Positions 1 to 64,000 of a stretch of 64,000 nucleotides of DNA are shown here, piece after piece. Source of the DNA: Elusimicrobia bacterium HGW-Elusimicrobia-3. GTDB taxonomy: Bacteria; Elusimicrobiota; Elusimicrobia; Elusimicrobiales; UBA9959. Numbering within the stretch: position 1 is the stretch's first letter; each line of letters starts with the position of its first letter. The notes beneath the pieces were generated by a model. The model ran no database searches. It was not told the DNA's origin and worked only from the letters and a program-made list of their open reading frames with translations. A program made the position numbers and the translations under genes. The DNA lies in contig PHAL01000003.1 of assembly GCA_002840355.1 (NCBI GenBank), positions 7,808 to 71,807 of the forward strand. Reading direction: 5' to 3'.

Positions 1-1141
1 AGAGAACCGGCTTAAGCTCCTTGTGAACTTCGGCGGCGTCGTGTCCAAGGAGACTAACCTGGGAAAACTGCTCGAGCTGATAGCCGAGCAGGTGAAGGCC
101 ATTTTGGGCTGCGACCGCTGCAGCGTCTTCATCCTGGACCGCCAGACCAACGAGCTGTGGGCCAAGGTCGCGCTGGGCATGCAGCGCACCGAGATCCGCG
201 TCCCCTACGGCAAAGGCATAGTGGGCCACGTGGCCACCTCCGGCCAGACGCTCAATATCCAGGACGCCTACCAGGACAACCGCTTTACCCACGAGATCGA
301 CCGCCTGACCGGCTACCGCACGCGCAGCATCCTGGCCGTGCCGCTCAAGAACGTGGGCGGGCACATCATCGGCGTGTTCGAGGCCATGAACAAGGGCGGC
401 ATGCCGTTCAACGTGGACGACGAGGGCATACTGCAGCTCATCAGCTCGCTGGCGGCCTCGGGCATCGAGAACGCGCAGCTCTACGAGAGCCTCTCCAAAT
501 CCCAGCTCGAAACCATCTACCGCCTGGCCGTCACGGCCGAATACCGCGACCAGCAGGACACCGCCGTGCACCTGCGCCACATCAGCGAGTACTCGGCGCT
601 GATAGCCCAGGGCCTGGGCCTGCCCGAGCGCGAGGCCGAGAACCTGCGCTACGCCAGCCCCCTGCACGATATCGGCAAGGTGGGCATCGCCGACGCCATC
701 CTCCTCAAGCCCGGCAAGCTGACCCCCGAAGAGTTCGAGGAGATGAAGAAGCACACCGTCTACGGCGCCAAGATCCTGTCCAACGCCGAGAGCAATCTGC
801 TGCAGATAGCCTGCAAGGTGGCCGGCTCGCACCATGAGAAGTTCGACGGCACCGGCTACCCCGCCGGCCTCAAGGCCGAGCAGATCCCGATCTACGCCCG
901 CATCGTCTCGGTGGCCGACGTATTCGACGCGCTGTGCGCGCAGCGGGTGTACAAGCCCAAGTGGGACCCGGAGAAGGCCCGCGAGTACATCATGGAAGAG
1001 AAGGGCAAGGCCTTCGACCCGGCCGTGGTGGAAGCCTTCGACAGGGTCTTCGTGGACATACTGAAGATGCACGCCATGAGCGACGGCAAGACCACGATCA
1101 TCCCCGGCATCACCAAAGAACTGCACCGCCACAGCTACTAG
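1..1141 (+). CDS. GAF domain / HD-GYP domain signalling protein (c-di-GMP phosphodiesterase type); 5' end probably cut by window edge
   Basis: ORF 23..1141 (GTG). The frame stays open back to nt 2, so the true start may lie upstream of the window. N-terminal half is GAF-like. HD-GYP motifs 'PLHDIGKVG' and 'HHEKFDGTGYP' are present. Followed by a hairpin terminator. Confidence 0.85.
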   Translation, partial: ENRLKLLVNFGGVVSKETNLGKLLELIAEQVKAILGCDRCSVFILDRQTNELWAKVALGMQRTEIRVPYGKGIVGHVATSGQTLNIQDAYQDNRFTHEIDRLTGYRTRSILAVPLKNVGGHIIGVFEAMNKGGMPFNVDDEGILQLISSLAASGIENAQLYESLSKSQLETIYRLAVTAEYRDQQDTAVHLRHISEYSALIAQGLGLPEREAENLRYASPLHDIGKVGIADAILLKPGKLTPEEFEEMKKHTVYGAKILSNAESNLLQIACKVAGSHHEKFDGTGYPAGLKAEQIPIYARIVSVADVFDALCAQRVYKPKWDPEKAREYIMEEKGKAFDPAVVEAFDRVFVDILKMHAMSDGKTTIIPGITKELHRHSY

Positions 1142-1160
1142 GCCGCCGGCGGCGCGCTGG

Positions 1161-1192
1161 AAAAGGGCCTGAAACTTTCAGGCCCTTTTTTG
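1161..1192 (+). terminator. Rho-independent terminator after the GAF/HD-GYP gene
   Basis: Stem gggcctga (1165-1172) pairs with tcaggccc (1178-1185), 5-nt loop, followed by tttttt (1186-1191). Confidence 0.7.
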
Positions 1193-1228
1193 CATCTAAC
1201 TTTCAGAACGTTTCAAAAGGAGTCTACC

Positions 1229-1618
1229 ATGAGCGACATGCAAATCACTTTCCCCGGCGGCAAAAAGGTGGCGGCCCAGTGGCACGGTTTCGAGATCATG
1301 ACCGACCAGCCCGCGCCCGTGGGCGAGGGATCGGCCCCCACGCCTTTCGACCTGTTCCTGGCCTCGCTGGGCACCTGCGCCGGCATCTTCGCGCTGGGCT
1401 TCATACAGAGCCGCGGCCTGAGCGCCGAGGGCCTGGGCATAGCCGTGAGCTTCGAGCGGGACGAAGCCACCCACCTGCTCTCCAGGACCGTAATGAAGAT
1501 CACCCCGCCCAAGGATTTCCCCGCCAAGTACCTGCCGGCCCTCGTCAAAGCCGCCGAGCAGTGCCTGGTCAAGCGCACGATGGACAATCCCCCCAAGTTC
1601 GAGATCACCGCCGGGTAG
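1229..1618 (+). CDS. OsmC/Ohr family protein
   Basis: ATG 1229 is preceded by AAAAGGAG (1216-1223). 129 aa with an OsmC-fold-like pattern ('PFDLFLASLGTCAGIF'). The ORF-track start at 1190 is judged an upstream extension. Confidence 0.75.
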   Translation: MSDMQITFPGGKKVAAQWHGFEIMTDQPAPVGEGSAPTPFDLFLASLGTCAGIFALGFIQSRGLSAEGLGIAVSFERDEATHLLSRTVMKITPPKDFPAKYLPALVKAAEQCLVKRTMDNPPKFEITAG

Positions 1619-1701
1619 CACCGGGCGCGGGCGGACTTGCCGCTCGCTCATAGAGCGGGCGCGTCCGAAGAGGGCCTGCGGTCCTCCGCCGGCCGCGCCC
1701 A

Positions 1702-1847
1702 ACCGCGAGAAGCACAGTCGGGCCTGCCGAGTGGCTGGGCCCGTCAGGCACGGGGTCTCGCACACCGTGCTCGCCCCTCCTCACTCGGCCTCGGCGCTAC
1801 GCAAGCCTCAGCCTCCGTGAGGGCCTTCCGAACCCATCCCCTCGTCA
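1702..1847 (+). repeat. Intergenic repeat element, copy L (left arm of an inverted pair)
   Basis: Shares blocks accgcgaga[a/t]gc.cagtcggg, cacaccgtg and tcggcgct(t)acgcaagcctc with 1922..2063 (reverse complement) and 32931..33080. Confidence 0.7.
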
Positions 1848-1921
1848 GTCCCTCCAGAGCGCTACACTATCCACTTTGCAAAGGCGCAAGGTTGTTCTCA
1901 GTGTTTTAGTTAGGAAGGGGC

Positions 1922-2063
1922 GACGAGGATATGCCTTCGCAGGGGCCTCGCGGAGGTGAGGCTTGCGTAAGCGCCGAACCGAAGCGAAAGAGCCGGGCCA
2001 CGGTGTGGCCCGGCGTACCCGGAGAAGGCGTATCCTTGGCGCCCCGACTGCGCTTCTCGCGGT
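1922..2063 (-). repeat. Intergenic repeat element, copy R (inverted relative to copy L)
   Basis: The reverse complement aligns block-for-block with copy L. Contains a 10-bp hairpin gccgggccac-ggt-gtggcccggc (1992-2014). Ends 4 nt from the stop codon of the WecA-like gene. Confidence 0.7.
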
Positions 2064-2067
2064 GACT

Positions 2068-3105
2068 CTATATCTTGATTTTGGCGATGACGATGCCGAC
2101 GAGGAGGAACTCGATGGCGAGGGCGAGGACTATGACCACGCCCCAGGCCAGCGGCACCTGCGTGATGAGCCAGGCGAACATGGCCAGGCCCAGCGTGCAC
2201 AGGGAGGCCAGGCCCACGATGCGCCGCCGGGAGAAGCCGATCTTCTCGAGCCGCAGCGCGAAGTGGTCCTTGCTGCCGATGAACGGCGAGTGGCCGCGGC
2301 GCAGCCGCAGGAAAGAGACGAAGAAGGTGTCGTAGATCGGGATGGCCAGGATGAACAGCGGGGCGTAGACGCCCAGCGGGTTCACGTCGGTGTAGCGCGT
2401 GCCCAGCGCCACCACCGCCAGCACGAAGCCGCACAACAGGCTGCCCGAGTCGCCCATGAAGATCTTGAAGCGCTTGGAGAGGTTATAAGGCAGGAAGCCC
2501 GCCGCCGCGCCGGCCAGCGCCGCCGAGGCGAAGTTGACGTAGATGGATTCCGACGGAAAAGCGATCAGCAGGAAGCCGAAGGCCGCCAGCGCCGCCTGTC
2601 CCGCCGACAGCCCGTCCATGATGTCGATGATGTTGAAAGCGTTGCTCACTCCCACTATCCAGATCACGCTCAGGATGAAGCCCAGGTAGTCGGGGTGTAT
2701 GAAGTGTATACGGATGCCGTAGTAGGCCACATAGATGGCCACCAGGAACTGCACCGCGAACTTCACCTTCACGCCCAGGCCGTGCGGCTTGCGCAGGTCG
2801 TCTATGAGGCCCAGCAGGAACATCACCGCGCCGCCGGCCAGTATTACGCGCAGGTCGCGCAGCGTGCCGGTGGGGAAAGAGGTATAGAAGCGCATGAACA
2901 AGAGCGAGGCGGAGAAAGCCAGGAAGATGGCCGTGCCTCCCAGCAGCGGCGTCGGTATCTTGTGCGTCTTGATGTCCGTGGGCTTGTCCAGGTGGCCGAA
3001 GCGCAGGGCCAGGGCGCGCAGCAGCGGGGTCAGCGCCAGCGACAGCAGCAGCGGCAGCGCGAAGGCTATCAGGTAGAGCCGGAAATTGTCCAGCAGGTCA
3101 TTCAT
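2068..3105 (-). CDS. Polyprenyl-phosphate HexNAc-1-phosphate transferase (MraY/WecA family, GT4 membrane enzyme)
   Basis: 345-aa polytopic membrane protein with family motifs 'NAFNIIDIMDGL' and 'FMGDSGSL'. Last gene of a 3-gene minus-strand operon. Confidence 0.85.
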   Translation of the reverse strand: MNDLLDNFRLYLIAFALPLLLSLALTPLLRALALRFGHLDKPTDIKTHKIPTPLLGGTAIFLAFSASLLFMRFYTSFPTGTLRDLRVILAGGAVMFLLGLIDDLRKPHGLGVKVKFAVQFLVAIYVAYYGIRIHFIHPDYLGFILSVIWIVGVSNAFNIIDIMDGLSAGQAALAAFGFLLIAFPSESIYVNFASAALAGAAAGFLPYNLSKRFKIFMGDSGSLLCGFVLAVVALGTRYTDVNPLGVYAPLFILAIPIYDTFFVSFLRLRRGHSPFIGSKDHFALRLEKIGFSRRRIVGLASLCTLGLAMFAWLITQVPLAWGVVIVLALAIEFLLVGIVIAKIKI

Positions 3106-3967
3106 ATTGTTTCATTATGCCGGCGATCTTGCGCAGGCTCTCGGCTGCCGGCGGCAGGCGGCGGTCCAGCGCGGCGGCCAGCTTGTCCGTCTTCAGGCCG
3201 GCGCGGAGCGGGCGCGGGGCGGCCTGGCCCAGCGCGGCGGTCTCCACCGGGGAGACGAAGGCCGGGTCGAAGCCGAAAGCGGCGCAGGCCTGCAGCGCGA
3301 ACTCGTAGCGGTTAAGCCAGTCGGGACCGACCACATTGTAGACCCCCGACTCGCCTTTGGCCGCCAGGTCCAGCACCGCCGCAGCCAGCTCCGGGGCGTA
3401 GGTGGGGTTGGAGTACTGGTCAGAGGGCACGCGCATCGGGAGGCCGGCGCGGTGGTTGTTTATCAGCTGCATGACGAAATTCATGGAATCCTGGTCGTGG
3501 CTGTAGACCACGGTGGTGCGCGCGGCCAGGGCGCCGGGCAGGGCCAGGCAGGCCCGCTCGCCCTCGAGCTTGCTGCGCCCGTAGGCGCTCAGCGGGTTCA
3601 CAGGGTCTTCCTCGCCGTAGGGGCCGGCCGCCCCGTCGAAGACGTACTCGGTGGAAAAATAGACCAGCTTGGAGCCGTACTTGCGGCATTCCTCGGCCAC
3701 CGCGGCGGGGCCGGCGGCGTTCACCAGGGCCGCCCGCTCGGGGTTGCGCTCGCACTCGTCCACGGCCGTCATGGCCGAGGCCAGCAGCACCAGGTCCGGC
3801 CTGGCTTTCTCGAAAACGGGAGCGATGGTGGCGGGTTCGGCCAGGTCCAGGAAGAGGTACCCCTGGCCGCGGCGGGAGGTGCCGTATACCTCTATGCGGC
3901 GGCGCACGCAGGCCGACGAAAGGGCCCCGCCCACCTGCCCGGAAGCTCCTATGATCAGCGCGCGCAT
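3098..3967 (-). CDS. RmlD-like NAD(P)-dependent sugar-nucleotide reductase (dTDP-4-dehydrorhamnose reductase family)
   Basis: 'IIGASGQVG' Rossmann motif, plus 'STEYVFDG' and 'YGRSKLEGE' typical of the RmlD substrate-binding family. Overlaps the downstream gene by 8 nt. Confidence 0.8.
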   Translation of the reverse strand: MRALIIGASGQVGGALSSACVRRRIEVYGTSRRGQGYLFLDLAEPATIAPVFEKARPDLVLLASAMTAVDECERNPERAALVNAAGPAAVAEECRKYGSKLVYFSTEYVFDGAAGPYGEEDPVNPLSAYGRSKLEGERACLALPGALAARTTVVYSHDQDSMNFVMQLINNHRAGLPMRVPSDQYSNPTYAPELAAAVLDLAAKGESGVYNVVGPDWLNRYEFALQACAAFGFDPAFVSPVETAALGQAAPRPLRAGLKTDKLAAALDRRLPPAAESLRKIAGIMKQYE

Positions 3968-4680
3968 CAGGCGAAATCCGAGCGCCGCAGCAAGAGCCTG
4001 AGCGCTAATATTTTAAGCACGCCTTTGACGGCGTCCTTGTAGTTTATCTTCTTGCCCTCGCTCCTGGAGCGGGAGGAGTAGACTATCGGCACTTCCTCGA
4101 AGCGCAGGCCCAGGAAGGCGGTCTTGCAGGCCAGCTCGGCCTCTATCTCGAAGCCGTTCGAGGTCAGCCGCATCGCGCGCAGCAACGAGGTCTTGTAGGC
4201 CTTGTAGCAGGTATAAGAATCGGTCATCGGCACGCCGAACAGCGTGGAAACCAGGAAAGTAAGAAATTTGTTGCCGGCCAGGTAGAGCTGGCTGTAAGTT
4301 TCGGCATTACCCGAGAGCATGCGCGAGCCGAAAACGGCGTCGGCGCGGCCCTCGGCGATGGGGCGCACCACGCCGGGGATCTGCGCCGGGTCGTACTCGA
4401 GGTCCGCGTCCTGCACTATGACGATCTCCCCGGCGGCCGCGTTGAAGCCGGTGATCAGGGCGCCGCCTTTGCCCTTGTTGGCCTCGTGCTTGATCAGCCT
4501 GAGCTCGTAGGGGAATTCCCCCGCCGCGACGGACCGCTCCACCCATTCGCGGGTACCGTCGCAGGAGCCGTCGTCCACCACGAGAACCTCCTTGTCGAGG
4601 CGCACCCCCCCTATGGCCTTCAGCACGGCGGGCAGGGTGCGCATCTCGTTATACGAGGGAATAACTATGGTGGTCCTCAT
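3967..4680 (-). CDS. Family 2 glycosyltransferase (polyprenyl-phosphate glycosyl synthase-like)
   Basis: 'IVIPSYNE', 'VVDDGSCDGT' and 'QDADLEYDP' (GT-A DxD). The stop shares 1 nt with the RmlD-like start (TGATG). Confidence 0.85.
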   Translation of the reverse strand: MRTTIVIPSYNEMRTLPAVLKAIGGVRLDKEVLVVDDGSCDGTREWVERSVAAGEFPYELRLIKHEANKGKGGALITGFNAAAGEIVIVQDADLEYDPAQIPGVVRPIAEGRADAVFGSRMLSGNAETYSQLYLAGNKFLTFLVSTLFGVPMTDSYTCYKAYKTSLLRAMRLTSNGFEIEAELACKTAFLGLRFEEVPIVYSSRSRSEGKKINYKDAVKGVLKILALRLLLRRSDFA

Positions 4681-4755
4681 CGGTTGAAATTATAACAAAG
4701 AGGCGGCGCGCTGTGACAGCGGCCCCGCTGGTGGCCTTGGGCGGCTTTTGTTTAA

Positions 4756-4761
4756 TATAAT
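4756..4761 (+). promoter_or_regulatory. Candidate -10 box (TATAAT) for the DegT operon
   Basis: tataat sits in an AT-rich patch 33 nt upstream of ATG 4795. GGAGG Shine-Dalgarno at 4784-4788. Confidence 0.35.
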
Positions 4762-4794
4762 AGTTATGATAAAGCGCTCATACGGAGGACTACA

Positions 4795-5916
4795 ATGAAA
4801 GTACCCATGGTAGACATGCTGGCCGGCTACGCCCCCATAAAGGACGAGATCGAAGCCGCGGTAAAGACTGTATTCAACAAAGCCAATTTCATACTCGGCG
4901 AAGAAGTGACCAGGTTCGAGAAGGAATTCGCCGCCCATAACGGCACCAAGTACGCCGTCGGCGTGGCCAACGGCACCGACGCCATCCGCATGGCGCTCAT
5001 CGCCAGCGGCGTCAAGAAGGGCGACGAGGTCATCACCTCCCCCTTCACCTTCATCGCCACCTCCGAGACCATCTCCCAGGTGGGCGCCATCCCGGTGTTC
5101 GCCGACATCGACCCCGTCACCTTCAACCTCGACCCCAAGTCGGTCGAGCAGAAGATCACCGCGAAAACGAAGGCCATCGTCCCGGTGCACCTCTACGGCC
5201 TGCCCTGCGACATGGACGCCATCATGGCCCTCGCGGCCAAGCATAACCTGCTCGTCATCGAGGACACCGCGCAGGCCTTCACCGCCAAGTACAACCTGGG
5301 CGGCAAGGAGTGGAAGTACTGCGGCTCCATAGGCCATTGCGGCACCTACAGTTTCTTCCCGGCCAAGAACCTGGGCGCCTTCGGCGACGGCGGCGCTGTG
5401 ACCACCAACGACGACAAGATCTACGAGACCTTGAAGCAACTGCGCAACCACGGCAGCAAGGTGCGCTACCACCACGAAATGGAAGGCTTCAACAGCCGCC
5501 TCGACACGGTGCAGGCCGCCATCCTCTCCATCCGCCTGCGGCACGTGGAAAAATGGACCGAGATGCGCAACGCCGTGGCCGCCAAATACGCCGAGGCCCT
5601 GCAGGGCGTCTGCGTGACCCCGGTAGTGCCGGAGAACGCCCGCCACTCGTTCAACTATTACACCCTGCGCTTCGACAGCAAGGCCAAGCGCGACAACGCG
5701 CAGAAGTACCTGACCGAGCAGCAGATCGCCAACCAGATCTACTACCCGATAGCGCTGCACCTGCAGGAAGCGTACGCGCACCTCGGCGGCAAGCGGGGCG
5801 ACCTGCCCGTCTGCGACGCGGTGATGGACACCGTCTTCTCCCTGCCGATGTACCCGGAGCTTTCCGACGAGCAGATAAAGACCGTGACCGACGCCGTTAA
5901 AGCCTCGCTGAAGTAA
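4795..5916 (+). CDS. DegT/DnrJ/EryC1/StrS family PLP-dependent sugar aminotransferase
   Basis: 373 aa with 'GTDAIRMAL' and 'SFFPAKNLGAFGDGGAV' (PLP-lysine region) typical of the family. Confidence 0.9.
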   Translation: MKVPMVDMLAGYAPIKDEIEAAVKTVFNKANFILGEEVTRFEKEFAAHNGTKYAVGVANGTDAIRMALIASGVKKGDEVITSPFTFIATSETISQVGAIPVFADIDPVTFNLDPKSVEQKITAKTKAIVPVHLYGLPCDMDAIMALAAKHNLLVIEDTAQAFTAKYNLGGKEWKYCGSIGHCGTYSFFPAKNLGAFGDGGAVTTNDDKIYETLKQLRNHGSKVRYHHEMEGFNSRLDTVQAAILSIRLRHVEKWTEMRNAVAAKYAEALQGVCVTPVVPENARHSFNYYTLRFDSKAKRDNAQKYLTEQQIANQIYYPIALHLQEAYAHLGGKRGDLPVCDAVMDTVFSLPMYPELSDEQIKTVTDAVKASLK

Positions 5917-5995
5917 ACAGAACCGCACCCCCGCCCCGGAGCCGGGGCGGGGGTTGCGGCTACCCGCCCGCCAGGGCGGCGCTACAGGGGGACCC

Positions 5996-6940
5996 TTGCC
6001 TAAAACTCTTTCGGTCGTCATCCCGGTCTACAACGACTGGGACTCCGTAAACATTCTCGCCGGCCGCATAGCTCAGGCACTGAAGGCTGAAGACTTGCAA
6101 ACCCGGCTGCTCGTCGTGGACGACGGCTCCGACACGCCGGCCCCGGCCGGTTTGACGGAAACCAGCGGCACGGTCTCCGTCTCGGTGCTGAGGCTCAAGC
6201 GCAACCTGGGCCACCAGCGCGCCATCAGCGTGGCGCTGGCCTACCTCGACGACCAGGTGAAGCCCGACTACACGGCGGTCATCGACGGCGACGGCGAGGA
6301 CGACCCCGCCGACCTGCCGAAACTCCTGAAAGTCGCGGCCTGTTTCCCCGGCCCCGGCGCGGCCTTCGCCGAGCGCGGCAAGCGAGCCGAAGGTCTGTTG
6401 TTCCGCTTTTTCTACCTGGCCTACATATTACTGCACCGGTTGCTCACCGGGCACAAAATCCGCTTCGGCAACTACAGCGTTATCAACTCCGGGGCCCTGG
6501 CCGCGCTGGCCGTAGCCCAGGAAACCTGGAGCCACTACGCCGCCGCGGCCGTGAAACTGCGCGTGCCCATACGCACGGTCCCCAGCGCGCGCCTCGGGCG
6601 CATCAGTGGCAGCTCCAAGATGAACTTCTTCTCGCTGGTAGCGCACGGGCTGGGCGCGATGTCGGTTTTTGGGGACGTGATAGGGCCGAGGGTGCTTATC
6701 ACCATCTCTTTCCTGATGTCGCTGGTACTGGTATTGATAGCCGCGGTGCTGGCGATAAAATTCGGCACGAATCTCGCGATCCCCGGCTGGGCTACGTACA
6801 CGGTGGGGCTGCTAGCCACGTCCCTGCTGCAACTGGGCATGATGGCGGTGGTCTTCGCTTTCCTCACGCTGGCCAGCAGGCAGAATTCATCCTTTCTGCC
6901 GCTGCGCGACTATAAGCACTTCATCCGCAAACTTCCCTGA
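5996..6940 (+). CDS. Family 2 glycosyltransferase with C-terminal TM helices (ArnC/GtrB-like polyprenyl-phosphate glycosyltransferase)
   Basis: 'LSVVIPVYND', 'VVDDGS', 'DGDGEDDP', then two C-terminal hydrophobic helices. Start uncertain: TTG 5996 has AGGGGG 5 nt upstream, while the ORF track gives TTG 5954. Confidence 0.8.
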   Translation: MPKTLSVVIPVYNDWDSVNILAGRIAQALKAEDLQTRLLVVDDGSDTPAPAGLTETSGTVSVSVLRLKRNLGHQRAISVALAYLDDQVKPDYTAVIDGDGEDDPADLPKLLKVAACFPGPGAAFAERGKRAEGLLFRFFYLAYILLHRLLTGHKIRFGNYSVINSGALAALAVAQETWSHYAAAAVKLRVPIRTVPSARLGRISGSSKMNFFSLVAHGLGAMSVFGDVIGPRVLITISFLMSLVLVLIAAVLAIKFGTNLAIPGWATYTVGLLATSLLQLGMMAVVFAFLTLASRQNSSFLPLRDYKHFIRKLP

Positions 6941-6974
6941 GCTCGAGCCCTGTCTCCGGTGAGACTTCAGGAGT

Positions 6975-8552
6975 TCAGCGTCCCCTGCGCCGGTACACCG
7001 TCGTATCTGGATTCATCATGCTTGCAGACAAATAATGCGGCCCATCCGGCAGGATAAAAAATGAAGACCGCGGCCTCTTAAATTCAGCCGCTTTTTCGAA
7101 GCCGGCGGCAAGGCTTTCCGGGATCCAGCTCAGAGTTGCGTCTCCGGCTATTACATTCGTCTCGAATTCGCTTAAAACCACATAATCGCAATCCTCTGCG
7201 GTCCGCACCAGCTCCTTTATGCTATCCGAAAGCAGCGCCTCCGGCCCGGTGGAGGCGCGCAGCCGGAGCCCCGGCTCATAGCGCCGGAGCACACGGGGCG
7301 TCCAGACATCCACTTTAGACACGCAGACCAGGCTGTCGGCTGGCACCTCCTTCTCCAGCCAGGCGCTGGCCGCGGCTTTGGTATTAGAGTCGGACCAGAG
7401 GTACTTCTGGTAAACCGAGTAGGCGGCCGTATACAGGAAGACAGCGGCCGCCAAGGCCACCAACAGCGGTTTCCCCGACATCTTCTTCTCTATGAAATAA
7501 CCGCAGCTGAGCGCGAAGAAAGGCATCAGCGGCAGACTATAAGTGAAGGTTACATCCGCAGTGCAGCCGAATTTGAGCAGGTAGACCGCCACGAAGGCCG
7601 CGGCGATCCTGAGTTCCGGCCGGCCGAAGAAGAACGCGTAACCGGCGGAAAACAGCCCCAGGGCGGCGGCGGGCCAGCCGAGTGAGGCCGGCAGCACCTG
7701 AGTTAAATATTTCAGGTAAGCGTTGAACACATCCGGGGCGGAGTTCGTTTTCACGAACATATCTTTCATATAAACCAGCGTGTCGGCGTTCCTGAGGATG
7801 AAATACGGATTCATTATCAGAAAAACCGCGATGAAGGCCAAGCCATATAAGGTCAGGCGGGCCAGCCACTTCCCCGGAGCCCGCTCTGTCGCCGCGCGGT
7901 ATGCCGCAGCCGCGACGTAATGGAACCCGAACACAAGGCCGGTATACTTGCTGACGAAGGACAGCCCGTTGAAAGCGCCGGCCAACAGTTGAGTCTTCAG
8001 TCCTCCTTCCCCCCGCACGGCTTTGAAGGTGAAGTACAGGGAGCAAAGGCCGAAGAACAGCATGATGGAATCAGGCTTAACCAGCAAAGCCATATGGATT
8101 TCCACATAGGCCAGCGCCAGGAACAACGGCGGGATCAGCGCGAAATAACCGGAAAGCAGGCCGGCCGAGATATAGTACAGCAGGACTATGGACAGGCAAC
8201 TGAAGATCACAGTGATAAGGCGGCCAGAAACGTACATCCTGTCGGCCATTTCAAGATTTTGCCTGAGGTAAGCCTTATCCCCCGGAGTAAACAGTCCGGC
8301 GGCCTGCATCCCTTTCAGCACCGCGCCCTGCAGATAAACCTGGAAGGTGCCCCAGTACAGCGCTTCGGAAGCGAAGAAGTTAAACTTTGCCGGTTCCATC
8401 CGGCCCAGGGCGCCGAAAGTAATGTACTCGTCGAAATGATGGGTTGAAAGGCGGCCGGTATCCGTAGGCAGCCCGGAGAACAGTCCCTTCAGTCTTAGCG
8501 GCAGGGCTAGCGCGAGCACTATCAGCAGAAGCAGCAAAGTTTTCTTGGTCAT
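6975..8552 (-). CDS. GT-C fold membrane glycosyltransferase (ArnT/PMT-like, family 39/83 type)
   Basis: About 525-aa multi-pass membrane protein with a soluble C-terminal domain. ATG 8552 ('MTKKTLLLLLIV') is chosen over the longer ORF-track start. GC content is visibly lower than in neighbouring genes. Confidence 0.7.
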   Translation of the reverse strand: MTKKTLLLLLIVLALALPLRLKGLFSGLPTDTGRLSTHHFDEYITFGALGRMEPAKFNFFASEALYWGTFQVYLQGAVLKGMQAAGLFTPGDKAYLRQNLEMADRMYVSGRLITVIFSCLSIVLLYYISAGLLSGYFALIPPLFLALAYVEIHMALLVKPDSIMLFFGLCSLYFTFKAVRGEGGLKTQLLAGAFNGLSFVSKYTGLVFGFHYVAAAAYRAATERAPGKWLARLTLYGLAFIAVFLIMNPYFILRNADTLVYMKDMFVKTNSAPDVFNAYLKYLTQVLPASLGWPAAALGLFSAGYAFFFGRPELRIAAAFVAVYLLKFGCTADVTFTYSLPLMPFFALSCGYFIEKKMSGKPLLVALAAAVFLYTAAYSVYQKYLWSDSNTKAAASAWLEKEVPADSLVCVSKVDVWTPRVLRRYEPGLRLRASTGPEALLSDSIKELVRTAEDCDYVVLSEFETNVIAGDATLSWIPESLAAGFEKAAEFKRPRSSFFILPDGPHYLSASMMNPDTTVYRRRGR

Positions 8553-8667
8553 ATGGCGGCATCGCCTGTCTGGAGGCGTAGCAGACATTCTGCCATTTTT
8601 TTCAGCGCGGCGACACCGGCGCCGCCCCGGCAGCGGGAGCGGATCTAAACTTTTTTTGTTATCATTT

Positions 8668-9441
8668 ATGGACGCTAGCCGGTCTTCCGGCTTTGCCCCC
8701 CCCGGGCCAGGCCCGGGACCTGTGAATTCAACGGAGGCGACCTTGTCGGAAAATTACTACACAGCGGGAAAGCACGACTACATGCTCTACCCGGACGACG
8801 ATTTCGCCGACTTCGTCTTTCGCCAGGTGGCCAAGCGCCTGGCCCCCGCCGACCTGACCGGCGAAGCCGTGGAACTGGGTGCCGGGATGGGCCGCTTTTC
8901 CGGGCCGCTGGTCAGAACCTACTCCGCGGTAGCCCTCGTCGAGCCCGCCGCCGACTACGCGAAATTCCTGAAGAAGCGCTTCCAGGCCGCCGCGGTTACG
9001 GTGCACCAGCTGGACGTGGCGCGTTTTTTCGCTGGGGACCTCTGCGCTAAGGCCTGCCCGGTCTACTGCTTCCACTTGGTACATCACCTCCCCGGGAACG
9101 ATCGTGACGTTCTTTTCGCCAGCGCCGCCGCGCGCAGGCATAAGCTGGTAATCATAGAACCGAACTACCTCAACCCCCTTTTCTTGCTGCAGCTCCTGCT
9201 GACGCCGGATATGCGCTGGCGGGAGGAAAAAGACTACCTCAGGCTGCACGGTCGCTATTTTAAAAAAATGGCGGCGGCGCACGGGCTGAAAGTCTCGGCG
9301 TACGCGCGCTTCTGTTTCTTCCCCCCCTCGCTCACCAACCGTCTGCTAAAGACGAAGTTCGGCGGTCTCCTGGAGTTCTTCGAACCGCTCTGCGCGCTGT
9401 TCGCCGGCTCCTACCGGGTTATCATAGTAGAGCCGGTTTGA
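8668..9441 (+). CDS. Class I SAM-dependent methyltransferase
   Basis: SAM motif I 'AVELGAGMGRF'. Start ambiguous: ATG 8668, or TTG 8743 with GGAGG 5 nt upstream. Confidence 0.75.
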   Translation: MDASRSSGFAPPGPGPGPVNSTEATLSENYYTAGKHDYMLYPDDDFADFVFRQVAKRLAPADLTGEAVELGAGMGRFSGPLVRTYSAVALVEPAADYAKFLKKRFQAAAVTVHQLDVARFFAGDLCAKACPVYCFHLVHHLPGNDRDVLFASAAARRHKLVIIEPNYLNPLFLLQLLLTPDMRWREEKDYLRLHGRYFKKMAAAHGLKVSAYARFCFFPPSLTNRLLKTKFGGLLEFFEPLCALFAGSYRVIIVEPV

Positions 9442-9546
9442 GCCGCGTTTCTCTAGCGAGCGCCCCCGGGCCCCCGGCCGCTTCTTTGCCCCCTCCGCTA
9501 TATAGTAAAATTAAATTATATAGCCGGTATGGAGCGACCTCAGGGG

Positions 9547-11415
9547 ATGAGCAAAAAAGTACTAGGCATTTCCGCCTTCTATCATGATTCCGCCGCCGCC
9601 ATCACGGAGGACGGCCGCGTGATCGCCGCGGCCCAGGAAGAGCGGTTCACCCGCAAGAAGCACGACCCCGGGTTCCCCTCCAAAGCCGTAGCCTTCTGCC
9701 TGCGCCAGAGCGGCTTCGCCCTCAAGGACCTCGACGCGGTGGTCTTCTACGACAAGCCGCTGCTCAAGTTCGAGCGCCTGCTCGAGACCTATTACGCTTT
9801 CGCCCCGCGCGGCTTCGCCTCTTTCGCCGCCGCCGCGCCGGTCTGGCTCAAGGAAAAACTTTTCCTGCGCCGGCTGATAAAGGAGAAGCTGGCCGAGGCC
9901 GGCGGCGACCCGGCCGCCGCTCCCAAGCTGCTGTTCACGAGCCACCACCTCTCGCACGCGGCCAGCGCGTTCTACCCGTCCCCGTTCGAGAAAGCGGCCG
10001 TGCTCACCGTTGACGGCGTGGGCGAATGGGCCACCGCCTCCATCTCGCTGGGCGAGGGGAGTTCCCTGAAGATGCTCAAGGAGCTCAAGTTCCCGCATTC
10101 CGTAGGGCTGCTCTACTCCGCTTTCACCTACTACCTCGGCTTCAAGGTCAATTCCGGCGAGTACAAGCTGATGGGCCTGGCCCCCTACGGCGCGCCCGGT
10201 TCCGAGAGCGTGAAGGATTTCGAGCGGCTTATCAGGGAGAACTTGGCCTCCATAAAAGAGGACGGCTCCGTCTTCCTGAACCAGGACTATTTCGACTACG
10301 CCACCGGCCTGAAAATGACCCGCGACAGCGCGTGGGAACGCCTGTTCGGCTTCCCGCCGCGCGGCGCCGAGAGCGAGCTGGAGCAGCGCCACTGCGACCT
10401 GGCGATGGCCATACAGAACGTCACCGAAGAAATAGTGCTCAAGATGGCCGCCGAGGCCCGGCACCTGACCGGCGCGGAGAACCTCTGCCTGGCCGGCGGC
10501 GTGGCGCTCAACTGCGTGGCCAACGGCAAACTGCTGCGCTCGGGCATCTTCAAGGAGATCTGGCTGCAGCCCGCGGCCGGCGACGCCGGCGGCGCGCTGG
10601 GCGCCGCGCTGGCCGCCGCCCACTGCTATTTCGGTGTACCGCGCCGCCCGGAGCCAGGCCGCGACGCGATGGCGGGTTCCTACCTGGGCCCCGAATTTTC
10701 GAAACTGGATATCCTCAATGCCGCGGCCCGGCACAAAGCGGTCTACACGCGCTACGACGATTTCGGCCGGCTCTGTGCCGACGCCGCCGGGCTGATGGCC
10801 AAGGGCGGCGTGGTAGGCTGGTTCCAGGGCCGCATGGAATGGGGCCCGCGCGCGCTGGGCAACCGCGCCATCCTCGGCGACTCGCGCGACAGCGAGATGC
10901 AGAAGCGCCTCAATCTCAGGATCAAGTACCGCGAGGGCTTCAGGCCCTTCGCGCCCTCGGTGCTGTGGGAGCGCACGAAGGACTACTTCGACATCGACGC
11001 CTCCTCCCCCTACATGCTGCTGATAGCCGACGTGACTGCGGCGCGCCGCAACCCGCTGCCGGACGGCTACCACTCCCGGCCGCTCAAGGAAAAACTGGAT
11101 TTCGTCCGCTCGGACATCCCCTCCGTCACCCACCTGGACTATTCCGCCCGGCTGCAGACCGTGCACAGGGAAACCAACCCCCGCTACTGGGAATTGATAG
11201 AGGCTTTCCGCAAAGAAACGGGTTACGGCCTGCTGGCGAACACCAGCTTCAACGTGCGCGGCGAGCCCATAGTCTGCACTCCGGAGGACGCCTACCGTTG
11301 CTTCATGCGCACCGAGATGGACTACCTGGTGATGGGCGACTTCCTCTTCGAGAAGAAGGCGCAGCCGGCCTGGGACGACAGCTCCAAATGGAAGGAAGAG
11401 TACACCCTTGACTAA
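9547..11415 (+). CDS. Carbamoyltransferase (NodU/CmcH family)
   Basis: 'KVLGISAFYHDSAAA...AAQEERFTRKKHD' N-terminus, and the length (~620 aa) is typical of NodU/CmcH O-carbamoyltransferases. Confidence 0.9.
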   Translation: MSKKVLGISAFYHDSAAAITEDGRVIAAAQEERFTRKKHDPGFPSKAVAFCLRQSGFALKDLDAVVFYDKPLLKFERLLETYYAFAPRGFASFAAAAPVWLKEKLFLRRLIKEKLAEAGGDPAAAPKLLFTSHHLSHAASAFYPSPFEKAAVLTVDGVGEWATASISLGEGSSLKMLKELKFPHSVGLLYSAFTYYLGFKVNSGEYKLMGLAPYGAPGSESVKDFERLIRENLASIKEDGSVFLNQDYFDYATGLKMTRDSAWERLFGFPPRGAESELEQRHCDLAMAIQNVTEEIVLKMAAEARHLTGAENLCLAGGVALNCVANGKLLRSGIFKEIWLQPAAGDAGGALGAALAAAHCYFGVPRRPEPGRDAMAGSYLGPEFSKLDILNAAARHKAVYTRYDDFGRLCADAAGLMAKGGVVGWFQGRMEWGPRALGNRAILGDSRDSEMQKRLNLRIKYREGFRPFAPSVLWERTKDYFDIDASSPYMLLIADVTAARRNPLPDGYHSRPLKEKLDFVRSDIPSVTHLDYSARLQTVHRETNPRYWELIEAFRKETGYGLLANTSFNVRGEPIVCTPEDAYRCFMRTEMDYLVMGDFLFEKKAQPAWDDSSKWKEEYTLD

Positions 11416-11496
11416 GGCCGATATTAAAAACTCCGCGCTCGCGGGCTCCAGACTGGGGACCTGCCCCGGTAACCGCTCCAGGGGATACTCACAACT

Positions 11497-11646
11497 ATGG
11501 ATTTTCTAAAAGATACGGTCGGCCTGCTGCGGGAGCGCAAGAAATGGTGGTTGCTGCCTATCATACTGGCGCTGCTGGCCATAGGCGCGCTGATAGTTTT
11601 CACCAGCGGCTCGGCGGTGGCGCCGTTCATCTACACCCTCTTCTGA
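11497..11646 (+). CDS. DUF5989-family small membrane protein (49 aa), absent from the supplied ORF track
   Basis: Own translation: MDFLKDTVGLLRERKKWWLLPIILALLAIGALIVFTSGSAVAPFIYTLF. This matches the small protein that usually follows carbamoyltransferase genes. The stop lies 1 nt before the next ATG. Confidence 0.8.
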   Translation: MDFLKDTVGLLRERKKWWLLPIILALLAIGALIVFTSGSAVAPFIYTLF

Positions 11647-11647
11647 T

Positions 11648-12016
11648 ATGAACAGGCTCGAAACGCTCAAAACCCTGAACATCCTGGCCCTGGCGGCGCT
11701 GGTCTTCAGCTTCATCTTCGGCGCGGCCTGGCTGACCTGGCTGGCGGCGCTGCTGCTGCTGGCCGCCGCCTCCGACAATCCGGTGGGCCGCGGCATAGCC
11801 TCAGGCTGGCTGAAGTTCGCCGCCCGGCTCGGGCACTTCAACACGCGGGTGCTGCTGTTCCTGATCTACTGGCTGGTGCTGACCCCGGTAGCCCTCGTCT
11901 ACCGGCTGTTCAACAGAAAGGCCGTGGACCATTTCAGGCGGGACCCTGGCGGCTCGCTGTTCGCCGACATCCCGGCCGACGCCTGCTCGAAGGAAAGTTT
12001 CGAAAAGCCCTGGTAG
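11648..12016 (+). CDS. SxtJ-like membrane protein
   Basis: 122 aa with 3-4 TM helices. '...FLIYWLVLTPVALVYRLF' resembles the SxtJ family, which commonly co-occurs with carbamoyltransferase and DUF5989. Confidence 0.65.
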   Translation: MNRLETLKTLNILALAALVFSFIFGAAWLTWLAALLLLAAASDNPVGRGIASGWLKFAARLGHFNTRVLLFLIYWLVLTPVALVYRLFNRKAVDHFRRDPGGSLFADIPADACSKESFEKPW

Positions 12017-12043
12017 AAGCCCGAAGCCGGGCAAGGACGGTTT

Positions 12044-13092
<1,049 letters not shown>

Positions 13093-13096
<4 letters not shown>

Positions 13097-14184
13097 AAGT
13101 ACTCATCACCGGCGTCTGCGGTTATGTCGGCAGCCGCATAGCGGCCCGCCTGGCGGAAGCCTCCCGGGGAATGGAGATCTTCGGCGTGGACAACCTCTCG
13201 CGCCGCGGCTCCGAAACCAACCTGCCCTTTCTCGAGCAGCGCGGCGTCCGCTTCTTCCACGGCGACGTGCGCCTGGCCGAAGACCTGGACGCCCTGCCGC
13301 AGGCCGACTGGGTGGTGGACTGCGCGGCCAACCCGTCCGTGATGGCGGGCCTGGCTCCCGGCACCGCCACGCCGCAGCAGCTGACCGCCATTAACCTGGG
13401 CGGCACGCTGAACCTGCTCGAATATTGCCGCCGGCGCGTCAGCGGCCTGGTGCTGCTGAGCACCAGCCGGGTCTACTCCGGCTCCGCGCTCAACGCCATC
13501 CCTTTCAAAAAGACCGCGACCCGCTTCACCCCGGCCGGGCGCGGCCTGCCGCCCGGCTTCACGGCCCGCGGCGTGGCCGAGAGCTTCTCCACCGCGGCGC
13601 CGCTGTCCCTCTACGGCGCCACCAAGCTGGCCTCCGAGGTGATGGCGCAAGAGTACGCCTGCGGCTTCGATTTCCCGCTGTGGATAAACCGCTCGGGCGT
13701 GATAGGCGGCCCGGGCCAGTTCGGCAAGGCCGACCAGGGCATCTTCTCCTACTGGGCCTGCGCCTATGCCCTGGGCCGGCGGCCGAAGTTCATCGGCTAC
13801 GGCGGCCGCGGCCTGCAGGTGCGCGACTGGGTCTCCGCCGAGGAAGTGGCGGAGCTGATACTGAAGCAGCTCAAATCCCCCTCCGCGAAAGCGCCCCGCA
13901 CCGTCAATATCGGCGGCGGGCAGGATAATTCCATGTCGCTGCGCGAGCTGGACGATTTCTGCCGGGATTTCTTCGGGGCCTCCGGGAAGACGGCGGGCGT
14001 GGCGGCCACGCGCCCCAACGACGTACCGTACTACGTCACCGACGCCGCGCTGGCGCGGCGGCACTGGGGCTGGAACCCCTCCGAGTCGAACGGGGCGCGC
14101 CTCGAGCGCACCTGCCGCTGGGCGCTGGAGAACCAAGAGCTCATAAAGCGCTGGTGGGACGGCGAAAAGACGGCTACAACATGA
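13093..14184 (+). CDS. NAD-dependent epimerase/dehydratase (extended SDR, CDP-paratose 2-epimerase-like)
   Basis: '[14 protein letters not shown]' and '[16 protein letters not shown]' (compare 'DNLSRKG' in RfbE-type epimerases). GTGA overlap with the upstream gene. Confidence 0.8.
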
Positions 14185-15563
14185 AGATCATCCTAGCGAC
14201 CCCGCTGATGAAGGAGCGCCGGGCGGACCTGCAGTATATCCCGCTGGGCCTCGCCTACCTGGCCAGCGCCCTAAAAAAGGCGGGACACCAGGTTTCCATA
14301 CTCGATGTCAGGGCGGAAAAGCTCGACGATGCCCAGGTGATAGCGCGGATCGAGAAAGATCCGCCGCAACTCTTCGGCGTCTCCTCCAACACCTGCCAGA
14401 TCCGAGAAGCCACGGCGCTGCTGGACCTGGTCAGGCGGCGGTTCCCCGCCATCACCACCGTGCTGGGCGGGCCGCACATTTCGGCGTTGCCGGAACGCAC
14501 GCTTCAAGAACAGCCCTCCATAGATATCGGCGTGGTGGGCGAGGGCGAGATAACGGTCGTGGAGTTGTGCGCGGCCCTTGAAAAAGACGCCCCGCTGCGC
14601 GATATAGCCGGGTTGGTCTTCCGGGACGGCGGCGATATCGTCCTGACTTCCCCCCGCGCCATGATTGCGGATATTGACTCAATTCCATTCCCGGACCGCG
14701 ACGCTTTCCCGATAGCGATATATAACAGCCATATCATCGAGTATATGGCCAAGCCGATCACCTCGGTCATCACCACGCGCGGCTGTCCCCACCAGTGCAC
14801 CTTCTGCTGCAAATCCGTTTTCGGGTCCAAGCAGCGGCTGCGCAGCGCCGGGAACGTCATAGAGGAGCTCCGGGTACTGATAGAGGAACAGCATTACCGC
14901 GAGATCCATATCATCGATGACAATTTCACGTTCGACACAGAGCGCGCCAGGGCCATCTGCAGCGAGATCATCGCCAGGGGCTGGAAAGTGTATTTCTCCC
15001 TCACCAACGGCGTCAGGGTCAACAATTTCGACGACAGCCTCGCGGCGCTCCTGCGGAAGGCCGGCTTCTATTCCCTCTGGTTCGGCGTTGAGAGCGGTGA
15101 CCCCGAAGTGCTCAAGGGCATCAAGAAAGGCATACAGTTGGACCAGGTCCGGCGGGCGGTCGCCACGGCCAAGCGTCACGGCTTTTTCACCGGCATGTTC
15201 TTCATCGTGGGCCTGCCCGGTTCCAGCCCGAAGAGCGAAGAGATGTCCCTGGCCCTGGCGCGGGAGCTTGATCCGGACGTCATAGGCGTGGGGATCTTCA
15301 CCTCTTACCCCGGCTCGGACCTGTATAACCGCGCTTCCTCCTCCGACTGGGCGCATTACCGGCACGATTTTTCAGGGCACCATTTCACCGGGGAGCAGTT
15401 TGACGAGGCCTACATCCTGAAGCAGTTCGACATGCTCTCACAGAGGTTCTACTTCCGGCCGGCGTATTATACGGGCCTGATAAGGCGTCACGGGATGCTT
15501 GGGGTACGCCGAATCTGGATCAATTTCAAGAATTTCCTGTTCCGCCGTCTCAACCTGCAGTGA
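14181..15563 (+). CDS. B12-binding domain radical SAM protein (class B rSAM, COG1032 type)
   Basis: N-terminal cobalamin-binding-like Rossmann region, then 'TTRGCPHQCTFCC' (CxxxCxxC). ATGA overlap with the upstream SDR. Confidence 0.85.
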   Translation: MKIILATPLMKERRADLQYIPLGLAYLASALKKAGHQVSILDVRAEKLDDAQVIARIEKDPPQLFGVSSNTCQIREATALLDLVRRRFPAITTVLGGPHISALPERTLQEQPSIDIGVVGEGEITVVELCAALEKDAPLRDIAGLVFRDGGDIVLTSPRAMIADIDSIPFPDRDAFPIAIYNSHIIEYMAKPITSVITTRGCPHQCTFCCKSVFGSKQRLRSAGNVIEELRVLIEEQHYREIHIIDDNFTFDTERARAICSEIIARGWKVYFSLTNGVRVNNFDDSLAALLRKAGFYSLWFGVESGDPEVLKGIKKGIQLDQVRRAVATAKRHGFFTGMFFIVGLPGSSPKSEEMSLALARELDPDVIGVGIFTSYPGSDLYNRASSSDWAHYRHDFSGHHFTGEQFDEAYILKQFDMLSQRFYFRPAYYTGLIRRHGMLGVRRIWINFKNFLFRRLNLQ

Positions 15564-17101
15564 CCGCGCCGCAAACTATGTCTATGTCTTTTTTTATCTT
15601 TAACCCCCTCTACTCGTCCCGGCTCGGGGACAAGCACGAGAAATATTTCATCCGCTCAGGCTCGCGCTGGCCGCATTCCGGCATCAAGCGGCGCGGGCGG
15701 CTGCCGCATTACCTGCCTTTCCCCTTCTTCCTCGCCTACGCCGCCGCCTGGCTAAAACGCGACGGTTTCTCCGTGGTCTGCTGCGACTGCGTGGCGCTGG
15801 ACCTGCCGCTCGCCGGCCTGCTGAAAAAGATCTCCGCTGAAAAGCCGGAAGCGGTGTTCTTCGAGACCGCCACCGCCACCATCAAGCATGACCTCTCGCT
15901 GGCGGCCGAGATAAAGCGCCTGCTGCCGGAGACCAAGGTGATACTCGGCGGACCTCACAGCACGGTCTTCCCCGAACAGACCCTTGCGGAGAATCCGGCC
16001 GTGGATTTCATCCTGACCGGAGAGTACGAGGAAGCCCTGGCCGAACTCGCCGCCGCCATGAGGGATTCCTTATCTTTTGACGCGATCAAAGGCCTGGCCT
16101 GGCGCGCTCCTGCCGGCCCGGTAAGCAACGGCCGCCGCCCGCTTATCGAGCCCCTCGACAAACTGCCGGCCCCGGCCTACGACCAGTTCCCTGCCACCTG
16201 GCAGCCCGATCCCGCCGTATACTGGGACGGCTTCTGCCAGCACCGGCCCGCCATACAGATGCACGCTTCGCGCGGCTGCCCGTACCGCTGCGACTTCTGC
16301 CTGTGGAACCAGGTTATGTACGCCAACGGCCGCTACCGCACCTTCAGCCCGGCGCGGATAGCCGCGGAGATGCTGGCCCTGAAGGAGCGCTACGGAGCGA
16401 AAGAGATCTATTTCGACGACGACGATTTCACCATCATAGCCGCCCACGTCGACGCCCTGTGCGCAGAGATAAAGCGCCTCGGCCTGAAAGTAAAGTGGTC
16501 CTGCATGGGAGACGCGATAAACCTGACCCCGGAGCTCGTCGGCAGGATGGCTGACGCGGGTTGCGTGGGCATCAAGTTCGGCGTCGAGACCGGCAGCCCG
16601 CGGCTGCTGGAGACGCTGGGCAAGCCGGTGGACCTGGCCAGGGTGAAGCTCGTGACGCGCTGGTGCGCGGCCCGCGGCATAAAGACCCACGCCACCTTCT
16701 CTCTCGGCCTCTTCGACGACGACCTGGCCAGCGTCGGCGAGACCCTCGCCTTCATGGAGTCGCTAGACTCCGACACCATCCAGGTCAGCGTCTGCACCCC
16801 TTTCCCGGGCACGCGCTTCTTCGACAAGGCCGACAAGGCCGGCCTGCTGAAGACCCGCGACTGGGAGAAATACGACGGCAAGGCCAGCGGCGTGGCCAGC
16901 CACCCGGCGCTGGACCTCGACGAGGTGGAGAAACTGCGCTCCCGCGCGCTGCGGCGCTGGCTGCTGCGCCGGCTGACCTCTCCCGGCTGGGTTTTCCGGC
17001 AGGCGAGATATTTCTTCCGGGTACTGCTCGGGCTGGGCCCGGCCTTCATGTTCGGGCAGCTGCGCGACATCTTCGAGGAGGAACGCCGGCTAGGCGGCTG
17101 A
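15560..17101 (+). CDS. B12-binding domain radical SAM protein (second paralog)
   Basis: 'ASRGCPYRCDFCLW' CxxxCxxC follows a B12-binding-like N-terminal domain. The GTG start overlaps the previous stop (GTGA). ATG 15578 is an alternative start. Confidence 0.85.
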   Translation: MTAPQTMSMSFFIFNPLYSSRLGDKHEKYFIRSGSRWPHSGIKRRGRLPHYLPFPFFLAYAAAWLKRDGFSVVCCDCVALDLPLAGLLKKISAEKPEAVFFETATATIKHDLSLAAEIKRLLPETKVILGGPHSTVFPEQTLAENPAVDFILTGEYEEALAELAAAMRDSLSFDAIKGLAWRAPAGPVSNGRRPLIEPLDKLPAPAYDQFPATWQPDPAVYWDGFCQHRPAIQMHASRGCPYRCDFCLWNQVMYANGRYRTFSPARIAAEMLALKERYGAKEIYFDDDDFTIIAAHVDALCAEIKRLGLKVKWSCMGDAINLTPELVGRMADAGCVGIKFGVETGSPRLLETLGKPVDLARVKLVTRWCAARGIKTHATFSLGLFDDDLASVGETLAFMESLDSDTIQVSVCTPFPGTRFFDKADKAGLLKTRDWEKYDGKASGVASHPALDLDEVEKLRSRALRRWLLRRLTSPGWVFRQARYFFRVLLGLGPAFMFGQLRDIFEEERRLGG

Positions 17102-17102
17102 T

Positions 17103-18245
17103 ATGCGCGTCATAGTCTCCACCCACGACTCCATGGCCCCCATCAGGGGCGGCGGCGCCCTGCGCACGCTCAAGTGCGCGGTCGAGTTCAGGCGGCGCGG
17201 GCATGACGTCCTCATCATTGCGCCCACCGACGGCATAGGCGAATTGGAGGGCATAAAGACCCACTGGCTGCACGCCCCGCGCAAGCAGCGCTCCCAGATC
17301 CTTTCCTCGCTCAAATTCAACGTGCGCCTGCTGCGCAAGTTCCTGCAGTTCGCCGGGCAGACCGATCTTTTCTTCGTGCATAACACGATAGCGGCCGCCA
17401 CGCTGCCTTTCCTGCGGCCTTTCTTTCCTTTTAAGTTCGTCCTGGACGTCACCGACGTGCACGCGGAATACCTGGCCGCGGCCAAGTGCAACGTTATAGA
17501 GCGCCTGCTTACGCCGCTGATCCTTGCGGCCGAGTACTGGATCATCAACAGCGCCGACCACGTCATAGTGGTGACCGAGGCGATGAAGGAGCTGCTGATC
17601 AAAAACCGCGTCCCCGCCCGGAAGATCTCCGTGGTCTACGACGCCGCCGAGACCGACAAGATCTCCCCGGAGAAGGCCCCGGGCTCCGAGAAGGCCGTGA
17701 TACACCTCGGCAGCGTGGACCGCCAGCACGGCGTGGACCTCTTTATCCGCGCGATGCCGCTCATAGCGGCCAGGCATCAGGACGTAAAGTTCATGGTGGT
17801 AGGAGGCGGCCGCGAGCTGCCCAACGTGATGGCCCTGGCCGGCGAGCTGGGGGTGGCCGACCGCTGCCTCTTCACCGATTACCTGCCTTGCGGAGAGGCC
17901 CGGGGCTACATGCGCGAAGCCGCCATAGGCGTTATTCCCCGCCTCGATACCCTGCCTAACAGGATAGTCACCACGCTCAAGATCTACGAGTACTGGGCCG
18001 GGGGCCTGGCCTCCGTATCGTCGCGCATGGACGGTATAGCCGAGATAGCCGAGGACGGCCGCGACATTCTATTCTTCCCCTCCGGGGACGCGAAAGCGAT
18101 GGCGGACGCGGTCTGCCGGTTGCTGGAGGACGAAGGCCTGCGGCGCGGTATAGCCGCGGGCGGCCTGGAGACGGTTAAAAAGCATACCTGGGAGAATACC
18201 ACCCCCAGGATAGTGGACATTGCGATACAAAATGGAAAACGCTAA
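17103..18245 (+). CDS. GT-B fold glycosyltransferase (family 4/1)
   Basis: 380 aa. 'GGGALRTL...HDVLIIAP' N-terminus and a C-terminal 'E..G...IEA'-like GT1/GT4 region. Starts 1 nt after the upstream stop. Confidence 0.8.
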   Translation: MRVIVSTHDSMAPIRGGGALRTLKCAVEFRRRGHDVLIIAPTDGIGELEGIKTHWLHAPRKQRSQILSSLKFNVRLLRKFLQFAGQTDLFFVHNTIAAATLPFLRPFFPFKFVLDVTDVHAEYLAAAKCNVIERLLTPLILAAEYWIINSADHVIVVTEAMKELLIKNRVPARKISVVYDAAETDKISPEKAPGSEKAVIHLGSVDRQHGVDLFIRAMPLIAARHQDVKFMVVGGGRELPNVMALAGELGVADRCLFTDYLPCGEARGYMREAAIGVIPRLDTLPNRIVTTLKIYEYWAGGLASVSSRMDGIAEIAEDGRDILFFPSGDAKAMADAVCRLLEDEGLRRGIAAGGLETVKKHTWENTTPRIVDIAIQNGKR

Positions 18246-19443
18246 GAAATATTTCGTGCCCGGCGTACTGGCCGTCTCTTTCCTGGCCCGGGCCGCTTAC
18301 GCCCTCTATACGGGAAACGCCTTCATTTTTCCGGACGAAGGGGTATACCATGGCCTGGCCCGCAGCATGCAGACCTCACCCGATTGGGGAGGCCTGTTCC
18401 ACAACCGGGAACCTCTTTACCCCGCTCTGATCTGGCTAACCTACAAAGTCACCGGGCCGTTCCCGCTAGCCGTGAAACTGCTGCAGGCCGCGCTTTCCAC
18501 GGCCTCCGTTTACCTGCTTTACAGGACGGCCGCGGGCCTCTTCGGCCGCGGCGCCGGCCGCCTCGCGCTGCTGGCCGCCGCTTTCTACCCCTTCACCATT
18601 TTTTATGACGCTCGCCTGCTGCGGGAGAACCTCCTGGTCTTCCTCGGCGTCGCCGCGCTCTACTTCGCGCTTAAACCGGGCGGCACGGTCCGCGGCACGG
18701 CCGCCGCCTCGGCCATAGCCGGCATAGCCGTCATGGCCAAGACCATCTTTCTCTTCTACTGGCTGCCGGTACTGCTGGCGGGCCTGGCCTTCAGGAAGCT
18801 CAAGCCTGCCGCGGCGCTGGCCGGCGCGGCGGCCTTCCTGGCGGCTGTTTCCCCCCTGCTCATCTACAATTATTCGCACACCGGCAAAGCTTTCCTTACC
18901 AGGGGACAGATGCACAATGTCTATGTCCCGATCATACTGGACATGGACATTCCAGGCAGCCCCGGCGAGAACGAGGCCCTCCTGGCCATTCCGCATTACA
19001 AAACCGGCATGGCCCTGCCCGAAGCGGAGCGGGACGCCTATTTCAAGCCCCTGATACTGGAGGAGATCCGGCTGCGGCCGGGGAATTTCGCCCGGCGCTG
19101 CGCCTGGCGCTTGCTCAAGCTCTGGCGCCCCTACCCGCACAGGGGCATGAACTACGAGGCCGGCTCCTGGGCCCTGCTGACCGCGGTCAGCCTGCTCAGC
19201 GACGGCTGGCTGATCCCGCTGGGCTTCTGGGCGGCGTTCGCGCTGCGCCGCAGAATAGGCGAGCTTTACCCTGTCTATATTTACGTACTTTCCTTCACGC
19301 TGATATACTCTCTGTCGTGGAGCCAGATCCGGTACAGGCTGCCGCTCATGCCGGCCCTGCTGCTGCTGGCCGCCCCGCTGCTGGCGGCCGCCGCCGCACG
19401 GCTTAAGCTGGATTTCTTTAAGGAAGACCTGAAAAAATGCTAA
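18232..19443 (+). CDS. GT-C fold membrane glycosyltransferase (ArnT/PMT-like)
   Basis: About 400-aa polytopic membrane protein with an early 'FPDEGVYHGLA' periplasmic loop motif, similar in style to ArnT/PMT_2 proteins. ATG 18232 overlaps the GT4 gene by 14 nt. Confidence 0.65.
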   Translation: MENAKKYFVPGVLAVSFLARAAYALYTGNAFIFPDEGVYHGLARSMQTSPDWGGLFHNREPLYPALIWLTYKVTGPFPLAVKLLQAALSTASVYLLYRTAAGLFGRGAGRLALLAAAFYPFTIFYDARLLRENLLVFLGVAALYFALKPGGTVRGTAAASAIAGIAVMAKTIFLFYWLPVLLAGLAFRKLKPAAALAGAAAFLAAVSPLLIYNYSHTGKAFLTRGQMHNVYVPIILDMDIPGSPGENEALLAIPHYKTGMALPEAERDAYFKPLILEEIRLRPGNFARRCAWRLLKLWRPYPHRGMNYEAGSWALLTAVSLLSDGWLIPLGFWAAFALRRRIGELYPVYIYVLSFTLIYSLSWSQIRYRLPLMPALLLLAAPLLAAAAARLKLDFFKEDLKKC

Positions 19444-20735
19444 AAACCGACACTCTCATTATCGGCGGCGGCCTGGCCGGCCTCTCGGCCGGACTGGCCC
19501 TGGAAGGCAAGCGCCCTTACCTGATAGCCGAACGCGAGTGCCGCCCCGGCGGCCTCGCCGCCACGGTGAAGAAGGGCGGCTTCCATTTCGACTACTCCGG
19601 CCACCTGCTGCACCTGCGCTGGCCCGAGACCACGCGGCTGATACTGGGCGCGCTGAAGGGCAACTGCTCTCGCATAAAGCGAGACGCCAGGATCTACGCC
19701 CACAAGAGCTGGACCCCTTACCCCTTCCAGGCCAACCTCTCCGGCATGCCGGCCAAGGTCAAATCCGAGTGCGTCAGCGGCTTCCTCAAGGCCTACGCCG
19801 CGGGCGGCGGGCCCGGCGACGGCACCGAGCCGTTCAGCCGCTGGACGCGGCGCGTGTTCGGCGAGGGCATCTCCCGGCATTTCATGCTGCCCTACAACGC
19901 CAAGCTCTGGCGCTACCCGCTGCAGCGGCTGACCACCGAGTGGTGCGCGCCTTTCGTGCCCATGCCCAAGCCCGAGGAAGTTATCGCCGGCGCCTACGGC
20001 AAGAAGGCGGAGGGCCTGGGCTACAACACCGTTTTCCATTACCCCAAGACCGGCGGCATAGGCGCTCTGGCTAACGCTTTCGCGGCGGGCCTCGGCGGCC
20101 TGCGGCTGGGCCTCGAGGTGGAAAGCCTGGACCTGAAGAAGGGCGTGGCGCAGGTGCGCCATTTCGGCCCGGTGCATTTCAGGCGGCTGATAAACACCTC
20201 CCCGCTCGACTCTTTCGTGGCGATGGCGCAGGACGCGCCCGTTGCCGTGCGGCGCGCCGCGGCCGCGCTGCGCCACAACACGGTCTACGTGCTCAACCTC
20301 GGCGTGCGGGGCGTCAAGAGCGACCTGCACTGGGGCTATTTCCCCGGCGAGGAATTCCCGTTCTACCGGGCGGGCCTGGCCTCGAATTTCTCGCGCCGCC
20401 TGGCGCCGCGCGGCTGCGCCTCTTTCTATATAGAGCTGGCCACCGCCGGCGAGGCCGTGGACCTGGCCTCGGCCGAGACCGAGATCCTGCGGGGGCTGAA
20501 GGCCTGCGGCCTCATAAAGAGCGCCGGGCAGGTAGTGGAGCGGCTCTGGCTGAAGATTCCCTGCGCCTACGTGGTCTATAACCGCGAGCGCGCCGCCGCC
20601 CTGCCGGTTATCTTCGACTGGCTTAAAGCGCGCCGGGCTCTTTCCATAGGCCGGTACGGGGCCTGGAAATACTCCTTCATGGAAGAGAGCGTGAAAGAAG
20701 GCCTGGCAGCCGCGGCGGCCGTCCTGAAGCGCTAG
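19437..20735 (+). CDS. FAD/NAD(P)-dependent oxidoreductase (amine-oxidase / UDP-galactopyranose-mutase-like fold)
   Basis: 'LIIGGGLAGLSAGL' dinucleotide motif and 'GGLAAT...GFHFDYSGHLLH'. Overlaps the upstream gene by 7 nt. Confidence 0.75.
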   Translation: MLKTDTLIIGGGLAGLSAGLALEGKRPYLIAERECRPGGLAATVKKGGFHFDYSGHLLHLRWPETTRLILGALKGNCSRIKRDARIYAHKSWTPYPFQANLSGMPAKVKSECVSGFLKAYAAGGGPGDGTEPFSRWTRRVFGEGISRHFMLPYNAKLWRYPLQRLTTEWCAPFVPMPKPEEVIAGAYGKKAEGLGYNTVFHYPKTGGIGALANAFAAGLGGLRLGLEVESLDLKKGVAQVRHFGPVHFRRLINTSPLDSFVAMAQDAPVAVRRAAAALRHNTVYVLNLGVRGVKSDLHWGYFPGEEFPFYRAGLASNFSRRLAPRGCASFYIELATAGEAVDLASAETEILRGLKACGLIKSAGQVVERLWLKIPCAYVVYNRERAAALPVIFDWLKARRALSIGRYGAWKYSFMEESVKEGLAAAAAVLKR

Positions 20736-20755
20736 CCGCCGGCCGCAGCGCTCCC

Positions 20756-21628
20756 ATGTCAAAGACTCCCTCCTTTATCACCTACCGCCCCCTGGCCGGC
20801 AGGGAACTGCGCTGGCTGGCCGCGCTGGCCGGGGTCATGCTGCTGGCCACGGCGGCCTACCTGTTGTGGCTGCCCGACGTCAGCGCGCTGAAGCGGCGCA
20901 ATCCGACGGAAACCTCTTACATGCGAATAAAGGAACGGCAAGCCGGCCGGCTGGGCAAGCGCCTGCCGCGCCGCCTGGTATGGACGCCCTGGAGCGGGAT
21001 CTCGGAGCACTTGAAACACGCCGTGCTGGTAGCCGAGGACGGCGGGTTCTACCGGCACAACGGCGTGGACTGGGAGAGCACGCGGCGAGCCGCGGAACTG
21101 GTCTGGGAGAAGAAGCGCTTTGTAAGGGGCGGCAGCACCATCACCCAGCAGGTGGCCAGGAATCTCTATCTCTCCCCCTCCAAGAACCCGCTGCGCAAGC
21201 TCAAGGAGATACTGATAGCCCGTCGGCTGGAGAAGGTGCTGGGCAAGCGCCGCATCTTCGAGATCTACCTGAACATAGCGGAATGGGGCAAGGGCGTCTG
21301 GGGCGCCGGCGCCGCCGCGCAGGTGTATTTCGGGCATAGCGCCGCCGACCTGACCCCGGAGGAAGCCGCCGCGCTAGCGGCCGCGCTGCCCAGCCCGCGC
21401 CGGTACAATCCCACCGGAGGCACGCGCTTCATGGAGCGCCGCAAGAGCCAGATCGTGGCGCGCATGCGCGCCTCCGGCTACCTGCCGGAGGAAGTTGACG
21501 ACGCCTTTATAGAAGAATCTTTCGAAGTGATAACCTCTACCGAGATACCGGTCAGCACGCCGGAAGAGGTCATCCGCTCCACCCAGACCGAAGCCGGCGA
21601 GCCGCCGGCCGAAGAACAGCCCGATTAA
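20756..21628 (+). CDS. mtgA: Monofunctional peptidoglycan glycosyltransferase (GT51)
   Basis: GT51 motifs 'AEDGGFYRHNGVD', 'GGSTITQQVARNL' and 'RRLEKVLGKRRIFEIYLNIAEWG'. No transpeptidase domain; acidic C-terminal tail. Confidence 0.9.
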   Translation: MSKTPSFITYRPLAGRELRWLAALAGVMLLATAAYLLWLPDVSALKRRNPTETSYMRIKERQAGRLGKRLPRRLVWTPWSGISEHLKHAVLVAEDGGFYRHNGVDWESTRRAAELVWEKKRFVRGGSTITQQVARNLYLSPSKNPLRKLKEILIARRLEKVLGKRRIFEIYLNIAEWGKGVWGAGAAAQVYFGHSAADLTPEEAAALAAALPSPRRYNPTGGTRFMERRKSQIVARMRASGYLPEEVDDAFIEESFEVITSTEIPVSTPEEVIRSTQTEAGEPPAEEQPD

Positions 21629-22509
21629 AACTTAACGCCCGCACGGCGCATGGCAGCGGCCAGGCCGGCGCGGCGGTCCGCGGAAAGCGGCAGCAGCGGC
21701 AGGCGCGGCTCGGGGCGGCACAGCCCCAGCAGCGAGACCGCGTATTTCACCGGGATCGGGTTGGTCTCGCAGAAGAGGGTTTTGACCAGAGGGAAAAGGC
21801 GGCGGTGGGCCGCGGCGGCGCCGGCGAGATCTCCGGCCTGGAACAGCGCGCACATGCGCGAGGCGGCGGCCGGAGCGATATTGGAGACCACGGAGATCAC
21901 CCCGCGCGCGCCCACCGACATCATCGGCAGCGTCAGCGAATCGTCCCCGCTCATCACGGCGAAATCTTCTTCGGCCCCGGCGATGAGCTCGCTGACCTGG
22001 TCCAGGCTGCCGGACGCTTCCTTTATGCCGACGATGTTGCGGAACTTCGCGCGCAGGCCGAGCGCGGTGGCCGGCAGCATGTTCACGCCGGTGCGGCCTG
22101 GGATATTGTACAGCACGATGGGCAGCCTGGTGGCTTTAGCCAGCGCCGAAAAATGCGCCGTCATGCCCTCCTGGGTGGGCTTGTTGTAGTAGGGGACTAT
22201 GGCCAGCAGGGCGTCCACGCCCAGCGCCGAAACCTTCTTTACCATCTCGACCGATCTGGCGGTGGAATTGGTGCCTACCCCGGGCATGACCGGGACCCGG
22301 CCCTTAACCTCGGCGACCACCGTCTTTATTACCAGCGCGTATTCTTCGGGCGACAGCGTGGCCGCCTCGCCGGTGGAGCCGCAGGGCACCAGACCGCTGA
22401 CGCCTCCCGCCAGCTGGAACCTGACGATCTTTTTGAGCGCCGGCAGGTCCACTTTTCCGGATCTGAACGGGGTGACGATAGCGGTAAAACAGCCGTTGAG
22501 TTTCAGCAT
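21625..22509 (-). CDS. dapA: 4-hydroxy-tetrahydrodipicolinate synthase
   Basis: 294 aa with 'TAIVTPF', 'VPCGSTGEA' and 'YNIPGRTG', typical of DapA. Confidence 0.92.
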   Translation of the reverse strand: MLKLNGCFTAIVTPFRSGKVDLPALKKIVRFQLAGGVSGLVPCGSTGEAATLSPEEYALVIKTVVAEVKGRVPVMPGVGTNSTARSVEMVKKVSALGVDALLAIVPYYNKPTQEGMTAHFSALAKATRLPIVLYNIPGRTGVNMLPATALGLRAKFRNIVGIKEASGSLDQVSELIAGAEEDFAVMSGDDSLTLPMMSVGARGVISVVSNIAPAAASRMCALFQAGDLAGAAAAHRRLFPLVKTLFCETNPIPVKYAVSLLGLCRPEPRLPLLPLSADRRAGLAAAMRRAGVKF

Positions 22510-23306
22510 TCTATTTCTCCCTTGAAGACTATGCGGGCCGGGCCCTGTATCCGTATATCCGCCGCTCCTTCCCCTGCGGGCTTGAGCCAGACGGTAAAAT
22601 CTTCGCCGCTGCGGGACCTGAGCCGCACCGGCGGCCGTACGGCGCCGGCCAGGGCCAGCGCCACTGCCGCGGCCGTGAGGCCGGTGCCGCAGGCCAGGGT
22701 CTCAGCCTCCACGCCGCGCTCGAAAGTGCGCACATGCACGCGGCCGTCCCGCAAGCCGACAAAATTCACGTTGGCGCCGGCGCGGCCAAAAGCCGGGTTA
22801 TGGCGCAAGGCGCGCCCCAGGCCGTCCACGTCCAGCGCGTCGAGGCCGGGCACGGGCACTACGGCGTGCGGCACGCCGGTGTTCAGGAAATGCACGGTCT
22901 TTATGCCGCGCGGAAATTTGCCCCGGAAGTTCAGCGAGGCGCGTGTCACGTCGGGCATGCCCATGCGCACGGACCCGGCCGCGGTGATCTCGGCCGGCAG
23001 GTCCCCGGCCGCGGTGCGCAGCAGGAAGCGCCGGCCGGCCAGGCCGGCGCGGTGGGCCCACCAGGCCGCGCAGCGCGAGCCGTTGCCGCAGAAAGCTTCG
23101 GAGCCGTCGGAATTGAAATACCTCACGCTTACGGCCCCGCGGCCGGCCTTGTTGACGTAAAGCAGCCCGTCCGCCCCTATGGCGGTCTTGGCCGCGCAGA
23201 GCCGCGCCGCGAGGCGTTCCAGCGCGGCGGTCTTAAGCCTGCCGCCGGTGAGGAGCACGAAATCATTGCCCGCGCCGGACATTTTCCAGAATTTTATTTT
23301 TTGCAT
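22503..23306 (-). CDS. dapF: Diaminopimelate epimerase
   Basis: 'MSGAGNDFVLL', and the two catalytic Cys regions 'AFCGNGSRC' and 'LACGTG'. Confidence 0.92.
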   Translation of the reverse strand: MQKIKFWKMSGAGNDFVLLTGGRLKTAALERLAARLCAAKTAIGADGLLYVNKAGRGAVSVRYFNSDGSEAFCGNGSRCAAWWAHRAGLAGRRFLLRTAAGDLPAEITAAGSVRMGMPDVTRASLNFRGKFPRGIKTVHFLNTGVPHAVVPVPGLDALDVDGLGRALRHNPAFGRAGANVNFVGLRDGRVHVRTFERGVEAETLACGTGLTAAAVALALAGAVRPPVRLRSRSGEDFTVWLKPAGEGAADIRIQGPARIVFKGEIEC

Positions 23307-24271
23307 GTGTCCTCCGCGGCGGCCGGGGCCAGCCTCAGAAAAGCCTCGGCCACCCGGGCGGTGAAGGGTCCTCCGGAGCGGGCCCGCAGGAAATAAGCTT
23401 CGGCCTCGCCTTTCCTGCCCAGAGAATAGAGCGCCATGCCCTTTACGGCCGCGGCCAGCGCGTCGCCGGGATCGGCGGCCAGTTCGGCGTCAGCCGACTG
23501 CGCGGCGCGCAGGGGCAGGCCGCCCATCAGCTGGTAAAGCGCGCGCTGCAGGCGCAGCTCCCTGGAGGGCTCCAGGCTTATGGCAGATTCCATCAGCGTG
23601 ATCGCGGTATTGTATTTCCCCTGCCCGGCCATGGCGCTGGCCTCCAGCGCGGGCCAGACGGCCGACTTCGGAGCGGCCTCCTCGCCTTTGGCGGCGATGA
23701 AGAGCGCCTCGCCCCAGTCGCCCTTGCGCAGCATGCTCCGCGCGTACTCCTCCAGAGCGGCCGCGTCGCGAAAGTCCTGCAGGATGACGGCCTTGGAATA
23801 GAACTCTTTGGCGCGGCCCAGGAAGCCCAGGGCGGTATAGGCCCTGGCCAGGCCCAGGTTGGCCTCGGGGTCGTCGGGGTAGATCGAGAGGGACTTCAGG
23901 AACAGCGGCGCCGCCAGCTGGTAGAAGCCGGCCCGGTTATAGATGCGGGCCAGCCGGTAGGAGAACAGCACATTTTCCGGATGCAGGCCCAGCGCCAGCT
24001 TGTAGAGACTTATAGCTTTGTCCACCGAACCCAGCGCCTCGTAGCAGCGGCCCATGTAGCCGTAGGCCTCCTCGCGCATGCGCTCGGGCGGTTTTTCCGC
24101 CATGAATTTTTCAGAAGCCCCCAGCACGGCGCCGCAGCTGCCGGCCCCGTAGGCGGCTCGCATGCCGGCCAGCAGCTCCCCTGCCCGTTCGTCCGAAGTG
24201 CCGCCGAAGAGGAAAGCCCGCGCCGGGGAGGCCAGGCAAAGCAGGGCGCAGAGTCCCGCGGCCCGTCTCAT
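23294..24271 (-). CDS. Secreted TPR-repeat protein
   Basis: Signal peptide 'LCALLCLASPARA' followed by repeated TPR-like 34-aa helical units. ATGA overlap with the patatin gene. Confidence 0.75.
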   Translation of the reverse strand: MRRAAGLCALLCLASPARAFLFGGTSDERAGELLAGMRAAYGAGSCGAVLGASEKFMAEKPPERMREEAYGYMGRCYEALGSVDKAISLYKLALGLHPENVLFSYRLARIYNRAGFYQLAAPLFLKSLSIYPDDPEANLGLARAYTALGFLGRAKEFYSKAVILQDFRDAAALEEYARSMLRKGDWGEALFIAAKGEEAAPKSAVWPALEASAMAGQGKYNTAITLMESAISLEPSRELRLQRALYQLMGGLPLRAAQSADAELAADPGDALAAAVKGMALYSLGRKGEAEAYFLRARSGGPFTARVAEAFLRLAPAAAEDTCKK

Positions 24272-25212
24272 AATTTTTCCACCAGCCTGGGCGCGGCGTA
24301 GATCAGCAGCGCCTCCCGGGCCTCGTCGGCGCGGCGCCAGGCCTCCGCCAGGCCGCTCTCTCCGGCCTCGGTGCAGCGGTCAAAATCGGCCACCGTGATG
24401 TCCCCCACCTGCGTGCGCACCACGAAATCCGCGTTGCGCTCGGATTCGCGCGAAAGCAGCGAGCCGCGGATATCGATGACCTGCAGCAGCGTCATCAGCA
24501 CGGTATCCGGGTTCTTGTTGACCGTGTTCTCCATCACGCTGGCCAGCACCCATTCGGCGCCGAGCGCCCGGGCGGAGCCGACCGGGACATTGTCCACCAC
24601 GCCGCCGTCCACCAGGTAGCGCTGGCGGTACTGGATCGGCGCGAAAATGCCGGGGATGTTCACGCTGGCGCGCACCGCTATCCCTACAGGCCCGTCGGTG
24701 AATACGACTTTCTCCCCGGTGCGGATGTCCATGGCCGTGCAGGCCAGCGGCTTTTTAAGGGTCTCGAAAGTAGCCCCGCCCAGCCGGCCCTCTATGAAAC
24801 GGGTGATATAGGTGGGAGAGATGAGTTTGCCGGCGAAGATCAGCGGCAGCACGCGTATGCCCTTGAAATCCCTGCCCACCTTGTGGGTCTCCGCGTCGCG
24901 GCCGAAAGCCCAGATCTCCTCCAGCGGCTGACCCGAGGCGTACATGGCCCCTATCAGCGCCCCCATCGAGGTGCCGGCCACGTAGTCCACGGGGAACCCG
25001 GAGTACTGCAGCGCTTCCAGCACGCCGGTATGCGCGAAGCCGCGCGCGCCGCCGCCGGAAAGGGCTAGGCCGACGGAGGGCCGCGCCGGCGGCTTGGAGT
25101 TCACGATCCGTGTCCACATCGCGTCGCGCAGCAGCGCGTCGTCGGCGGACTGCGCGAGGGCGGCGCCCGGCAGCAGCAGGGCGACGGCGGTCAGCAGTAT
25201 TAATTTGCGCAT
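24268..25212 (-). CDS. Patatin-like phospholipase, secreted
   Basis: Signal peptide; 'GGGARG' oxyanion motif, 'GTSMG' serine lipase motif, 'DGG' aspartate motif. Confidence 0.88.
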   Translation of the reverse strand: MRKLILLTAVALLLPGAALAQSADDALLRDAMWTRIVNSKPPARPSVGLALSGGGARGFAHTGVLEALQYSGFPVDYVAGTSMGALIGAMYASGQPLEEIWAFGRDAETHKVGRDFKGIRVLPLIFAGKLISPTYITRFIEGRLGGATFETLKKPLACTAMDIRTGEKVVFTDGPVGIAVRASVNIPGIFAPIQYRQRYLVDGGVVDNVPVGSARALGAEWVLASVMENTVNKNPDTVLMTLLQVIDIRGSLLSRESERNADFVVRTQVGDITVADFDRCTEAGESGLAEAWRRADEAREALLIYAAPRLVEKL

Positions 25213-25231
25213 GGGCGGCGTTATCCTGGTC

Positions 25232-26515
25232 CTATCTGGCGAAATCCCGGCCCTGGGCCCACTCCAGCCTGCTGCGGGCCACCAGCTGATTATAAACTGC
25301 CTCGAGGTGCTTCGCCTCCAGCGAGCAGAGCGCGCACAGTGCGCGCAGCGCGGGCATGGAGGGCCGCCCGCCGCGCGAGGCGGCGTCGTAGGCTTCCCGC
25401 GTCCTTTCGCTCTCGGCTCGCAGCTTCTCGGCCTCGATCTGCCAGAAGACGGCCTCCTTGTGCGCCAAAACGATCTCGAAGCGCACCCGGTCCTGCAGCT
25501 CGGAGCGCTTCAGTTCGCCCTGGCGGCGCTGCGCCTTGCGCTGCTGCACCTGGGTCCAGATGTCATAGGAGAGAGGAAAATGCACTGAAACCGAGGCCAG
25601 CCAGTTGCGCGAGCGCTCCTCTTCCTCGGCGAGCGATGAGAAGCGGTAGGCGCTCACGTCGTAGCTGGCGCCCAGGTAAATGGTGGGGTAGCGGCGCACC
25701 AGGGCCATTTTGACGGCTATATCCTCCATCTGGGCCTTGTAGAGCTCGCTCTTGAGCTCGGAGCGCGTCTCCATGGCCGTAACCAGGCTGGAGGCGGCCG
25801 CGCTCTCCACGGGCAGCGCCGAGAACTCCCCCACTATCTCGGTCCTGTAGCCCGGCTCCTTGTTGAGCACGCGCAGCAGTTCGGTAAGGGCGGCTTCCTC
25901 GCCGCGGCCTGCCAGGCGCGAGCGGTCCCCGATGCCGGACAGCAGCAGGTCGGCCTCCAGCGCCTCGAAGGCGTCCTTGCGGACGGCTGCGGCCAGGTCG
26001 CGGGCGCGGCCGGCCCAGTAGGAGAAGGAGGCGTTGAGGCTGCGCTGGTAGAGCAGGGCGTAGAAGGCTTTTTTCGCGGCGAGGGCGGCGTCGGCCCTGA
26101 CCGTCTCGAAATTGACCTTGGCCTGGTTATGGGCCGTCTTGGCCAGTTTCAGCGTGTTGGTGTTCCTGCCGCCGGTGTAGAGCGGCTGCAGGGCCTGCGC
26201 CCGCAGGGAGTAGAAAGAGTCGCTGGAGGAGGGATAGATGAATCTGTCGCCGAGGTCGCCGCCCAGCACGGCAGGGTACTCCAGGTTGGCCCGGTTGAGG
26301 CTGGCCGAGAGGGCGAACTGCGGCAGGGCCATGAAGCGCGCCTCGTGTACGCGCTGCCGCGCTATGATGATGTCCTGTTCGGCGGCCAGGGCGGCGGGGC
26401 TGTTCTTCACTGCCAGCGCGATGGCGTCGTGCAGCGTCAGCACATCTTTTCCGTTCTGCGCCAGCGCCGGAGCCGCCAGGGCGGCCAGCGCCAGCGCTGC
26501 CGCTAGCAGCTTCAT
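25232..26515 (-). CDS. TolC-family outer membrane efflux protein
   Basis: 427 aa with a signal peptide and two tandem OEP-like helical/beta repeats. Confidence 0.8.
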   Translation of the reverse strand: MKLLAAALALAALAAPALAQNGKDVLTLHDAIALAVKNSPAALAAEQDIIIARQRVHEARFMALPQFALSASLNRANLEYPAVLGGDLGDRFIYPSSSDSFYSLRAQALQPLYTGGRNTNTLKLAKTAHNQAKVNFETVRADAALAAKKAFYALLYQRSLNASFSYWAGRARDLAAAVRKDAFEALEADLLLSGIGDRSRLAGRGEEAALTELLRVLNKEPGYRTEIVGEFSALPVESAAASSLVTAMETRSELKSELYKAQMEDIAVKMALVRRYPTIYLGASYDVSAYRFSSLAEEEERSRNWLASVSVHFPLSYDIWTQVQQRKAQRRQGELKRSELQDRVRFEIVLAHKEAVFWQIEAEKLRAESERTREAYDAASRGGRPSMPALRALCALCSLEAKHLEAVYNQLVARSRLEWAQGRDFAR

Positions 26516-27054
26516 ATCTTGAACTTGGGCATTATCTCCACGACGCGGCGGGAAAGGGCCTCGGACTGCTCCTTCATGCCGGCCTCGGCGGCCGCCAGGC
26601 GGAACTTCTCGTATTCCTTCACCACCTCGTCGACGGCCCCGGCCATGTTGTTGAACTGGTCCTGCAGGTCGGTCAGCTGGTCGCCCTGCCGCAGGTAGAC
26701 GCGGTGGGCCAGGTCGCCCTCGGCCACGGTCGCGCAGCTCTTCTCGAACTTGAAGATCGGGCCGGCCATCCGGTGCGAGATCACGGCCGAGACGATGAGC
26801 ACCATGACCATGTACATCGCTATCTTCAGGCCGAACAGCGGCACCATAGAAGACATTTCGTCGAGCAGCGGCTGCATCATCGGGTGCTCGGTGACCACCT
26901 TGGAGACGGTCCAGATGATGTCCAGGCCGACTATGATGAAGGCCAGCAGCACGCTGAGGAACAGCAGCGCCATGTAGCGGTACTGCAGGTGCTTCTTGAT
27001 AAGGATCGTCTTGCGCTGGAACTGCGCCGGTTTAGCTTGAGCGTTGTCTGTCAT
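26512..27054 (-). CDS. Membrane protein with HAMP domain only
   Basis: Two TM helices, then the HAMP pattern 'ISHRMAGPIFKFEKSCATVAEGDLAHRV...LTDLQDQFNNMAGAV'. No kinase or MCP domain. ATGA overlap with the TolC-like gene. Confidence 0.7.
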   Translation of the reverse strand: MTDNAQAKPAQFQRKTILIKKHLQYRYMALLFLSVLLAFIIVGLDIIWTVSKVVTEHPMMQPLLDEMSSMVPLFGLKIAMYMVMVLIVSAVISHRMAGPIFKFEKSCATVAEGDLAHRVYLRQGDQLTDLQDQFNNMAGAVDEVVKEYEKFRLAAAEAGMKEQSEALSRRVVEIMPKFKI

Positions 27055-27144
27055 AGAACCCCTTTAATTGGCTAGAGTTTCGGGAGCGGGAGAATCGAGC
27101 AAACACGCTTTCTCGAAACTCCCGGCCCCCGGCCCAGAAACTCG

Positions 27145-28185
27145 CTAGAACATTACTTCCATCACGTCGAACCATTCCTGATTGACGACTTTCAGCTGGC
27201 CGGTGGCCTTCTCTAGCGGCACGCCGACGTACTGGTTGTTGACGAGCGCGGCCATCGTGCCGAACTGGCCGGTATGCACCAGCTCCGCGGCCTTCATGCC
27301 CACGCGGGTGCCCAGCATGCGGTCGAACAGCGTTGGCGCGCCGCCGCGCTGCATGTGGCCTATCACGGCGTGGCGCGTCTCAATGCCGGTCTCTTTCTCT
27401 ATGAAGCCGGCTATGCGCTCGCCCATGCCGCGGTCCTTCAGGATCGCGTGGCCGAACTGGTCCACCTCGCGCTTGGACTGGCCCTCGCCCACCTCGGGCA
27501 GCTCGGCGGCCTCGCTGGTGACCACCAGCGCGTAGCGCTTGCGGGCGTAGGATTCCTTGATCTTCTTGAGCATCTCGGCGGTGTCGATCTGGCGCTCGGG
27601 GATGCAGACGAAGTCCGCCGCGGCGGCCATGCCGGTATAGAGCGCCACCCAGCCGGCGTGGCGGCCCATCACCTCGAGCACCATCACGCGGTGGTGGCTG
27701 TTGCCGGTGTCGAGCAGCGCCTGCGCGGCGTCTATCGCGCGCGTCACGGAAGTGTCGAAGCCGAAGGTGTAGTCGGTCACGTTCAGGTCGTTGTCCATCG
27801 TCTTGGGCACGCCGACGACGTTGAGCTTGTGGTCGCGGTAGAGCTTGGTCGCCACGCCCAGCGTGTCGTCGCCGCCCATCGCCACCAGGGCGTGCAGGCC
27901 GAGCTTATTAAAGGTCTCCAGGCACCGCTTCACGTTGGAGCCGTCGTCCTGCTTGAAAGGGTTCGTGCGGGAGGTGCCGAGCATCGTGCCGCCCTTGCCG
28001 ATGATGTACTCGGTGATCTCGCGGTTAAGCGGGGTGGTGGTGCCTTCGAGCAGGCCCTTCCAGCCGTCGGTGATGCCGACGCATTCGTAGCCGTAGCTCT
28101 CGGCCGCGTAGACGCAGCCGCGTATCGCGGGGTTGAGCCCGGGGCAGTCTCCGCCGCCGGTCAGGATGCCTATTTTCTTTTTCAT
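27145..28185 (-). CDS. pfk: 6-phosphofructokinase with PPi-dependent-type signature residues
   Basis: ATG 28185 ('MKKKIGILTGGGDCPGLN') has AAGGAGAA upstream. 'GGDDT' and 'PKTMDND' are present. The ORF-track start at 28464 is a spurious N-terminal extension. Confidence 0.9.
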   Translation of the reverse strand: MKKKIGILTGGGDCPGLNPAIRGCVYAAESYGYECVGITDGWKGLLEGTTTPLNREITEYIIGKGGTMLGTSRTNPFKQDDGSNVKRCLETFNKLGLHALVAMGGDDTLGVATKLYRDHKLNVVGVPKTMDNDLNVTDYTFGFDTSVTRAIDAAQALLDTGNSHHRVMVLEVMGRHAGWVALYTGMAAAADFVCIPERQIDTAEMLKKIKESYARKRYALVVTSEAAELPEVGEGQSKREVDQFGHAILKDRGMGERIAGFIEKETGIETRHAVIGHMQRGGAPTLFDRMLGTRVGMKAAELVHTGQFGTMAALVNNQYVGVPLEKATGQLKVVNQEWFDVMEVMF

Positions 28186-28207
28186 GTCGTTCTCCTTTGA
28201 GTGGGTG

Positions 28208-28945
28208 CTAGAAGCTGGTGTTGTAGCGCATCTGCACGATGCGCTCGGTCCTGCGGTCGGCCCCGTTGCTGAACTCGCCGCTGCGGCCCAGGCCGCGCAC
28301 GGCCAGGTCCAGCTGGAAGTAGGGGGTGATATAAAGGCGCGTGCCCAGGTTGAGGCGCGACGGGTCGTCGGAGTGGAACAGGTTGTCGTACTCGGCCATG
28401 AAGGCCACCTTCTCCTCGAGCGTATAATTGAGGCCCAGGAAGCCGAAAAGGTAATTGTTGTCAAAGTCGGGCACGTTGAAGCCGCCGTGCAGCGCCAGGC
28501 CCGGCACGCCGATCTCCTTGGAACCGGTGACGTAGAGGCCGCGGCCCTTCTCCATGTATTTCTTGGCGTTAGAGTCGTAGTAGTAACCCTGCCCGTCGTA
28601 GCCCAGCGCCAGCGCCGGTATGTAGTAGCCGCCGTCGTAGAAGCGGAAGCGCACCTGGATCTCGGGGCGGCGCATCTTGATAGGGGAATCGGAGCCCACC
28701 AGGCGGTCCACCGTCATCGAGGCGCCCAGGTTCAGGCGCTCGAGCACGCCGAAGTTCAGCGCGCCCAGCACGCCGCCGGAGGAGTAGAAGCGCGTCTTGA
28801 ACATGAAGCCGTAATAGTCCAGGATGCCGGCCGTGGGCACGTCTATCATCTCGACATCAGGGAGTACCGGGGCGTCGCCTTTGTCGAGGGCCCAGGCGGG
28901 CGCGCAGGCGAGCAGCAGAATCAGGGCAGCGTTTAATTTTTTCAT
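28208..28945 (-). CDS. Hypothetical outer-membrane beta-barrel protein
   Basis: Signal peptide 'LLLACAPAWA', alternating hydrophobic beta-strand pattern rich in Tyr/Gly, C-terminal '...RYNTSF' aromatic beta-signal. Confidence 0.65.
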   Translation of the reverse strand: MKKLNAALILLLACAPAWALDKGDAPVLPDVEMIDVPTAGILDYYGFMFKTRFYSSGGVLGALNFGVLERLNLGASMTVDRLVGSDSPIKMRRPEIQVRFRFYDGGYYIPALALGYDGQGYYYDSNAKKYMEKGRGLYVTGSKEIGVPGLALHGGFNVPDFDNNYLFGFLGLNYTLEEKVAFMAEYDNLFHSDDPSRLNLGTRLYITPYFQLDLAVRGLGRSGEFSNGADRRTERIVQMRYNTSF

Positions 28946-28977
28946 CTTACCTTCCTTGTGTTTAGTTTAGGAGCAGG

Positions 28978-29352
28978 CTACAGGCCGAGGGCGGCCTTCA
29001 CCTTGGCGTCTATCTCCTCGAGCGAAAAAGGCTTCTGCACCACGTCGTTGGCGCCGCTGAGCAGGGCGATGCCCTTCTCGCTGGCCGTGTCGCGCGAGGT
29101 CATGATGATGATCTTGGGCCCGTCGGAGCCGTAGCGCGAGGAGATCTCGCTGGCCACGTGATAGCCGTCTATGTAGGGCATCATCACGTCCAGCAGCACC
29201 AGGTCGAACTTCTCGGACTCGGCGGCCTGCAGCGCTTCCTTGCCGTTCACCTTGGCGGTGACGTCGTAGCCGAACCGCTTGAAATAGGATTCAAGCAGGT
29301 CGATCAGGTCCGGATCGTCGTCCGCTATCAGGATCCGCTTTCCACTTTCCAT
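28978..29352 (-). CDS. Stand-alone response regulator receiver domain (CheY-like)
   Basis: ATG 29352 ('MESGKRILIADDDPD...'); conserved DD, 'LLDVMMP' and 'IIIMTS' positions. 124 aa. The start lies 25 nt inside the 3' end of dnaE. Confidence 0.85.
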   Translation of the reverse strand: MESGKRILIADDDPDLIDLLESYFKRFGYDVTAKVNGKEALQAAESEKFDLVLLDVMMPYIDGYHVASEISSRYGSDGPKIIIMTSRDTASEKGIALLSGANDVVQKPFSLEEIDAKVKAALGL

Positions 29353-32300
29353 GTCTTGTCCCCCAGGAGTTTCTCGATATCGTGTATCAGCGCGTCGCTC
29401 AGGCCCACGCGCTCGCTGGTCTCTATCATGTAGGTGCCCCGCCCCTTGGCGTTCACCTGGAAGTAGACCGGGCAGGCGCCGTGGCTGCGCCCGAGCGCCG
29501 CCTTCAGCTCGTGCAGCTGCTTCTCGTCGAAGAGTATGCCCTCGGGCAGGTTCAATATCATGCCGCGGGCCCACTTGTTCATCGCGTCGTAGAGGCCGTA
29601 GGCCTCCTCGGCTATCAGCTCGTAGTTCTGCTCGCCGAAATCTGATTTCTGCACCTTGCCGGTCACGACGACTATCTTATTGGGGCCCAGCTGCGGGCCG
29701 TAGATCTTGTATTTCTTGGGGAACAGGCAGACGCCGACGTTGCCGGTCAGGTCCTCCACCTCGAATTTGGCCATCGCCTCGCCGGTCTTCTTGGTCTGCA
29801 TGCTCTTGAACTGCGCCACGATGCCGGCCACGCGCACCATCGCGCCTTCCTCGAAGCCGCCGGCCAGCAGCTTCTCGGCCTGGGCGTTGGCCACCATCGA
29901 CAGGTGCCGGCGGTAGCTGTTGAGCGGGTGCCCGGAGAAATAGAAGCCCAGCACCTCGCGCTCGTTCTTGAGCAGGGCGTGCTCGCTCATCACCGGGGCG
30001 GCCTTGCGCTCCTCGCCGAAGAGCATGGCCTGGTTGCAGTCCTGGGACTTGCCGCCGCAGAACAGCTCCACGGCCTCCATCGCCTTCGTGCGGGAGATCT
30101 CCGGCTTTTCGGCCGGGTAGAAGCAGTCGAAGCAGCCGCCCTTGGCCAGCGAATCTATCACGCGCTTGTTGAGCTGCTTGGAATCCGCGCGCAGCGTGAA
30201 TTCCTCGAAAGAGCGGAACGGGCCGTTGCGCAGCCGCTCGGCCACCATCGTCTCCACCACGCCCTCGCCGACGTTCTTCACGGCGGTCAGCGCGAAACGG
30301 ATCGCGGGCTTTCCGTTGCGCTCCTCTATGGAGAATTTCTTCTGCGAGCCGTTCACGCTGGGGCCGAGGATCTCGATCTCCATGTCCTGGGCCTCACCTA
30401 TATATGTGACCAGCTTGTTCTCCTTCTCCTCGGAGTTGACCGCGCTCTTGCCGATCTCGCTGGTCAGCAGCGCGGCCATGAACTCAACCGGGTAATTGGC
30501 CTTGAGCCAGGCGGTATGGTAGGCCACCAGGGCGTAGGCCACCGAGTGGGACTTGTTGAAGCCGTAGCCCGCGAACTTCGCCATGTCGTCGAAGATCTTG
30601 CTGGAGAGCTTGTTGGACACGTCGTGGAACGACTTGGACTGCTCCACGAACTTGACGCGCAGCTTCTCCATGACGTCCAGCTTCTTCTTGCCCATGGCCT
30701 TGCGGAAGTCGTCGGCCTCGCTGGGCGTGAACTTGGCCATGCTCTTGGCGATCTCCATGACCTGTTCCTGGTACACCATGGTGCCGTAGGTGTCCTTCAG
30801 GATGGGCTCGAGCAGCGGGTGGTCGTAGGTGATCTTCTTGCGGCCGTGCTTGCGCTCCACGAAGGTCTCGAGCATGCCGCTCTCGATGGGGCCGGGGCGG
30901 TAGAGCGCCACGAGGGCGGAGATGTCGCTGAAGACGGTGGGCTTGAGGCCCTTCACCAGCTTCTTCATGCCCTCGCTTTCCAGCTGGAACACGCCGGTGG
31001 TCTTGCCGTCGCAGAGCAGGTCGAAGGTGGCCTTGTCGTCCATCGGAACGGAATAGATGTCGAAATCTTCTTTGCCTGGCAGCTTGCGGATGAACTCGCT
31101 GGCGGTCTCGATGATCGTCAGCGTGCGCAAGCCCAGGAAGTCCACCTTGAGCATGCCGAGCGTGCCCAGCACGTTGCCGTCGTACTGCGTGGTGATGACG
31201 TCCTTGTTGTTGCGGTTGGCCAGCGGCACATAGTCGGTGATGTCGTCCTTGGAGATAACCACGCCGGCGGCGTGCACGCCGGTCTGGCGGCGCAGGCCCT
31301 CCACCTTCAGGGCGATGTCGAACATCTTCTTGATCCTGGGGTCGCGCTGGTACTCCTTGAGCTCGTTGACCTCGTTCAAAGCCTTGAAGAGCGTGGTGCC
31401 CAGGTCCGCCGGCACCAGCTTGGCGATGGCGTTGACGTCGGCCAGCGGGATGCCCATCACGCGGCCCACGTCGCGCACGGCGCTCTTGGCCTTGATGGTG
31501 CCGTAGGTGATGATGTTGGCCACCCGGCTGGCGCCGTACTTCTCGCGCACGTACTGCACCACCTTCTCGCGGCCGTCGTCGGAAAAGTCGATGTCGAGGT
31601 CGGGCATGCTCTTGCGGCCGGGGTTGAGGAAGCGCTCGAACAGCAGGCTGTTGGGCAGCGGGTCCACGCGGGTGATGTCGAGCGTGTAGGCCACCAGCGC
31701 GCCGGCGCCGGAGCCGCGGCCGGGCCCCACGGGCACGCCGATGCTGCGGCCGTGCTTGATGAAATCCATGACGATCAGGAAGTAGCTGGAGAAGCCCATC
31801 TTCTTGATGGTGTCCAGCTCGAACTCCAGGCGCTTGTGGTACTCCGGGCCGGCGTTGGGCACCTTCTTCTTCAGGCCCTCCTCGCACAGGTCCCTGAGGT
31901 AGTAGAAGTCGCCGTCGCCCTCCGTGTGCTTCACCTTGTACGGGGCGGGGATGTCGAAGGCGGGCAGGTGCAGCTTGCTGGTGTCCACCTTGACGCTGCA
32001 CATGTCCGCGATGACCAGCGTGTTCTTCACGGCCTCGGGCGTGTGAGAAAAAAGCTGCACCATCTCCGCCGGGCTCTTGTAGTAGAGCTCGTGGGTGGTC
32101 ATGCGCATGCGGTTCGGGTCGTCCATCAGCGAGCCGGTGGAGATGCAGATATGCGCGTCGTGCGCCTCCCAGTCCTCTTTCTTCTGGTAGTGGCAGTCGT
32201 TGGTGGCCACCAGCGGGATGCCGGTGCGCTTGGCGACCTCTATGAGGCCGGCCATGGCCGCCTGCTCCTCGGGGATATTGTGGTCCATCAGCTCGAGGTA

Positions 32301-32840
32301 AAAATTGCCCTTGCCGAGGATGTCCTGGTATTCCATCGCCAGCTTCTGCGCCTCGTCCAGCTTGCCCTCGGCGCAGTTGCGGGCTATGTGGGACTTGAGG
32401 CAGCCGGAGAGGCAGATGAGGCCCTCGGCGTGCTTGGCGAGCAGTTCGGAATCTATGCGCGGATCGTGGTAGAAGCCCTCGAGGAAGGAGGCGGAGACCA
32501 GCTTCATCAGGTTGTGGTAGCCGGCGTCGTTCTTGGCGAGCACGGTCATGTGGCCGTTGTCGCGGCGGCTGCCGCCCTTATCCTTGTTGAGGCGCGACCC
32601 CTTGGCGACGTAGCACTCGCAGCCGATTATGGGCTTCAAGCCGGCGGCGTTGGCCATGAAATAGAAGTCCATGGCGCCGTACATGTTGCCGTGGTCGGTG
32701 ATGGCGAGGGCGTTGCCCTTTACGGCGCCGAGGCCCTTGAGGAATTCCGAGGGCCCGCCGTGGCCGTCGCTGACGCGCAGCATGCCGTCGAGCAGCGAGT
32801 ACTCGGAGTGGTTGTGCAAGTGTATGAATTCAGGGCCCAT
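29328..32840 (-). CDS. dnaE: DNA polymerase III alpha subunit
   Basis: 1170 aa with an N-terminal PHP domain 'IHLHNHSEYSLLDG', polymerase core and OB-fold region. Confidence 0.95.
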   Translation of the reverse strand: MGPEFIHLHNHSEYSLLDGMLRVSDGHGGPSEFLKGLGAVKGNALAITDHGNMYGAMDFYFMANAAGLKPIIGCECYVAKGSRLNKDKGGSRRDNGHMTVLAKNDAGYHNLMKLVSASFLEGFYHDPRIDSELLAKHAEGLICLSGCLKSHIARNCAEGKLDEAQKLAMEYQDILGKGNFYLELMDHNIPEEQAAMAGLIEVAKRTGIPLVATNDCHYQKKEDWEAHDAHICISTGSLMDDPNRMRMTTHELYYKSPAEMVQLFSHTPEAVKNTLVIADMCSVKVDTSKLHLPAFDIPAPYKVKHTEGDGDFYYLRDLCEEGLKKKVPNAGPEYHKRLEFELDTIKKMGFSSYFLIVMDFIKHGRSIGVPVGPGRGSGAGALVAYTLDITRVDPLPNSLLFERFLNPGRKSMPDLDIDFSDDGREKVVQYVREKYGASRVANIITYGTIKAKSAVRDVGRVMGIPLADVNAIAKLVPADLGTTLFKALNEVNELKEYQRDPRIKKMFDIALKVEGLRRQTGVHAAGVVISKDDITDYVPLANRNNKDVITTQYDGNVLGTLGMLKVDFLGLRTLTIIETASEFIRKLPGKEDFDIYSVPMDDKATFDLLCDGKTTGVFQLESEGMKKLVKGLKPTVFSDISALVALYRPGPIESGMLETFVERKHGRKKITYDHPLLEPILKDTYGTMVYQEQVMEIAKSMAKFTPSEADDFRKAMGKKKLDVMEKLRVKFVEQSKSFHDVSNKLSSKIFDDMAKFAGYGFNKSHSVAYALVAYHTAWLKANYPVEFMAALLTSEIGKSAVNSEEKENKLVTYIGEAQDMEIEILGPSVNGSQKKFSIEERNGKPAIRFALTAVKNVGEGVVETMVAERLRNGPFRSFEEFTLRADSKQLNKRVIDSLAKGGCFDCFYPAEKPEISRTKAMEAVELFCGGKSQDCNQAMLFGEERKAAPVMSEHALLKNEREVLGFYFSGHPLNSYRRHLSMVANAQAEKLLAGGFEEGAMVRVAGIVAQFKSMQTKKTGEAMAKFEVEDLTGNVGVCLFPKKYKIYGPQLGPNKIVVVTGKVQKSDFGEQNYELIAEEAYGLYDAMNKWARGMILNLPEGILFDEKQLHELKAALGRSHGACPVYFQVNAKGRGTYMIETSERVGLSDALIHDIEKLLGDKTWKVESGS

Positions 32841-32880
32841 TGTAATAGAAAAACAGCCGCGGCTACAGCCCGCAGTCCTT

Positions 32881-32890
32881 AATTATATAA
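32881..32890 (-). promoter_or_regulatory. AT-rich box aattatataa (TATAAT on minus strand), candidate dnaE -10 element
   Basis: The reverse complement ttatataatt contains TATAAT about 40 nt upstream of the dnaE ATG (32840). An identical 10-mer recurs at 33124-33133. Confidence 0.3.
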
Positions 32891-32930
32891 ATAAAGTAGT
32901 CCCTAAAGGAATTTTCCCCAGGATAACGGC

Positions 32931-33080
32931 ACCGCGAGATGCCCAGTCGGGGGCCTACCGCAGGGGTCAGATCGCAAAATCGGCGTCGCGCACACCGTGC
33001 GCGCGCCTGCCGCCCTCAGGCTCGGCGCTTACGCAAGCCTCGCCTTCCGGGGGGCTTTTGCTAACCTGACCCCCGCGGTC
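32931..33080 (+). repeat. Intergenic repeat element, copy 3
   Basis: Same three conserved blocks as 1702..1847. Hairpin cgcgcac-acc-gtgcgcg (32987-33003). The 5' accgcg can pair with the 3' cgcggt. Confidence 0.65.
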
Positions 33081-33123
33081 TCCCCCTCCGTAAAGAGCGG
33101 AGGTGGAGCGGGGCTTTAGCGGA

Positions 33124-33134
33124 AATTATATAAT
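33124..33134 (+). promoter_or_regulatory. AT-rich box aattatataat (TATAAT 33128-33133), candidate -10 for a leaderless NUDIX/tkt transcript
   Basis: Only 7 nt separate TATAAT from ATG 33141, and there is no Shine-Dalgarno sequence. Confidence 0.35.
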
Positions 33135-33140
33135 CATATT

Positions 33141-33701
33141 ATGGCGAAAAAAGCGGCGCATCCTTACACGGAGAAGAAGCACAAGCACAGGCTCGTCTTT
33201 TCCGGCACCGTGAATTTCCGCGCCGACACGGTCACGCTGCCCAACGGCCGGCGCGCCACGCGGGAGTTCGTGGACCATCCCGGCGCGGTGGCCGTGCTGC
33301 CGGTGCTGCCCGACGGGCGCATCGTCTTCGTGCGGCAGTTCCGCTACCCGGTGGGCCTGGCCACGCTGGAGATCCCGGCCGGCAAGCTCGACGGCCCCAA
33401 GGACAGCCCGCTGCGGCGCGTGAAAGCCGAACTGAAAGAAGAGACCGGCTATACCGCCAGGCAGATCACGCCCATACTTTCCTACTGGCCCACGCCCGCC
33501 TTCTCGACCGAAGTGTTGTATATCTATACCGCCACCGGGCTGAGCGGCGGCGCGCCCGACCCCGACGAGGACGAGTTCCTCACCCTGGAAATTATCCCTT
33601 TCGAAAAAGCCTGGCAGATGGTAGAGACCGGCCGAATCCGCGACTCGAAAACGGTCATCGCCCTGCAGGCCTGGAAAATAAAGCTGCTGGAGAAAAAATG
33701 A
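33141..33701 (+). CDS. NUDIX hydrolase (ADP-ribose pyrophosphatase-like)
   Basis: Nudix box region 'GKLDGPKDSPLRRVKAELKEETGY'. 186 aa. ATGA overlap with tkt. Confidence 0.85.
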   Translation: MAKKAAHPYTEKKHKHRLVFSGTVNFRADTVTLPNGRRATREFVDHPGAVAVLPVLPDGRIVFVRQFRYPVGLATLEIPAGKLDGPKDSPLRRVKAELKEETGYTARQITPILSYWPTPAFSTEVLYIYTATGLSGGAPDPDEDEFLTLEIIPFEKAWQMVETGRIRDSKTVIALQAWKIKLLEKK

Positions 33702-35662
33702 AATTCGACAATACCGATACCCTGTGCGTCAACACGCTGCGTACCCTTTCCATAGACATGGTGGGCAAGGCCGACTCCGGCCACCCCGGCCTGCCGCTGG
33801 GCGCCGCGCCGCTGGCTTATTCTATCTGGGCGGGCCACCTGAAGTTCTCCGCCTCCGACCCGGCTTGGTTCGACCGGGACCGCTTCGTGCTGTCGGCGGG
33901 CCACGGTTCCTCGCTGCTCTACTCCATACTGCACATGTACGGCTTCGGCCTGAAGCTGGAAGACCTCAAGGCCTTCCGCCAGCTCGACAGCCTCACCCCC
34001 GGCCACCCGGAGCACGGCCACACCAAGGGCGTGGAGATGACCACCGGCCCGCTGGGCCAGGGCTTCGCTTCCGCCGTCGGCATGGCGCTCGCCGAGAAAC
34101 TGATGGCCGAGAAACTCAACACCCCCGAGTTCCAGCTGGTGGACCACCACACCTACATCCTCTGCGGCGACGGCGACCTGATGGAAGGCGTCTCCTACGA
34201 GGCGGCCTCGCTGGCCGGCACGCTGAAGCTGGGCAAGCTGATCTGCCTCTACGATTCCAACGGCATCACCATAGAGGGCCCGACCAGCCTGGCCTTCACC
34301 GAGGACGTCAAGAAGCGCTTCCTCGCGCAGGATTGGCAGGTCATCGAGGTGGAGGACGGCAACAGCCTGCCGGAGATAGACGCGGCCATCAAGAAGGCCA
34401 AGCGCGAGACGGAGAAGCCCTCCATCATCATCGCCAAAACGAATATAGGCTACGGCAGCCCCAAGCAGGACAAGAACTCCGTGCACGGCGAGCCGCTCAA
34501 GCCCGACGAGATCCTGGCCACCAAGAAGAAGCTGGGCTGCGGCTCCGAAGAGCCGTTCTGCGTCACCGACGAGGCCCGCGCCCGCTTCGCCGAGCAGGCC
34601 GAGGCCGCCGAGCGCGACCGCAAGCGCTGGCTGAAGCTCTGGAAGAACTACTCCGAGGCCCTGCCCGAGAAGGCGGAACTCGCCAAGGCGATGCTCGGCC
34701 GCGAGATCCCCGACGGGCTCTTCAACCCCGGCCCGGAATTCTTCGATAAGCCGGTGGCCACGCGCGAAGCCTCCGGCAAGGTGATCAACCTGATGGCGGA
34801 CAGCCTGCCCGGCCTCACCGGCGGCGCGGCCGACCTCGGCCCCTCCACGAAGACCGACTTCCTCAAAGAGCCGTCGCGCACGCTGCACTTCGGTATCCGC
34901 GAGCACGCGATGGGCTCCATCCTCAACGGCATGGCGCTGCACGGCGGCCTGATCCCGTTCGGCGCCACGTTCCTGGTCTTCTCCGACTACCTTCGGCCGG
35001 CCATCCGCCTGGCCGCGCTGATGCAGTGCCCGTCCATCTTCGTCTTCACGCACGACAGCATCGGCGTGGGCGAGGACGGCCCCACCCACCAGCCCGTAGA
35101 GCACCTGATGAGCCTGCGCCTGATCCCCGGCCTGCTCGTGCTGCGGCCGGCCGACGCCTGGGAGACCCTCTACGCCTGGGAGGCCGCCGTGCGGAGCAAG
35201 CGCCCGGCTTGCCTCGCGCTGTCGCGGCAGAAGCTGCCGCTGATGACGCAGTACCGCGAGAAGATAGCCGCCGGCCTTAAGCGCGGCGCCTACCTGCTGC
35301 GCGGCCCGTCCATAGTGCCGTCGATAGAATTGGTGGCCTCCGGCTCGGAGGTCTCCATGCTGTTCGAGGCCGCCGCCCTGCTGGAGAAGGAAGGCATCGG
35401 CGCGCGCATCATATCGGTCCCTTCATTCGAGTTGTTCCGAGAACAGGATAAAGCCTATCAGGACTCGGTCTTTATCCCCGAGCTGCCCAAGGTGGCGGTG
35501 GAAGCCGGCCGCGGCATCGGCTGGCGCGACCTCATAGGCGGGGACGTCGAGGTGGTGGGGATGGACACGTTCGGCAAGTCGGCGCCCGCGCCCGCGGCCT
35601 ACGAGGCGCTGGGCCTCACCGCGAAGCGCGTGGCCGAGACCGCCAGGCGGATGCTGAAGTAA
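33698..35662 (+). CDS. tkt: Transketolase
   Basis: 654 aa with 'GHPGLPLGAAP' and 'GDGDLMEGVSYEA' (ThDP-binding), plus a C-terminal transketolase domain. Confidence 0.95.
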   Translation: MKFDNTDTLCVNTLRTLSIDMVGKADSGHPGLPLGAAPLAYSIWAGHLKFSASDPAWFDRDRFVLSAGHGSSLLYSILHMYGFGLKLEDLKAFRQLDSLTPGHPEHGHTKGVEMTTGPLGQGFASAVGMALAEKLMAEKLNTPEFQLVDHHTYILCGDGDLMEGVSYEAASLAGTLKLGKLICLYDSNGITIEGPTSLAFTEDVKKRFLAQDWQVIEVEDGNSLPEIDAAIKKAKRETEKPSIIIAKTNIGYGSPKQDKNSVHGEPLKPDEILATKKKLGCGSEEPFCVTDEARARFAEQAEAAERDRKRWLKLWKNYSEALPEKAELAKAMLGREIPDGLFNPGPEFFDKPVATREASGKVINLMADSLPGLTGGAADLGPSTKTDFLKEPSRTLHFGIREHAMGSILNGMALHGGLIPFGATFLVFSDYLRPAIRLAALMQCPSIFVFTHDSIGVGEDGPTHQPVEHLMSLRLIPGLLVLRPADAWETLYAWEAAVRSKRPACLALSRQKLPLMTQYREKIAAGLKRGAYLLRGPSIVPSIELVASGSEVSMLFEAAALLEKEGIGARIISVPSFELFREQDKAYQDSVFIPELPKVAVEAGRGIGWRDLIGGDVEVVGMDTFGKSAPAPAAYEALGLTAKRVAETARRMLK

Positions 35663-35675
35663 GCCGTACCCGGCA

Positions 35676-35712
35676 AAAGAAAACCCCTCCGCGGCGGAGG
35701 GGTTTTTTCTTT
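35676..35712. terminator. Bidirectional hairpin terminator between tkt and lptG
   Basis: aaaagaaaa-cccctcc(gcggc)ggagggg-ttttttctttt. A-run and T-run flank a 7-bp GC stem between convergent genes. Confidence 0.75.
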
Positions 35713-35721
35713 TATATTCTC

Positions 35722-36810
35722 TCAGATCGACCGGGAGCGGCGCAGGCCCCACAGGGAGGCCGCAGCGAAGAGCAGCGCCGGGGCAAAGCCCGCCGCCAGC
35801 GGCGGCAGCAGTTCGGAGTTGCCGGCCTCCTGCGACATGATGATCACGGCCCAGAAGAAGAAACCCAGCCCCACCGACAGGCCGAAATTCATGTAACGGC
35901 TGCTCTTGCCCGAGAGCAGCACCATCGCCGCACCTATCAGCGCCATGGCGGGATTGGCCAGCGGCGCCGCCAGCTTGGCCCAGAACAGCGTGCGCTCCTC
36001 CGCCGAGGGGCTGCCCGCGGCCTGCAGCAGGCGCAACCGCCGCGAGAGGTCCAAGATGGAGATGCCGTCGGGGACCAGCTTGCCCAGCACGATGTTGCCC
36101 GGCGGCACGGCGAGTTCCGAACGGAGGGTTTTGAACCTGGTGAAAGCGGGCTCCCCGCCGGCGCCGTATTCCAGCAGCGTCCCGTCATGGAGGTCCCAGC
36201 GCCCGGCACCGGCGTTCCACGCGGCCGAGGCCGCGTTGATCTCGCGCCAGAGCCGCCCGCCGCGGTAGAAACCGGCCACCACGCCCTGCATCTCCCCGGT
36301 GCGCCCGTCGAAGAGCAGCGCCGAAACGAAGGTCTCCGGCCCGGCCGAGAACACGGCGTCGCGCCGCACCAGGCGCTGCCAGTCGTCGCGGCCGCGCACC
36401 CGCTGCTCGAAGAGGTTCTCCGCGCGCATGTACATGCCGGGGGCGGCGGTCTCCTGCAGCAGGAACTGCCCGGCCCCCACCAGCGCGGAGCAGACCAGCA
36501 GCGGCTTGATCATGTCGAAAGGCTTCCAGCCCCCGGCCAGGCCTGCCTTCCACTCGCCCGTCGCCATCATCCCGCCCAGCGCCGACAGCGCGGCCAGCAG
36601 CGTGGCCAGCGGCGCCATCTTCACGGCGAAGTAGGGCGCCTGGTAGAACATGTAGCGCGCCAGCAGCCAGCCGTCGGAGCCGCCCTTCATGAAGAAGTTC
36701 AGCTTGTCGAACAGGCTGCCGAAGAGCAGCAGCAGGCAGAACACGGCCAGCCCGAAGCCGAAAGGCCCCCAGAAGTTGCGCGCGATGTACCTGTAGAAAA
36801 TTTTATTCAT
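35722..36810 (-). CDS. lptG: LPS export ABC transporter permease LptG (YjgP/YjgQ family)
   Basis: 362 aa, 6-TM YjgP/YjgQ topology with a large periplasmic loop. Second of a tandem pair. Confidence 0.8.
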   Translation of the reverse strand: MNKIFYRYIARNFWGPFGFGLAVFCLLLLFGSLFDKLNFFMKGGSDGWLLARYMFYQAPYFAVKMAPLATLLAALSALGGMMATGEWKAGLAGGWKPFDMIKPLLVCSALVGAGQFLLQETAAPGMYMRAENLFEQRVRGRDDWQRLVRRDAVFSAGPETFVSALLFDGRTGEMQGVVAGFYRGGRLWREINAASAAWNAGAGRWDLHDGTLLEYGAGGEPAFTRFKTLRSELAVPPGNIVLGKLVPDGISILDLSRRLRLLQAAGSPSAEERTLFWAKLAAPLANPAMALIGAAMVLLSGKSSRYMNFGLSVGLGFFFWAVIIMSQEAGNSELLPPLAAGFAPALLFAAASLWGLRRSRSI

Positions 36811-36814
36811 AGGG

Positions 36815-37927
36815 CTACTTGGCGTACAGCCGCCGCTTCCACAGCCACAGCCCGGCGGCGGCGGTCAGCAGGGCGGGCAGGAAGATGGCCCACGGGAACA
36901 GGGCCGCGTATTTGCGGCTCAGCACCATGCCGCTCATCGTCAGGCCGTAGTAGAAGAAAATGATGATCAGGCTCAGCCCGAAGCCGGCCGAACGGCCGCG
37001 CTTGTCCAGCGCCACGCCCAGCGGCGAGCCCACCAGGAAGAAGACCAGGGGCGCCAGCGCCAGCGCGAAACGGGAGGCGGCCTCGATGCGGAACTTGGCC
37101 TCTATCTGCCGGTCCGGCACGCCCTCGCGCAGCTGCGCCAGCAGCGCCGGCGTGGTCATCTCGCGGTGCTTGAACTTGCGCACGGCGGCGCCCTCGGTGA
37201 AGAAAGGCAGCAGCGTCTTATAGGAGGAGAACTCGCCGTAGATGATCTTCTCCCGGTCCTTCATGTCGGTCTGGCTGAACTGTCCCTCGGAGAGTTCCAG
37301 TTCCAGCCCGGTCTCCCCGGCCTTGCGGTACCGCCCTGAGGCGGCGTTGATCTTGTTGATGTACGCCGTGCCCGCGCCCTTTTCGATGCGGCGCAACAGC
37401 TTCACGTCGGACATCTCTCCGGAGATGGAGTTGACGCCGCCGGCGTAGAGCGTCCACTCGGAGAGCTGCTGGAACGTGCGGGGCTTCAGCTCTATCTTGG
37501 TGACGCGGTTGATCATCGTGTTGAGGTAGTCCACGGAGCGCTTCTGCCCCATGGGCCCGAGCCAGTTATTGATGGCGAGCAGCAGCAGCGAACTCAGGAG
37601 AGCCGCGTAGAAGACCCAGGAAAAAATGTCGCCGAAGGAGAAGCCGCCGGCCCGCAGCGCTATGATCTCCCCGTCCTGCGACATCTGGCCCAGGCTCAGC
37701 AGCACCGCCAGCAGGAAGGCCAGCGGCAGCGACATCGCCAGGATATTCGGCAGCATGTAGAACACGGTCTTGGCCAGGAAATAGAAGGAGAAACCGGCCA
37801 GCGCGCCCTGGTTGACGATCTGCACGAAATTCAGCATCACCAGCAGCGAGGCGAAGATGAAAAGTGAAAGACCCAGGAACTTCGCGAAGGTCTTCAATAT
37901 ATAAAGGCGGGCTATAGGCACGGCCAT
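36815..37927 (-). CDS. lptF: LPS export ABC transporter permease LptF (YjgP/YjgQ family)
   Basis: 370 aa with YjgP/YjgQ topology. First of the tandem pair, 4 nt upstream of lptG. Confidence 0.8.
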   Translation of the reverse strand: MAVPIARLYILKTFAKFLGLSLFIFASLLVMLNFVQIVNQGALAGFSFYFLAKTVFYMLPNILAMSLPLAFLLAVLLSLGQMSQDGEIIALRAGGFSFGDIFSWVFYAALLSSLLLLAINNWLGPMGQKRSVDYLNTMINRVTKIELKPRTFQQLSEWTLYAGGVNSISGEMSDVKLLRRIEKGAGTAYINKINAASGRYRKAGETGLELELSEGQFSQTDMKDREKIIYGEFSSYKTLLPFFTEGAAVRKFKHREMTTPALLAQLREGVPDRQIEAKFRIEAASRFALALAPLVFFLVGSPLGVALDKRGRSAGFGLSLIIIFFYYGLTMSGMVLSRKYAALFPWAIFLPALLTAAAGLWLWKRRLYAK

Positions 37928-37938
37928 TTATTTATTCT

Positions 37939-37944
37939 ATTATA
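37939..37944 (-). promoter_or_regulatory. Candidate -10 box (TATAAT on minus strand) 11 nt upstream of the lptF ATG
   Basis: Minus strand reads cggataTATAATagaataaataaATG. No SD, which implies a near-leaderless transcript. Confidence 0.35.
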
Positions 37945-38058
37945 TATCCGCAGTACCGTAGTAGCCCGATTCGCCGCTTTTCAAGCGCGCCGAGGCGGGC
38001 AGTTTTCGTTTGCCCTGAAAAGCCGTTTTTTTGGACCGTTCCCGTTTTCCGGCGATAA

Positions 38059-41000
38059 ATGAAGAAGGCCCTGCTCCTGCTGCTCCTGCTCCACCCCGCC
38101 TGCGCCACCGGCGCCGCGGCGGAGGATTTCGCACGGCCGTCCGCGGCCGGCGGCCGCTTCCTGCTGCTCGACCGGCCGGACCCGGCCGTATTGCCGGGCG
38201 TCACCGAGGTCTCCACCGCCGCCGAGGCCGGCGCGGACGAGGGCCTGCCCACCGACATGCCTTTCTCCTACAGCCCCGACTACTGGAACTCCGCGCGCGA
38301 GGCCGTGGAGACCGGCCGCTTCCGCCGGGAGCAGATAGCCCCGGCGCCGCGGGTGGAGGTCTCCACGGAGACCCCGGCCGCGCCCGAGCCGCAGGTGGAA
38401 TTCATAGAGTCCGGCACCACGCTCTCGGTCACGGGCCGCAAGGTCATCGCCGTCAACTACAGCGGCAAGCGCTATATCGCCGAGCAGACCAACTCCAGCC
38501 GCGCGCGCAGCCTGAGCCTGTTCGAGATCACGCAGCAGATGCAGGTGCGCATGCAGGGCAAGGTGGGCCAGAAGATCACCGTCAACGTAGACTACGACGA
38601 CACCAAGGTGGACAAGCAGGACATCTCCGTGGTCTACCAGGGCGACCCCAACGAGGTGGTGCAGAACGTCTCGTTCGGCGACATCGACCTGTCGCTGCCG
38701 GCCACCGAGTTCGTCAGTTACAACAAGCAGCTCTTCGGCATCAGGGCGGACCTGAAGACCCAGCGCCTGAAGTTCACTTTCGTGGGCTCGCGCACCAAGG
38801 GCGAAACCAAGACCAAGCAGTTCACCGGCAACACGCAGTTCCAGAAGGCGGACATCAGCGACATCAGCTACATGCGCCGCAAGTATTACGACCTGACTTT
38901 CGGCAACACCGCCCGCCTGCCCATCAAGAGCAATTCCGAGAAGGTCTACATCGACAGGCAGACCTCGGCCCTGGTGGACAACGTCACCGTCTTCGCGCTG
39001 GACGCCGACGACCTGGCCGTGCAGACCTCCAGTTATACCGGGCGCTTCCAGCTGCTCAACCGCGGCATAGACTACGTGATGGACTACGCCAACGGCATCC
39101 TGACTTTCAACGGCTCGCTGGACCCGGACGATGTGGTGGCCATAGACTTCCAGAACACCAACAGTTCCCTGTTGTCCGTGAACTCCTCCACCTCCACGCT
39201 GGACACCGCCGGCACCGGCCGGCTCAAGCTCCTCAAGGCCAAGGACGACATAGCCATTTCCTCCACCGCCGCGGCTTCGGAGGTCGGCTACCGGCGCGAA
39301 CTTAAAACCTATTACTCCATAGGCCAGACCAATCTGGTGCGCGACAACGGCACCGGCAACTTCTCGCTGAAGGTGCAGGACCTCAGCCATAACGACGTGG
39401 GCTCCTCGCTGAACCCGCAGCAGACCTACGCCGACAGCATCACGGTGGACTTCGAGCAGGGTATCTTCCGCCTGCTCCGCCCTTTCGGCTCCGACGCCGA
39501 CCCCAACGAGCCGGACTCCCAGGTCTACGCGGCCTCCCCCTCCTCCAGGCGGCTGTTCCACGTGGAGTACTCCTACCGTTTCAAGACTTTCATCCTGGAT
39601 TCGGGCATAGTGCTAAATTCCGAGGTGGTGCGCGTGGACGGCGCCAAGTACACCCGCAACTCCGATTACTTTATCGACTACGACTCCGGCTTCATCACCT
39701 TCTACTACCCGGAGAAGATCAACCAGGACTCCAAGATCGACATCACCTACGAGGTCTCGCAGTTCGGCGGCACCGGCAACCAGTCCATAGTGGGCGGCCG
39801 CGCCTCCTACGACTTCGGCAGCCATTTCTCGCTGGGCTCCACCATGCTCTACCAGGGCGGCATCAAGAGCAACACCGTGCCCAACGTGACCGACCTGGTC
39901 AACAGCATGCTGGTCTACGAGGGCGACGCCCAGCTCAAGGGCCTGAACCTGCTGGGCATGAAGGCCTCGCTCGGCGCGGAAGCCGCGCAGTCCAGGACCA
40001 ACCCCAACCTCAACGATTTCGCCCTGATAGACAACATGGAGGGCATCAAGCAGGACGACTCGGCGCCGATGGACAAGAACTACTGGGTGATCGCCGCCAA
40101 CCCCGTGGAAACGCCGGCCGATCCGCGCGCCGTGGTCTGGGCCAACGAGAACGTTAAGGCCAGGGAGATCAACCCGGCCTCCTCCTCCGACGGCAGCCAG
40201 CAGGTGCTGACCATAAGCTACGACTTCAATATCTCCTCCGAAGTGTCGATAGCCTACCCGCTGTCCCCGACCGGCCTGGATTTCTCGCAGAAGAAGGTGC
40301 TGGAGCTGATAGTTTACGGCCAGAACTCTCCGGGCCTGCCCGGCCCCCGGATCAACATCCACTACGGCCAGATCAACGAGGACGCCGACGGCCGCGGCGG
40401 CCAGGACTACACCTGCTCCAGCGGCCTGACCCTCTTCGACTACCCAAAGAGCGAGGACCTGAACTGCGACAGCCAGGTATCGACCAGCGAGGATATCGGC
40501 TGGCTGTACGCGCCCGAGGGCAAGACGAGCATCCGCTACGGCGCCTCCAACGGCCGGCTGGACACGCAGGACCTCAACCAGAACGGCCGCCTGGACGGGC
40601 AGAACTTTACCGGCGGCAGCTTCGGCTATGACAGTGGTTATAAATTCACGGACGCCAACGACGCCAACAATATCAAGGACGTCGTGGATTTCGCCGGCTG
40701 GCATAACCTGTCGCTGCAGCTGCCCATCACCTCCACCGACAGCTACAACTGGAACGCGATCAAGCAGGTGCGCATCTCTCTCAGCCAGGCCACGGGCGGC
40801 GCCACCAGCGGCGTCATCAGGTTCGCCCGCATCTCCGCCGTGGGCAACACCTGGGCCGTGCACGAGAGCACCACCGGCGGCAGCGTACAGCTGTCGGCCC
40901 TCAACAACATCGACAACCCCGGTTACACCCCCATCTACGACGAAGCCGGCGCGGCCGCCACCGTCTTCACTGACCTCTACGGCTCGGTCTCCGAACAGAA

Positions 41001-43389
41001 GGAGAGGACCAAATCCAGCGTGATCAGCGAGCAGACGCTCAAGATCGACTACGCGGCCGTCACCTCCACCTCCACCGGCTATGTCTACCGCACCTTCCCT
41101 CAGGCCGTGGACATCTCCCAGCACGAGACCTTGCGCTTCCTGGTCAAGAACCCCGGCGCGCCAGTCCCCAACGCCAGGTTCTTCATCCGGGCGGGCGGCG
41201 ACGCCAGCTACTTCAAGGCGGCCGTGCCGCTCGACTTCACAGGCTGGCGCCTGATAGAGATCCGGCAGGAGGACCTCAGCGGCGACTCCATCCCCGACGT
41301 GTGGACCAGCGGCTCCCCCTACGCGATCGAGATATCCTCGGCGGGCACGGCCACGCTGCAGCAGGTCTCGCAGTTCCGCGTGGGCGTGGAAGCCGCGGAC
41401 GCCGGCCCCTATTCCGGCACGGTATATTTCAACGAGCTGCACCTTAAGGACCCGATAGCCCGCACCGGCAACGCCCGCAAGGTGGAAGGCGCCTTCGAGG
41501 TGCCCGGCTGGTTCAGTTTCGGCGGCAAACACCGCTATGTCGACCGCAGCTTCCAGACCCCGGTGACGGCCGTCTCCAACCAGGACAGCGAGCAGTCCAG
41601 CGCCTACCTGAACCTGACGCGCCTGTCCTTCTTCCCGGTCAACGTCACGGCTTCGCAGCAGATCACCGTCACCCCCAACGCCGCGGCCACCGGGGCCAAT
41701 AACCTCGTCACCACGCTGCAGGAAGGCCGCGTGAAGAAGTTCGACGGCTCGGCCACCGGCAGCCTCAGCCTGGGCCCGCTGCCCAAGATCGGCCTGAACT
41801 ATACGCGCGGCATCGTCGATTACAGCCTGCTCAACCGCAAGGACGACAAGAACATCTACGCCGCCAACCTGACCTACTCGGTGCCCGGCTCGCTGTTCCT
41901 GCTGCCGCGCACCATCAACGCCAACTACGCGCTGACGCGCAGCCTGGTGGACTACGACGCCGCCAGCCTGGCCAACCCGGCCGGGCTCTACAATACCGAC
42001 GAGCGCACCGACGCCTACGGCGCCAAGCTGGCCTTCGTCCCCTGGAAGGGCTCCACCTTCAACCCGGGCTACACGCTGCAGACGGTGAAGGAGAAGAAGT
42101 CGCAGCTCGCGGACCCGACCGCCTACGAGCGCTACCCGAAGTCCATGCAGCAGACCGCGGACTTCACCTCCAACCTGCTGCTGGCGCGCTGGTTCAACCC
42201 GTCGGTCAACTACTCGGTCTCGACGATAGAGAACAACAACCTCGCCGTCACCACGGTCACCGTGGCGCGGTCCTCCCAGTCCTACACCGCCGGCGAGATC
42301 AAGACCGTCACGCGCAGCGCGCAGGGCGGGGTCAGCCTGACGCTGAGCATGAACGACCTGGCCCCGCGCAACCGCCTGCTGCGTTCCCTGGTCCTCTCCT
42401 CCAACTACCAGATCCAGGACGGCGACTCGTGGTACTACGTGGAGAAGGACTACGACGCCCGCTCCAGGCTGTGGCTGCGCGACTCTTTGGCGCCCAAGAA
42501 CCCCTTCGCGCAGCGCAACTCGCTGACGCTGCGCGACACGATGAGCTCCACGCAGCGCTGGCAGCCTTTCGAGGGCTTCGAGTTCGCGGGGCCGTCGGCC
42601 GCCCTGAAGACCCTCTCGCTGACGAACAACTTCACCAACTCGGTGCAGCGCTCCGAAGTGACGGGGACGGTCTCCAAGAGCGTCAACCGCACCTTCCCGG
42701 ACATGATACTCTCCGTCTCGCAGCTGGAGAACCTGCTGCGCGCCCGCCGCTGGGCCCAGGGAGCCACGATGAACCTGAAGTACTCGCGCAACACCAACGA
42801 GTCCAAGGGCATCTCGCTGGAGACCGCCGGCACCTATGGCATGGACCTGCGCTTCAAGCTGCTCAACGTGATGGATACGGCTTTCAGCTACAACCTGCGT
42901 CTGGGCGACAAGCGGGACCTGCGGGTGGACCAGCTCACGCAGCGCACGCGCCACGACGACGCCACCCTGCAGGGCACTTTCGACCGGGGCAAGATGCGCC
43001 TGACCCCCAAAATAGATTACGCCGCCGACGTCACCAAAGGCGCGCTGGGCGTGGTGACAGCCAACACCCGCACGATCACGCCCAGCATGCTGGTCAAGTC
43101 CGACTTCCAGATGCCCAAGGGGCTCAAGCTGCCGTTCATGAAGCAGGCGATGATCTTCACCAACCGCGTGGTCTGGACCACGACGCTGAGCTACGCCATC
43201 AAGTCGTCGCCGATCACCATCGCCGACAACAGCCGGCTGCTCTCGCTGCTCTCCAACGCCGACTACGAGGCGGCCAAGAACCTGCGCCTGGCCATCAACG
43301 TGGGCCTGCAGCGCTTCTGGCACAAGACCCTCAAGGAGGAGGAATACCTCTCCTACCAGGCGGGCAGCACGCTCACTTTCCAGTTCTAA
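38059..43389 (+). CDS. sprA: SprA/Sov-like giant outer-membrane protein (type IX secretion translocon family)
   Basis: 1776 aa with a signal peptide. 'QMQGKVGQKITVNVDYDDTK...VVQNVSFGDIDLSLP...NKQLFGIRADLKTQRLKFTFVGSRTKGETKT' parallels the conserved SprA N-terminal block as I recall it ('GK.GE...NYNTE..FDF...IEAGNVSMPL...SLFGIKT.LQFGK'). C-terminus is 'LTFQF'. Confidence 0.65.
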   Translation: MKKALLLLLLLHPACATGAAAEDFARPSAAGGRFLLLDRPDPAVLPGVTEVSTAAEAGADEGLPTDMPFSYSPDYWNSAREAVETGRFRREQIAPAPRVEVSTETPAAPEPQVEFIESGTTLSVTGRKVIAVNYSGKRYIAEQTNSSRARSLSLFEITQQMQVRMQGKVGQKITVNVDYDDTKVDKQDISVVYQGDPNEVVQNVSFGDIDLSLPATEFVSYNKQLFGIRADLKTQRLKFTFVGSRTKGETKTKQFTGNTQFQKADISDISYMRRKYYDLTFGNTARLPIKSNSEKVYIDRQTSALVDNVTVFALDADDLAVQTSSYTGRFQLLNRGIDYVMDYANGILTFNGSLDPDDVVAIDFQNTNSSLLSVNSSTSTLDTAGTGRLKLLKAKDDIAISSTAAASEVGYRRELKTYYSIGQTNLVRDNGTGNFSLKVQDLSHNDVGSSLNPQQTYADSITVDFEQGIFRLLRPFGSDADPNEPDSQVYAASPSSRRLFHVEYSYRFKTFILDSGIVLNSEVVRVDGAKYTRNSDYFIDYDSGFITFYYPEKINQDSKIDITYEVSQFGGTGNQSIVGGRASYDFGSHFSLGSTMLYQGGIKSNTVPNVTDLVNSMLVYEGDAQLKGLNLLGMKASLGAEAAQSRTNPNLNDFALIDNMEGIKQDDSAPMDKNYWVIAANPVETPADPRAVVWANENVKAREINPASSSDGSQQVLTISYDFNISSEVSIAYPLSPTGLDFSQKKVLELIVYGQNSPGLPGPRINIHYGQINEDADGRGGQDYTCSSGLTLFDYPKSEDLNCDSQVSTSEDIGWLYAPEGKTSIRYGASNGRLDTQDLNQNGRLDGQNFTGGSFGYDSGYKFTDANDANNIKDVVDFAGWHNLSLQLPITSTDSYNWNAIKQVRISLSQATGGATSGVIRFARISAVGNTWAVHESTTGGSVQLSALNNIDNPGYTPIYDEAGAAATVFTDLYGSVSEQKERTKSSVISEQTLKIDYAAVTSTSTGYVYRTFPQAVDISQHETLRFLVKNPGAPVPNARFFIRAGGDASYFKAAVPLDFTGWRLIEIRQEDLSGDSIPDVWTSGSPYAIEISSAGTATLQQVSQFRVGVEAADAGPYSGTVYFNELHLKDPIARTGNARKVEGAFEVPGWFSFGGKHRYVDRSFQTPVTAVSNQDSEQSSAYLNLTRLSFFPVNVTASQQITVTPNAAATGANNLVTTLQEGRVKKFDGSATGSLSLGPLPKIGLNYTRGIVDYSLLNRKDDKNIYAANLTYSVPGSLFLLPRTINANYALTRSLVDYDAASLANPAGLYNTDERTDAYGAKLAFVPWKGSTFNPGYTLQTVKEKKSQLADPTAYERYPKSMQQTADFTSNLLLARWFNPSVNYSVSTIENNNLAVTTVTVARSSQSYTAGEIKTVTRSAQGGVSLTLSMNDLAPRNRLLRSLVLSSNYQIQDGDSWYYVEKDYDARSRLWLRDSLAPKNPFAQRNSLTLRDTMSSTQRWQPFEGFEFAGPSAALKTLSLTNNFTNSVQRSEVTGTVSKSVNRTFPDMILSVSQLENLLRARRWAQGATMNLKYSRNTNESKGISLETAGTYGMDLRFKLLNVMDTAFSYNLRLGDKRDLRVDQLTQRTRHDDATLQGTFDRGKMRLTPKIDYAADVTKGALGVVTANTRTITPSMLVKSDFQMPKGLKLPFMKQAMIFTNRVVWTTTLSYAIKSSPITIADNSRLLSLLSNADYEAAKNLRLAINVGLQRFWHKTLKEEEYLSYQAGSTLTFQF

Positions 43390-43419
43390 TTCAAGGGGCC
43401 GCGCCGGGGCGCGGGGTTT

Positions 43420-44151
43420 ATGAAGAAGGGGACGATACAAAAAGCCGGGAAATGGCTGCTGAACGCGCTGCTGCCGCGCGCCTGCGCGCATTGCGGCACG
43501 GACCTGCATTACCTGGAGTCGGCCCCGCTGTGCCCGGCTTGCGCGGCGCGGCTGGAGCCCCTGCCGGAGCTGGTCTGCGCCGCCTGCGGCCTGCCGCTGC
43601 CCGACGGCGGCGCCACCTGCCGCGACTGCCGCGGGCGCGGCCCGGGGCAGCTGGACCTGGCGCGCTCGGCCTTCGTCTTTAACCCGGAGCTGCGCTCCCT
43701 GCTGCACTCGTTCAAGTACCGCGCCCGCGAGGACCTGGCCGCCTGGCTGGGGAGCGAGATGGCGCGCTCTTTTACCCGTTTCCCGGAGCTGGCGGATTAT
43801 TCTTTCGCGGCCGCGGTGCCGCTGCACCCGGCGCGCAGCCGGGAGCGCGGCTTCAACCAGGCCGAGCTGCTGGCCGCGGCGCTGGCGGAGCGGGCCAATT
43901 TATTCCTGCTGCGCGGGGCGGCCCGGCGGCGCAGGAACACCCCCACGCAGACCGCGCTGTCGCGCGATAAGCGCAGGGTGAACATGGCCGGGGCCTTCGA
44001 GGTGGCGGACCCGGCGCTGGTGCAAGACAGGAAGATCCTGCTGATAGACGACGTGGCCACCACGCTGTCCACGCTCGACGAGCTGGCCCGGGAGTTCCGG
44101 AAGGCCGGCGCCAAAGCAGTGGCAGCTTACACCCTAGCGCGAGAGCCGTAA
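43420..44151 (+). CDS. comF: ComF family protein (phosphoribosyltransferase domain)
   Basis: N-terminal Cys-rich zinc-finger-like 'CAHCG..CPAC..CAACG..CRDC'. C-terminal PRTase motif 'ILLIDDVATTLSTL'. Confidence 0.85.
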   Translation: MKKGTIQKAGKWLLNALLPRACAHCGTDLHYLESAPLCPACAARLEPLPELVCAACGLPLPDGGATCRDCRGRGPGQLDLARSAFVFNPELRSLLHSFKYRAREDLAAWLGSEMARSFTRFPELADYSFAAAVPLHPARSRERGFNQAELLAAALAERANLFLLRGAARRRRNTPTQTALSRDKRRVNMAGAFEVADPALVQDRKILLIDDVATTLSTLDELAREFRKAGAKAVAAYTLAREP

Positions 44152-44320
44152 GTCGGGCAGGGGCTTGGCCCCTCGCTCCTGGACTGCAGGGAACCGTTGC
44201 GCGGTTCCCCCCCGAAGCGGGGCCCCCCTTCCCCAAAGTCGCTCGGAACCAAACCCCTGCCCGCCCCGCCACACACGCGCGGAACCAGCCACCTCCCCGT
44301 CCTGACCAACTAATGTAAAA

Positions 44321-44349
44321 GAAAAAGCCGGCTTGGGAGCCGGCTTTTC
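44321..44349. terminator. Bidirectional hairpin terminator between comF and the GH13 gene
   Basis: gaaaa-agccggct(tggg)agccggct-tttcc. A/T runs flank an 8-bp stem. Confidence 0.7.
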
Positions 44350-44366
44350 CTGTTTGTGGGGCGGGG

Positions 44367-45863
44367 TTAGAATTCCACGTCGAAGATGTAGGCGGTGTAC
44401 GGGGCCATCTCCTGCAGGCGCAGGCCGCCGCTCAGGTCGGAGGTCTTGAACGAGAAGAAGCGGTCCGAGAGCTCCTCGAAGATGGCCGTGGTCTCCCCCT
44501 CGCTCTTGATCGAGACGTTGACGACGCCGCAGGAGGTTTCGCCGGAATAGTTCACGACGACTACCTTCAGCGTGCGGCGCTGCGCCCAGGCCCAGGCGAG
44601 GATATTGACGTTGGAGCGGTTCTCCTTGTCGCACTGCTTGACGTCGAGCAGCGCCCATTCGCCGCCGTGGAAGGCGGGATGGTCGGTGATCTTGAGCAGT
44701 TTGGCGTAGAACTTCTTCACTTCCAGGTCCGGGGCGCGCTCGTAGAGCTCGGTCAGCTGCAGCGGCGCCTTAATCTTCACGCCTTCCACCTGGTTGTCGT
44801 TGTAGAACCGCAGGCCCTTGATGGTGGAGACGATCACGCCGGCGGCCAGCGCCTTCTGCCGGCCGAAGGCCGTCAGCGAGGGCTGCTCGTCGTGGTTGTC
44901 GATGAAGCGCGCGGAGCGCTTCTGGTAGAGCTTCTCGGCGCGCAGGTGGCCGCGCACTTCCTGCGGGCCCTGGAAGCGCAGCCGGTCGTACGTGCCCTTG
45001 TCGTAGGTGTAGTCGAAGCCTATCTGCTGCACGCGCCATTCCAGGCCCCAATAGACCTCGGCGAGGAAAGTGAACTGCGGGTGCTTTTCTTTAATGGTCC
45101 GGATGGCGCTCTCCCAGAATTCCTCCTGGGGGCGCTTGTAGCCGCTGCGCCCGAGCAGCCAGCCCCAGGTGCCTTCGTGGATCTCGTTCAAGGTCAGCAT
45201 CACCATGTCGCAGCGCACGCCGTCGGCCATGTCGGCGATGCGCAGCAGCACGCTGAGCATGCGGTCGCGCGTCGCCTGGTTGAAATAGTTGAGCTGCGCG
45301 CTGTCGGTCCAGGCCGGGAAGTTCGGGTCCCGGCCGTAGGCTATGTAGCGCTTGCTATCTCCGTCGGGCAGTTCGAAGAACCAGTCGGGGTGCGCGCGAA
45401 AATCCTCTTCGGTTCCGTTGATGAAGCAGTCGGGGCATTCCTTGATATACGGGTTATCCCTGGAGGTGTGATTGGAGACCAGGTCCACCATCAGTTTCAT
45501 GCCCATCGAGTTGAGCTTTTCCTTGAGGGCCTTCAGCTCCCATTCGAAGCCCAGCTCGGGGTTCAGCCGGTACCAGTGCACGGAATAAGGGGAGGAGCCG
45601 ATGGCCTCGGGGCCGAAACCGGGCGGGAGGTTCCTGACCTCTTCGAGCAGGGCGGCGTCGGTGCGGGCGATGCGCTCGGATTCGGGGCTGGGCTCCCACA
45701 CGCCTATCAGCCAGACGATGTCGAAACCGAGGTGGCGCAGCTGCAGCCACTCGTCATCCGGCACGGAGGAGAGCGTCATCTCCGGCAGGGAGTACTTGGC
45801 CCTCAGCTGTTTCAGCCAGAGCCTGGTATTGATCTCTATCAAGTGCGGGTTTGAGCGAAGCAC
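44367..45863 (-). CDS. GH13 alpha-amylase family glycoside hydrolase (cytoplasmic)
   Basis: All four GH13 conserved regions are visible: 'DLVSNHTS', 'GVRCDMVM', 'LAEVYWG', 'FIDNHDE'. No signal peptide. Confidence 0.85.
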   Translation of the reverse strand: MLRSNPHLIEINTRLWLKQLRAKYSLPEMTLSSVPDDEWLQLRHLGFDIVWLIGVWEPSPESERIARTDAALLEEVRNLPPGFGPEAIGSSPYSVHWYRLNPELGFEWELKALKEKLNSMGMKLMVDLVSNHTSRDNPYIKECPDCFINGTEEDFRAHPDWFFELPDGDSKRYIAYGRDPNFPAWTDSAQLNYFNQATRDRMLSVLLRIADMADGVRCDMVMLTLNEIHEGTWGWLLGRSGYKRPQEEFWESAIRTIKEKHPQFTFLAEVYWGLEWRVQQIGFDYTYDKGTYDRLRFQGPQEVRGHLRAEKLYQKRSARFIDNHDEQPSLTAFGRQKALAAGVIVSTIKGLRFYNDNQVEGVKIKAPLQLTELYERAPDLEVKKFYAKLLKITDHPAFHGGEWALLDVKQCDKENRSNVNILAWAWAQRRTLKVVVVNYSGETSCGVVNVSIKSEGETTAIFEELSDRFFSFKTSDLSGGLRLQEMAPYTAYIFDVEF

Positions 45864-45935
45864 GGGACCTCTCGTTTTGTCGCCAATATCTAAGGGAACT
45901 CCCCCGAGGAATTATATCAAATGAAGCGCCGGGAT

Positions 45936-46883
45936 TTAATGCCCCGCGTCCGCTTCAGCGCCGCCGCCCAGCCAGTACCGGGCGAGTTTCAGGGTCACCA
46001 CGCCGAAGATGATCATCAGCGCCACGCCGGCCAGCACCACGCGCCAGGCCCAGTAGGACACCTTGCGCGCCGGCAGGTCGGCCGCGTCGATGATCTCGTA
46101 GGTCCACCACCTGGAACCGGCCACGTTGGAAACGGAGACCAGGAAGGTACGGCCGCGGAAATTAACTTCGCTGGAGAAATTCTGAAGCTCGCGCGTGGAC
46201 GCCAGCGAGAGCAGCTTCAGCACTTCGGCGGGCGCCTTCAGGCCGGGCTTCATGATGGAGGCGCTCTCGGAGTCGGCTATCACCTGCCCCCCCATGTCCA
46301 CGAGGCCCAGGTTGCCGTAGGAGTTGCGCCCCATCATGCGCACTATCTCTCCGAGGTAGGCAAGGCTAAGCCGGCCTGCGAGGTAGTAGGCGGGGGCGCC
46401 GTTCTTGAGGAGCGGCTCGGCGAGCACCAGCGCCGGCGGCGTATACTCGCCGTACTCCACGGCCCCGGCGGGCGCCAGCGTACGCCGGGCCTCGGCCAGT
46501 GACGGGCTGCCTGAATAACTGAGCCTGGATTTAACGCTCTTATCGGCCGCGTAGCGGGCCAGCTCGCCGCCGGAGGGGCCCAGCAGGGACAGCTCGGAAT
46601 AGATGAAAGGGTTCTCCTTCACCAGGCCGGCAAGACGCGTCTTGAGCGCCGCCGCCCCGGCCGAGGCCCCCGTACCGGCCGCGCGGGAGAGGTTGTAGTT
46701 AAGGCTGAGCACGTCCGAAATTATCCCGGACCCGGTCAGCGTGCGGAGCTCCAGGTACCGCAGCATATCGTTGCGCCGCAGCTCGGCCTCGCCGCGTATG
46801 AAATGCATGCTGAGTATGAGGAACGGGATCAGGAAAAGCCCCGTTACGGTGAAGACGAACTTGTACTTGTTGTTTAGGTTCAT
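45936..46883 (-). CDS. Membrane protein with periplasmic Cache-like sensor domain and no output domain
   Basis: N-terminal TM, ~250-aa extracytoplasmic region with a Cache-like pattern ('...LGLVDMGGQVIADSE...'), and a C-terminal TM followed by only ~12 residues. Confidence 0.55.
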   Translation of the reverse strand: MNLNNKYKFVFTVTGLFLIPFLILSMHFIRGEAELRRNDMLRYLELRTLTGSGIISDVLSLNYNLSRAAGTGASAGAAALKTRLAGLVKENPFIYSELSLLGPSGGELARYAADKSVKSRLSYSGSPSLAEARRTLAPAGAVEYGEYTPPALVLAEPLLKNGAPAYYLAGRLSLAYLGEIVRMMGRNSYGNLGLVDMGGQVIADSESASIMKPGLKAPAEVLKLLSLASTRELQNFSSEVNFRGRTFLVSVSNVAGSRWWTYEIIDAADLPARKVSYWAWRVVLAGVALMIIFGVVTLKLARYWLGGGAEADAGH

Positions 46884-48079
46884 TTTGGGTAGTTCCGTGT
46901 TTTTTTCTCGTAGCGCTTGTTAAGTTCTTCGGTCCTGGCAGCCGCCCACCTGGCGGCAGCCCGCTCGCCCCAGTCCATGGTCTCCTGCAGCCCCAGGCCC
47001 GCCAGCGCGCAAAGCGCCCAGAGAGCCGGCAGGTAGTAGCGCAGCTCTATCCCGCCGGTGGAGGTCACTTGCTTTATGGCCGCCAGGGGCAGCACCGGCA
47101 GCAGCGCCGCCGCCGCGAAGATCACCAAGCGGTCTTTCCCGAGCGCGAAAGCCGCGTAGACGCCGAGGAATACGAGCACGATCAGGACCTTGTAATGCAT
47201 GATGCGCGGCAGCTCGTAAGAGAGGCTGCGCCCGAGCCCGCTGAAGGCGTCCTGCACCGCACCCGCCGGACCGGACCGCAGCAGGAAGGCAACGGGCCCC
47301 AGCGGCCCCTGCGGCCTGTCCGGCGCGGGTTCGTAGCCGAAGGCGTCGATATTAGCCCAGCGGCGCAGGCTGAGCTCCTGCGCGTAAAGGAAATTGCCGT
47401 ATTCCGCTTTCTGCCGCGCCGCGTAGGGCAGGACCAGCAGCAGGGCCAGCCCGAGCGCCAGCAGGGATTCCTTGAGCGGCAGCGCACCGCGCCTTACTGC
47501 CAGCGTAAGAATCACCACCGCCAGTATAGGCAGGGCCGCGTCGAGGCGGCTCAGGCAGGCCAGGCCGCCCCAGAGGCCAGCCAGCAGCGCGTGCCGCCTG
47601 CCGCCGGCGGGACTGTCGAAATAGTGCCAGAACAGCAGCAGAAAAAAAAGCGCGTAAAGCTGCGAGGAGCCCTGCGTGGCGTAATAGCCCAGAAAAGGAT
47701 TAGCCGCCAGGAACAACGCGCCGAAGACGGCCGCCGCCGGTCCGAAACGGCGCGAGAGCGTGAACAGGGTGGCGGCAAAGAGCAGCGCGAACAGCGCCAG
47801 CCCCTGCGCTCGCACGGCTTTTTCGGGGTCGGCCCCAGCGGCCATGGCCAATTTAAGGGCTGCCACCGGCACCGGTTCGGAGAGGCCGGAGTCATAGAAC
47901 CAGGAGGAGTTGGCGGCCATCAGCGAGCGGGAAGCCGCCTCGCGCAGCGGCTTGTCCCCGTAGGTCCGGGTGCTCGCGACGAAGTTAAGCAGCAGCGCCG
48001 CGCAGGCGAGCAGCAGCAGCGTGCCGCGCAGGAAGTCCTGCGAGCCGGTGATCCGAGCGAGCTTCTTAATATCTATCAT
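46880..48079 (-). CDS. Polytopic membrane protein, GT-C/ArnT-like (PMT_2-type) candidate
   Basis: 399 aa with about 10 hydrophobic helices. ATGA overlap with the downstream Cache-like gene. Confidence 0.5.
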   Translation of the reverse strand: MIDIKKLARITGSQDFLRGTLLLLACAALLLNFVASTRTYGDKPLREAASRSLMAANSSWFYDSGLSEPVPVAALKLAMAAGADPEKAVRAQGLALFALLFAATLFTLSRRFGPAAAVFGALFLAANPFLGYYATQGSSQLYALFFLLLFWHYFDSPAGGRRHALLAGLWGGLACLSRLDAALPILAVVILTLAVRRGALPLKESLLALGLALLLVLPYAARQKAEYGNFLYAQELSLRRWANIDAFGYEPAPDRPQGPLGPVAFLLRSGPAGAVQDAFSGLGRSLSYELPRIMHYKVLIVLVFLGVYAAFALGKDRLVIFAAAALLPVLPLAAIKQVTSTGGIELRYYLPALWALCALAGLGLQETMDWGERAAARWAAARTEELNKRYEKKTRNYPK

Positions 48080-48129
48080 TGTAGGCTATCCCCGTAAATT
48101 GTAGTATATAAAAAACGCGGGTCAATTTT

Positions 48130-49410
48130 ATGAGAGAAATAACACTGGAATTCAAGAAAATAGTCGGCGAGGGCAAGGCCCTGGGCCGCAGCGATGGCAA
48201 GGTGGTCTTCTGTTACGGCGTACTGCCGGACGAGACCGCTCGCGTGCGCATCACCTTCGAGAAGAAGAACTTCGCCGAAGCCGAACTGCTGGAAATAATC
48301 ACCCCCTCCCCCAAGCGTGTGGCGGCCCGCGAGGACCACTACCTCAGCTGCTCCCCCTGGCAAGTCATGGACTACGCCTTCCAGTGCGAGACCAAGAAGG
48401 GCATTATCGAGGACCTGCTTTACCAGACCACCAAGGAAACCATCCGCCTGGACAAGTTCTACGCCGCCAAGGAGATCTTCGGCTACCGCACCAAGATCGA
48501 GTACAGCTTCACCGGCGAGCCGGGCAACCTGTCCTTCGCCTTTCACAAGCGCGGCAACTACCGCGAGAAGTACCTGCTGCCCGAAGGCTGCGCGCTGATC
48601 GGCCCGCAGGCCAACGCGGCCGCCGTGAAGATACTCGCCATCATCAACGGCCTCAAGCTCTCTACCGCCGACCTCAAGACCCTCATCATCCGCGAGGCCA
48701 AGCGCCCCGGCTCGCGCGTGGCGGCGCTCTTCATGAAGCGCCAGGACATCGAGCTGCCCGACATGCAGGTGGAAGGCCTCGACGGCTTCCTGGCCGTTTA
48801 CTCCGACCCCGTCAGCTCGGTCAGCCAGGTCGACGAGATCATCAAGACCTGGGGCAAGGACTGCGTCACCGAGGAGATCCTCGGCGGCAAGTTCTCCTAC
48901 GGGTTCGACTGCTTCTTCCAGAACAACATGGAGCTGTTCGAAGAAGCGCTCAAGGAGATCCGCGCTTCCGCCTATAAATGCGGCAAGCTGGTGGACCTCT
49001 ATTCGGGCGTGGGCGTGATAGGCCTGACCCTGCGCGACCTCGCCGACAAGGTCTACGCCGTGGAATCCTCCCCCAACTCGGTCAAGTACGCCGCGATAAA
49101 CGCGGAGGCCAACGGCGCCACCAACTTCGAGATCGCCTGTTCTCTTTCGGAAAAAGCCGAGGGCGGGCTCTTCAAGGACACCGATATCCTGGTGCTGGAC
49201 CCGCCCCGCGCGGGCCTGCACAACAAGGTGATCAAGCGGATCATGGAGATCCTGCCCAAGCGCATCATCTACCTGTCCTGCAACCCCATCACGCAGGGCC
49301 GCGACGCCGCCTTCTTCCTGGAGAAGTACAAGATCATCCGCTCGGCCGCCTTCGACTTCTACCCCAACACCCCGCACTCCGAAACGCTGCTGGTCTTCGA
49401 GCGGGACTAG
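48130..49410 (+). CDS. TRAM-domain RNA (uracil-5-)-methyltransferase (RlmD/RumA/TrmA family)
   Basis: N-terminal TRAM ('GKALGRSDGKVVFCYGVLPDE'), SAM motif 'VDLYSGVGVIGL', 'LDPPRAGL', catalytic 'YLSCNP'. Confidence 0.88.
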   Translation: MREITLEFKKIVGEGKALGRSDGKVVFCYGVLPDETARVRITFEKKNFAEAELLEIITPSPKRVAAREDHYLSCSPWQVMDYAFQCETKKGIIEDLLYQTTKETIRLDKFYAAKEIFGYRTKIEYSFTGEPGNLSFAFHKRGNYREKYLLPEGCALIGPQANAAAVKILAIINGLKLSTADLKTLIIREAKRPGSRVAALFMKRQDIELPDMQVEGLDGFLAVYSDPVSSVSQVDEIIKTWGKDCVTEEILGGKFSYGFDCFFQNNMELFEEALKEIRASAYKCGKLVDLYSGVGVIGLTLRDLADKVYAVESSPNSVKYAAINAEANGATNFEIACSLSEKAEGGLFKDTDILVLDPPRAGLHNKVIKRIMEILPKRIIYLSCNPITQGRDAAFFLEKYKIIRSAAFDFYPNTPHSETLLVFERD

Positions 49411-49421
49411 CCCCGCCGGAA

Positions 49422-49455
49422 AAGAAAAAGGCCGCGGACAGCCGCGGCCTTTTTC
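49422..49455. terminator. Bidirectional hairpin terminator
   Basis: aagaaaaa-ggccgcgg(acag)ccgcggcc-tttttc, between the convergent methyltransferase and fibre genes. Confidence 0.75.
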
Positions 49456-49472
49456 ACATCCCGGCGCTGTCC

Positions 49473-52400
49473 CTAGATAGCGCCGCCTGCCATGGTCGCC
49501 AGGCTGCCGGCGTTCACAGTGCCCGTGGAGACCACCACTTTCTGGCTGCAATCCGCGCAGTAGTAGATCTCCCCTTCCATTTCAGGCGTATACCCCAGGA
49601 GCGTGGCCCTATCCTTGCTCGGCAGGGCCAGCTTGCCCTGTACCCCCACCGCGCCCTCAAAGATATTTATAGAGTCGGCCCCCCGGGAAAGCAGGTTAAA
49701 GTTATCCCCGGAGCCCTGGGTGCTGTGGTCTTCTATCAGCAGCGCTGTGTTGTTCACAATGGCGCCGCCGGTAACGTCCGGGGGCAGTATCACCACGCCG
49801 TAATGCTCGTTTATAGTGCCGGCCGACTGGTAATTCTGCACGAAGACACCGGAGACGTTCTCCACTGTGCCGGCCCCCTCTACCATCGCCCCGGAACGCA
49901 CGCCGATCACGTTGGGGAAGTTGAAGGCGCCGGCATTGCTGCCGTGAAAATCTCCGCCGACCACCGTCTGGTCGGCGTTGAGGTGAGAATCAGGTTCAAC
50001 GGTCGCCATCACGGCTATGCCGGTGTTTTCCGCGCCTATCCCGGTGGCGGAGAAAGTGTTCTCTATCAGCAGCACCCGCTCCGAAGAGGGGCCAAGGGCG
50101 GCGTTGCCCATGTATATACCGGAGTTTATCCCCAGCGTGCCCACGTTGGAGATATTGTAGCCGCCCATGTCCAGGTCGGCGCCCCCCCCTCCCCCGGAAC
50201 CGCAGTCCGCGTCCTTGACGCCCAGCGTACCTTCCGCCGTAGCGTAAACGCAGCGGTTACCGATCCCGGCCAGCGCCGTGTTCAGCAGGCTGCCCTCGAT
50301 ATACAGCGTAGACGCCGGCACTATGGAGGAAACGTTGACGATGTTATACGTGTTCATGTCGAAGTGGGCTATGGCCGGGTTGGCCATGCCCACGCCGGCG
50401 GGCACGTTGAACAGACCGGAGCCGTCACCGTAGAACCTGGTGGCGTACACGCCGCCCGCGCCTGTCAGGCGAATCACTGGCGAGACTCCGGTGGAAACCA
50501 TCACCATATCCCCGGCGTAGCCGGCCGCCGAGGAGATGTGCAGGCTGGCGGCCGGAAATGTCTCGCCTATCACCAGCGGGCCGTTGGAGAACATGGCCCC
50601 GCCCGCGGCGAAGATGTCGCCTCCCACGAACAGCGAGGTGGAGAAGGCGATGCCGGGCTCCGAGGGTGAACCCACAATGGTGGAGACATTGATCATCCAG
50701 TTGCCGGCCAGGTCCAGGGCCTGCGTGGCCGTGTGATCGCCCAGGCCCCCGGTGCCGCTGACGCCGGTCAGCGCCGAGCCGTCGCCGTAATACTTGGCGG
50801 CCGAGGCTATGCCCACCACGTAAATATTACTGCTCACGTAGACGCCGCCGTTGAAGGCCGGCGCGGAAGAAGAAACCTCCACTTCAGGGGCCAGGGCCAG
50901 GCGCGGGGAGGTCAGGCCGTCCGCGGCCGCTACTGACAGGCTGCCGGCGAAAGCGTTGTCGGCGGCGTCCAGCAGGGGCACGTTGGCCGACAGCCGCGCG
51001 TCGGGCAGGGCGCCGGAGGTGAGCGCCGCGGCGCTGAGGTTGCGCAGGGCCGAGCCGTCGGCGTGCAGCAACCCGGAGGCCGTCATCGTGGCCTGGACCA
51101 GGCCGGCGTTGTTGCGCCAGAATTGTATGTAGCCGCCCTGCTCGCCCAGCACGTCCAGGCGCGCCGCCGGGGCGCCGGTGCCTACGCCGGCGTTGCCGGC
51201 GCTGTCCACGAAGAAACCCTCCGGATCCCCGTCGCCAGAGATCCAGTTGGAGCCGGTGATCAGGTCCTGCGTGAGCGTGTGGTCGCCCAGGTCGTCGTCG
51301 CCGCCTATGTTGCTGAGGGCGGAGCCGTCGCCGTAGTACTTGGCTCCGGCCGGCAGGTAGACATGCGTGGAAACGTAGACGCCGCCTTGGAAAGCGGCGG
51401 TCGCCGAGGAAAGGTCTACGCCGGGGGCCAGCGCCAGCCGCGGGGCGCCCACGCCCTGCGCGCCCGTCACCGTGACCGAGGAGGCGTTCAGGAGCTGGTT
51501 GCCGGCCAGGTTCAGCGCCTGTGAGGCGGTATGCCCGCCCAGGCCGTCGCCGGAAATATTGCGCAATCCGGCGCCGTCGGCGTAGATCACGCCGCCGGCG
51601 GAGACCGAAGCCATGATAACGCCGAACTGGTTGCGCCAGATCTGAGAGTAGGGCGCCGCGGGGACGGTCAGCACGTCCAGCCTGGCCTCGGGAATCTCGG
51701 TGCCGGCGCCTATATTGCCGTCGTTGCGCACCTTGAAGATAGTGAAACCCGTAAAATTCTCGGCGAGGAAGGCGTTCTCGGTATCGTCGTCAGTATTGGC
51801 CCGCACCAGCAGTTTACTGGTCCCGGCATTAGACTGGCCTATGGCCACGCTGGACGCGGCTTCCACGGTGTATACGCTGTTGCCGGCCACTCCCCACAGG
51901 GCGGAAGTGTCTACGAAATAAGACCCGTTGAGCGTGACCCAGTTCGAGCCGTTATACCCTTCGAAAGAGGCACCGTTGTAGCGGATAGAGCCCGGGACAT
52001 TGAGCGCGCTGTCGCCCACCCTGACCGCGCCGTTGACGTCGAGCCGCTGCAGCGGGAGGGCCGTGCCGATACCGACATTGCCGTCGGCCACCACCAGGCC
52101 GGAGGAAACCAGGACGCCTGGCAGGGTGGCGTGCTGTATGGAAAAAGTCGCGCTGGAAACGAAAGTGTTGGCCTGCGCCAGCCCGGCGTAGCCGGCCGCC
52201 GCGTGGTCGCCCCAGGCGACGGCCCCGTTCCAGGCGGCGCGCTCGCCTGCCAGGATGGCGTAAGCCGGGTGCGCGATAAAGACCGGGTCGGCCTCGGCTA
52301 TATTGGTCAGGCCGGAGCCGTCGGCGTACAGCACGCCCGCGGCGGTCATCGTGGCCACGGCCGCGCCGGCCGCGCTGCGCCAGATCTGGGAATTGCCGGC

Positions 52401-53747
52401 CACGGCGCCGCGCACGTCCAGGCGCGCCTCCGGCGCGTTGGTGCTCACGCCAACATTGCCGCCGGCGTCCACGAAAAGGCCTTCACTGCCGCCGTCGCCG
52501 GAATACCAGAACGCGCCGGCCGCGAGATTCTGCGCCAGCGTATGGTTGCCGAGGCCGTCGCCCAGGGCGCCCGCGGGCAGCCCGCGCAGGCCGGAGGCCG
52601 CCGCGTACAATACGCCGGTGGCGCTCATGGAAGCCTGCACCACCCCGCCGTCGTCGCGCCAGATCTGGGCGTAACCGCCGGCGTCCCCGCGCACGTCCAG
52701 CCGCGCGCCGGGGGCGGCCTGGCCCACGCCCACGTTGCCCGCGGCGTCCACGGCCAGGCCCTCGCCGTCGCCGTCGCCGGACACCCAGTTCGCGCCCAGC
52801 ACCAGGTTCTGCGTCAGCGTGTGGTCGCCCAGATCGTCGGAGCCGCTGACCCCGGTCAGACCGGAGCCGTCGCCGTAATACTTGGCGCCGGCGGCCAGGT
52901 AGACATGGCTGGAAACATAGAGCCCGCCGTAATGGGCGGCGGCAGAGGATGAAAGCGAGACCGCCGCGTTCAGGCCCACCGAGGGCGCGGAGACTATGCG
53001 CCGGCCGGCCATATTGAGGTCCTGCGTGGCTGTGTGCGAGCCCAGACCGTCGCCGGAGATATTGCGCAGGCCGGCCGCGTCGGCGTAGAGCGTGCCGCCC
53101 GCGGTCATGGAGGCCACGATGACCCCGCCGGAATTCCGCCAGAACTGAGAGTAGGAGTCCGCCGCGGCCGCCTGCACGTCCAGCCGGGTCTGCGGGCCCG
53201 CCAGGCCCAGGCCGGCGTAGCCGGTGCCGGTCAGCACGGCGTGCTGGCCCGAAGCGGCCCAGCCGGGCGCGGTGCGCTGCACGGTGTTGTCGGTATAAAC
53301 GACGCCCCTGCTGCCCGCCGCCCCGGAGAGCTTCAGGTCGCCGTTATTGACGGTGAAGGTGCCGGTGGAGGCTTCGGCCGTGACCGAGTGCAGGGAGTAG
53401 ACCGAGGAATAGAGAGGCTCCGGCTGCAGCCAGCCGCCGTCGAGGCTCATCATGACGTAAGGGGTTATATCTTTCCAGGGTATGGCCGCGAAAGTCTCCT
53501 CGTCAGGAGTGCCGAGCGGGTAGCGGAACAGGCCTGTGGAAACCACAACATCCGTGGAACCGGAATTCCAGTACTCCGCGGCGCCGGAGGCGTCCGTTAT
53601 CTTGAACTCCATCGCTACCGTGCCGTTGAACAGCCGGCCGTCCTTGCGCAGCGTGCCCTGGTAGCTTATCAGGCCCGGCGAGGCGGCGTAAGCCCCCCCG
53701 GCCAACAGCCCGGCCAGCGCGGCCGCTAAAATGGATATTTTTTTCAC
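49473..53747 (-). CDS. 1,424-aa secreted repeat fibre / adhesin-like protein (tail-fibre-type 'GNVGIG..AP.ARLDV' and 'YYGDGS.LT' repeats)
   Basis: GTG start with GAGGTGA 4 nt upstream. Signal peptide 'ILAAALAGLLAGGAYA'. Many Gly/Ala-rich repeats and a beta-helix-like C-terminal third. Confidence 0.8.
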   Translation of the reverse strand: MKKISILAAALAGLLAGGAYAASPGLISYQGTLRKDGRLFNGTVAMEFKITDASGAAEYWNSGSTDVVVSTGLFRYPLGTPDEETFAAIPWKDITPYVMMSLDGGWLQPEPLYSSVYSLHSVTAEASTGTFTVNNGDLKLSGAAGSRGVVYTDNTVQRTAPGWAASGQHAVLTGTGYAGLGLAGPQTRLDVQAAAADSYSQFWRNSGGVIVASMTAGGTLYADAAGLRNISGDGLGSHTATQDLNMAGRRIVSAPSVGLNAAVSLSSSAAAHYGGLYVSSHVYLAAGAKYYGDGSGLTGVSGSDDLGDHTLTQNLVLGANWVSGDGDGEGLAVDAAGNVGVGQAAPGARLDVRGDAGGYAQIWRDDGGVVQASMSATGVLYAAASGLRGLPAGALGDGLGNHTLAQNLAAGAFWYSGDGGSEGLFVDAGGNVGVSTNAPEARLDVRGAVAGNSQIWRSAAGAAVATMTAAGVLYADGSGLTNIAEADPVFIAHPAYAILAGERAAWNGAVAWGDHAAAGYAGLAQANTFVSSATFSIQHATLPGVLVSSGLVVADGNVGIGTALPLQRLDVNGAVRVGDSALNVPGSIRYNGASFEGYNGSNWVTLNGSYFVDTSALWGVAGNSVYTVEAASSVAIGQSNAGTSKLLVRANTDDDTENAFLAENFTGFTIFKVRNDGNIGAGTEIPEARLDVLTVPAAPYSQIWRNQFGVIMASVSAGGVIYADGAGLRNISGDGLGGHTASQALNLAGNQLLNASSVTVTGAQGVGAPRLALAPGVDLSSATAAFQGGVYVSTHVYLPAGAKYYGDGSALSNIGGDDDLGDHTLTQDLITGSNWISGDGDPEGFFVDSAGNAGVGTGAPAARLDVLGEQGGYIQFWRNNAGLVQATMTASGLLHADGSALRNLSAAALTSGALPDARLSANVPLLDAADNAFAGSLSVAAADGLTSPRLALAPEVEVSSSAPAFNGGVYVSSNIYVVGIASAAKYYGDGSALTGVSGTGGLGDHTATQALDLAGNWMINVSTIVGSPSEPGIAFSTSLFVGGDIFAAGGAMFSNGPLVIGETFPAASLHISSAAGYAGDMVMVSTGVSPVIRLTGAGGVYATRFYGDGSGLFNVPAGVGMANPAIAHFDMNTYNIVNVSSIVPASTLYIEGSLLNTALAGIGNRCVYATAEGTLGVKDADCGSGGGGGADLDMGGYNISNVGTLGINSGIYMGNAALGPSSERVLLIENTFSATGIGAENTGIAVMATVEPDSHLNADQTVVGGDFHGSNAGAFNFPNVIGVRSGAMVEGAGTVENVSGVFVQNYQSAGTINEHYGVVILPPDVTGGAIVNNTALLIEDHSTQGSGDNFNLLSRGADSINIFEGAVGVQGKLALPSKDRATLLGYTPEMEGEIYYCADCSQKVVVSTGTVNAGSLATMAGGAI
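51033..51716 (-). repeat. Internal protein-level duplication unit B of the fibre gene (aa ~678-905)
   Basis: See unit A. The DNA copies are diverged (by eye roughly three quarters identical), so this is not a recent duplication or an assembly artefact. Confidence 0.75.
52563..53219 (-). repeat. Internal protein-level duplication unit A of the fibre gene (aa ~177-395)
   Basis: Collinear with aa ~678-905: 'RLDV...YSQ(F/I)WRN..GVI.AS..AGG.(L/I)YAD.AGLRNISGDGLG.HTA.Q.LN.AG...AKYYGDGS.L....G.DDLGDHTLTQ.L..G.NW.SGDGD.EG..VD.AGN.GVG..AP.ARLDV'. Confidence 0.75.
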
Positions 53748-53751
53748 AATC

Positions 53752-54573
53752 TCACCTCTTGCCGGGCGCCGCCGCCCGGGTCCTGGCCAGCTCGAGGTAG
53801 TACAGCGCCTCGTCGTTATCGTCGTCGGAATCCAGCTCTTTTTCCAGCAGCTCTATCGCCCCGGCCCACTGCCTTCTACCGTAAAGCGACAGGGCCTCCC
53901 GCAGGTTCGCGTGCCGCAGCTTCAGGCCCGCCTCCAGGCCGCGCAGTTTCTGGGCCTTCTTCAGCTGGGCCTCGGTCTCGCCGGCCGAGCGCACCCCGCC
54001 GTAGAGAGACTGGCGCTCGGACACCCTGTTGAACTGCAGCGCGGCCAACATCCTGCTGTCCGCCTCGCCGCGGCCCTCCGCGAGGTACGGGTAATGTTTC
54101 TTCACCGTTTTAAAAAAGATGCCCCTGATCCTGGCGTCGGCGGCGGCCAGCGCTTCCGCGTTGTCGGAGTAAACGGGAAAAATCACGAGCAGCCGCTCGT
54201 AGGCAGCCACGGCTTCCGCGGCGGTGTCCGGGTCGGCGGCCAGTGAGCAAGCCAGGGCGAACTCTTCCTCCCAGGCACCCATCCGGCGCTCGCGGGCGGC
54301 GTTCATCTCGTCGCGGCGCTCGCGGGCCCGCCGCGCCTCGTCGAGCAGCGAATCCCTTTCCCTGGCCGCTACGCCGCGCTCCGAAGCGGCCGCCCGGCCC
54401 GCCGCAGTTTTCAGGCGCGAGCGCGCCGCGGCGTCGGAGGAATCGGCCAGCACGGCGTCCATGAGCTTTATCACCTCGGCCCTGCGCTGGTCGGCGGCGG
54501 CGGTCTGCGCTCGCAGAGGGCAGGCGCAGGCCAGCAGCGCCGCCGCGGCGGCGGCAAGGCGCGAGGGGCGCAT
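53752..54573 (-). CDS. Hypothetical secreted all-helical protein (Arg/Ala/Glu-rich, TPR-like C-terminus)
   Basis: Signal peptide 'AALLACACPLRAQ'. The start shares 1 nt with the upstream stop (TAATG), and the gene ends 4 nt before the fibre gene. Confidence 0.6.
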   Translation of the reverse strand: MRPSRLAAAAAALLACACPLRAQTAAADQRRAEVIKLMDAVLADSSDAAARSRLKTAAGRAAASERGVAARERDSLLDEARRARERRDEMNAARERRMGAWEEEFALACSLAADPDTAAEAVAAYERLLVIFPVYSDNAEALAAADARIRGIFFKTVKKHYPYLAEGRGEADSRMLAALQFNRVSERQSLYGGVRSAGETEAQLKKAQKLRGLEAGLKLRHANLREALSLYGRRQWAGAIELLEKELDSDDDNDEALYYLELARTRAAAPGKR

Positions 54574-55715
54574 TACCCGGGGTCCTCCAGCTTTAAGCGG
54601 GCGCGCCGCATCAGTTCCAGCGCGTCCTTATAGCCGGGGTCGGCGGTCAGCGCCTCATTGAGCAGCAGCACCGCCTCGTAATAACGTTTTTCCTTCAGCA
54701 GGCCGCGGGCCTGCTCCGTCTTGCGCACGGCCTCCTCCTGCTCCACGCTGAGATGGCGGGTGACCGCCACCGGCCTGTCGAACTTGTAGGAGAGGGCGAA
54801 GCGGTGGGCCGGCCCGAACTTGCCATAGGAGGAAAGAGAGTAGTCGAACTGCAGCAGCTTCATCACCAGGCCGCCGCCCAGCCGCAGACCGCCGCCGAGG
54901 TCCTCGCCGGAAACGTAGCCGGCCCGCACCGAGACCGCCCGCCAGACCTGGTACTCGGCCCCGGCGCAGAGCACGGCGCCGGCGTCTTTCTGCTGCCTGA
55001 CGTCGGCCGAAAAAGTAATGGGGTCTCCCGCAGCCAGCATGATATACGAGGCCCCGGCCCTGAAGACGGAGGGCGCCGGGCCGGTCTCGGAGTCGAATTT
55101 AAAGCCCTGTCCCACGGATTGGGCCGAGACGCCCAGCGCCAGCGTGCCGGCGGGCCGCCGCTTTATCCAGAGCAGCCCGGCGTCGGCCAGGGCCGCCGCG
55201 GCGGAAACCCCGTCCAGTTCCTCGCGAGCGTACTTGAGCGTGATTCCGGCGAAAAGGCCGGACAGCCTGTCCTGCCAGGGCCCGGCCAGGCGCGCCGCGT
55301 AGCTCAGGCCGGCGGCCAGGCTTCCCGCCTCCACGCCGCCGGCGGCCGCCCCGGAATTGTCATACCCGTCGATGCCGGGGACGCTAAGCGCCAGCACGGA
55401 GACCGCGGCCGCGCCGTAGCGCAGAGGCTGCGCGTAAGCGGCCTGCTGCGAATTGATCCCCTCCAGCCAGGAGTTATAGGTGAAAGCCGCTTCCTTGTAG
55501 GCCGTGCGGCCCAGCGCCGCCGGGTTGATCGCCAGCGCGCCCAGCAGGTCGCCGTAGCCGCCCGCGCCGGACTCGCCCATGCCTACGGCCCTCGGGCTCT
55601 GCACGATGCGCAGGAATTCGCCGCCGGAGGTGCCGGCTCCCGCCGCGGCGCTGCCGGCCGCGCAGAGCAGCGCGCAGCAGGCGGAGAAGAGTTTGAGTGC
55701 CAGATTATTTTTCAT
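54573..55715 (-). CDS. PorV/PorQ-like outer-membrane beta-barrel with C-terminal TPR-like helical tail
   Basis: Signal peptide. N-terminal 'GGEFLRIVQSPRAVGMGESGAGG...LAINPAALG' resembles the PorV/PorQ (also UPF0164) signature. The barrel ends '...FALSYKF', then ~70 aa of helical tail ('KEKRYYEAVLLLNEALTADPGYKDAL'). Confidence 0.55.
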   Translation of the reverse strand: MKNNLALKLFSACCALLCAAGSAAAGAGTSGGEFLRIVQSPRAVGMGESGAGGYGDLLGALAINPAALGRTAYKEAAFTYNSWLEGINSQQAAYAQPLRYGAAAVSVLALSVPGIDGYDNSGAAAGGVEAGSLAAGLSYAARLAGPWQDRLSGLFAGITLKYAREELDGVSAAAALADAGLLWIKRRPAGTLALGVSAQSVGQGFKFDSETGPAPSVFRAGASYIMLAAGDPITFSADVRQQKDAGAVLCAGAEYQVWRAVSVRAGYVSGEDLGGGLRLGGGLVMKLLQFDYSLSSYGKFGPAHRFALSYKFDRPVAVTRHLSVEQEEAVRKTEQARGLLKEKRYYEAVLLLNEALTADPGYKDALELMRRARLKLEDPG

Positions 55716-55719
55716 CCGA

Positions 55720-57048
55720 TTATTTTATTACCACCAGTTTGCCCGTCTTCCTGCTGGAGCCGGAAGTGACTTCCCACAGGTAGACGCCGCTGGCCACGGT
55801 CTGGCCGGAGGAATTTTTCAGGTCCCATTTCATCGACGGGGGCGCCGCTTGCAGCTCGCGCACCAGCGCCCCGGTGACGGTATAGATGCGGATCTTGCCG
55901 TAGGCCGGCAGGTTGGTGAAGGTTATCAGGTCGGCCCAGCTGCCGTACCTGGCCGCGTCGCCGGCGCCCGGCCTGAAAGGGACAGGGTAGGCATAGACCG
56001 GGCTCAGGTCCGCGTCCGGCACGGCCAGCAGGGCATAGTCCGAAAAATGAGAGACGGTCTGCGACACGGTCCTGGCGGCGCTGTCCACAAGAGCGCCGGC
56101 CTGGCGGACCCAGAGCCCTTTAGCCTCGTCGAGGCGCCAGACCGCCAGCGCGGAAGTCTTCAGCCGGGCGAGGGAACCGTCCACCAGCCCGTCGCCGTCG
56201 GCGTCGGCATAGGGCAGCGTCACCACGCAGGCGGAATTGGGCTGTATAGTGTTGCCGGCCGCGTCGTAGGGCGTCACGCTGAGCGTGCGCAAGAACTCGG
56301 GCGAGCCCGGCAGCGCGGCCAGCCTGGAGTTGGCTTCCCTGATCTCGGCGCGGGCGGCGTCCGTGGAGAGGGCCACGAAGAAGTCTTGCGGGTAGGCGTT
56401 GGCCGGGATGCGCACGCGCGCGGCGCGGTCGGAGAAAGCCGCGGCGGTATTGTCGGCCTGGTGGTCCATGATGACCGAGAAATACACGGTCGAGGCCGGC
56501 GCGAGCGGGGAACCGCTGACGTCGGCGATGGAAGAGGAAAAGCTGACGGCGAAGACCCCGCCCTTGGGCCAGGAGTCCTGCGGCGAGACCACCAGCTTGC
56601 TGCCCGAGTAGCCCACCGTGACCGTCCAGGTGGAATTCACGGCGTTGCCGGCGTTGTCGTAAACCTGCGTCACCGTAATTCCGTGGTCGGAGATCTCCCC
56701 GGCTATCTCGCCGCCGAAAACCAGGTCCAGGGTTTCCCCCGGCGTCATGCCCCACAGCCCGCCGTCGGCCAGCACCGAGGAGGTGGACGCGAGGGCGGCC
56801 AGCCCGGGGCTGACCACTTCGGCCGGCACCAGCGAGAGGTAGCCGGACCAGACTGAGGACGGCGCGGAAACCAGCAGACCGCCGCTGGCGCAATTATCAC
56901 CCACGGTGTAGGACAGGTCATAGGCCCCGGTAGAGGCGCTGACTACGGCCAGCGGAGCGTCGGAGGAGCGGATCTTCTCCCAGGCGCAGCTGGCGCCGGC
57001 CGGGAACAGGGGCAGGAGGAGCAATAAGAGGAGCGGGCTTTTTATCAT
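55720..57048 (-). CDS. Secreted Ig-like (Big_5/SbsA-type) protein with C-terminal T9SS type-A sorting / FlgD-Ig-like domain
   Basis: Signal peptide. C-terminal ~90 aa 'VYAYPVPFRPG...ITFTNLPAYGKIRIYTVTGALVREL...WDLKNSSGQTVASGVYLWEVTS...GKLVVIK' fits the Por_Secre_tail/FlgD_ig pattern. Confidence 0.65.
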   Translation of the reverse strand: MIKSPLLLLLLLPLFPAGASCAWEKIRSSDAPLAVVSASTGAYDLSYTVGDNCASGGLLVSAPSSVWSGYLSLVPAEVVSPGLAALASTSSVLADGGLWGMTPGETLDLVFGGEIAGEISDHGITVTQVYDNAGNAVNSTWTVTVGYSGSKLVVSPQDSWPKGGVFAVSFSSSIADVSGSPLAPASTVYFSVIMDHQADNTAAAFSDRAARVRIPANAYPQDFFVALSTDAARAEIREANSRLAALPGSPEFLRTLSVTPYDAAGNTIQPNSACVVTLPYADADGDGLVDGSLARLKTSALAVWRLDEAKGLWVRQAGALVDSAARTVSQTVSHFSDYALLAVPDADLSPVYAYPVPFRPGAGDAARYGSWADLITFTNLPAYGKIRIYTVTGALVRELQAAPPSMKWDLKNSSGQTVASGVYLWEVTSGSSRKTGKLVVIK

Positions 57049-57146
57049 ATCCGGTCAACCGGCCGAGAAGGCGCGATAATATACCCGTTTATTATATAAA
57101 ACGGGCGACGGAGTATAGGGATAAATGTCAACGCGGGGTTAACCTG

Positions 57147-58094
57147 CTACTTCTCCAGCCAGGCCGCGGCGCGCAAGCCTTTTAACTTCCCGGCGCCGGT
57201 CAGGCCTTCCACGTGGGCGTTATAGCGCGTCTGCACCGGCTTGTCCTTGCCCAAAGCGCCGGAAGCGGTGGCGTTCTGGACGAAACCCGCGTTCACCGGG
57301 AAAGCCGTGACCAGGTAGGCGTGCGCGGAGGCGGTATCGCTCACAGAATAGACGAGCAGGTGAGTGTTGCCGCCCGCGGGCGCCAGGAACGGGGCGAAGT
57401 CGGTGCGCAGCGTCACCCGGCGGCCGCCCGGGAGCGCGACCTCCTCGGTGAGCCGGGCGCGCTTCACGGCGGAGAAGGCGTATTTTTTCACGGCTCCGGA
57501 GCAGCTGCCCCCCGCTTTGCGCAGCGCGGCCCAGGCGGCGGGATCGTCCTTGAGGGCGATGCCGCCGGCGAGGCAGGTGATATTGGCCAGCAGGGTACCC
57601 TCCGAAGGCGAGGGCCCGGCGGAACCGGCCGCCAGGCCCAGGCCTTTCGCTATGTCCGGCTTCACCCAGCGCGCTCGCTTGAAGCCGAACTTGGTGGGCA
57701 GCAGGCTGAACAGGTAGCCGTAAGTATGCTCCAGCCCGGCGTGCGCTATCCGGCCGCGGGGCTGCGCGGCGCCCAGCCGCGAGGCGATGAAGGAAAGTAT
57801 CTCCGGGCGCACTATCTCGCCCTTGGCAAGCTCGTCGTAATTTATGCTCTCGCCCCAGAGCGCGAGCAGCCCGGGGGTAGCGCGGTCCTTGTCCATCTGG
57901 GCCAGCAGGCCCGGCAGCGACGCCTCGAAAACCTGTTCCAGGCCCGCGCCGGCGTCCGCGGCGGCGGCGAGCTCCCGGGCCGCCCCGGCCCAGGGGCAGT
58001 CCTCGGCCGCTTCGCCCGCCGCCGGGCAGGCGGCCGATAGCGGGACCAGCGGCAGGGTCAGCAGCGCGGCGCCGAGCAGGAGGCTCCTGATCAT
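57147..58094 (-). CDS. Hypothetical secreted protein
   Basis: 315 aa with signal peptide 'LLLGAALLTLPLVPLSA'. No family recognised. ATGA overlap with the upstream 103-aa gene. Confidence 0.55.
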   Translation of the reverse strand: MIRSLLLGAALLTLPLVPLSAACPAAGEAAEDCPWAGAARELAAAADAGAGLEQVFEASLPGLLAQMDKDRATPGLLALWGESINYDELAKGEIVRPEILSFIASRLGAAQPRGRIAHAGLEHTYGYLFSLLPTKFGFKRARWVKPDIAKGLGLAAGSAGPSPSEGTLLANITCLAGGIALKDDPAAWAALRKAGGSCSGAVKKYAFSAVKRARLTEEVALPGGRRVTLRTDFAPFLAPAGGNTHLLVYSVSDTASAHAYLVTAFPVNAGFVQNATASGALGKDKPVQTRYNAHVEGLTGAGKLKGLRAAAWLEK

Positions 58095-58402
58095 GCCAGC
58101 CTCCCGAAATCCGACGGGCTGACGGTGTAGTAGCGGGTGCCGCAGGGGTAACCGGGATACGGCCCGCAGCTCTCGTCCTGGCCCGCCGGGGCGGCCGTGC
58201 TCTTGTTGACGGAATTGGCGATGTCCTGCAGCGTCTCCGGCTTGGCCGGATTATCCGCCTGCGCGGGCTTCTGCGCCTTGAAGCAGGCGGCTAGCCCGGC
58301 CAGGCCGAAAGCCAGCAGCCCGAGTATGCCGAACCGCGCGACGCGGTTCACCTCGGCCCTGGTCAGGCCGGTCTTCTCTCCGAGTTCATAAAGTTTTTTC
58401 AT
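58091..58402 (-). CDS. Hypothetical single-pass membrane protein
   Basis: 103 aa. Short cytoplasmic N-terminus, TM 'FGILGLLAFGLAGLAAC', periplasmic tail ending in the Cys/Pro/Tyr-rich 'CGPYPGYPCGTRYY'. Confidence 0.5.
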   Translation of the reverse strand: MKKLYELGEKTGLTRAEVNRVARFGILGLLAFGLAGLAACFKAQKPAQADNPAKPETLQDIANSVNKSTAAPAGQDESCGPYPGYPCGTRYYTVSPSDFGRLA

Positions 58403-58448
58403 AACCCCTCCGCCGACTAGCTAAATTGATTCTATTATTTTTCCGGCC

Positions 58449-58480
58449 CGAAACAAAGCCGGCGCCCGAGGGGGCGCCGG
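58449..58480 (-). terminator. Hairpin terminator after the 56-aa lipoprotein gene
   Basis: Stem ccggcgccc (58459-58467) pairs with gggcgccgg (58472-58480). On the minus strand it is followed by ctttgttt. Confidence 0.55.
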
Positions 58481-58499
58481 CCGTTGTGCGGAAACCCGT

Positions 58500-58670
58500 T
58501 TACTTGCCGGCCTTCGGGGCTTCGGTCGCGGCGGCGGGAGCCGCGGCCTCTACGGCGGTGCCGGACACCTGGTCGGCGGCGACGGGGGCCACGACAGCCT
58601 CCTGCTTCTTGCAGGCTGCGGCCAGCATCAGCGCCACGAGGGGCAGTATGAACATTATGGTCTTCTTCAT
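58500..58670 (-). CDS. Small putative lipoprotein (56 aa), absent from the supplied ORF track
   Basis: Own translation: MKKTIMFILPLVALMLAAACKKQEAVVAPVAADQVSGTAVEAAAPAAATEAPKAGK. Lipobox-like 'LAAAC'. GGAGAAACAACA precedes the ATG, and the gene has its own terminator. Confidence 0.55.
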   Translation of the reverse strand: MKKTIMFILPLVALMLAAACKKQEAVVAPVAADQVSGTAVEAAAPAAATEAPKAGK

Positions 58671-58732
58671 TGTTGTTTCTCCTGTTGATGTACCGGGAAC
58701 TTAAGCGTTCCGCAGTTGTAATTCTTCAAAGC

Positions 58733-58761
58733 AAAAAAAAAGGCGGACCCGTGGTCCGCCC
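58733..58761 (-). terminator. Rho-independent terminator of the rSAM/methyltransferase operon
   Basis: Minus strand: ggcggacc(acg)ggtccgcc followed by ttttttttt, 23 nt after the stop at 58784. Confidence 0.75.
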
Positions 58762-58783
58762 CTGTATAGCAAAGCCTATAATA

Positions 58784-59767
58784 TTATCCCCCGCCGGAGC
58801 AAATCCCGCCCTCGCGGCGCCGGGCCAGCCTAAAAACCCAGGCGGCAGCCGCCTCGCGGGTAAACACCGCCGGCGCGCGGTCAGCCGGGGGCGGCCCGTG
58901 CGGCGCCGCGGCCCCGGCCAGGGCGGCCTTAAGCAGCTGCCGGCCCAGTTCAAGCGCCGAACGCGCCGCCCTGTCGGCGTCCTCCGCGCTGCCGTAATTA
59001 GCGAGAAATTCCGCCGCCAGGCGTCCCTGCAGCCCCCACTCCGCCAGTCGCGCGCAGGCCGCCGCCTCCGGCGAGGGACGCGGCTCGTTCTCTTCCGCCA
59101 GCGTAAAATATTCCAGCGCGGCGGGCGCGCTGACCAGGGCTTGCTCCAGTTCCGAGCCCGGGTCGCCCGCGCCGCCGGCCAGGCGCCTGACAGCCAGCTC
59201 CAGGCCGGCGCTCTCCTCCTCCCGCCCGAAAGCCGCCAGGCCCCTGTCCAGCAGGCGGCGCCGCAGCGCCGCGTTAAGGGCGGCCCGCTCGCCTTCCTTT
59301 TTCAACGCCTCGAAACGCAGGGCGGGTCGGTGCGGCTGGAACAGGAATTCAGTCACGGCGCGCGTCTCGAAACCGGCTTCGGCCAGGAGTTCGGCCAGCA
59401 GTTCTTTGGGGAAACAATAGGCGTGGCCCATGCCGGCGGTCTCGGGGCCGTAAACCCAGCCCAGCGCCGCCTCCCGCGCGGCGGCGTCTCCGGCGAGAAA
59501 GACGGAGAAAGTCTTCTCTATGTCCGGCGTCTCCAGCGTCAGCGTGCCGCCCGGCTTCAGGACGCGCCAGCATTCGGAGAGGAAATATTTGGCTTTAAAA
59601 AAACCGAGGTGTTCCACCAGCTGCAGGGCCTTAACCTCTTCCGCCGACGCGCTCTCCAGGCGCAGGTCATGCGCCTCCATCAGCGTGTCGGCCGCCGAGT
59701 CCGGGTTATTGTCGACGTTAAGCCAGCCTTCCAGGCGGTTATAGCCGCAGCCGATATTCAGTTTCAT
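58784..59767 (-). CDS. Class I SAM-dependent methyltransferase with Ala-rich helical C-terminal domain
   Basis: ATG 59767 ('MKLNIGCGYNRLEGWLNVD', motif I; 'VLKPGGTLTLETP'). ATGA overlap with the rSAM gene. The ORF-track start at 59908 is judged an extension. Confidence 0.75.
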   Translation of the reverse strand: MKLNIGCGYNRLEGWLNVDNNPDSAADTLMEAHDLRLESASAEEVKALQLVEHLGFFKAKYFLSECWRVLKPGGTLTLETPDIEKTFSVFLAGDAAAREAALGWVYGPETAGMGHAYCFPKELLAELLAEAGFETRAVTEFLFQPHRPALRFEALKKEGERAALNAALRRRLLDRGLAAFGREEESAGLELAVRRLAGGAGDPGSELEQALVSAPAALEYFTLAEENEPRPSPEAAACARLAEWGLQGRLAAEFLANYGSAEDADRAARSALELGRQLLKAALAGAAAPHGPPPADRAPAVFTREAAAAWVFRLARRREGGICSGGG

Positions 59768-60963
59768 TTGGCCTGTTCTCCGCCCCGCCCGCCGGAGAAA
59801 AAGCGGCCCAGCCGCCGGAATACTTCCGGCCCCGCCAGCCCGTTCAGCGCGCCGCGCCAGCCGGCCGGCTTCAGCTCCGGCAGGTATTCCTCGATGCTGC
59901 GGAAACAATAGGGGTCGTTATGCAGGCGGCCGGTCTTCATCAGCGACATCTCGCTGCAGCCGCCGCGGCAGGTCTCCAGCTCGGGACAGCCGGCGCAGTT
60001 GGGGCCGGCGTCCTCCTTTTTGAAACCCCGGGAGTAGGCAAAGCCCCCGGGCCTGTTCCAGATTTCGCGGAAACTGGACACGCGGACATTCCCCTCCACG
60101 TAGTTCTCGTCGTTCATGGCCAGACAGCCCATTACGCCGCCGTCGCTCCTGATGCCGGCCACCGAGATGCCGGCCTGGCAGCCCTCCCACTTCTCATAAA
60201 GCGCCACATTTTTCAGCAGGCCGGAGTGGTAGCCCAGGTCGTGCGCGCCTATCACCGGCAGCTCCTCCGGCGTGAATTCGCGGCGGCAAGCCTCCACAAA
60301 AAGACCGACGGCGTAGAACTCTTCCTTGTCCAGCAGGAATTCCCGGCTGAAGCGGCCGCCTTCGCCGCCGGCCGTCTGCACCTGCCAGGCGATGCCGCGC
60401 CCCTTGAGCAGGCCGCGCAGCGCCGGCAGTTCTTTGATATTCAGTTTGTGGACGGTAGTGATCACGCTGACAGGCAGCCCTTCGGACAGGCAGCGCGCTA
60501 TGAAGCCGGAGGCTTTTTCGAAAGCCCCCCGCATGCCCCGGATGCGGTCGTGCAAGGCCGGGTCGGCCGCGTCCAGGCTTACCGCCACGGCCCGTGGCCG
60601 CAGCTCCCGGAGCCCGGCGAAGATCTCCTCGGAATGAATAGTGCCGTTGGTGATGACGGAGAGCTCCATGCCGAGCTCACGCACCCGGCTGGCGATGGCG
60701 AAGAAATCGGGCCGCAGCAGCGGCTCTCCGCCCATCAGCGCCACGCCCCGGCAGCCGGCGCTCTTGAGGTCGTCGCAAAGCGCCAGCGCCTCGGCCGGGC
60801 TCAGCTCGGCGGCGCGCCGGCCGCCGGCCGTGGAGCCGCAATGCAGGCAGCCCAAATTGCAGGCCAGCGTCAGTTCCCAGACCGCGCAGGCCGGGACATA
60901 GTTTGAGTTCAATTCCCCTCCGCTCACAAAGCCTATGATACAACAGCCCGGCCCCCCAGGCAA
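59764..60963 (-). CDS. Radical SAM protein with C-terminal SPASM domain
   Basis: 'LTLACNLGCLHCGS' (CxxxCxxC) and a C-terminal Cys cluster 'CLAMNDE...CAGCPELETCRGGCSEMS...DPYCF'. Start uncertain: TTG 60963 or GTG 60927. Confidence 0.85.
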   Translation of the reverse strand: MPGGPGCCIIGFVSGGELNSNYVPACAVWELTLACNLGCLHCGSTAGGRRAAELSPAEALALCDDLKSAGCRGVALMGGEPLLRPDFFAIASRVRELGMELSVITNGTIHSEEIFAGLRELRPRAVAVSLDAADPALHDRIRGMRGAFEKASGFIARCLSEGLPVSVITTVHKLNIKELPALRGLLKGRGIAWQVQTAGGEGGRFSREFLLDKEEFYAVGLFVEACRREFTPEELPVIGAHDLGYHSGLLKNVALYEKWEGCQAGISVAGIRSDGGVMGCLAMNDENYVEGNVRVSSFREIWNRPGGFAYSRGFKKEDAGPNCAGCPELETCRGGCSEMSLMKTGRLHNDPYCFRSIEEYLPELKPAGWRGALNGLAGPEVFRRLGRFFSGGRGGEQAK

Positions 60964-61079
60964 GCCATTATTTGGAATAAACCCCTAGACCGCCTATAAA
61001 GGAAACAATTATAATATCTGCTACTGTTACTGTACGGTCTTGCCGGGAGCACCCGGATCTTCGTAAAGGGAGAACAAGC

Positions 61080-62681
61080 TTGACTTCAACCGCGCCGCGC
61101 ACGGAAACGCCCCTTTATCTGCCTTATTCAGCCGAAGCCTCCTCCTGCCTGAGGGACCTCGGCCGGCCGTACACCCTTAAGGACAGGGACGGCACTCCCG
61201 TTTTCACCCCCGGCCTCTCCGCCGGCGCGGCCGTGGTGCCCGCCTGCCTGCCTTCCCATCTCGGCGATCCCGCCTTCCTGGCCGCCCACGGCCTGAAGTT
61301 CGCCTATGTGGGCGGCTCCATGGCCAACGGCATCAGCTCCACGGAATTGGCCGAGGCTTTCGGCCGGGCCGGCATGCTGGGCTTCTACGGCGCGGCCGGC
61401 CAGCCGGTAGAGGAAGTGGGAAAAGCCATAGACCGCCTGCAGGCCGCCGGCGGCCTCCCCTACGGCTTCAATTTAATACACAGCCCCTCGGACCCGGCGC
61501 TGGAAACGGCCCTGGTGGACCTGTACCTCAAGCGCGGCGTGCGCCTGGTGGAGGCCTCGGCCTTCATCGGCCTGACCCTGCCGCTCATCCGCTTCCGCAC
61601 CAGCGGCATTTTCCGCAACGCCGCCGGCGGCATAGAGACCCCCAACCGCGTGATAGGCAAGGTTTCCCGCGTGGAAGTGGCCGAGCGCTTCTTCTCCCCG
61701 CCCGAAGCCAAATTTCTCAAAGAGCTGGTAGCCCGCGGCGAACTGACCAGCGAGCAGGCCGAGCTGGCCTCGCAGATCCCCGTGGCCGAGGACGTGACCG
61801 CCGAGGGCGACTCCGGCGGTCATACCGACAACCGCCCGCTGGTCAATTTGCTGCCCACCATCATCGCCCTGCGCGACCGCGTGCAGGCCGAACGCGGCTA
61901 CGCCGCGCCCCCCCGCGTGGGCGCCGGCGGCGGCATAGCCACCCCGGAGGCCGCGGCCGCGGCCTTCATGATGGGCGCGGCCTATGTCGTGACGGGCACC
62001 GTCAACCAGGCCTGCGCCGAATCCGGCACCACTGACCTGGTGCGCAGATTGCTGGCCGGCGCCGGCCAGGCCGACGTGGCCATGGCGGCCGCGGCCGACA
62101 TGTTCGAGATGGGCGTCAAGGTGCAGATCCTCAAGCGCGGCACCATGTTCGCCATGCGCGCCAACAAGCTCTACGACTACTACCGCGCCTATAACGGCTT
62201 CGAGGAGATCCCCGCCGACATCCGGGCGACGCTGGAGCGCGACTATTTCCGCAAGCCCTTCGCCGAGGTCTGGGCCGGCACCCGCGAGTATTTCCTGAAG
62301 CGCGACCCGGCGCAGGCCGAGCGCGCCGAGCGCGAGCCCCGGCACAAGCTGGCGCTGGTCTTCCGCTGGTATCTCAGCCAGACCTCGCGCTGGCCGCTGG
62401 CCGGAGACGAGAGCCGCAAGCTGGACTACCAGATCTGGTGCGGCCCGGCCATGGGCGCCTTCAACGAATGGGCCCGGGGCTCTTTCCTGGAAGCCCCGGA
62501 GAACCGCGCGGCCGTCACCGTGGCCCAAAACCTGCTCGCCGGCGCCGCGGCGCTCACCCGCCTGCACGCGCTGCGCTGCCAGGGCGTGGCCGCCGATTCC
62601 AGGCTGGCCAGGCAGGAACCCCGGACCGGGGAAGAGCTGTCCCGTTTTTTTAACAGCAGTATAAACTCGGTTAGGGGTTAA
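61080..62681 (+). CDS. pfaD: PfaD-family enoyl reductase (PUFA/polyketide-type secondary lipid synthase, FMN-dependent)
   Basis: TTG start with AGGGAG 8 nt upstream. 'LGDPAFLAAHGLKFAYVGGSMANGISSTELAEAFGRAGMLGFYGAAG' and 'GFNLIHSP' match the PfaD N-terminal pattern. Confidence 0.85.
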   Translation: MTSTAPRTETPLYLPYSAEASSCLRDLGRPYTLKDRDGTPVFTPGLSAGAAVVPACLPSHLGDPAFLAAHGLKFAYVGGSMANGISSTELAEAFGRAGMLGFYGAAGQPVEEVGKAIDRLQAAGGLPYGFNLIHSPSDPALETALVDLYLKRGVRLVEASAFIGLTLPLIRFRTSGIFRNAAGGIETPNRVIGKVSRVEVAERFFSPPEAKFLKELVARGELTSEQAELASQIPVAEDVTAEGDSGGHTDNRPLVNLLPTIIALRDRVQAERGYAAPPRVGAGGGIATPEAAAAAFMMGAAYVVTGTVNQACAESGTTDLVRRLLAGAGQADVAMAAAADMFEMGVKVQILKRGTMFAMRANKLYDYYRAYNGFEEIPADIRATLERDYFRKPFAEVWAGTREYFLKRDPAQAERAEREPRHKLALVFRWYLSQTSRWPLAGDESRKLDYQIWCGPAMGAFNEWARGSFLEAPENRAAVTVAQNLLAGAAALTRLHALRCQGVAADSRLARQEPRTGEELSRFFNSSINSVRG

Positions 62682-62721
62682 GCCCCTGGCGCCGCCGCGG
62701 GGCGGCTCCGACTAGGATACC

Positions 62722-64000
62722 ATGAGCGCTAAAAAAGAGACCACGCAATCCCCCATAGCCATAGTGGGCATAGGCTGCCTTTTCCCCAAAGCGGAAAACG
62801 CCCGCCGGTTCTGGGCCAACATAAAGAGCGGCGTGGACGCCATCACCGAAGTCCCCTCCTCCCACTGGCTCCCCGAAGAGCATTACGACAAGAACCCCAA
62901 GAAGCCGGACATGACCTATGCCCGCCGCGGCGGCTTCATCCTCCCCGTGGATTTCGACCCGTCCGAGTTCGGCCTGGCGCCCAACGCGCTCGAGGCCACC
63001 GACAGCGCCCAGCTGCTGGGCCTGCTGACCGCCAAGATGGCCCTCGAGGACGCGGGCTACGGCCCCGGCCGCGATTTCGACCGGAGCCGCGTCAGCGTGG
63101 TCCTCGGCGTCACCGGCGCGCTCGAGCTGGTCATCCCCCTCGGCGCCCGCCTGGGCCACCCGAAGTGGCGCAAGGCCCTCGGCGAGTTCGGCATAGCCGG
63201 CGCCGACGCCGAAGCCATCATCGCCCGCATGCAGGAGGACTATGTCCCGTGGCAGGAGAGCTCCTTCCCCGGCCTGCTGGGCAACGTGGTCAGCGGCCGC
63301 ATAGCCAACCGCTTCAACCTCGGCGGCACCAACTGCGTGGTGGACGCGGCCTGCGGCAGCTCGCTGGGCGCCGTGCACATGGCCACGCTGGAGCTCGCGG
63401 CCGGCCGTTCCTCCATGGTGGTCACCGGCGGCGTGGACTGCTTCAACGACATTTTTATGTACATGTGCTTCAGCAAGACCCCGGCGCTGTCCGCCTCCGG
63501 CGACGCCAGGTCCTTCGACGCCTCCGCCGACGGCACCGCCCTGGGCGAGGGCCTGGGCATGATGGTGATGAAGCGCCTCGAGGACGCCGTGAAGGACGGC
63601 GACCGGATCTACGCCGTGCTCAAGGGCGTGGGCTCCTCCTCCGACGGCAAGGGCAAGGCCATTTACGCCCCCAGCTCCGAGGGCCAGGCGCGCGCGCTGC
63701 GCAACGCCTACGCCGCAGCCGGCGTGGACCCCGCCACCGTGGAACTGGCCGAGGCGCACGGCACCGGCACCACCGTGGGCGACGGCGTGGAACTGGACGC
63801 CCTCACCGAGGTTTACCGCGACAGCAAAAAGGAGGGCACCTGGTGCGCCCTCGGTTCGGTCAAATCCATGATCGGCCACACCAAGGCCGCCGCCGGCTCG
63901 GCCGGTCTGATCAAGGCCGCCCTCTCGCTCTACAATAAAACGCTCCCCCCGACCATAAAGGTCAACGCCCCGCTGAAGGCGCTGGCCGAGGGCAATACCC
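62722..64000 (+). CDS. pfaA: PfaA-like polyketide/PUFA synthase, N-terminal ketosynthase domain (3' partial, runs off window)
   Basis: Frame 1 is open from ATG 62722 to the window end, so it is not listed in the ORF track. Own translation gives 'IAIVGIGCLFP', the active-site 'VDAACGSSL', 'EAHGTGT' and 'GSVKSMIGHTKAAAG'. Confidence 0.9.
   Translation, partial: MSAKKETTQSPIAIVGIGCLFPKAENARRFWANIKSGVDAITEVPSSHWLPEEHYDKNPKKPDMTYARRGGFILPVDFDPSEFGLAPNALEATDSAQLLGLLTAKMALEDAGYGPGRDFDRSRVSVVLGVTGALELVIPLGARLGHPKWRKALGEFGIAGADAEAIIARMQEDYVPWQESSFPGLLGNVVSGRIANRFNLGGTNCVVDAACGSSLGAVHMATLELAAGRSSMVVTGGVDCFNDIFMYMCFSKTPALSASGDARSFDASADGTALGEGLGMMVMKRLEDAVKDGDRIYAVLKGVGSSSDGKGKAIYAPSSEGQARALRNAYAAAGVDPATVELAEAHGTGTTVGDGVELDALTEVYRDSKKEGTWCALGSVKSMIGHTKAAAGSAGLIKAALSLYNKTLPPTIKVNAPLKALAEGNT

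Follow-up and report, generated by a model that had tools for sequence, protein, structure and literature searches.

The 64-kb window, that is, the whole stretch of DNA analysed here, carries three copies of a structured intergenic repeat at two loci; the top Pfam families that it encodes belong to core metabolism and cell-envelope genes only. At the first locus, an OsmC-like gene (1190..1618, + strand; Pfam OsmC, 8.6e-13) converges with a gene for a family 4 glycosyltransferase of the WecA/MraY type (GT4; 2068..3105, - strand; Pfam Glycos_transf_4, 9.9e-31), and two of the copies, c1 (1702-1855, +) and c2 (1913-2063, -), lie tail to tail between them. The third copy, c3 (32931-33089, +), stands alone between dnaE, encoding DNA polymerase III alpha (29328..32840, -; Pfam DNA_pol3_alpha, 1.7e-98), and a NUDIX hydrolase gene (33141..33701, +; Pfam NUDIX, 2.4e-11). 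The Pfam matches agree with all four gene names in the initial annotation, which had described three copies of about 145 nt sharing ordered blocks; sequence reading and alignment bear this description out, as do the box and block counts and the covariance model search given below. The limits then proposed (1702-1847, 1922-2063 and 32931-33080) were right where each copy starts, at its box, but fell about 8-9 nt short at the 3' ends. Similarly, the proposal that the inverted pair exactly fills the gap between osmC and the WecA-like gene holds on one side, where 4 nt lie between c2 and the GT4 stop codon, but not on the other, where the 83 nt from the OsmC stop codon (1618) to the start of c1 form a structured insert of their own.

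Each unit consists of a near-invariant 21-nt box, a Y-shaped three-way hairpin of about 130 nt and a CCCCTCC tail. In the predicted fold, bases 1-17 of the box are unpaired, so that the hairpin has a 5' single-stranded box; the box ends in a G-run, from which a long outer stem, variable in sequence, extends until it closes on a C-run followed by TCC. Two inner arms are enclosed, P2 with the apex CACACCGUG and P3 with the apex GCGCUUAYGCAAGC. Copy c1 belongs to an A1-like subfamily and comprises a box (ACCGCGAGAAGCACAGTCGGG, 1702..1722) that matches the pattern exactly and whose final GGG begins the outer stem, a P2 apex (CACACCGTG, 1761..1769), a P3 apex one T shorter than the consensus (GGCGCTACGCAAGCC, 1793..1807) and a CCCTCC tail. 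In c2, read on the - strand, the box (ACCGCGAGAAGCGCAGTCGGG, 2043..2063) is followed by the same P2 apex (1999..2007), a P3 apex (GGCGCTTACGCAAGCC, 1960..1975) and the tail CCCCTTCC. The solo copy c3, of subfamily A3, has a pattern-matching box (ACCGCGAGATGCCCAGTCGGG, 32931..32951), with its P2 and P3 apices at 32991..32999 and 33024..33039. The spacer between c1 and c2 (1856..1912) is fast-evolving, and a consensus scan of it found neither a sigma-70-like promoter nor a canonical terminator.

The box ACCGCGAGAWGCNCAGTCGGG has three exact matches in the window, at 1702 (+), 2043-2063 (-) and 32931 (+), where 0.02 would be expected by chance, and the block TCGGCGCTTACGCAAGCCTC has two, against 0.01 expected, with copy 1 one T short. 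A search of the 64 kb with a covariance model (CM) built from 21 family members returned only c3, c1 and c2, at 162.5, 128.8 and 113.7 bits respectively. A fourth, weak match at 25263-25403 (E = 0.18) lies inside an ORF and was rejected as coding sequence. Copy c3 apparently lies between the TATAAT boxes of the divergent dnaE and NUDIX genes, upstream of both. This placement is read from the sequence; at the same site the consensus scan made no promoter call. We considered AATTATATAA, present on either side of c3, as a possible duplication and rejected it: the two occurrences are these same TATAAT boxes, which we read as the -10 elements of dnaE and NUDIX although the scan left them uncalled.

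Distribution and folding of the family

Further copies exist beyond the window. A box scan of one genome per species identified 55 loci, about 51 of them in Elusimicrobia/Elusimicrobiales/Elusimicrobiaceae MAGs, with 3-7 exact boxes per Elusimicrobia MAG, and a box scan of metagenomes added 113 loci. Matches in Bosea, an actinomycete, a Thermotogae MAG and two viral contigs were set aside as chance occurrences, being located in coding sequence and having no hairpin. The family was found only in one group of uncultivated Elusimicrobia, in which it is dispersed over well more than 100 unrelated intergenic sites. Comparison of 159 distinct upstream flanks placed the boundary of the repeat precisely, since similarity starts sharply at box base 1, an A; ahead of the box there is only a preference, for R-R at -1/-2 and for A-rich sequence from -3 to -8.

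All copies are intergenic, and 13 of the 32 classified sites lie between convergent genes. The box is a median of 17 nt past stop codons. On the box side, the neighbouring gene is met at its 3' end in 41 cases and at its 5' start in another 41 (28 of these reliable), and no rule relating the orientation of the repeat to that of the neighbouring gene was found. Few extra hairpins occur in the 8-kb flanks of the loci.

The initial annotation had claimed that the hairpin covaries between copies. Among 80 model-aligned type-A copies, 95.1% of cells are standard pairs, compared with 77.4% after partner shuffling, and two-sided changes occur in 30 of 36 pairs, compared with 18.6 in the shuffles, counts in which the cells are not independent events, as the copies are related by descent within subfamilies, and for which the alignment was fitted to the model. 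The covariation score of 0.449 (0.152 when shuffled) was reached by none of 500 shuffles, and sliding the partners by 1-3 columns gave scores of at most 0.153. An independent MAFFT alignment of 21 copies revealed compensatory change in 23 of 36 pairs. Pairing is therefore kept well beyond both the shuffled and the slid controls; it is not confined to the small apex stem first described, and extends over the whole three-way hairpin of about 130 nt.

The two strands do not fold equally well. Of 82 distinct copies, 78 have their better fold on the strand complementary to the box under RNA parameters, with a mean difference between strands of 8.1 kcal/mol, and 73 under DNA parameters, with a mean difference of 4.1 kcal/mol. 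Recurrent tandem C.U/U.C mismatches on the box strand correspond to tandem G.A pairs on the complementary strand, which carries a conserved segment, GACUGGGCAUCUCGCGGU, 3' of the hairpin; the order on the better-folding strand is the hairpin and then GACTGGGCATCTCGCGGT. These comparisons suggest that the strand complementary to the box is the one that matters, a call that we hold as suggestive because the CM-fitted alignment has G.U pairs on the box strand too.

Scanned at the gathering threshold, the whole window matched no Rfam family, in line with the initial annotation, which did not recognise the repeat as RNase P, SRP, 6S, tmRNA or a known riboswitch. At E <= 10, positions 1600-2150 gave only generic long-hairpin matches far below threshold (MIR839, 29 bits vs 200), and ARAGORN detected no tRNA or tmRNA. 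blastn against 5,426 E. coli genomes showed no similarity, including to the ERIC consensus and REP; the plasmid and phage searches showed none either, and literature searches pairing Elusimicrobia with REP or MITE yielded nothing relevant. To judge by the databases and literature available, the family is undescribed, as had been proposed.

Modular build and turnover of the copies

Hairpins of at least four unrelated subfamilies (A1, A2, A3, B and a longer C) occur within one and the same box and tail; they are alike in their Y shape and unrelated in the sequences of their arms and loops. In A2 and A3, opposite arms bear an A-tract and a U-tract, and a CCTAC/GTAGG motif, missing from A1 and B, occurs in these two subfamilies only. 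At least 24 of the 35 complete units, about two thirds, are arranged tail to tail with an inverted partner hairpin; the partners have no box and show the ends GGCGGCCTACCG.../...CGGTCTCCGCC. A box on both sides is seen in the c1/c2 pair of the window and at loci L036, L095, L099 and L119. Between the hairpins, a small number of recurring spacer families (S1-S4) are combined with different hairpins, and nested and recombinant forms occur at L014, L028, L054 and L138. A mosaic build of this sort is what BIMEs show in E. coli.

Copies of the same subfamily at unrelated loci are 90-99% identical, both within and between species-level MAGs, while the flanks of these near-identical copies are about 45-50% identical, which is the random level. 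Conversely, orthologous loci may hold different subfamilies: A2 at L018 and L056 vs B at L021 and L042, and A1 at L001 vs A2 at L025. At several sites the same position and orientation are occupied in different species, even with a differing hairpin subfamily. Such shared sites might just as well reflect selection to retain a host function; the 90-99% identity between unrelated loci, however, needs dispersal or conversion, beyond local selection.

Two comparisons with the window show how individual copies have changed. L095 is the ortholog of the osmC/GT4 site, with coding flanks 94-97%, hairpins 89-93% and spacer about 66% identical. Its ortholog of c1 is about 93% identical, and an A2-type patch has taken the place of P2 in c2, which indicates conversion between family members. 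Around copy 3, the window shares about 97% identity with a close relative, L007 from Elusimicrobia bacterium GWB2_63_16, and this places the window in the clade that carries the family; in L007 the interior of the c3 hairpin is deleted, and the box and flanks remain. Direct repeats of 4 nt or more at the junctions, as would mark a target-site duplication, were no commoner than in shuffled pairings. Since there is no target duplication and most units have no terminal inverted repeats, classical MITE transposition is excluded.

Low-GC accessory genes often lie between inverted units. Cargoes of this type include a GNAT gene at L112, a HigB-like/XRE pair with a YARHG protein at L069 and a small membrane protein at L058, with further examples at L154, L066 and L084; small membrane or secreted proteins are among them. 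L046 and L049 represent the same locus as L058 and lack its cargo, and L038 likewise lacks the cargo of L069. The cargoes are mutually unrelated and some hold ordinary IS elements (IS110, IS256-like). As for transposases, an IS110 lodged in the tip of a hairpin and an IS256-like gene were all that was found between units, and both have ends of their own.

Nature of the repeat

We consider it probable that the copies are lineage-specific, modular, structured interspersed DNA repeats of the REP/BIME/REPIN and ERIC kind, selected for hairpin formation as a single strand. The absence of an orientation rule and of promoter enrichment, together with the 90-99% identity at unrelated loci, argues for a dispersed modular repeat. 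A stand-alone RNA gene, riboswitch or ribozyme is not favoured because one box and tail enclose unrelated hairpins with differing loops. Of the 'structured RNA or protein-recognised hairpin' initially suggested, a dedicated RNA gene or riboswitch has accordingly lost ground, while a protein-recognised hairpin is still compatible with the data. On the other side, no mobilising enzyme was found in 1.18 Mb of sequence flanking the loci, the copy number is low for a REP-like family, and the same sites are occupied in the same orientation in different species.

If the copies are such repeats, the element would be selected as a single strand, either as DNA in replication or repair or as RNA on read-through, presenting a hairpin and then a 3' box. 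A trans-acting factor would recognise the hairpin and box, a geometry that matches, by analogy, the substrates of HUH-type single-strand nucleases. Such a factor, gene conversion between copies, or both, could spread and homogenise the units with no target duplication. Co-transcription would probably make the hairpins into roadblocks or barriers to exonucleases, which would explain why insertion is tolerated just after stop codons and between convergent genes.

Among known systems, REP/BIME/REPIN elements are alike in being extragenic structured repeats that form inverted pairs with a few recurring spacer motifs in a mosaic, that are frequent between convergent genes and just past stops, that keep their pairing by compensatory change, and that lack target duplication and serve as targets for IS110-family insertion. 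They differ in that REP is a 20-40-nt palindrome led by GTAG, whereas the Elusimicrobia unit is a three-way hairpin of about 130 nt with an asymmetric 21-nt box common to unrelated hairpins, and in that REP copies number hundreds per genome as against 3-7 exact boxes per MAG. There is no sequence similarity to E. coli genomes. REPINs have RAYT transposases; in the 1.18 Mb searched around 170 loci of the family, tblastn with hand-entered IS200 TnpA and RAYT (YafM) query sequences gave no match.

ERIC/IRU elements (about 127 bp) are similar in size, with an imperfect long hairpin, a low to moderate copy number and no known transposase. They also occupy orthologous intergenic sites across species, in both orientations, with pairing-preserving substitutions. 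In keeping its pairing and its sites the family behaves analogously to ERIC, a resemblance of behaviour and not a sign of membership: the phylum is different, there is no sequence similarity, the hairpin is Y-shaped and not simple, and interchangeable hairpin subfamilies behind one box and habitual tail-to-tail pairing set the family apart. With MITEs (Correia/NEMIS, RUP) and BOX the family shares the character of non-coding, dispersed intergenic elements of about 100-350 bp, and with BOX A/B/C a modular build; some of its copies (window c1-c2, L036, L095) have 21-bp terminal inverted boxes. It differs from MITEs in having no target-site duplication and a box at one end only in most composites, and no IS with matching ends was found that could be its parent. 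Terminal inverted repeats of the MITE type, shared with an IS, were rejected as an identity for the same boxes, as only a minority of composites have a box at both ends. By inspection, the units were likewise rejected as integron attC sites, having no R''/R' core sites (RYYYAAC ... GTTRRRY), being inverted and not direct, and forming no arrays.

The main rival, which is not mutually exclusive with the repeat reading, is a host-selected cis-acting RNA: transcribed within the 3' end of an mRNA or between cistrons, the hairpin would stabilise or terminate the message, the box would be a processing or protein-binding site, and the flanking genes would need their copies. The placement of copies at gene ends, a median of 17 nt past stops and between convergent genes at 13 of 32 sites, is what this predicts, but the box-side neighbour shows a 5' start as often as a 3' end (41, of which 28 reliable, vs 41), most convergent gene junctions in the window have no element, and c3 apparently lies upstream of both TATAAT boxes read at its locus, which the scan left uncalled. 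Occupation of the same sites and orientation in several species despite a change of subfamily, and hairpins that evolve more slowly than the adjoining spacer, also speak for a function at the locus; against this, L007 has lost the interior of the c3 hairpin, and the identity between unrelated loci is 90-99%. Compensatory changes and a strand that folds better would be expected of an RNA, and the A-tract and U-tract on opposite arms in A2/A3 resemble bidirectional terminators. An intrinsic terminator was nevertheless rejected: neither strand has a U-tract after the outer stem, and the scan gave internal partial matches only, although these organisms use canonical hairpin-plus-U-tract terminators elsewhere (L112, L046, L028). 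On this balance we judge a cis-acting RNA role to be possible but rather unlikely as the principal explanation.

The cargoes bring in another alternative, in which the repeats are the structured ends of a cargo-carrying mobile element, or of a hairpin-bounded cassette hotspot, nicked by an HUH-type enzyme and holding accessory genes between inverted units. A three-way hairpin of about 130 nt beside a single-stranded box of about 20 nt, in inverted pairs, has the look of such ends. The ITR of the parvovirus AAV is a T- or Y-shaped hairpin of about 125-130 nt, with a long stem and two small arms, beside a conserved single-stranded segment of about 20 nt. As in AAV ITRs and other HUH substrates (IS200/IS605 ends, oriT nic sites), the conserved segment is 3' of the hairpin on the better-folding strand; the likeness is one of architecture only. 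Low-GC accessory genes between inverted units, the absence of the L058 and L069 cargoes from the same loci elsewhere and the lack of target duplications would also fit. However, the Elusimicrobia repeat is chromosomal and multi-copy, its box points away from the DNA that a pair encloses, unlike the parvoviral D-sequence, which is turned the other way, and most pairs have a box on one side only. No HUH protein was identified in the 1.18 Mb of flanking sequence, and no Rep, Y1 or other candidate enzyme was found in or near any cargo. As the cargoes are unrelated to each other, and some include ordinary IS, the simpler account is foreign DNA tolerated between hairpins, and we regard mobile-element ends as improbable.

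A more far-reaching version of this proposal, to which we give an equally slim chance, is that the box and Y-shaped hairpin might be the recognition module of a new single-strand DNA mobilisation or recombination system, with the inverted pairs as docks for accessory genes. Both the ITR-like ends and the docks are suggested by architecture and cargo accumulation only. Were the docks real, toxin-antitoxin pairs, acetyltransferases and surface proteins would be captured and exchanged in a cassette system that works without an integron integrase.

The copies could instead encode a family of small trans-acting RNAs, each with its own promoter in the spacer and with the box as a seed or protein-binding tail. 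The strong structure with a conserved single-stranded segment would suit such RNAs, and S1 spacers have a weak TTGCGA-N16-TAAATT match that ends 4 nt before the hairpin, pointing into the better-folding strand. Promoter-like sites aimed into the hairpin, however, were present at 12 of 86 copies, compared with 11.1 +/- 3.1 in shuffles, and so were not enriched; sites aimed away from it were equally numerous, the spacing was not fixed, and at neither window locus did the consensus scan call a promoter-like site. No terminator follows the box, and loops are not conserved between subfamilies; we therefore think this reading very unlikely. On inspection, a sigma-54 promoter on the reverse-complemented box failed on the GG/GC spacing, and a small ORF after the reverse-strand GGAGG had no start codon or frame common to the subfamilies.

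Finally, although an intergenic segment is bounded by perfect inverted boxes of 21 bp in the window (1702-1722 and 2043-2063) and at L036, L095, L099 and L119, an inverton, in which these boxes would be the inverted repeats of a 320-bp segment flipped by a recombinase, is scarcely credible, given that most family members have one box only, the sole orthologous pair (window and L095) is in the same orientation, no recombinase is among the top Pfam families of the window, and a promoter switch between two gene 3' ends has nothing to drive.

Read as interspersed repeats, the copies would make up the Elusimicrobia equivalent of REP/BIME/ERIC, a new family of a familiar kind. To our knowledge, repeats of this structured, interspersed type have been studied well in a few phyla with cultivated members, while hardly any are known from the genomes of candidate phyla, and the factor that recognises ERIC-type elements is still an open question; a single box serving several unrelated hairpins offers an unusually clean handle for finding the recognising factor. 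Both the box pattern and the covariance model are ready for use in masking or annotating these genomes, in which the repeats break MAG assemblies, mark hotspots for accessory genes and IS110, and could be mis-annotated as RNA genes. Contigs were seen to break right after the box, with poly-G runs. At L080, an IS110-family element (Pfam DEDD_Tnp_IS110 and Transposase_20) is inserted exactly in the tip of P3, with CTT at both junctions; relatives of IS110 target REP sequences likewise.

Accessory genes and AT-rich modules at the hairpin units

Low-GC accessory genes lie between inverted hairpin units at six of the loci from the box scans (L112, 2475-2990; L069, 954-2799; L058, 6946-7314; L154, 871-1424; L066, 303-839; and L084, 1796-2953). 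Their products comprise a GNAT acetyltransferase, a Gp49/HigB-like toxin with an XRE partner, a YARHG protein, and small membrane or secreted proteins. For two of these sites, related genomes are free of cargo (L046 and L049 compared with L058, and L038 compared with L069).

An AT-rich module of ~110 nucleotides (ACGCACTTGATG...GGCACTTCCTTAAACTAAACAACAT...TCCCRCCC), within which CCCRCCC/GGGYGGG motifs are repeated, recurs immediately after hairpin tails. It was found in L108 (1553-1795), at three positions in L073 (5457-5563, 6244-6345 and 9938-10050), and in L074, L075, L084, L134, L145, L148, L140 and L013. Two inverted modules fill the space between two hairpin units in L108 and L078; elsewhere, the module adjoins accessory-gene islands. 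The region between two inverted modules in L073 (6403-9670) looks like another small accessory island adjoining hairpin units. Judged by eye, it carries a 198-amino-acid ORF for a putative PD-(D/E)XK/NucS-like protein and a frameshifted ORF pair for a putative IS256 (mutator-type) transposase.

Insertions in and beside the hairpin

The P3 apex of a hairpin unit in L080 is the exact site of an IS110-family insertion sequence (786-1962; GCTCTT / IS / CTTACGTAAGC) that encodes a DEDD-type transposase of 320 amino acids, and CTT is present at each of the two element–hairpin junctions. The same element occurs in L144 (about 5065-6350). The sequence CGTACGTAAGCGAGG, in the element's upstream non-coding region, matches that of the target P3 apex; this match would fit a bridge-RNA-type guide directed at the hairpin repeat.

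In the window, the OsmC stop codon is separated from copy 1 by a GC-rich, hairpin-forming insert of 83 nucleotides (1619-1701) with a very stable fold (-52.7 kcal/mol). The insert is absent from the orthologous site in L095; copies of it, about 91% identical over 54 nucleotides, are present in L008 (1758-1810) and L085 (179-231). It probably represents a second, smaller repeat family.

In L002 and L040, contigs end in long poly-G runs directly after the box; short-read assemblies of these MAGs therefore appear to be broken or corrupted by the repeats or by their G-runs.

TATAAT motifs at copy 3 and an ORF with internal repeats

TATAAT-type motifs flank copy 3 at 33129-33143 on the NUDIX side and 32881-32890 on the dnaE side. 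Because the TATAAT box ends 6 nucleotides upstream of the NUDIX ATG (33141), the NUDIX mRNA may be leaderless. The AATTATATAA motif also occurs upstream of dnaE, on the opposite strand, and is kept in L007, a close relative at copy 3, and in L125.

Elsewhere in the window, a 1424-amino-acid ORF (49473-53747, minus strand) contains several long direct repeats (114-300 nucleotides, 64-80% identity) within 50412-53191; these indicate that its predicted product is a large protein built of repeated domains.

Follow-up and report, generated by a model that had tools for sequence, protein, structure and literature searches.

The closest described systems to the one considered here are the type 9 secretion systems (T9SS), whose giant outer-membrane translocon is called SprA in F. 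johnsoniae and Sov in Porphyromonas gingivalis. T9SS genes are said to occur only in Bacteroidota and a small number of other FCB phyla (PMC11285876, PMC4793230), and with TXSScan no complete T9SS was found outside Bacteroidetes (PMC4793230). For the Type B cargo of Bacteroidota, dedicated carriers have been described (PMC12635249).

We analysed a stretch of 64,000 nucleotides (the window) of contig PHAL01000003.1 from Elusimicrobia bacterium HGW-Elusimicrobia-3, in which a first-pass annotation had proposed a shortened SprA/Sov homolog and, with it, an occurrence of T9SS components outside Bacteroidota. The gene indeed resides in an Elusimicrobiota MAG, outside the FCB group, and the NCBI taxonomy places this phylum directly under Pseudomonadati. 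Since both the host and the best relatives of the gene are Elusimicrobiota, the FCB restriction as stated for T9SS does not hold for it. In our literature search, no paper connected Elusimicrobia with SprA or with components of the T9SS.

A conserved sprA-like gene in Elusimicrobiota

The gene and its signal peptide are located as follows.

38059..43389, + strand: sprA-like gene, encoding a 1,776-aa compact SprA/Sov homolog (evidence from the ORF, TIGR04189, profiles, Foldseek and dN/dS)
38059..38118, + strand: Sec-type signal peptide, residues 1-20, cleavage probably after AAA, as read from the sequence

The coordinates given earlier for the 1,776-aa ORF were exact, with an ATG start, and its GC3 of 0.93 matches that of other genes in the window (GC ~0.63-0.67). 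The signal peptide that had been claimed, MKKALLLLLLLHPACATGAAA followed by EDF, reads as Sec-type. We rejected Cys14 as a lipoprotein site, since this cysteine is not conserved and stands without a lipobox; the family consensus likewise has no conserved lipobox cysteine. At the other end, the protein closes with ...AGSTLTFQF and thus carries the C-terminal LTFQF beta-signal proposed for it. Within this signal Q1775 and F1776 are invariant in alignments of 20 and of 82 homologs, and the last residue is aromatic in nearly all distant relatives.

More than 120 full-length homologs were found at identities of 49-95%, and comparison with the two closest genomes gave a dN/dS of 0.11-0.12. The 5.3-kb ORF is intact at near-constant length in hundreds of genomes, with many invariant residues. 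The sprA-like ORF is a real gene under purifying selection throughout Elusimicrobiota. Among species genomes we counted 199 relatives, of which the best 80 are all from Elusimicrobiota. Full-length homologs occur across this phylum and in MAGs labelled Desantisbacteria, Aerophobetes and Caldisericota, and all of them are named "hypothetical".

Sequence homology to SprA

Searching the protein with the SprA model TIGR04189, as had been suggested, yielded a clear match (E=8e-38), but the score of 129.4 bits is below the curated cutoff of 200 bits. The SprA_N domain (PF14349), also suggested, gave no Pfam match at E<=0.1; among the relatives it appeared only as precomputed matches in P0104 and P0213, the latter marked weak. 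It is because of this divergence from SprA, with sub-cutoff TIGR04189 scores and no SprA_N match, that the homologs carry the annotation "hypothetical". Relatives scored 150-186 bits on TIGR04189, while P0213 reached 265 bits, above the cutoff, and scored 415 bits on a profile of the SprA-like family. On these scores the protein is a divergent relative of SprA and not a TIGR04189 "equivalog", and intermediates such as P0213 bridge its family to bona fide SprA.

The collinear N-terminal block that the first-pass annotation had described was recovered by TIGR04189, with residues 122-279 corresponding to model positions 99-256. With profile A1, residues 149-279 align to F. johnsoniae SprA 160-291, as part of four collinear blocks that pair residues 149-1165 with SprA 160-1546. 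SprA was the sole match of this profile in the PDB (E=3e-18), as it was for the broader profile A5, a superfamily alignment of 36 sequences, at E=1e-68 and over SprA 147-1894. A PDB search with the single sequence (phmmer) gave no match to the protein, so that SprA was reached by profiles only. By these profile alignments, the homology to F. johnsoniae SprA extends over most of the protein.

Predicted fold and the shorter chain

AlphaFold models were obtained for two overlapping halves, residues 577-1776 (m95f7766bb53f; pLDDT 86.8) and residues 21-1200 (pLDDT 79). In Foldseek, the top four matches of the C-terminal half were SprA chains (E=5e-40 to 8e-34, TMq 0.54-0.59), with LptD as the best non-SprA match at 4e-6 and TMq 0.15. 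The N-terminal half likewise had SprA as its top four matches (E=6e-48 to 2e-34, TMq 0.42-0.43), and the next match followed at 4e-7. The first-pass annotation had named an unrelated barrel of the LptD, BamA or TonB-dependent kind as the finding that would count against it; instead, both halves match SprA, and we rejected LptD-like, TonB-dependent and SlpA-like readings on the Foldseek margins. Both halves are thus predicted, with good confidence, to have the fold of SprA, that is, a giant single-chain beta-barrel with extramembrane beta-sandwich inserts. The parts of the mature protein, in order, are the following.

38119..38412, + strand: N-terminal periplasmic tail, residues 21-118, predicted unstructured (pLDDT 27-60) except for a helix at 73-85
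38422..38895, + strand: conserved SprA N-terminal block, residues 122-279, including the first barrel strands
38896..39783, + strand: first extramembrane insert, residues 280-575, between anchors 279/291 and 521/701
39784..40002, + strand: four barrel strands, residues 576-648, identical in both independent models
40003..41409, + strand: second extramembrane region, residues 649-1117, with ~150 aa fewer than its SprA counterpart
40975-41268, + strand: CBM11-like jelly-roll, residues 973-1070, within the second extramembrane region
41410..43386, + strand: C-terminal barrel region, residues 1118-1776, with ~28 long strands by DSSP of model m95f7766bb53f

The helix of the tail is conserved, W76, E84 and G86 being invariant in an 8-sequence alignment and W76 and G86 in the 20-sequence alignment too; by analogy, the unstructured tail may correspond to the SkpA-bound N-terminus of SprA (PMC10994853). 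Nowhere in the family are invariant residues as dense as in the N-terminal block, whose long strands in the model lie at 120-138, 151-169 and following. The first insert consists mostly of short strands (pLDDT 75-92). The next four strands are at 578-586, 590-599, 616-631 and 634-648, in a region where residues 521-598 align to SprA 701-778. In the second extramembrane region we noted an invariant cysteine pair, C786/C803, and Asp/Gly-rich loops. Its jelly-roll gave the one Pfam match of the protein, to CBM_11, which is sub-cutoff (E=8e-5), and a local Foldseek match to the CBM11 structure 6r3m (TMt 0.61). This same region aligns to SprA 1310-1403 and is therefore part of the family scaffold; the sub-threshold match does not speak for carbohydrate binding. 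The C-terminal barrel region has short loops, a pLDDT of mostly 85-96, and the beta-signal ...STLTFQF at its end.

At 1,776 aa against 2,403 aa for solved SprA, the protein is shorter by 627 aa (26%), in agreement with the earlier estimate of roughly a quarter, and it falls short of the ~2,300-2,500 aa of SprA/Sov translocons. The deficits amount to ~170 aa in the first insert, ~150 aa in the second, ~47 aa elsewhere and ~246 aa in the loops of the C-terminal barrel, where 611 aa follow the shared anchor compared with 857 aa in SprA. The long strands counted by DSSP, ~28 + 4 + 4-6, add up to 36-38 when summed from the two partial models, and the barrel therefore seems full-sized despite the shorter chain. 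The idea of a minimal translocon holds as far as length is concerned, but the lost residues do not seem to amount to a quarter of the barrel: they are distributed over inserts and loops, and ~36-38 long strands are kept in these partial models. Short length is, moreover, the norm for a very large family and not a peculiarity of this gene. With the loops and inserts trimmed, sites at which Bacteroidota accessory proteins bind may be missing here.

Conserved neighbours of the sprA-like gene

As had been claimed, the gene lies between lptFG and comF, and both neighbours were found.

35722..37927, - strand: lptG and lptF, LPS export permeases, divergent to the sprA-like gene (PF03739, E=3e-61 and 1e-65)
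43420..44151, + strand: comF-like gene, double zinc ribbon and phosphoribosyltransferase (Pfam and NCBIfam)

The comF-like gene begins 30 bp 3' of the sprA-like gene with no terminator-like site between them, and a hairpin is found past it at 44320-44351; the two genes are probably co-transcribed. Across 82 loci the conserved neighbours of the sprA-like gene are lptFG and comF, and not T9SS genes. The lptGF/sprA-like arrangement is kept in 52-58 of these loci and in the distant relatives L085, L086 and L088, and the sprA-like/comF pairing in 56 of the 82 as well as in L085 and L086.

Candidate carrier and cargo genes

The statement that the gene does not sit with other T9SS genes was correct for its immediate neighbours, but not for the window, in which PorV/PorQ-family and type A CTD genes are present. 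This pair lies 11 kb downstream of the sprA-like gene, together with two further genes on the same strand.

55720..57048, - strand: type A T9SS CTD protein, 442 aa, secreted, candidate cargo or surface partner
54573..55715, - strand: outer-membrane barrel of the PorV/PorQ family, 380 aa, C-terminal tail helical, candidate carrier/anchor
53752-54573, - strand: 273-aa helical protein, downstream of the PorV/PorQ-like gene, no family or PDB match
49473-53747, - strand: 1,424-aa repetitive surface-fibre-like protein, downstream of the 273-aa gene, no family or PDB match

The barrel protein scored 105 bits on NF033709 against a cutoff of 90. Of the two more specific models, that for PorQ gave 73.5 bits and that for PorV 34.1 bits, each below its equivalog cutoff. 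The protein is conserved in Elusimicrobia, where NCBI names some homologs "PorV/PorQ family protein"; the single sequence gave no PDB match. The 442-aa protein, which carries the one CTD found in the window (residues 375-442, nt 55723-55926, ending ...GVYLWEVTSGSSRKTGKLVVIK), scored 26.1 bits on TIGR04183 (cutoff 23) and matched the PorZ C-terminus at E=1e-12 and the CTD region of the P. gingivalis PorZ structure 5m11_A at E=2e-4. The gene for the 1,424-aa protein showed no tandem repeats in its DNA. Among the window genes scanned, none encodes PorL/M (GldL/M), PorK/N (GldK/N), PorG or PorW/SprE; matches to the PorU model, which came from cargo CTDs in L086 and L088, covered CTD portions only, and no PorU was seen.

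Similar sets of genes were found in other genomes. The order is kept in L083, with genes for 332 aa, a 446-aa CTD protein, a PorV-like protein, 262 aa and 2,110 aa. In L086 a CTD-bearing M6 protease and a PorV/PorQ protein (203 bits) precede lptGF, the sprA-like gene, comF and argS, after which comes a second pair, a PorV/PorQ protein with TPR (136 bits) and a CTD Kelch protein. In L088 two PorV/PorP-like barrels and a CTD-bearing S8 protease (29.7 bits) precede lptGF and the sprA-like gene. Carrier/cargo pairs thus directly flank the sprA-like gene in two distant relatives, L086 and L088.

No PorV-family gene was present within ~10 kb of the sprA-like gene in the precomputed Pfam lists for L001, L002 (both Elusimicrobia relatives), L085 and L087. 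In L087 NCBIfam gave no CTD or PorV family for the protein of 2,555 aa next to the gene or for one neighbour of 425 aa. A tblastn search of the 82 loci with the PorV-like and CTD proteins of the window gave no match, the copies in the closest genomes lying beyond the 10-kb flanks. A narrow CTD HMM based on three orthologs added no CTDs across 1.58 Mb of loci, at a sensitivity too low for cargo counts.

Proposed function and alternative readings

The SprA/Sov reading of the first-pass annotation, set in a host outside the FCB group, is supported by the TIGR04189 match at E=8e-38 and by the Foldseek matches of both halves to SprA. We consider it likely that the gene encodes a compact SprA/Sov-family translocon of type 9-like export, which works with PorV-like carriers. 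The protein would be exported by Sec, and BAM would then insert it by way of the ...TFQF signal at its C-terminus, so that it forms a capped barrel of ~36 strands. Folded cargo bearing a CTD would enter from the periplasm, and a PorV/PorQ-like carrier that is docked at the barrel would capture the CTD with its loops. Cargo and carrier would then exit laterally, and the cargo would be released or anchored on its own carrier, as PorZ is on PorQ.

More tentatively, Elusimicrobiota and neighbouring candidate phyla might have a minimal, possibly ancestral, type 9 secretion made up of a compact SprA barrel and dedicated PorV/PorQ-like carriers, each encoded next to its CTD cargo, and lacking motor, hub and sortase. 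In such a system a GldKLMN-type motor would be absent, and ejection of carrier and cargo would be spontaneous or otherwise driven. The Bacteroidota machine would then have been elaborated later, through extra loops and inserts that dock Plug, PPI, SkpA/SprE and the energy chain, and the deeply conserved lptFG/sprA/comF arrangement would reflect the place in the genome where the translocon gene originally lay. The finding of the compact SprA-like protein in this phylum makes it testable whether the proton-driven energy chain is an inherent part of SprA-type transport or was added later.

The neighbourhood also allows readings other than secretion. One is that a SprA-derived barrel was recruited to outer-membrane or LPS biogenesis with LptFG, as an LptD-like exit pore or scaffold. 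The divergent lptG-lptF/sprA-like order (52-58 of 82 loci, plus L085, L086 and L088) would fit this, as would the position of LptD as best non-SprA Foldseek match of the C-terminal half. That match is, however, 34 orders of magnitude weaker than the one to SprA (TMq 0.15 vs 0.56), and neither Pfam nor NCBIfam detects an LptD family in the protein. Moreover, carrier and CTD-cargo genes accompany the sprA-like gene in several lineages, and a gene order beside housekeeping genes need not imply shared function, so that we regard recruitment to LPS biogenesis as unlikely.

Likewise improbable, to a somewhat greater degree, is a large pore for another use, either DNA uptake with the ComF-like protein or the import of large substrates. 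Such a role could draw on comF, which follows after 30 bp without a terminator-like site and is paired with the sprA-like gene in 56 of 82 loci and in L085 and L086, and on the CBM11-like jelly-roll in the extracellular part. ComF-type proteins are cytoplasmic, however, the neighbouring genes include none for a competence pilus or secretin, and the CBM11-like region aligns to SprA itself; homology, fold and the nearby carrier/cargo genes favour type 9-like export instead. That the gene is a functionless relic of a lost T9SS, as its sub-cutoff TIGR04189 score and the lack of reports of a complete T9SS outside FCB phyla (PMC4793230, PMC11285876) might suggest, is very improbable and largely refuted by the intact ORF in hundreds of genomes, the dN/dS of ~0.11 and the many invariant residues.

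With type 9-like export as the preferred reading, type 9 secretion, or at least its outer-membrane module, extends beyond its known range to Elusimicrobiota and several candidate phyla, and hundreds of "hypothetical" proteins of 1,550-2,200 aa could be re-annotated.

Comparison with known systems

LptD and Deinococcus SlpA resemble the SprA-like protein in being large single-chain barrels, and are weak Foldseek matches of it; in addition, lptFG adjoins the sprA-like gene. LptD has 26 strands and an N-terminal beta-jellyroll, and Deinococcus SlpA has 30 strands. They differ clearly in the strength of the match, with E of 4e-6 or weaker and TMq of 0.15-0.22, compared with 5e-40 and 0.56 for SprA.

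The carrier/cargo pair recalls PorQ and PorZ, since of the two families PorQ is the closer one to the barrel in the window, and the 442-aa protein has a CTD most similar to that of PorZ. Unlike PorZ, however, this protein lacks beta-propellers (442 aa vs 757 model positions), and unlike PorQ and PorV the barrel carries an additional tail that is helical or TPR-like. The side-by-side placement of cargo and carrier is as in the Type B cargo of Bacteroidota and its dedicated carriers (PMC12635249).

SprA of F. johnsoniae and Sov of P. gingivalis (PDB 6H3I, 6H3J, 8GL6 and 8GL8) have the fold that is predicted here for both halves and are the sole strong structural match. The SprA-like protein shares with them a signal peptide, a C-terminal aromatic beta-signal and an unstructured N-terminal tail, and has PorV-family and type A CTD genes in its vicinity; its strand number, estimated from partial models, is ~36-38 compared with 36 in SprA. 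It is unlike them in its conserved lptFG/comF neighbourhood and in a host phylum outside the FCB group. Being 26% shorter, seemingly with a full barrel, the protein represents a natural "minimal SprA", and its comparison with SprA points to the loops and inserts that are dispensable for the core and to those that are probably partner sites specific to Bacteroidota.

A compact SprA-like gene between lptFG and comF

The ORF that the first-pass annotation had placed at 38059-43389 (+) proved exact, with an ATG start, 1,776 codons and a third-position GC of 0.93, on par with the other genes of this ~64% GC window. As that annotation had proposed, its N-terminus (MKKALLLLLLLHPACATGAAA/EDF) reads as a Sec-type signal peptide and the protein ends in a β-signal, ...STLTFQF, of which Q1775 and F1776 are invariant in 82 homologs. 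The position claimed between lptFG and comF was likewise borne out, both being immediate neighbours:

35722-37927: lptG/lptF, divergent from the sprA-like gene
38059-43389 (+): sprA-like gene
starting 30 bp 3' of the sprA-like ORF: comF-like gene

No terminator-like site was found between the sprA-like ORF and comF, and a hairpin is located 3' of comF at 44320-44351.

Relationship to SprA

NCBIfam TIGR04189, the T9SS translocon Sov/SprA model that had been suggested as a check, matched the protein with E=8e-38, but the 129 bits obtained are under the curated cutoff of 200 bits; Pfam SprA_N, the second suggested model, gave no match at E<=0.1. Presumably for these two reasons the protein has been left unnamed by annotation pipelines, and 'hypothetical protein' is the label of every named homolog. 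A PDB search with the single sequence gave no match. A 20-member family profile retrieved F. johnsoniae SprA only (6H3I/6H3J and the 8GL series; E=3e-18), with four collinear blocks, the first of which is in line with the N-terminal collinearity previously claimed:

residues 149-279 = SprA 160-291
residues 521-598 = SprA 701-778
residues 977-1061 = SprA 1310-1403
residues 1089-1165 = SprA 1469-1546

A wider profile that included distant relatives matched SprA 147-1894 with E=1e-68. TIGR04189 scores were graded, from 129 bits through 150-186 in several relatives to 265 in the 2,196-aa distant relative P0213, which is above the cutoff; this continuum marks the protein as a divergent SprA-superfamily member and not a chance resemblance.

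The structure was predicted with 82-sequence alignments as two overlapping parts, residues 577-1776 (mean pLDDT 86.8) and 21-1200 (pLDDT 79). In Foldseek searches of the PDB, SprA chains ranked 1-4 for the former (E=5e-40 to 8e-34, TMq 0.54-0.59), followed by LptD (4e-6, TMq 0.15), and again 1-4 for the latter (E=6e-48 to 2e-34; next match 4e-7). Since SprA was far ahead for both halves, the predicted fold agrees with the SprA type that had been proposed and not with an LptD-, BamA-, TamB- or TonB-like one. DSSP assigned ~28 long strands with very short intervening loops to residues 1118-1774, four further strands, present in both models, to residues 578-648, and four to six more to residues 120-245. 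From these counts in two partial models we estimate a barrel of ~36-38 strands, which would be full size with its loops and inserts trimmed. Residues 21-115 are predicted to be unstructured except for a conserved helix (73-85), reminiscent of the SprA N-terminus, which folds only inside SkpA (PMC10994853).

The protein had been expected to lack about a quarter of the SprA length; the overall deficit of 627 residues fits this, but it is spread over inserts and loops and the estimated barrel would be full size.

Residues missing relative to SprA, per segment, from the anchors of the 20-member profile alignment
before the first block: ~11 aa
first insert, residues 280-520: ~168 aa
second extramembrane region, residues 599-976: ~153 aa
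around residues 1062-1088: ~47 aa
after residue 1165: ~246 aa (611 aa here, 857 in SprA)

The second extramembrane region, taken as residues 649-1117 (window 40003-41409), contains an invariant Cys pair (C786/C803) and several Asp/Asn/Gly-rich loops, such as EDADGRGG (aligning to a similar motif in SprA) and DTQDLNQNGRLDGQ, which look like calcium-binding loops. The region also holds a CBM11-like jelly-roll, a local Foldseek match in the model of residues 21-1200, which explains why 'CBM11 domain-containing protein' is the UniRef name of some relatives.

Distribution of homologs

The closest protein matches (95% identity) were from 'Elusimicrobia bacterium GWB2_63_16', and a scan with one genome per species gave 199 relatives, the best 80 of which were all Elusimicrobia or Elusimicrobiota MAGs (two at 94% identity). 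NCBI taxonomy places Elusimicrobiota directly under Pseudomonadati, outside the FCB group, in agreement with the earlier claim of a SprA-type gene outside Bacteroidota. Searched exhaustively with the N-terminal profile, a set of 1.84 billion representative proteins yielded 1,964 clusters (627 at E<=1e-30); complete members measured 1,553-2,486 aa, nearly all with an aromatic last residue. MAGs labelled Desantisbacteria, Aerophobetes and Caldisericota also carry SprA-like homologs. The distant 2,486-aa relative P0262 (MAG 'bacterium', MEW5767629.1) has an N-terminal match to T9SS PorG (NF052316, E=2e-11, residues 168-239) and may be a natural PorG-SprA fusion; in Bacteroidota, PorG is a small barrel joined to GldK by a disulfide bond.

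Candidate carrier and cargo genes

The first-pass annotation had described the gene as lying apart from other T9SS genes, which has to be corrected, as the window holds both a carrier-type and a sorting-domain (CTD) gene:

54573-55715 (-): PorV/PorQ-family barrel (NF033709, 105 bits, cutoff 90)
55720-57048 (-): 442-aa protein whose sorting domain is of type A (26.1 bits on TIGR04183; cutoff 23)

The barrel is nearer to PorQ than to PorV, and NCBI already names some homologous barrels 'PorV/PorQ family protein'. The 442-aa protein, encoded upstream of it, ends in ...GVYLWEVTSGSSRKTGKLVVIK, and the best PDB match of its sorting domain was the CTD of P. gingivalis PorZ, a protein that stays anchored on PorQ (PMC7463736). 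Another Elusimicrobia contig (L083) keeps the operon with barrel, CTD protein, and flanking 273-aa and giant repeat proteins.

The two genes belong to a six-gene cluster at 49473-58402 (-). Its products are, in order, proteins of 103 and 315 aa, the CTD protein (442 aa), the barrel, a helical protein of 273 aa and one of 1,424 aa; L083 keeps this order, and its giant protein has 2,110 aa. The 1,424-aa protein has internal repeats (RLDV...YSQIWRN...LYAD), gave no CTD, family or PDB match, and may be a surface fibre anchored via the PorQ/PorZ-like pair. Elsewhere, the window contains a long polysaccharide/LPS biosynthesis region (2068-20735; WecA-like, RmlD, aminotransferase, several glycosyltransferases, carbamoyltransferase-like, epimerases) with two adjoining B12-binding radical SAM genes (14154-17101; best matches HpnJ and BchE, both far under cutoff); 6940-8545, 28464-29328 and 58402-59764 hold no ORF above the length and GC3 filter.

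In two far more distant bearers of a short SprA-like gene, the carrier/cargo link is tighter than in the window. The L086 locus (1,682-aa homolog) reads M6 protease with CTD, PorV/PorQ (203 bits), lptG, lptF, sprA-like, comF, argS, PorV/PorQ with TPR (136 bits) and a Kelch protein with CTD. In L088 (1,622 aa; named cluster members Ca. Desantisbacteria), the genes directly ahead of lptGF and the sprA-like gene encode a pair of PorV/PorP-like barrels, together with a CTD-bearing S8 protease. In the Pfam lists precomputed for loci L001, L002 and L085, no such pair appeared within ~10 kb of the sprA-like gene; nor was one seen at that distance in L087, where two proteins were also scanned with NCBIfam. 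The association is recurrent, not universal. In L087 (one named cluster member, Ca. Aerophobetes; region 14963-22630), a 1,567-aa SprA-like gene is directly followed by a 2,555-aa fn3/Big-repeat protein that looks like a giant adhesin and in which NCBIfam detected no T9SS CTD.

The steadiest neighbours were lptGF and comF (52-58 of 82 loci), an arrangement also seen in L085, L086 and L088, the last ending before the comF position. The order divergent lptG-lptF, sprA-like, comF-like occupies 35722-44151 here, occurs in most Elusimicrobia loci and persists at ~20-30% identity, including in one relative above the TIGR04189 cutoff.

A compact T9SS-type translocon as the best-supported reading

The lptFG synteny could suggest a role in LPS or outer-membrane biogenesis, and comF a pore serving another process; we consider both improbable, next to a SprA-type predicted fold and CTD genes in the neighbourhood. 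That the gene is a functionless relic is also unlikely: it evolves under purifying selection, with dN/dS at 0.11-0.12 in comparisons with the two nearest genomes, for which dS is not saturated. Homology, predicted fold, conservation and the nearby carrier and cargo genes together make a compact T9SS-type translocon the reading with the strongest support. By analogy with the F. johnsoniae structures (PMC10994853, PMC7463736), CTD-bearing proteins would be exported by Sec, fold in the periplasm and enter the barrel, where a PorV/PorQ-like carrier would pick up the CTD; carrier and cargo would then exit sideways, and the cargo would be freed or kept on a dedicated carrier.

TXSScan did not report a complete T9SS beyond Bacteroidetes (PMC4793230), and reviews describe T9SS genes as absent beyond the FCB phyla (PMC11285876). 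A full-text literature search that covered only a minority of subscription-journal papers retrieved none linking Elusimicrobia to SprA or T9SS components; the only PorV result was off-topic. The SprA translocon as a kind of protein is already known; new are the compact architecture as the norm of a very large unannotated clade, and its occurrence, alongside carriers and cargo, in Elusimicrobiota as well as in MAGs labelled Desantisbacteria, Aerophobetes and Caldisericota.

Follow-up and report, generated by a model that had tools for sequence, protein, structure and literature searches.

Four tightly joined genes in a 64,000-nt stretch of DNA from an Elusimicrobiota MAG (hereafter, the window) are best read as a single operon, specific to Elusimicrobiota, whose products assemble a fibre station at the cell surface out of T9SS-type parts. 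We put at roughly one in two the probability that this operon is a dedicated carrier and anchor station, in which an outer-membrane barrel holds its own CTD-bearing partner and the two together serve as the docking point for the N-terminal domain of fibres. An earlier sequence-only reading of the locus stands with respect to the CTD, the barrel, the fibre and the gene order, but is revised here with respect to self-contained export and to a hairpin taken as a boundary.

Operon structure

The ORF list gives four minus-strand ORFs of 442, 380, 273 and 1,424 aa, whose third-position GC of 0.85-0.87 is what genuine genes show in a window of 60-70% GC. Read directly, the junctions are 4 nt between genes 1 and 2 (TAA-TCGG-ATG), a 1-nt TAATG overlap between genes 2 and 3 (GGGTAATGCG) and 4 nt between genes 3 and 4 (TGA-GATT-GTG), in agreement with the ORFs and with the coupling originally described. 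Signal peptides were judged by eye, and each of the four products appears to carry one at its N-terminus; topology was judged by eye together with AF2 models.

55720-57048, minus strand: gene 1, secreted CTD protein of 442 aa (ORF, Pfam/NCBIfam families, AF2)
54573-55715, minus strand: gene 2, 380-aa PorV/PorQ-family outer-membrane barrel (NF033709, AF2, Foldseek)
53752-54573, minus strand: gene 3, 273-aa helical protein with signal peptide and C-terminal TPR motif (ORF, TPR matches of orthologues)
49473-53747, minus strand: gene 4, 1,424-aa repeat-rich fibre-like protein with GTG start and signal peptide (ORF, internal repeats)
49422-49455, minus strand: intrinsic terminator of the operon
57049-57146, minus strand: upstream intergenic region with an AT-rich TATATAAT box within the 57084-57105 hairpin, likely promoter

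The terminator previously placed downstream has a GC stem of 14 perfectly paired bp and then a T-run (-30.3 kcal/mol). The hairpin at 57084-57105, which had been taken to bound the array upstream, does fold (8-bp stem, -11 kcal/mol, loop TATAAT), but its TATAAT-like AT-rich box is kept in 8 relatives, approximately 45-60 nt 5' of the start codon, whereas the stem is not. Since the box is conserved and the stem is not, a promoter -10 element seems a likelier identity than a hairpin marking a boundary.

The CTD protein and the barrel

The gene 1 product (AF2 model, pLDDT 84.6) comprises a signal peptide, an N-terminal segment (residues ~22-80) that is conserved yet modelled with low confidence, and three beta-sandwich domains, the last being a type-A CTD.

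56464-56802, minus strand: Ig-like (Big_5-type) beta-sandwich, residues ~83-195 of gene 1 (PF13205, AF2)
55723-56013, minus strand: type-A CTD, residues 346-442 of gene 1, ending ...KTGKLVVIK (TIGR04183, NF052228, phmmer, Foldseek)
54780-55496, minus strand: 14-stranded beta-barrel, residues 74-312 of gene 2 (DSSP on the AF2 model)
54588-54746, minus strand: three-helix TPR-like C-terminal tail, residues 324-376 of gene 2 (AF2, weak TPR matches)

The match of the Ig-like domain to PF13205 is under cut-off (E 4e-4), and strands 83-192 are modelled with pLDDT >90. TIGR04183 scores the CTD at 26.1 bits (cut-off 23), upholding the type-A sorting domain that had been proposed. The known CTD that it resembles most is that of PorZ: NF052228, the PorZ model, matches it (E 1e-12), phmmer aligns it to residues 669-749 of the PorZ structure 5m11_A (E 2e-4) and Foldseek ranks PorZ first and PorU 5th. 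K437 is invariant in 51 orthologues. The orthologues are Elusimicrobia proteins of 430-480 aa, named 'T9SS type A sorting domain-containing protein' at NCBI, and that they form a group of fixed length speaks against a varied set of cargo.

Gene 2 matches NF033709 (PorV_fam) at 105 bits against a cut-off of 90, as anticipated from its PorV/PorQ-type N-terminus; the equivalog models for PorQ (73.5 bits) and PorV (34 bits) both fall far under their cut-offs, and TIGR03519 (PorP/SprF) returns an E-value of 0.13. A strand count had been suggested as a check, and the AF2 model (pLDDT 81) has 14 strands, as in PorV. The best Foldseek matches are the PorV chains 8gl6_F and 6h3i_F (TM 0.64-0.70; FadL approximately 0.49), so that the barrel is structurally closest to Flavobacterium johnsoniae PorV at a sequence identity of merely 18-19%. 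Its C-terminal tail, predicted to be periplasmic, consists of helices 324-341, 345-358 and 363-376 with weak TPR matches in Pfam, and contains a nearly invariant RYYEA motif that served as the family-specific pattern in the genome search for loci. Relatives possess at least one further PorV-family paralogue, which scores higher on PorV models than does the gene 2 family, a point against the anchor-station reading. A paralogous PorV-TPR barrel in relatives adjoins orphan MotAB/FliG-like genes.

These parts might instead belong to an anchoring complex unrelated to type 9 secretion, in which the barrel is a FadL-superfamily anchor or small-molecule channel, the 'CTD' a generic Ig-like or FlgD-type interaction module, and the route to the surface T2SS-like, for instance. 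T2SS-like machinery is abundant in Elusimicrobia, and T2SS and pilin genes occur near the related module in L012. The scores of the CTD against PF18962 (the Pfam CTD family) and PF13860 (FlgD_ig) are alike and both under cut-off, the barrel scores low on the equivalog models for PorV and PorQ, and the SprA similarity described below is partial and under its curated cut-off. We nevertheless consider this quite unlikely, given that the barrel fits PorV clearly better than FadL, that the CTD aligns by sequence specifically to that of PorZ, and that a coincidence of barrel, CTD and SprA homologue in one phylum is hard to credit.

A SprA-like gene outside the operon

38059-43389, plus strand: SprA-like gene of 1,776 aa, outside the operon (TIGR04189, PDB profile match)

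This gene, which had been noted about 6 kb from the operon, ends 6.1 kb from the fibre stop codon. It matches TIGR04189 at E 8e-38 (129 bits; cut-off 200) and belongs to a family of ~1,780 aa that is conserved across Elusimicrobia, the named members of which are all 'hypothetical'. The only PDB protein matched by the family profile is F. johnsoniae SprA (6h3i_A, 6h3j_A; E 4e-20). From these profile matches the gene is a real yet distant SprA homologue, and its product is presumed to be the outer-membrane translocon needed by the module. A 14-strand FadL/PorV-type barrel is no translocon for a folded fibre, and hence the SprA-like gene is most likely required for export. Because export probably uses a homologue encoded outside the operon, the proposal of a self-contained export module is not supported.

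Consistent with the original survey, porK/L/M/N, porU/Z, sprE and sprT were not found among the coding ORFs of the window by NCBIfam models, some of these ORFs being scanned only at strict E-value thresholds.

The TPR protein and the giant fibre

The window copy of gene 3 has no family match in Pfam or NCBIfam; its orthologues reach TPR_2 (27.4 bits; cut-off 27), and the family profile matches TPR proteins in PDB. No lipobox Cys is conserved among the orthologues.

53313-53681, minus strand: conserved fibre N-terminal domain, mature residues ~23-145 of gene 4 (identity across 29 loci)
50298-53222, minus strand: internal repeat region, residues ~176-1150 of gene 4 (fragment-versus-whole BLASTP)
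49476-49760, minus strand: class-A C-terminal tip, residues 1330-1424 of gene 4, motif GE.YYC.DCS.K.VVSTGT (fibre comparison)

Gene 4 was described as a repeat protein lacking a CTD, and both features are confirmed. Compared with itself by fragment-versus-whole BLASTP, the fibre contains a large duplication (residues 176-485 versus 677-912) and sub-repeats with the motif GN[VIA]G[VIA]G...P..RLDV, with identity up to 63% and E-values down to 1e-48. Pfam, NCBIfam and the family CTD HMM detect no CTD in it, and no secretion signal for crossing the outer membrane is recognisable. The N-terminal ~120 residues are the most conserved stretch of the whole module: over 29 loci, identity to the window copy is 61-83% at each position there, compared to 20-35% in later parts of the protein, whereas shaft and tips vary and are swapped. 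Of the distinct complete fibres, 11 (roughly half, that of the window included) end in the class-A tip, 6 others have an FGE-sulfatase/C-type-lectin-like tip (...GFRC.M.LR) in its place, and further tips differ again. Without exception, the N-terminal domain occupies the N-terminus in 748 representative proteins, and it also heads other, shorter Elusimicrobia fibres encoded elsewhere, including one with a Peptidase_S74 domain. We propose on this pattern that it is the docking or recognition end. The earlier suggestion that the CTD protein is an anchor or adaptor for the fibre fits the observation that conservation is concentrated in this domain, not in the tip.

A conserved N-terminus with swappable tips is also what might be expected of a domesticated phage or tailocin cassette, comprising a phage-derived receptor-binding tail fibre and assembly or chaperone neighbours. 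Besides the Peptidase_S74 domain, a tail-fibre chaperone, on the fibre paralogue, gene 4 has weak matches to a Chlorovirus glycoprotein repeat and to one PHROG of unknown function, so the label 'tail-fibre-like' retains weak support; searches of PDB and PHROG gave no PDB homologue and no homology to an annotated phage family. Such an origin is highly improbable. Phage structural, integrase and lysis genes were not found in the window or flanks, genes 1-3 have no PHROG matches, all four proteins appear by eye to bear Sec signal peptides, gene 2 encodes an outer-membrane barrel, and the module occupies a stable chromosomal site beside rlmD in 17 of 35 loci.

Conservation and duplication of the module

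The same four-gene order, which the original reading had marked for checking in relatives, is present in approximately 30 species-level genomes, all Elusimicrobiota, and this arrangement is far from chance. The genome scan yielded 35 loci, all likewise Elusimicrobiota, of which 34 have the barrel, 33 the CTD protein, 30 the TPR protein and 28 the fibre; contig ends account for most absences. Flanking genes are common to just 0-17 of the 35 loci, far below the operon genes. The four families remain together under a changed order in three distant relatives (L012, L047 and L053); in L046 the first three genes occur without a fibre next to them, which counts against the anchor-station reading. Two MAGs each contain two complete, diverged modules, with 41-52% identity for the CTD protein, the barrel and the fibre N-terminal domain and 23-32% for the TPR protein; duplication as a unit argues for one-to-one partner specificity.

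This pattern bears on the view that we are dealing with an ordinary T9SS cargo locus, in which a complete, divergent T9SS lies elsewhere, the barrel serves as the general PorV shuttle, alone or alongside others, the 442-aa protein is simply a cargo with a cleaved CTD, and the fibre and TPR protein are unrelated, co-transcribed neighbours. A CTD, PorV_fam matches and a SprA homologue are indeed expected of a normal T9SS organism, the orthologues already carry standard T9SS names at NCBI, and the database proteins P0181 and P0182 join a related CTD to different passenger domains. Co-travel of four families through ~30 species, permutation and module duplication would, however, be unexpected for a general shuttle and random cargo, and the CTD protein is a single conserved family of fixed length. 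A search with the family CTD HMM, covering the window and ~0.9 Mb of Elusimicrobia flanking sequence that is partly redundant, turned up no second CTD protein, and NCBIfam models found no T9SS gene within the 64 kb besides those of the operon and the SprA-like gene. Furthermore, T9SS genes are reported to be confined to the FCB group and absent outside its phyla (PMC11285876), and Elusimicrobiota is a phylum outside that group. We judge an ordinary cargo locus to be unlikely.

Discussion

Under the carrier and anchor reading, all four products would enter the periplasm by signal peptides. The barrel would sit in the outer membrane with its short tail facing the periplasm, while the 442-aa protein would cross that membrane by its type-A CTD, most plausibly through the SprA-like translocon, and then stay CTD-bound on the loops of the co-encoded barrel, in the manner of PorZ/PorQ and PorU/PorV; the barrel would thus be a dedicated carrier and anchor, not a general shuttle. 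PorU and PorZ retain their CTDs and are held at the surface by PorV and PorQ respectively (PMC5562754, PMC10947112), and carrier-protein loops bind CTDs at the translocon, with type-B cargo remaining on the carrier (PMC10994853). Judging from co-conservation, the TPR protein may engage the short tail of the barrel and act there as a chaperone, a scaffold or a connection to a source of energy. The giant fibre would be the passenger, its N-terminal domain recognised by and docked to the anchor, for which the conserved unstructured N-terminal segment of the CTD protein or its Ig domains offer the best candidate site; its conservation pattern suggests that the repeat shaft and the interchangeable tips face away from the cell and serve to bind targets. 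For a fibre without a CTD, the simplest way across the outer membrane would be to pass through the SprA-like pore together with the CTD protein.

The closest parallel is with the PorQ-PorZ and PorV-PorU pairs of Porphyromonas gingivalis, each a 14-strand PorV/PorQ-family barrel with a surface protein bearing a CTD, here proposed to be retained as an anchor (PMC5562754, PMC10947112); the window CTD is nearest that of PorZ, and PorQ gives the barrel's top equivalog score. The window partner, by contrast, is a 442-aa Ig-like protein with neither the beta-propellers of PorZ nor the gingipain-like sortase domain of PorU, the barrel bears an additional TPR-like tail, the operon of the pair also encodes a giant fibre and a TPR protein, and the phylum is Elusimicrobiota, not Bacteroidota, with no evidence of A-LPS attachment chemistry. 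In F. johnsoniae, too, the gene for a giant repetitive surface filament adjoins that for a dedicated outer-membrane carrier barrel: the SprF-type carrier keeps the type-B CTD gliding adhesin SprB on the surface, and its periplasmic C-terminal tail is functional (PMC12635249, PMC10994853, PMC9143113). Unlike SprB, the window fibre has neither a type-B nor any other CTD; its barrel belongs to the PorV/PorQ and not the PorP/SprF family, ends in a TPR-like and not a twin-cysteine tail, and is accompanied in the operon by a separate, interposed CTD-bearing adaptor.

PorV in the SprA translocon (6H3I, 8GL6) supplies the barrel's best structural matches, and a SprA homologue is encoded in the same genome, albeit of 1,776 aa compared to 2,403 aa; PorV is a general shuttle for many cargoes, whereas the window barrel co-segregates with a single partner. 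With phage tail fibres and receptor-binding proteins the fibre shares a conserved N-terminal attachment end, a variable repeat shaft, exchangeable tips and, on a paralogue, the S74 chaperone domain, but it appears to be cellular, Sec-exported and chromosomally stable, with no phage context and no detectable tail-fibre family homology. Two-partner secretion (TpsA/TpsB) likewise pairs the gene for an outer-membrane barrel with that for a neighbouring giant passenger, which is recognised by a conserved domain at its N-terminus; the window barrel, however, is 14-strand and FadL/PorV-like without POTRA, not a 16-strand Omp85, and Pfam and NCBIfam show no TPS domain in the operon's proteins. The operon puts type-9-secretion-like parts outside the phyla thought to bound T9SS.

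Organisation and conservation of the operon

Our preferred reading of the four-gene operon at 49473–57048 (hereafter the module) is that it encodes a dedicated carrier and anchor station, a view to which we give roughly even odds (about 0.5). The four minus-strand genes had been placed by a sequence-only reading, and their positions proved exact when open reading frames (ORFs) were read from the window:

55720–57048, minus strand: gene 1, ORF of 442 aa (CTD protein)
54573–55715, minus strand: gene 2, ORF of 380 aa (PorV/PorQ-family barrel)
53752–54573, minus strand: gene 3, ORF of 273 aa (TPR protein)
49473–53747, minus strand: gene 4, ORF of 1,424 aa with a GTG start (fibre)

Third-position GC is 0.85–0.87 in all four genes, which is the coding signature of a window with 60–70% GC. 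The junctions of 4 nt, a 1-nt overlap and 4 nt are likewise as had been claimed, reading TAA-TCGG-ATG, GGGTAATGCG and TGA-GATT-GTG in turn, and the terminator proposed at the operon end is intrinsic, with a 14-bp GC stem (-30 kcal/mol) followed by a T-run. The upstream hairpin that had been taken for the other boundary does exist, but not in that role: its loop is TATAAT and its stem is not kept in eight relatives, in all of which a TATAAT-like box is found at a similar distance from the gene 1 start. Since the box persists without the stem, the hairpin site is read as a promoter -10 region:

within 57049–57146, upstream of gene 1: AT-rich TATATAAT box in an otherwise GC-rich genome, kept in eight relatives

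This box is likely to be the -10 region of the operon promoter, although the closest TTGACA, 29 nt upstream, is too distant for a canonical -35 element.

Named homologues of the module proteins all come from Elusimicrobia/Elusimicrobiota MAGs, the closest being GWB2_63_16 and an Elusimicrobiales MAG at 93–95% identity. When one genome per GTDB species was queried with the gene 2 barrel alignment, 35 loci were returned, all from Elusimicrobiota. HMMs for the four families show the genes running from CTD protein through barrel and TPR protein to fibre in virtually all loci where the contig is long enough. Of the 35 loci, 34 have the barrel, 33 the CTD protein, 30 the TPR protein and 28 the fibre, and contig ends account for most of the missing genes. 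An adjacent fibre is truly missing in one locus; in another relative's locus, L015, it only seemed to be absent, owing to a scaffold N-run combined with the ORF filter. Flanking genes are common to only 0–17 of the 35 loci, and the upstream 315-aa and 103-aa genes were dropped as candidate members, being found in only 12–14. Even in two loci from distant relatives (L012 and L047) the families remain together, with their order permuted.

Two MAGs each contain two complete, diverged modules, and the module has thus been duplicated and retained as a whole unit. One type has a short TPR protein (~270 aa) and the other a long one (420–500 aa); between paralogues, the CTD protein, the barrel and the conserved N-terminal ~120 residues of the fibre (the N-domain) are 41–52% identical, and the TPR protein 23–32%. 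An ordinary T9SS cargo locus, served by a general PorV, would be another interpretation, which we think improbable given the one-to-one co-inheritance of four families and the duplication of the entire module.

Two-component systems (histidine kinases, OmpR-type regulators and single-domain response regulators) occur beside or inside the module in distant relatives, at these loci:

L008:5717–8459
L011:9158–9916 and 13247–15075
L012:5068–7739
L013:810–9870

No such system adjoins the module in the window. Where present, these genes hint at regulated expression of the fibre.

Several other neighbours were noted. At 58091–60963 the window has a radical SAM/SPASM maturase-like gene (best match a peptide maturase, under cut-off) and a methyltransferase-like gene, accompanied by small ORFs (one of 103 aa in the window and one of 56 aa in L001, an exact-copy locus). 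These genes and small ORFs are co-conserved upstream of the module in 13–14 of the 35 loci and may form a RiPP-type cluster. A PfaD-family enoyl reductase (616 bits) adjoins a large multidomain polyketide/PUFA synthase gene (window 61080–62681; L001:1–4615), and together they are a polyunsaturated fatty acid or polyketide lipid cluster. A PMT_2-family glycosyltransferase at 46880–48079 is co-conserved near the module in 12/35 loci, and a long block of sugar-nucleotide, glycosyltransferase and B12-radical-SAM genes occupies 2068–6940 and 12044–19443; the glycosyltransferase and sugar-nucleotide genes could serve to glycosylate the fibre or LPS.

The CTD protein and the barrel

Gene 1 had been thought to carry a type-A T9SS C-terminal sorting domain (CTD), and it passes the curated model for that domain, TIGR04183, with 26.1 bits where the cut-off is 23. 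Residues 346–442 of its 442, the last 97, match the PorZ model (E 1e-12), and its CTD aligns directly to that of the PorZ crystal structure 5m11 (E 2e-4). The Pfam models remain sub-threshold (PF18962, 17.9 against 27; PF13860, FlgD_ig, 22.5 against 27), so membership rests on the NCBIfam model and the PorZ-CTD alignment. An AF2 model built from 51 orthologues (pLDDT 84.6) has three beta-sandwich domains, the last being the CTD, whose strands (residues 352–440, pLDDT >90) form an Ig-like beta-sandwich at the extreme C-terminus. The N-terminal segment at residues 22–80 is modelled with low confidence yet is conserved in sequence. Foldseek ranked PorZ first and PorU fifth with this model, at low whole-chain TM, which is consistent with a similarity of the predicted structure within the CTD; no catalytic domain was detected by Pfam, NCBIfam or Foldseek. 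A hydrophobic N-terminal signal sequence can be read from the translation. Genes 1 and 3 were also considered as lipoproteins, a view dropped for want of a conserved lipobox cysteine. The gene 1-family CTD HMM found no second CTD protein in the window and ~0.9 Mb of partly redundant Elusimicrobia flanks.

The PorV/PorQ-type assignment of gene 2 was borne out both by the subfamily model NF033709 (105 bits against 90, residues 30–312) and by a PorV-like predicted structure. Gene 2 fails the equivalog models for PorV (NF033710, 34 bits against 250) and PorQ (NF033711, 73.5 against 220), and on these profile scores it should not be classed as PorV or PorQ itself. The AF2 model (pLDDT 81) is a barrel of 14 strands, the number found in PorV, preceded by a helical segment at the N-terminus and followed at the C-terminus by a TPR-like tail of three helices. 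Its best Foldseek matches are the PorV chains of the Flavobacterium johnsoniae SprA translocon (8gl6_F, E 2e-15; 6h3i_F, E 1.5e-13; TM 0.64–0.70), and FadL comes next, clearly farther away (TM ~0.49). Gene 2 differs from the PorP/SprF carriers, falling below that family (TIGR03519, E 0.13, 11.6 bits against a cut-off of 90.55), and the module differs from two-partner secretion, which needs an Omp85/POTRA transporter and a TPS domain: neither was matched, and gene 2 is a PorV-like barrel of 14 strands.

The fibre and the TPR protein

The internal repeats of gene 4 are real and include a large duplication, residues 176–485 recurring at 677–912; self-BLAST gave the identity match only, and the repeats surfaced when fragments were searched against the whole. 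Pfam, NCBIfam and the family CTD HMM found no CTD of any type on gene 4, which in lacking a type-B CTD is unlike the cargo of PorP/SprF carriers. We call it a putative fibre on the grounds of its repeats, its motifs and a paralogue with a tail-fibre chaperone domain. That paralogue is a 380-aa Elusimicrobia protein (L049:820–1962) composed of the fibre N-domain and a Peptidase_S74 domain, an intramolecular chaperone of trimeric tail fibres; module genes are absent downstream of it, and upstream the locus ends at the contig edge.

Gene 4 has no homologue in the PDB (phmmer) or among annotated phage families; PHROGs gave it a single match, of unknown function and over 55 residues, and gave none for genes 1–3. 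A domesticated phage fibre cassette is a further rival reading, but gene 4 is without homology to known tail-fibre families, no phage genes lie nearby and the cassette would be without any phage context, and we regard this origin as very improbable indeed.

In the dedicated station that we favour, the fibre would be held by its N-domain. Over the first ~120 mature residues of the fibre, identity to the window residue is 61–83% (per-position average, 29 loci), making the N-domain the best-conserved part of the module, and in the shaft identity falls to 20–35% across the same loci. Among 748 representative proteins the N-domain is at the N-terminus without exception; many of these proteins are shorter than the fibre, and the few with source names are all from Elusimicrobia. 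Being both best conserved and always N-terminal, this end of the fibre would be the cell-proximal, machinery-facing one, and one docking site or domain may serve several fibres per genome.

The C-terminal tips, by comparison, are modular across distinct complete fibres. About half of these, the window's included, share a GE.YYC.DCS.K.VVSTGT tip; six (L006, L016, L017, L023, L026 and L032, each a locus of a relative) have a tip resembling FGE-sulfatase/C-type-lectin domains and ending in GFRC, and others differ again. One such tip was scored, that of L006:

L006:17000–18277: FGE-like tip, PF03781 26.5 bits against a cut-off of 23.3

The FGE-sulfatase/C-type-lectin-like fold is a classic target of diversity-generating retroelements. 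In a distant relative, the fibre ORF at L008:12793–13893 starts with a 23S_rRNA_IVP/bAvd-like four-helix domain (105 bits).

The window copy of gene 3 has no family match in Pfam or NCBIfam, but its orthologue profile contains genuine TPR motifs, and it bears a signal peptide. Against the PDB, that profile recovers only generic or designed TPR proteins, with no match to SprE/PorW, PorD or Skp.

A distant SprA homologue outside the FCB group

At a distance of 6.1 kb from the operon lies a further gene of interest:

38059–43389, plus strand: SprA-like gene, 1,776 aa, divergent from lptG/lptF (35722–37927)

Its product matches TIGR04189 (E 8e-38, 129 bits) under the cut-off of 200 and has no match to SprA_N (Pfam). 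The profile of its family recovers only SprA from the PDB (E 4e-20), over some 130 residues in the N-terminal part; phmmer of the single protein gave nothing useful there, the family profile alone recovering SprA. Judged by this profile similarity, the product is a distant SprA homologue. The family (~1,780 aa) is highly conserved across Elusimicrobia at 49–95% identity, above that of the fibre module, and its named members are all annotated 'hypothetical'.

No porK/L/M/N (GldKLMN) is recognisable among the window ORFs scanned with NCBIfam, as had been claimed. The same scan found no porU/Z or sprE gene, in line with the earlier statement, except that the PorZ and PorU models do give matches in the window, at the level of the CTD only; nor did it find PorT or other T9SS components. 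A published paper places T9SS genes in FCB phyla only and reports them absent from non-FCB phyla (PMC11285876). Elusimicrobiota fall outside the FCB group, and the module therefore lies beyond the canonical range of Bacteroidota and other FCB phyla; literature searches on T9SS, PorV or SprA in Elusimicrobia found nothing relevant. One could instead suppose an anchoring complex independent of T9SS, in which a FadL-type barrel and an Ig domain, both generic, are combined, but the similarities to PorV and PorZ are specific and a SprA homologue is present, and we hold this to be less probable still than a plain cargo locus.

A proposed carrier and anchor station

The folds, family memberships and co-inheritance of the four genes are observations; the physical interactions, the topology and the fibre export route of a station are what we infer from them. 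In Porphyromonas gingivalis, PorU and PorZ are T9SS substrates that retain their CTDs and are held at the surface by the PorV and PorQ barrels (PMC5562754, PMC10947112). CTDs in F. johnsoniae bind loops of their cognate carrier barrel within SprA, and type-B adhesins stay on their carrier (PMC10994853), and the SprF carrier couples to the machinery via a periplasmic C-tail (PMC12635249). By analogy, the 442-aa protein would leave through the SprA-like pore and stay attached to the co-encoded barrel via its PorZ-like CTD. In the periplasm the station would consist of the TPR-like tail of the barrel and the TPR protein. Docking of the fibre would be through its N-domain, for which the conserved, unstructured N-terminal segment of the CTD protein, or its Ig domains, offers a plausible site.

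The sequence-only reading was sound in its observation and partly so in its interpretation, namely for T9SS-type parts in a conserved operon. The self-contained export that it proposed finds no support, a barrel of 14 strands being no translocon for a passenger such as the fibre.

A possible link to orphan motor genes

The GWD2_63_28 MAG, which carries a fibre module, also has a second, more PorV-like paralogue of 569 aa (PorV_fam, 162 bits) with several TPRs. Such a PorV-TPR protein heads a gene cluster found in relatives and metagenomes, and in one of these loci four genes of interest are divergent from it:

L050:10001–17434, also L051 and L053–L058: PorV-TPR-headed cluster, outside the window
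L053:2803–9829, minus strand: four genes divergent from the PorV-TPR/MotAB/FliG-like cluster

The cluster order is PorV-TPR, histidine kinase, MotA, FliG-like, an unknown protein of ~500–549 aa and MotB/OmpA; the FliG-like protein has middle and C domains only, and the cluster is kept at 55–58% identity in every metagenomic locus of enough length. The four L053 genes encode a short CTD protein (384 aa), a fibre-like protein (349 aa), a 369-aa protein that has the fibre N-domain and a fibre of 1,231 aa whose tip is FGE-like, and this locus physically links the protein families of the module to the motor cluster. Several small fibre-like proteins share a ...NSG.K.AAWLRNK ending.

Non-flagellated, free-living Elusimicrobiota are known to carry motAB and fliG homologues whose role is unexplained (preprint 10.1101/2022.07.08.499144). 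The PorV-TPR/MotAB/FliG-like cluster is a candidate power source for a system resembling the T9SS or gliding machinery, and suggests that the fibre stations may be part of a larger apparatus of this sort with a different motor. Taken to its full extent, and here we would be cautious enough to call it doubtful, this would mean that free-living Elusimicrobiota have a machine, not described before, that is related to the T9SS/gliding apparatus. A CTD adaptor would be exported and held by a SprA-like translocon of reduced length together with PorV-family barrels whose TPR tails would lie in the periplasm, and the adaptor would dock interchangeable tail-fibre-like adhesins via their shared N-domain; energy would come from the orphan MotAB/FliG-like motor and not from GldLM/PorLM-PorKN. 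The operon in the window would then encode one of its fibre stations, used in adhesion, gliding-like surface movement, or both.

Significance

The T9SS and its carrier-protein logic are regarded as having been invented by Bacteroidota and their relatives in the FCB group. Three hallmarks of that system are conserved across Elusimicrobiota: a carrier barrel of PorV type, the type-A CTD and a giant SprA-like barrel. What is new is that carrier, CTD and translocon parts of T9SS type are conserved beyond the FCB phyla, and that the first two of these sit in a compact operon dedicated to a giant, variable-tipped fibre. The product in Elusimicrobiota would be a different one, a station of one carrier and one adaptor for giant fibres whose tips can be exchanged. 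If this is true, it would provide an outgroup for tracing the evolution of T9SS carriers and CTD recognition, and a simple, genetically compact model for CTD-to-carrier anchoring. The PorV-TPR barrel beside MotAB/FliG-like genes suggests a concrete and testable function for the motor genes that Elusimicrobiota carry in the absence of a flagellum, and the fibre, if the reading holds, would be a candidate principal adhesin or host-contact structure in a phylum whose cell biology is almost undocumented.
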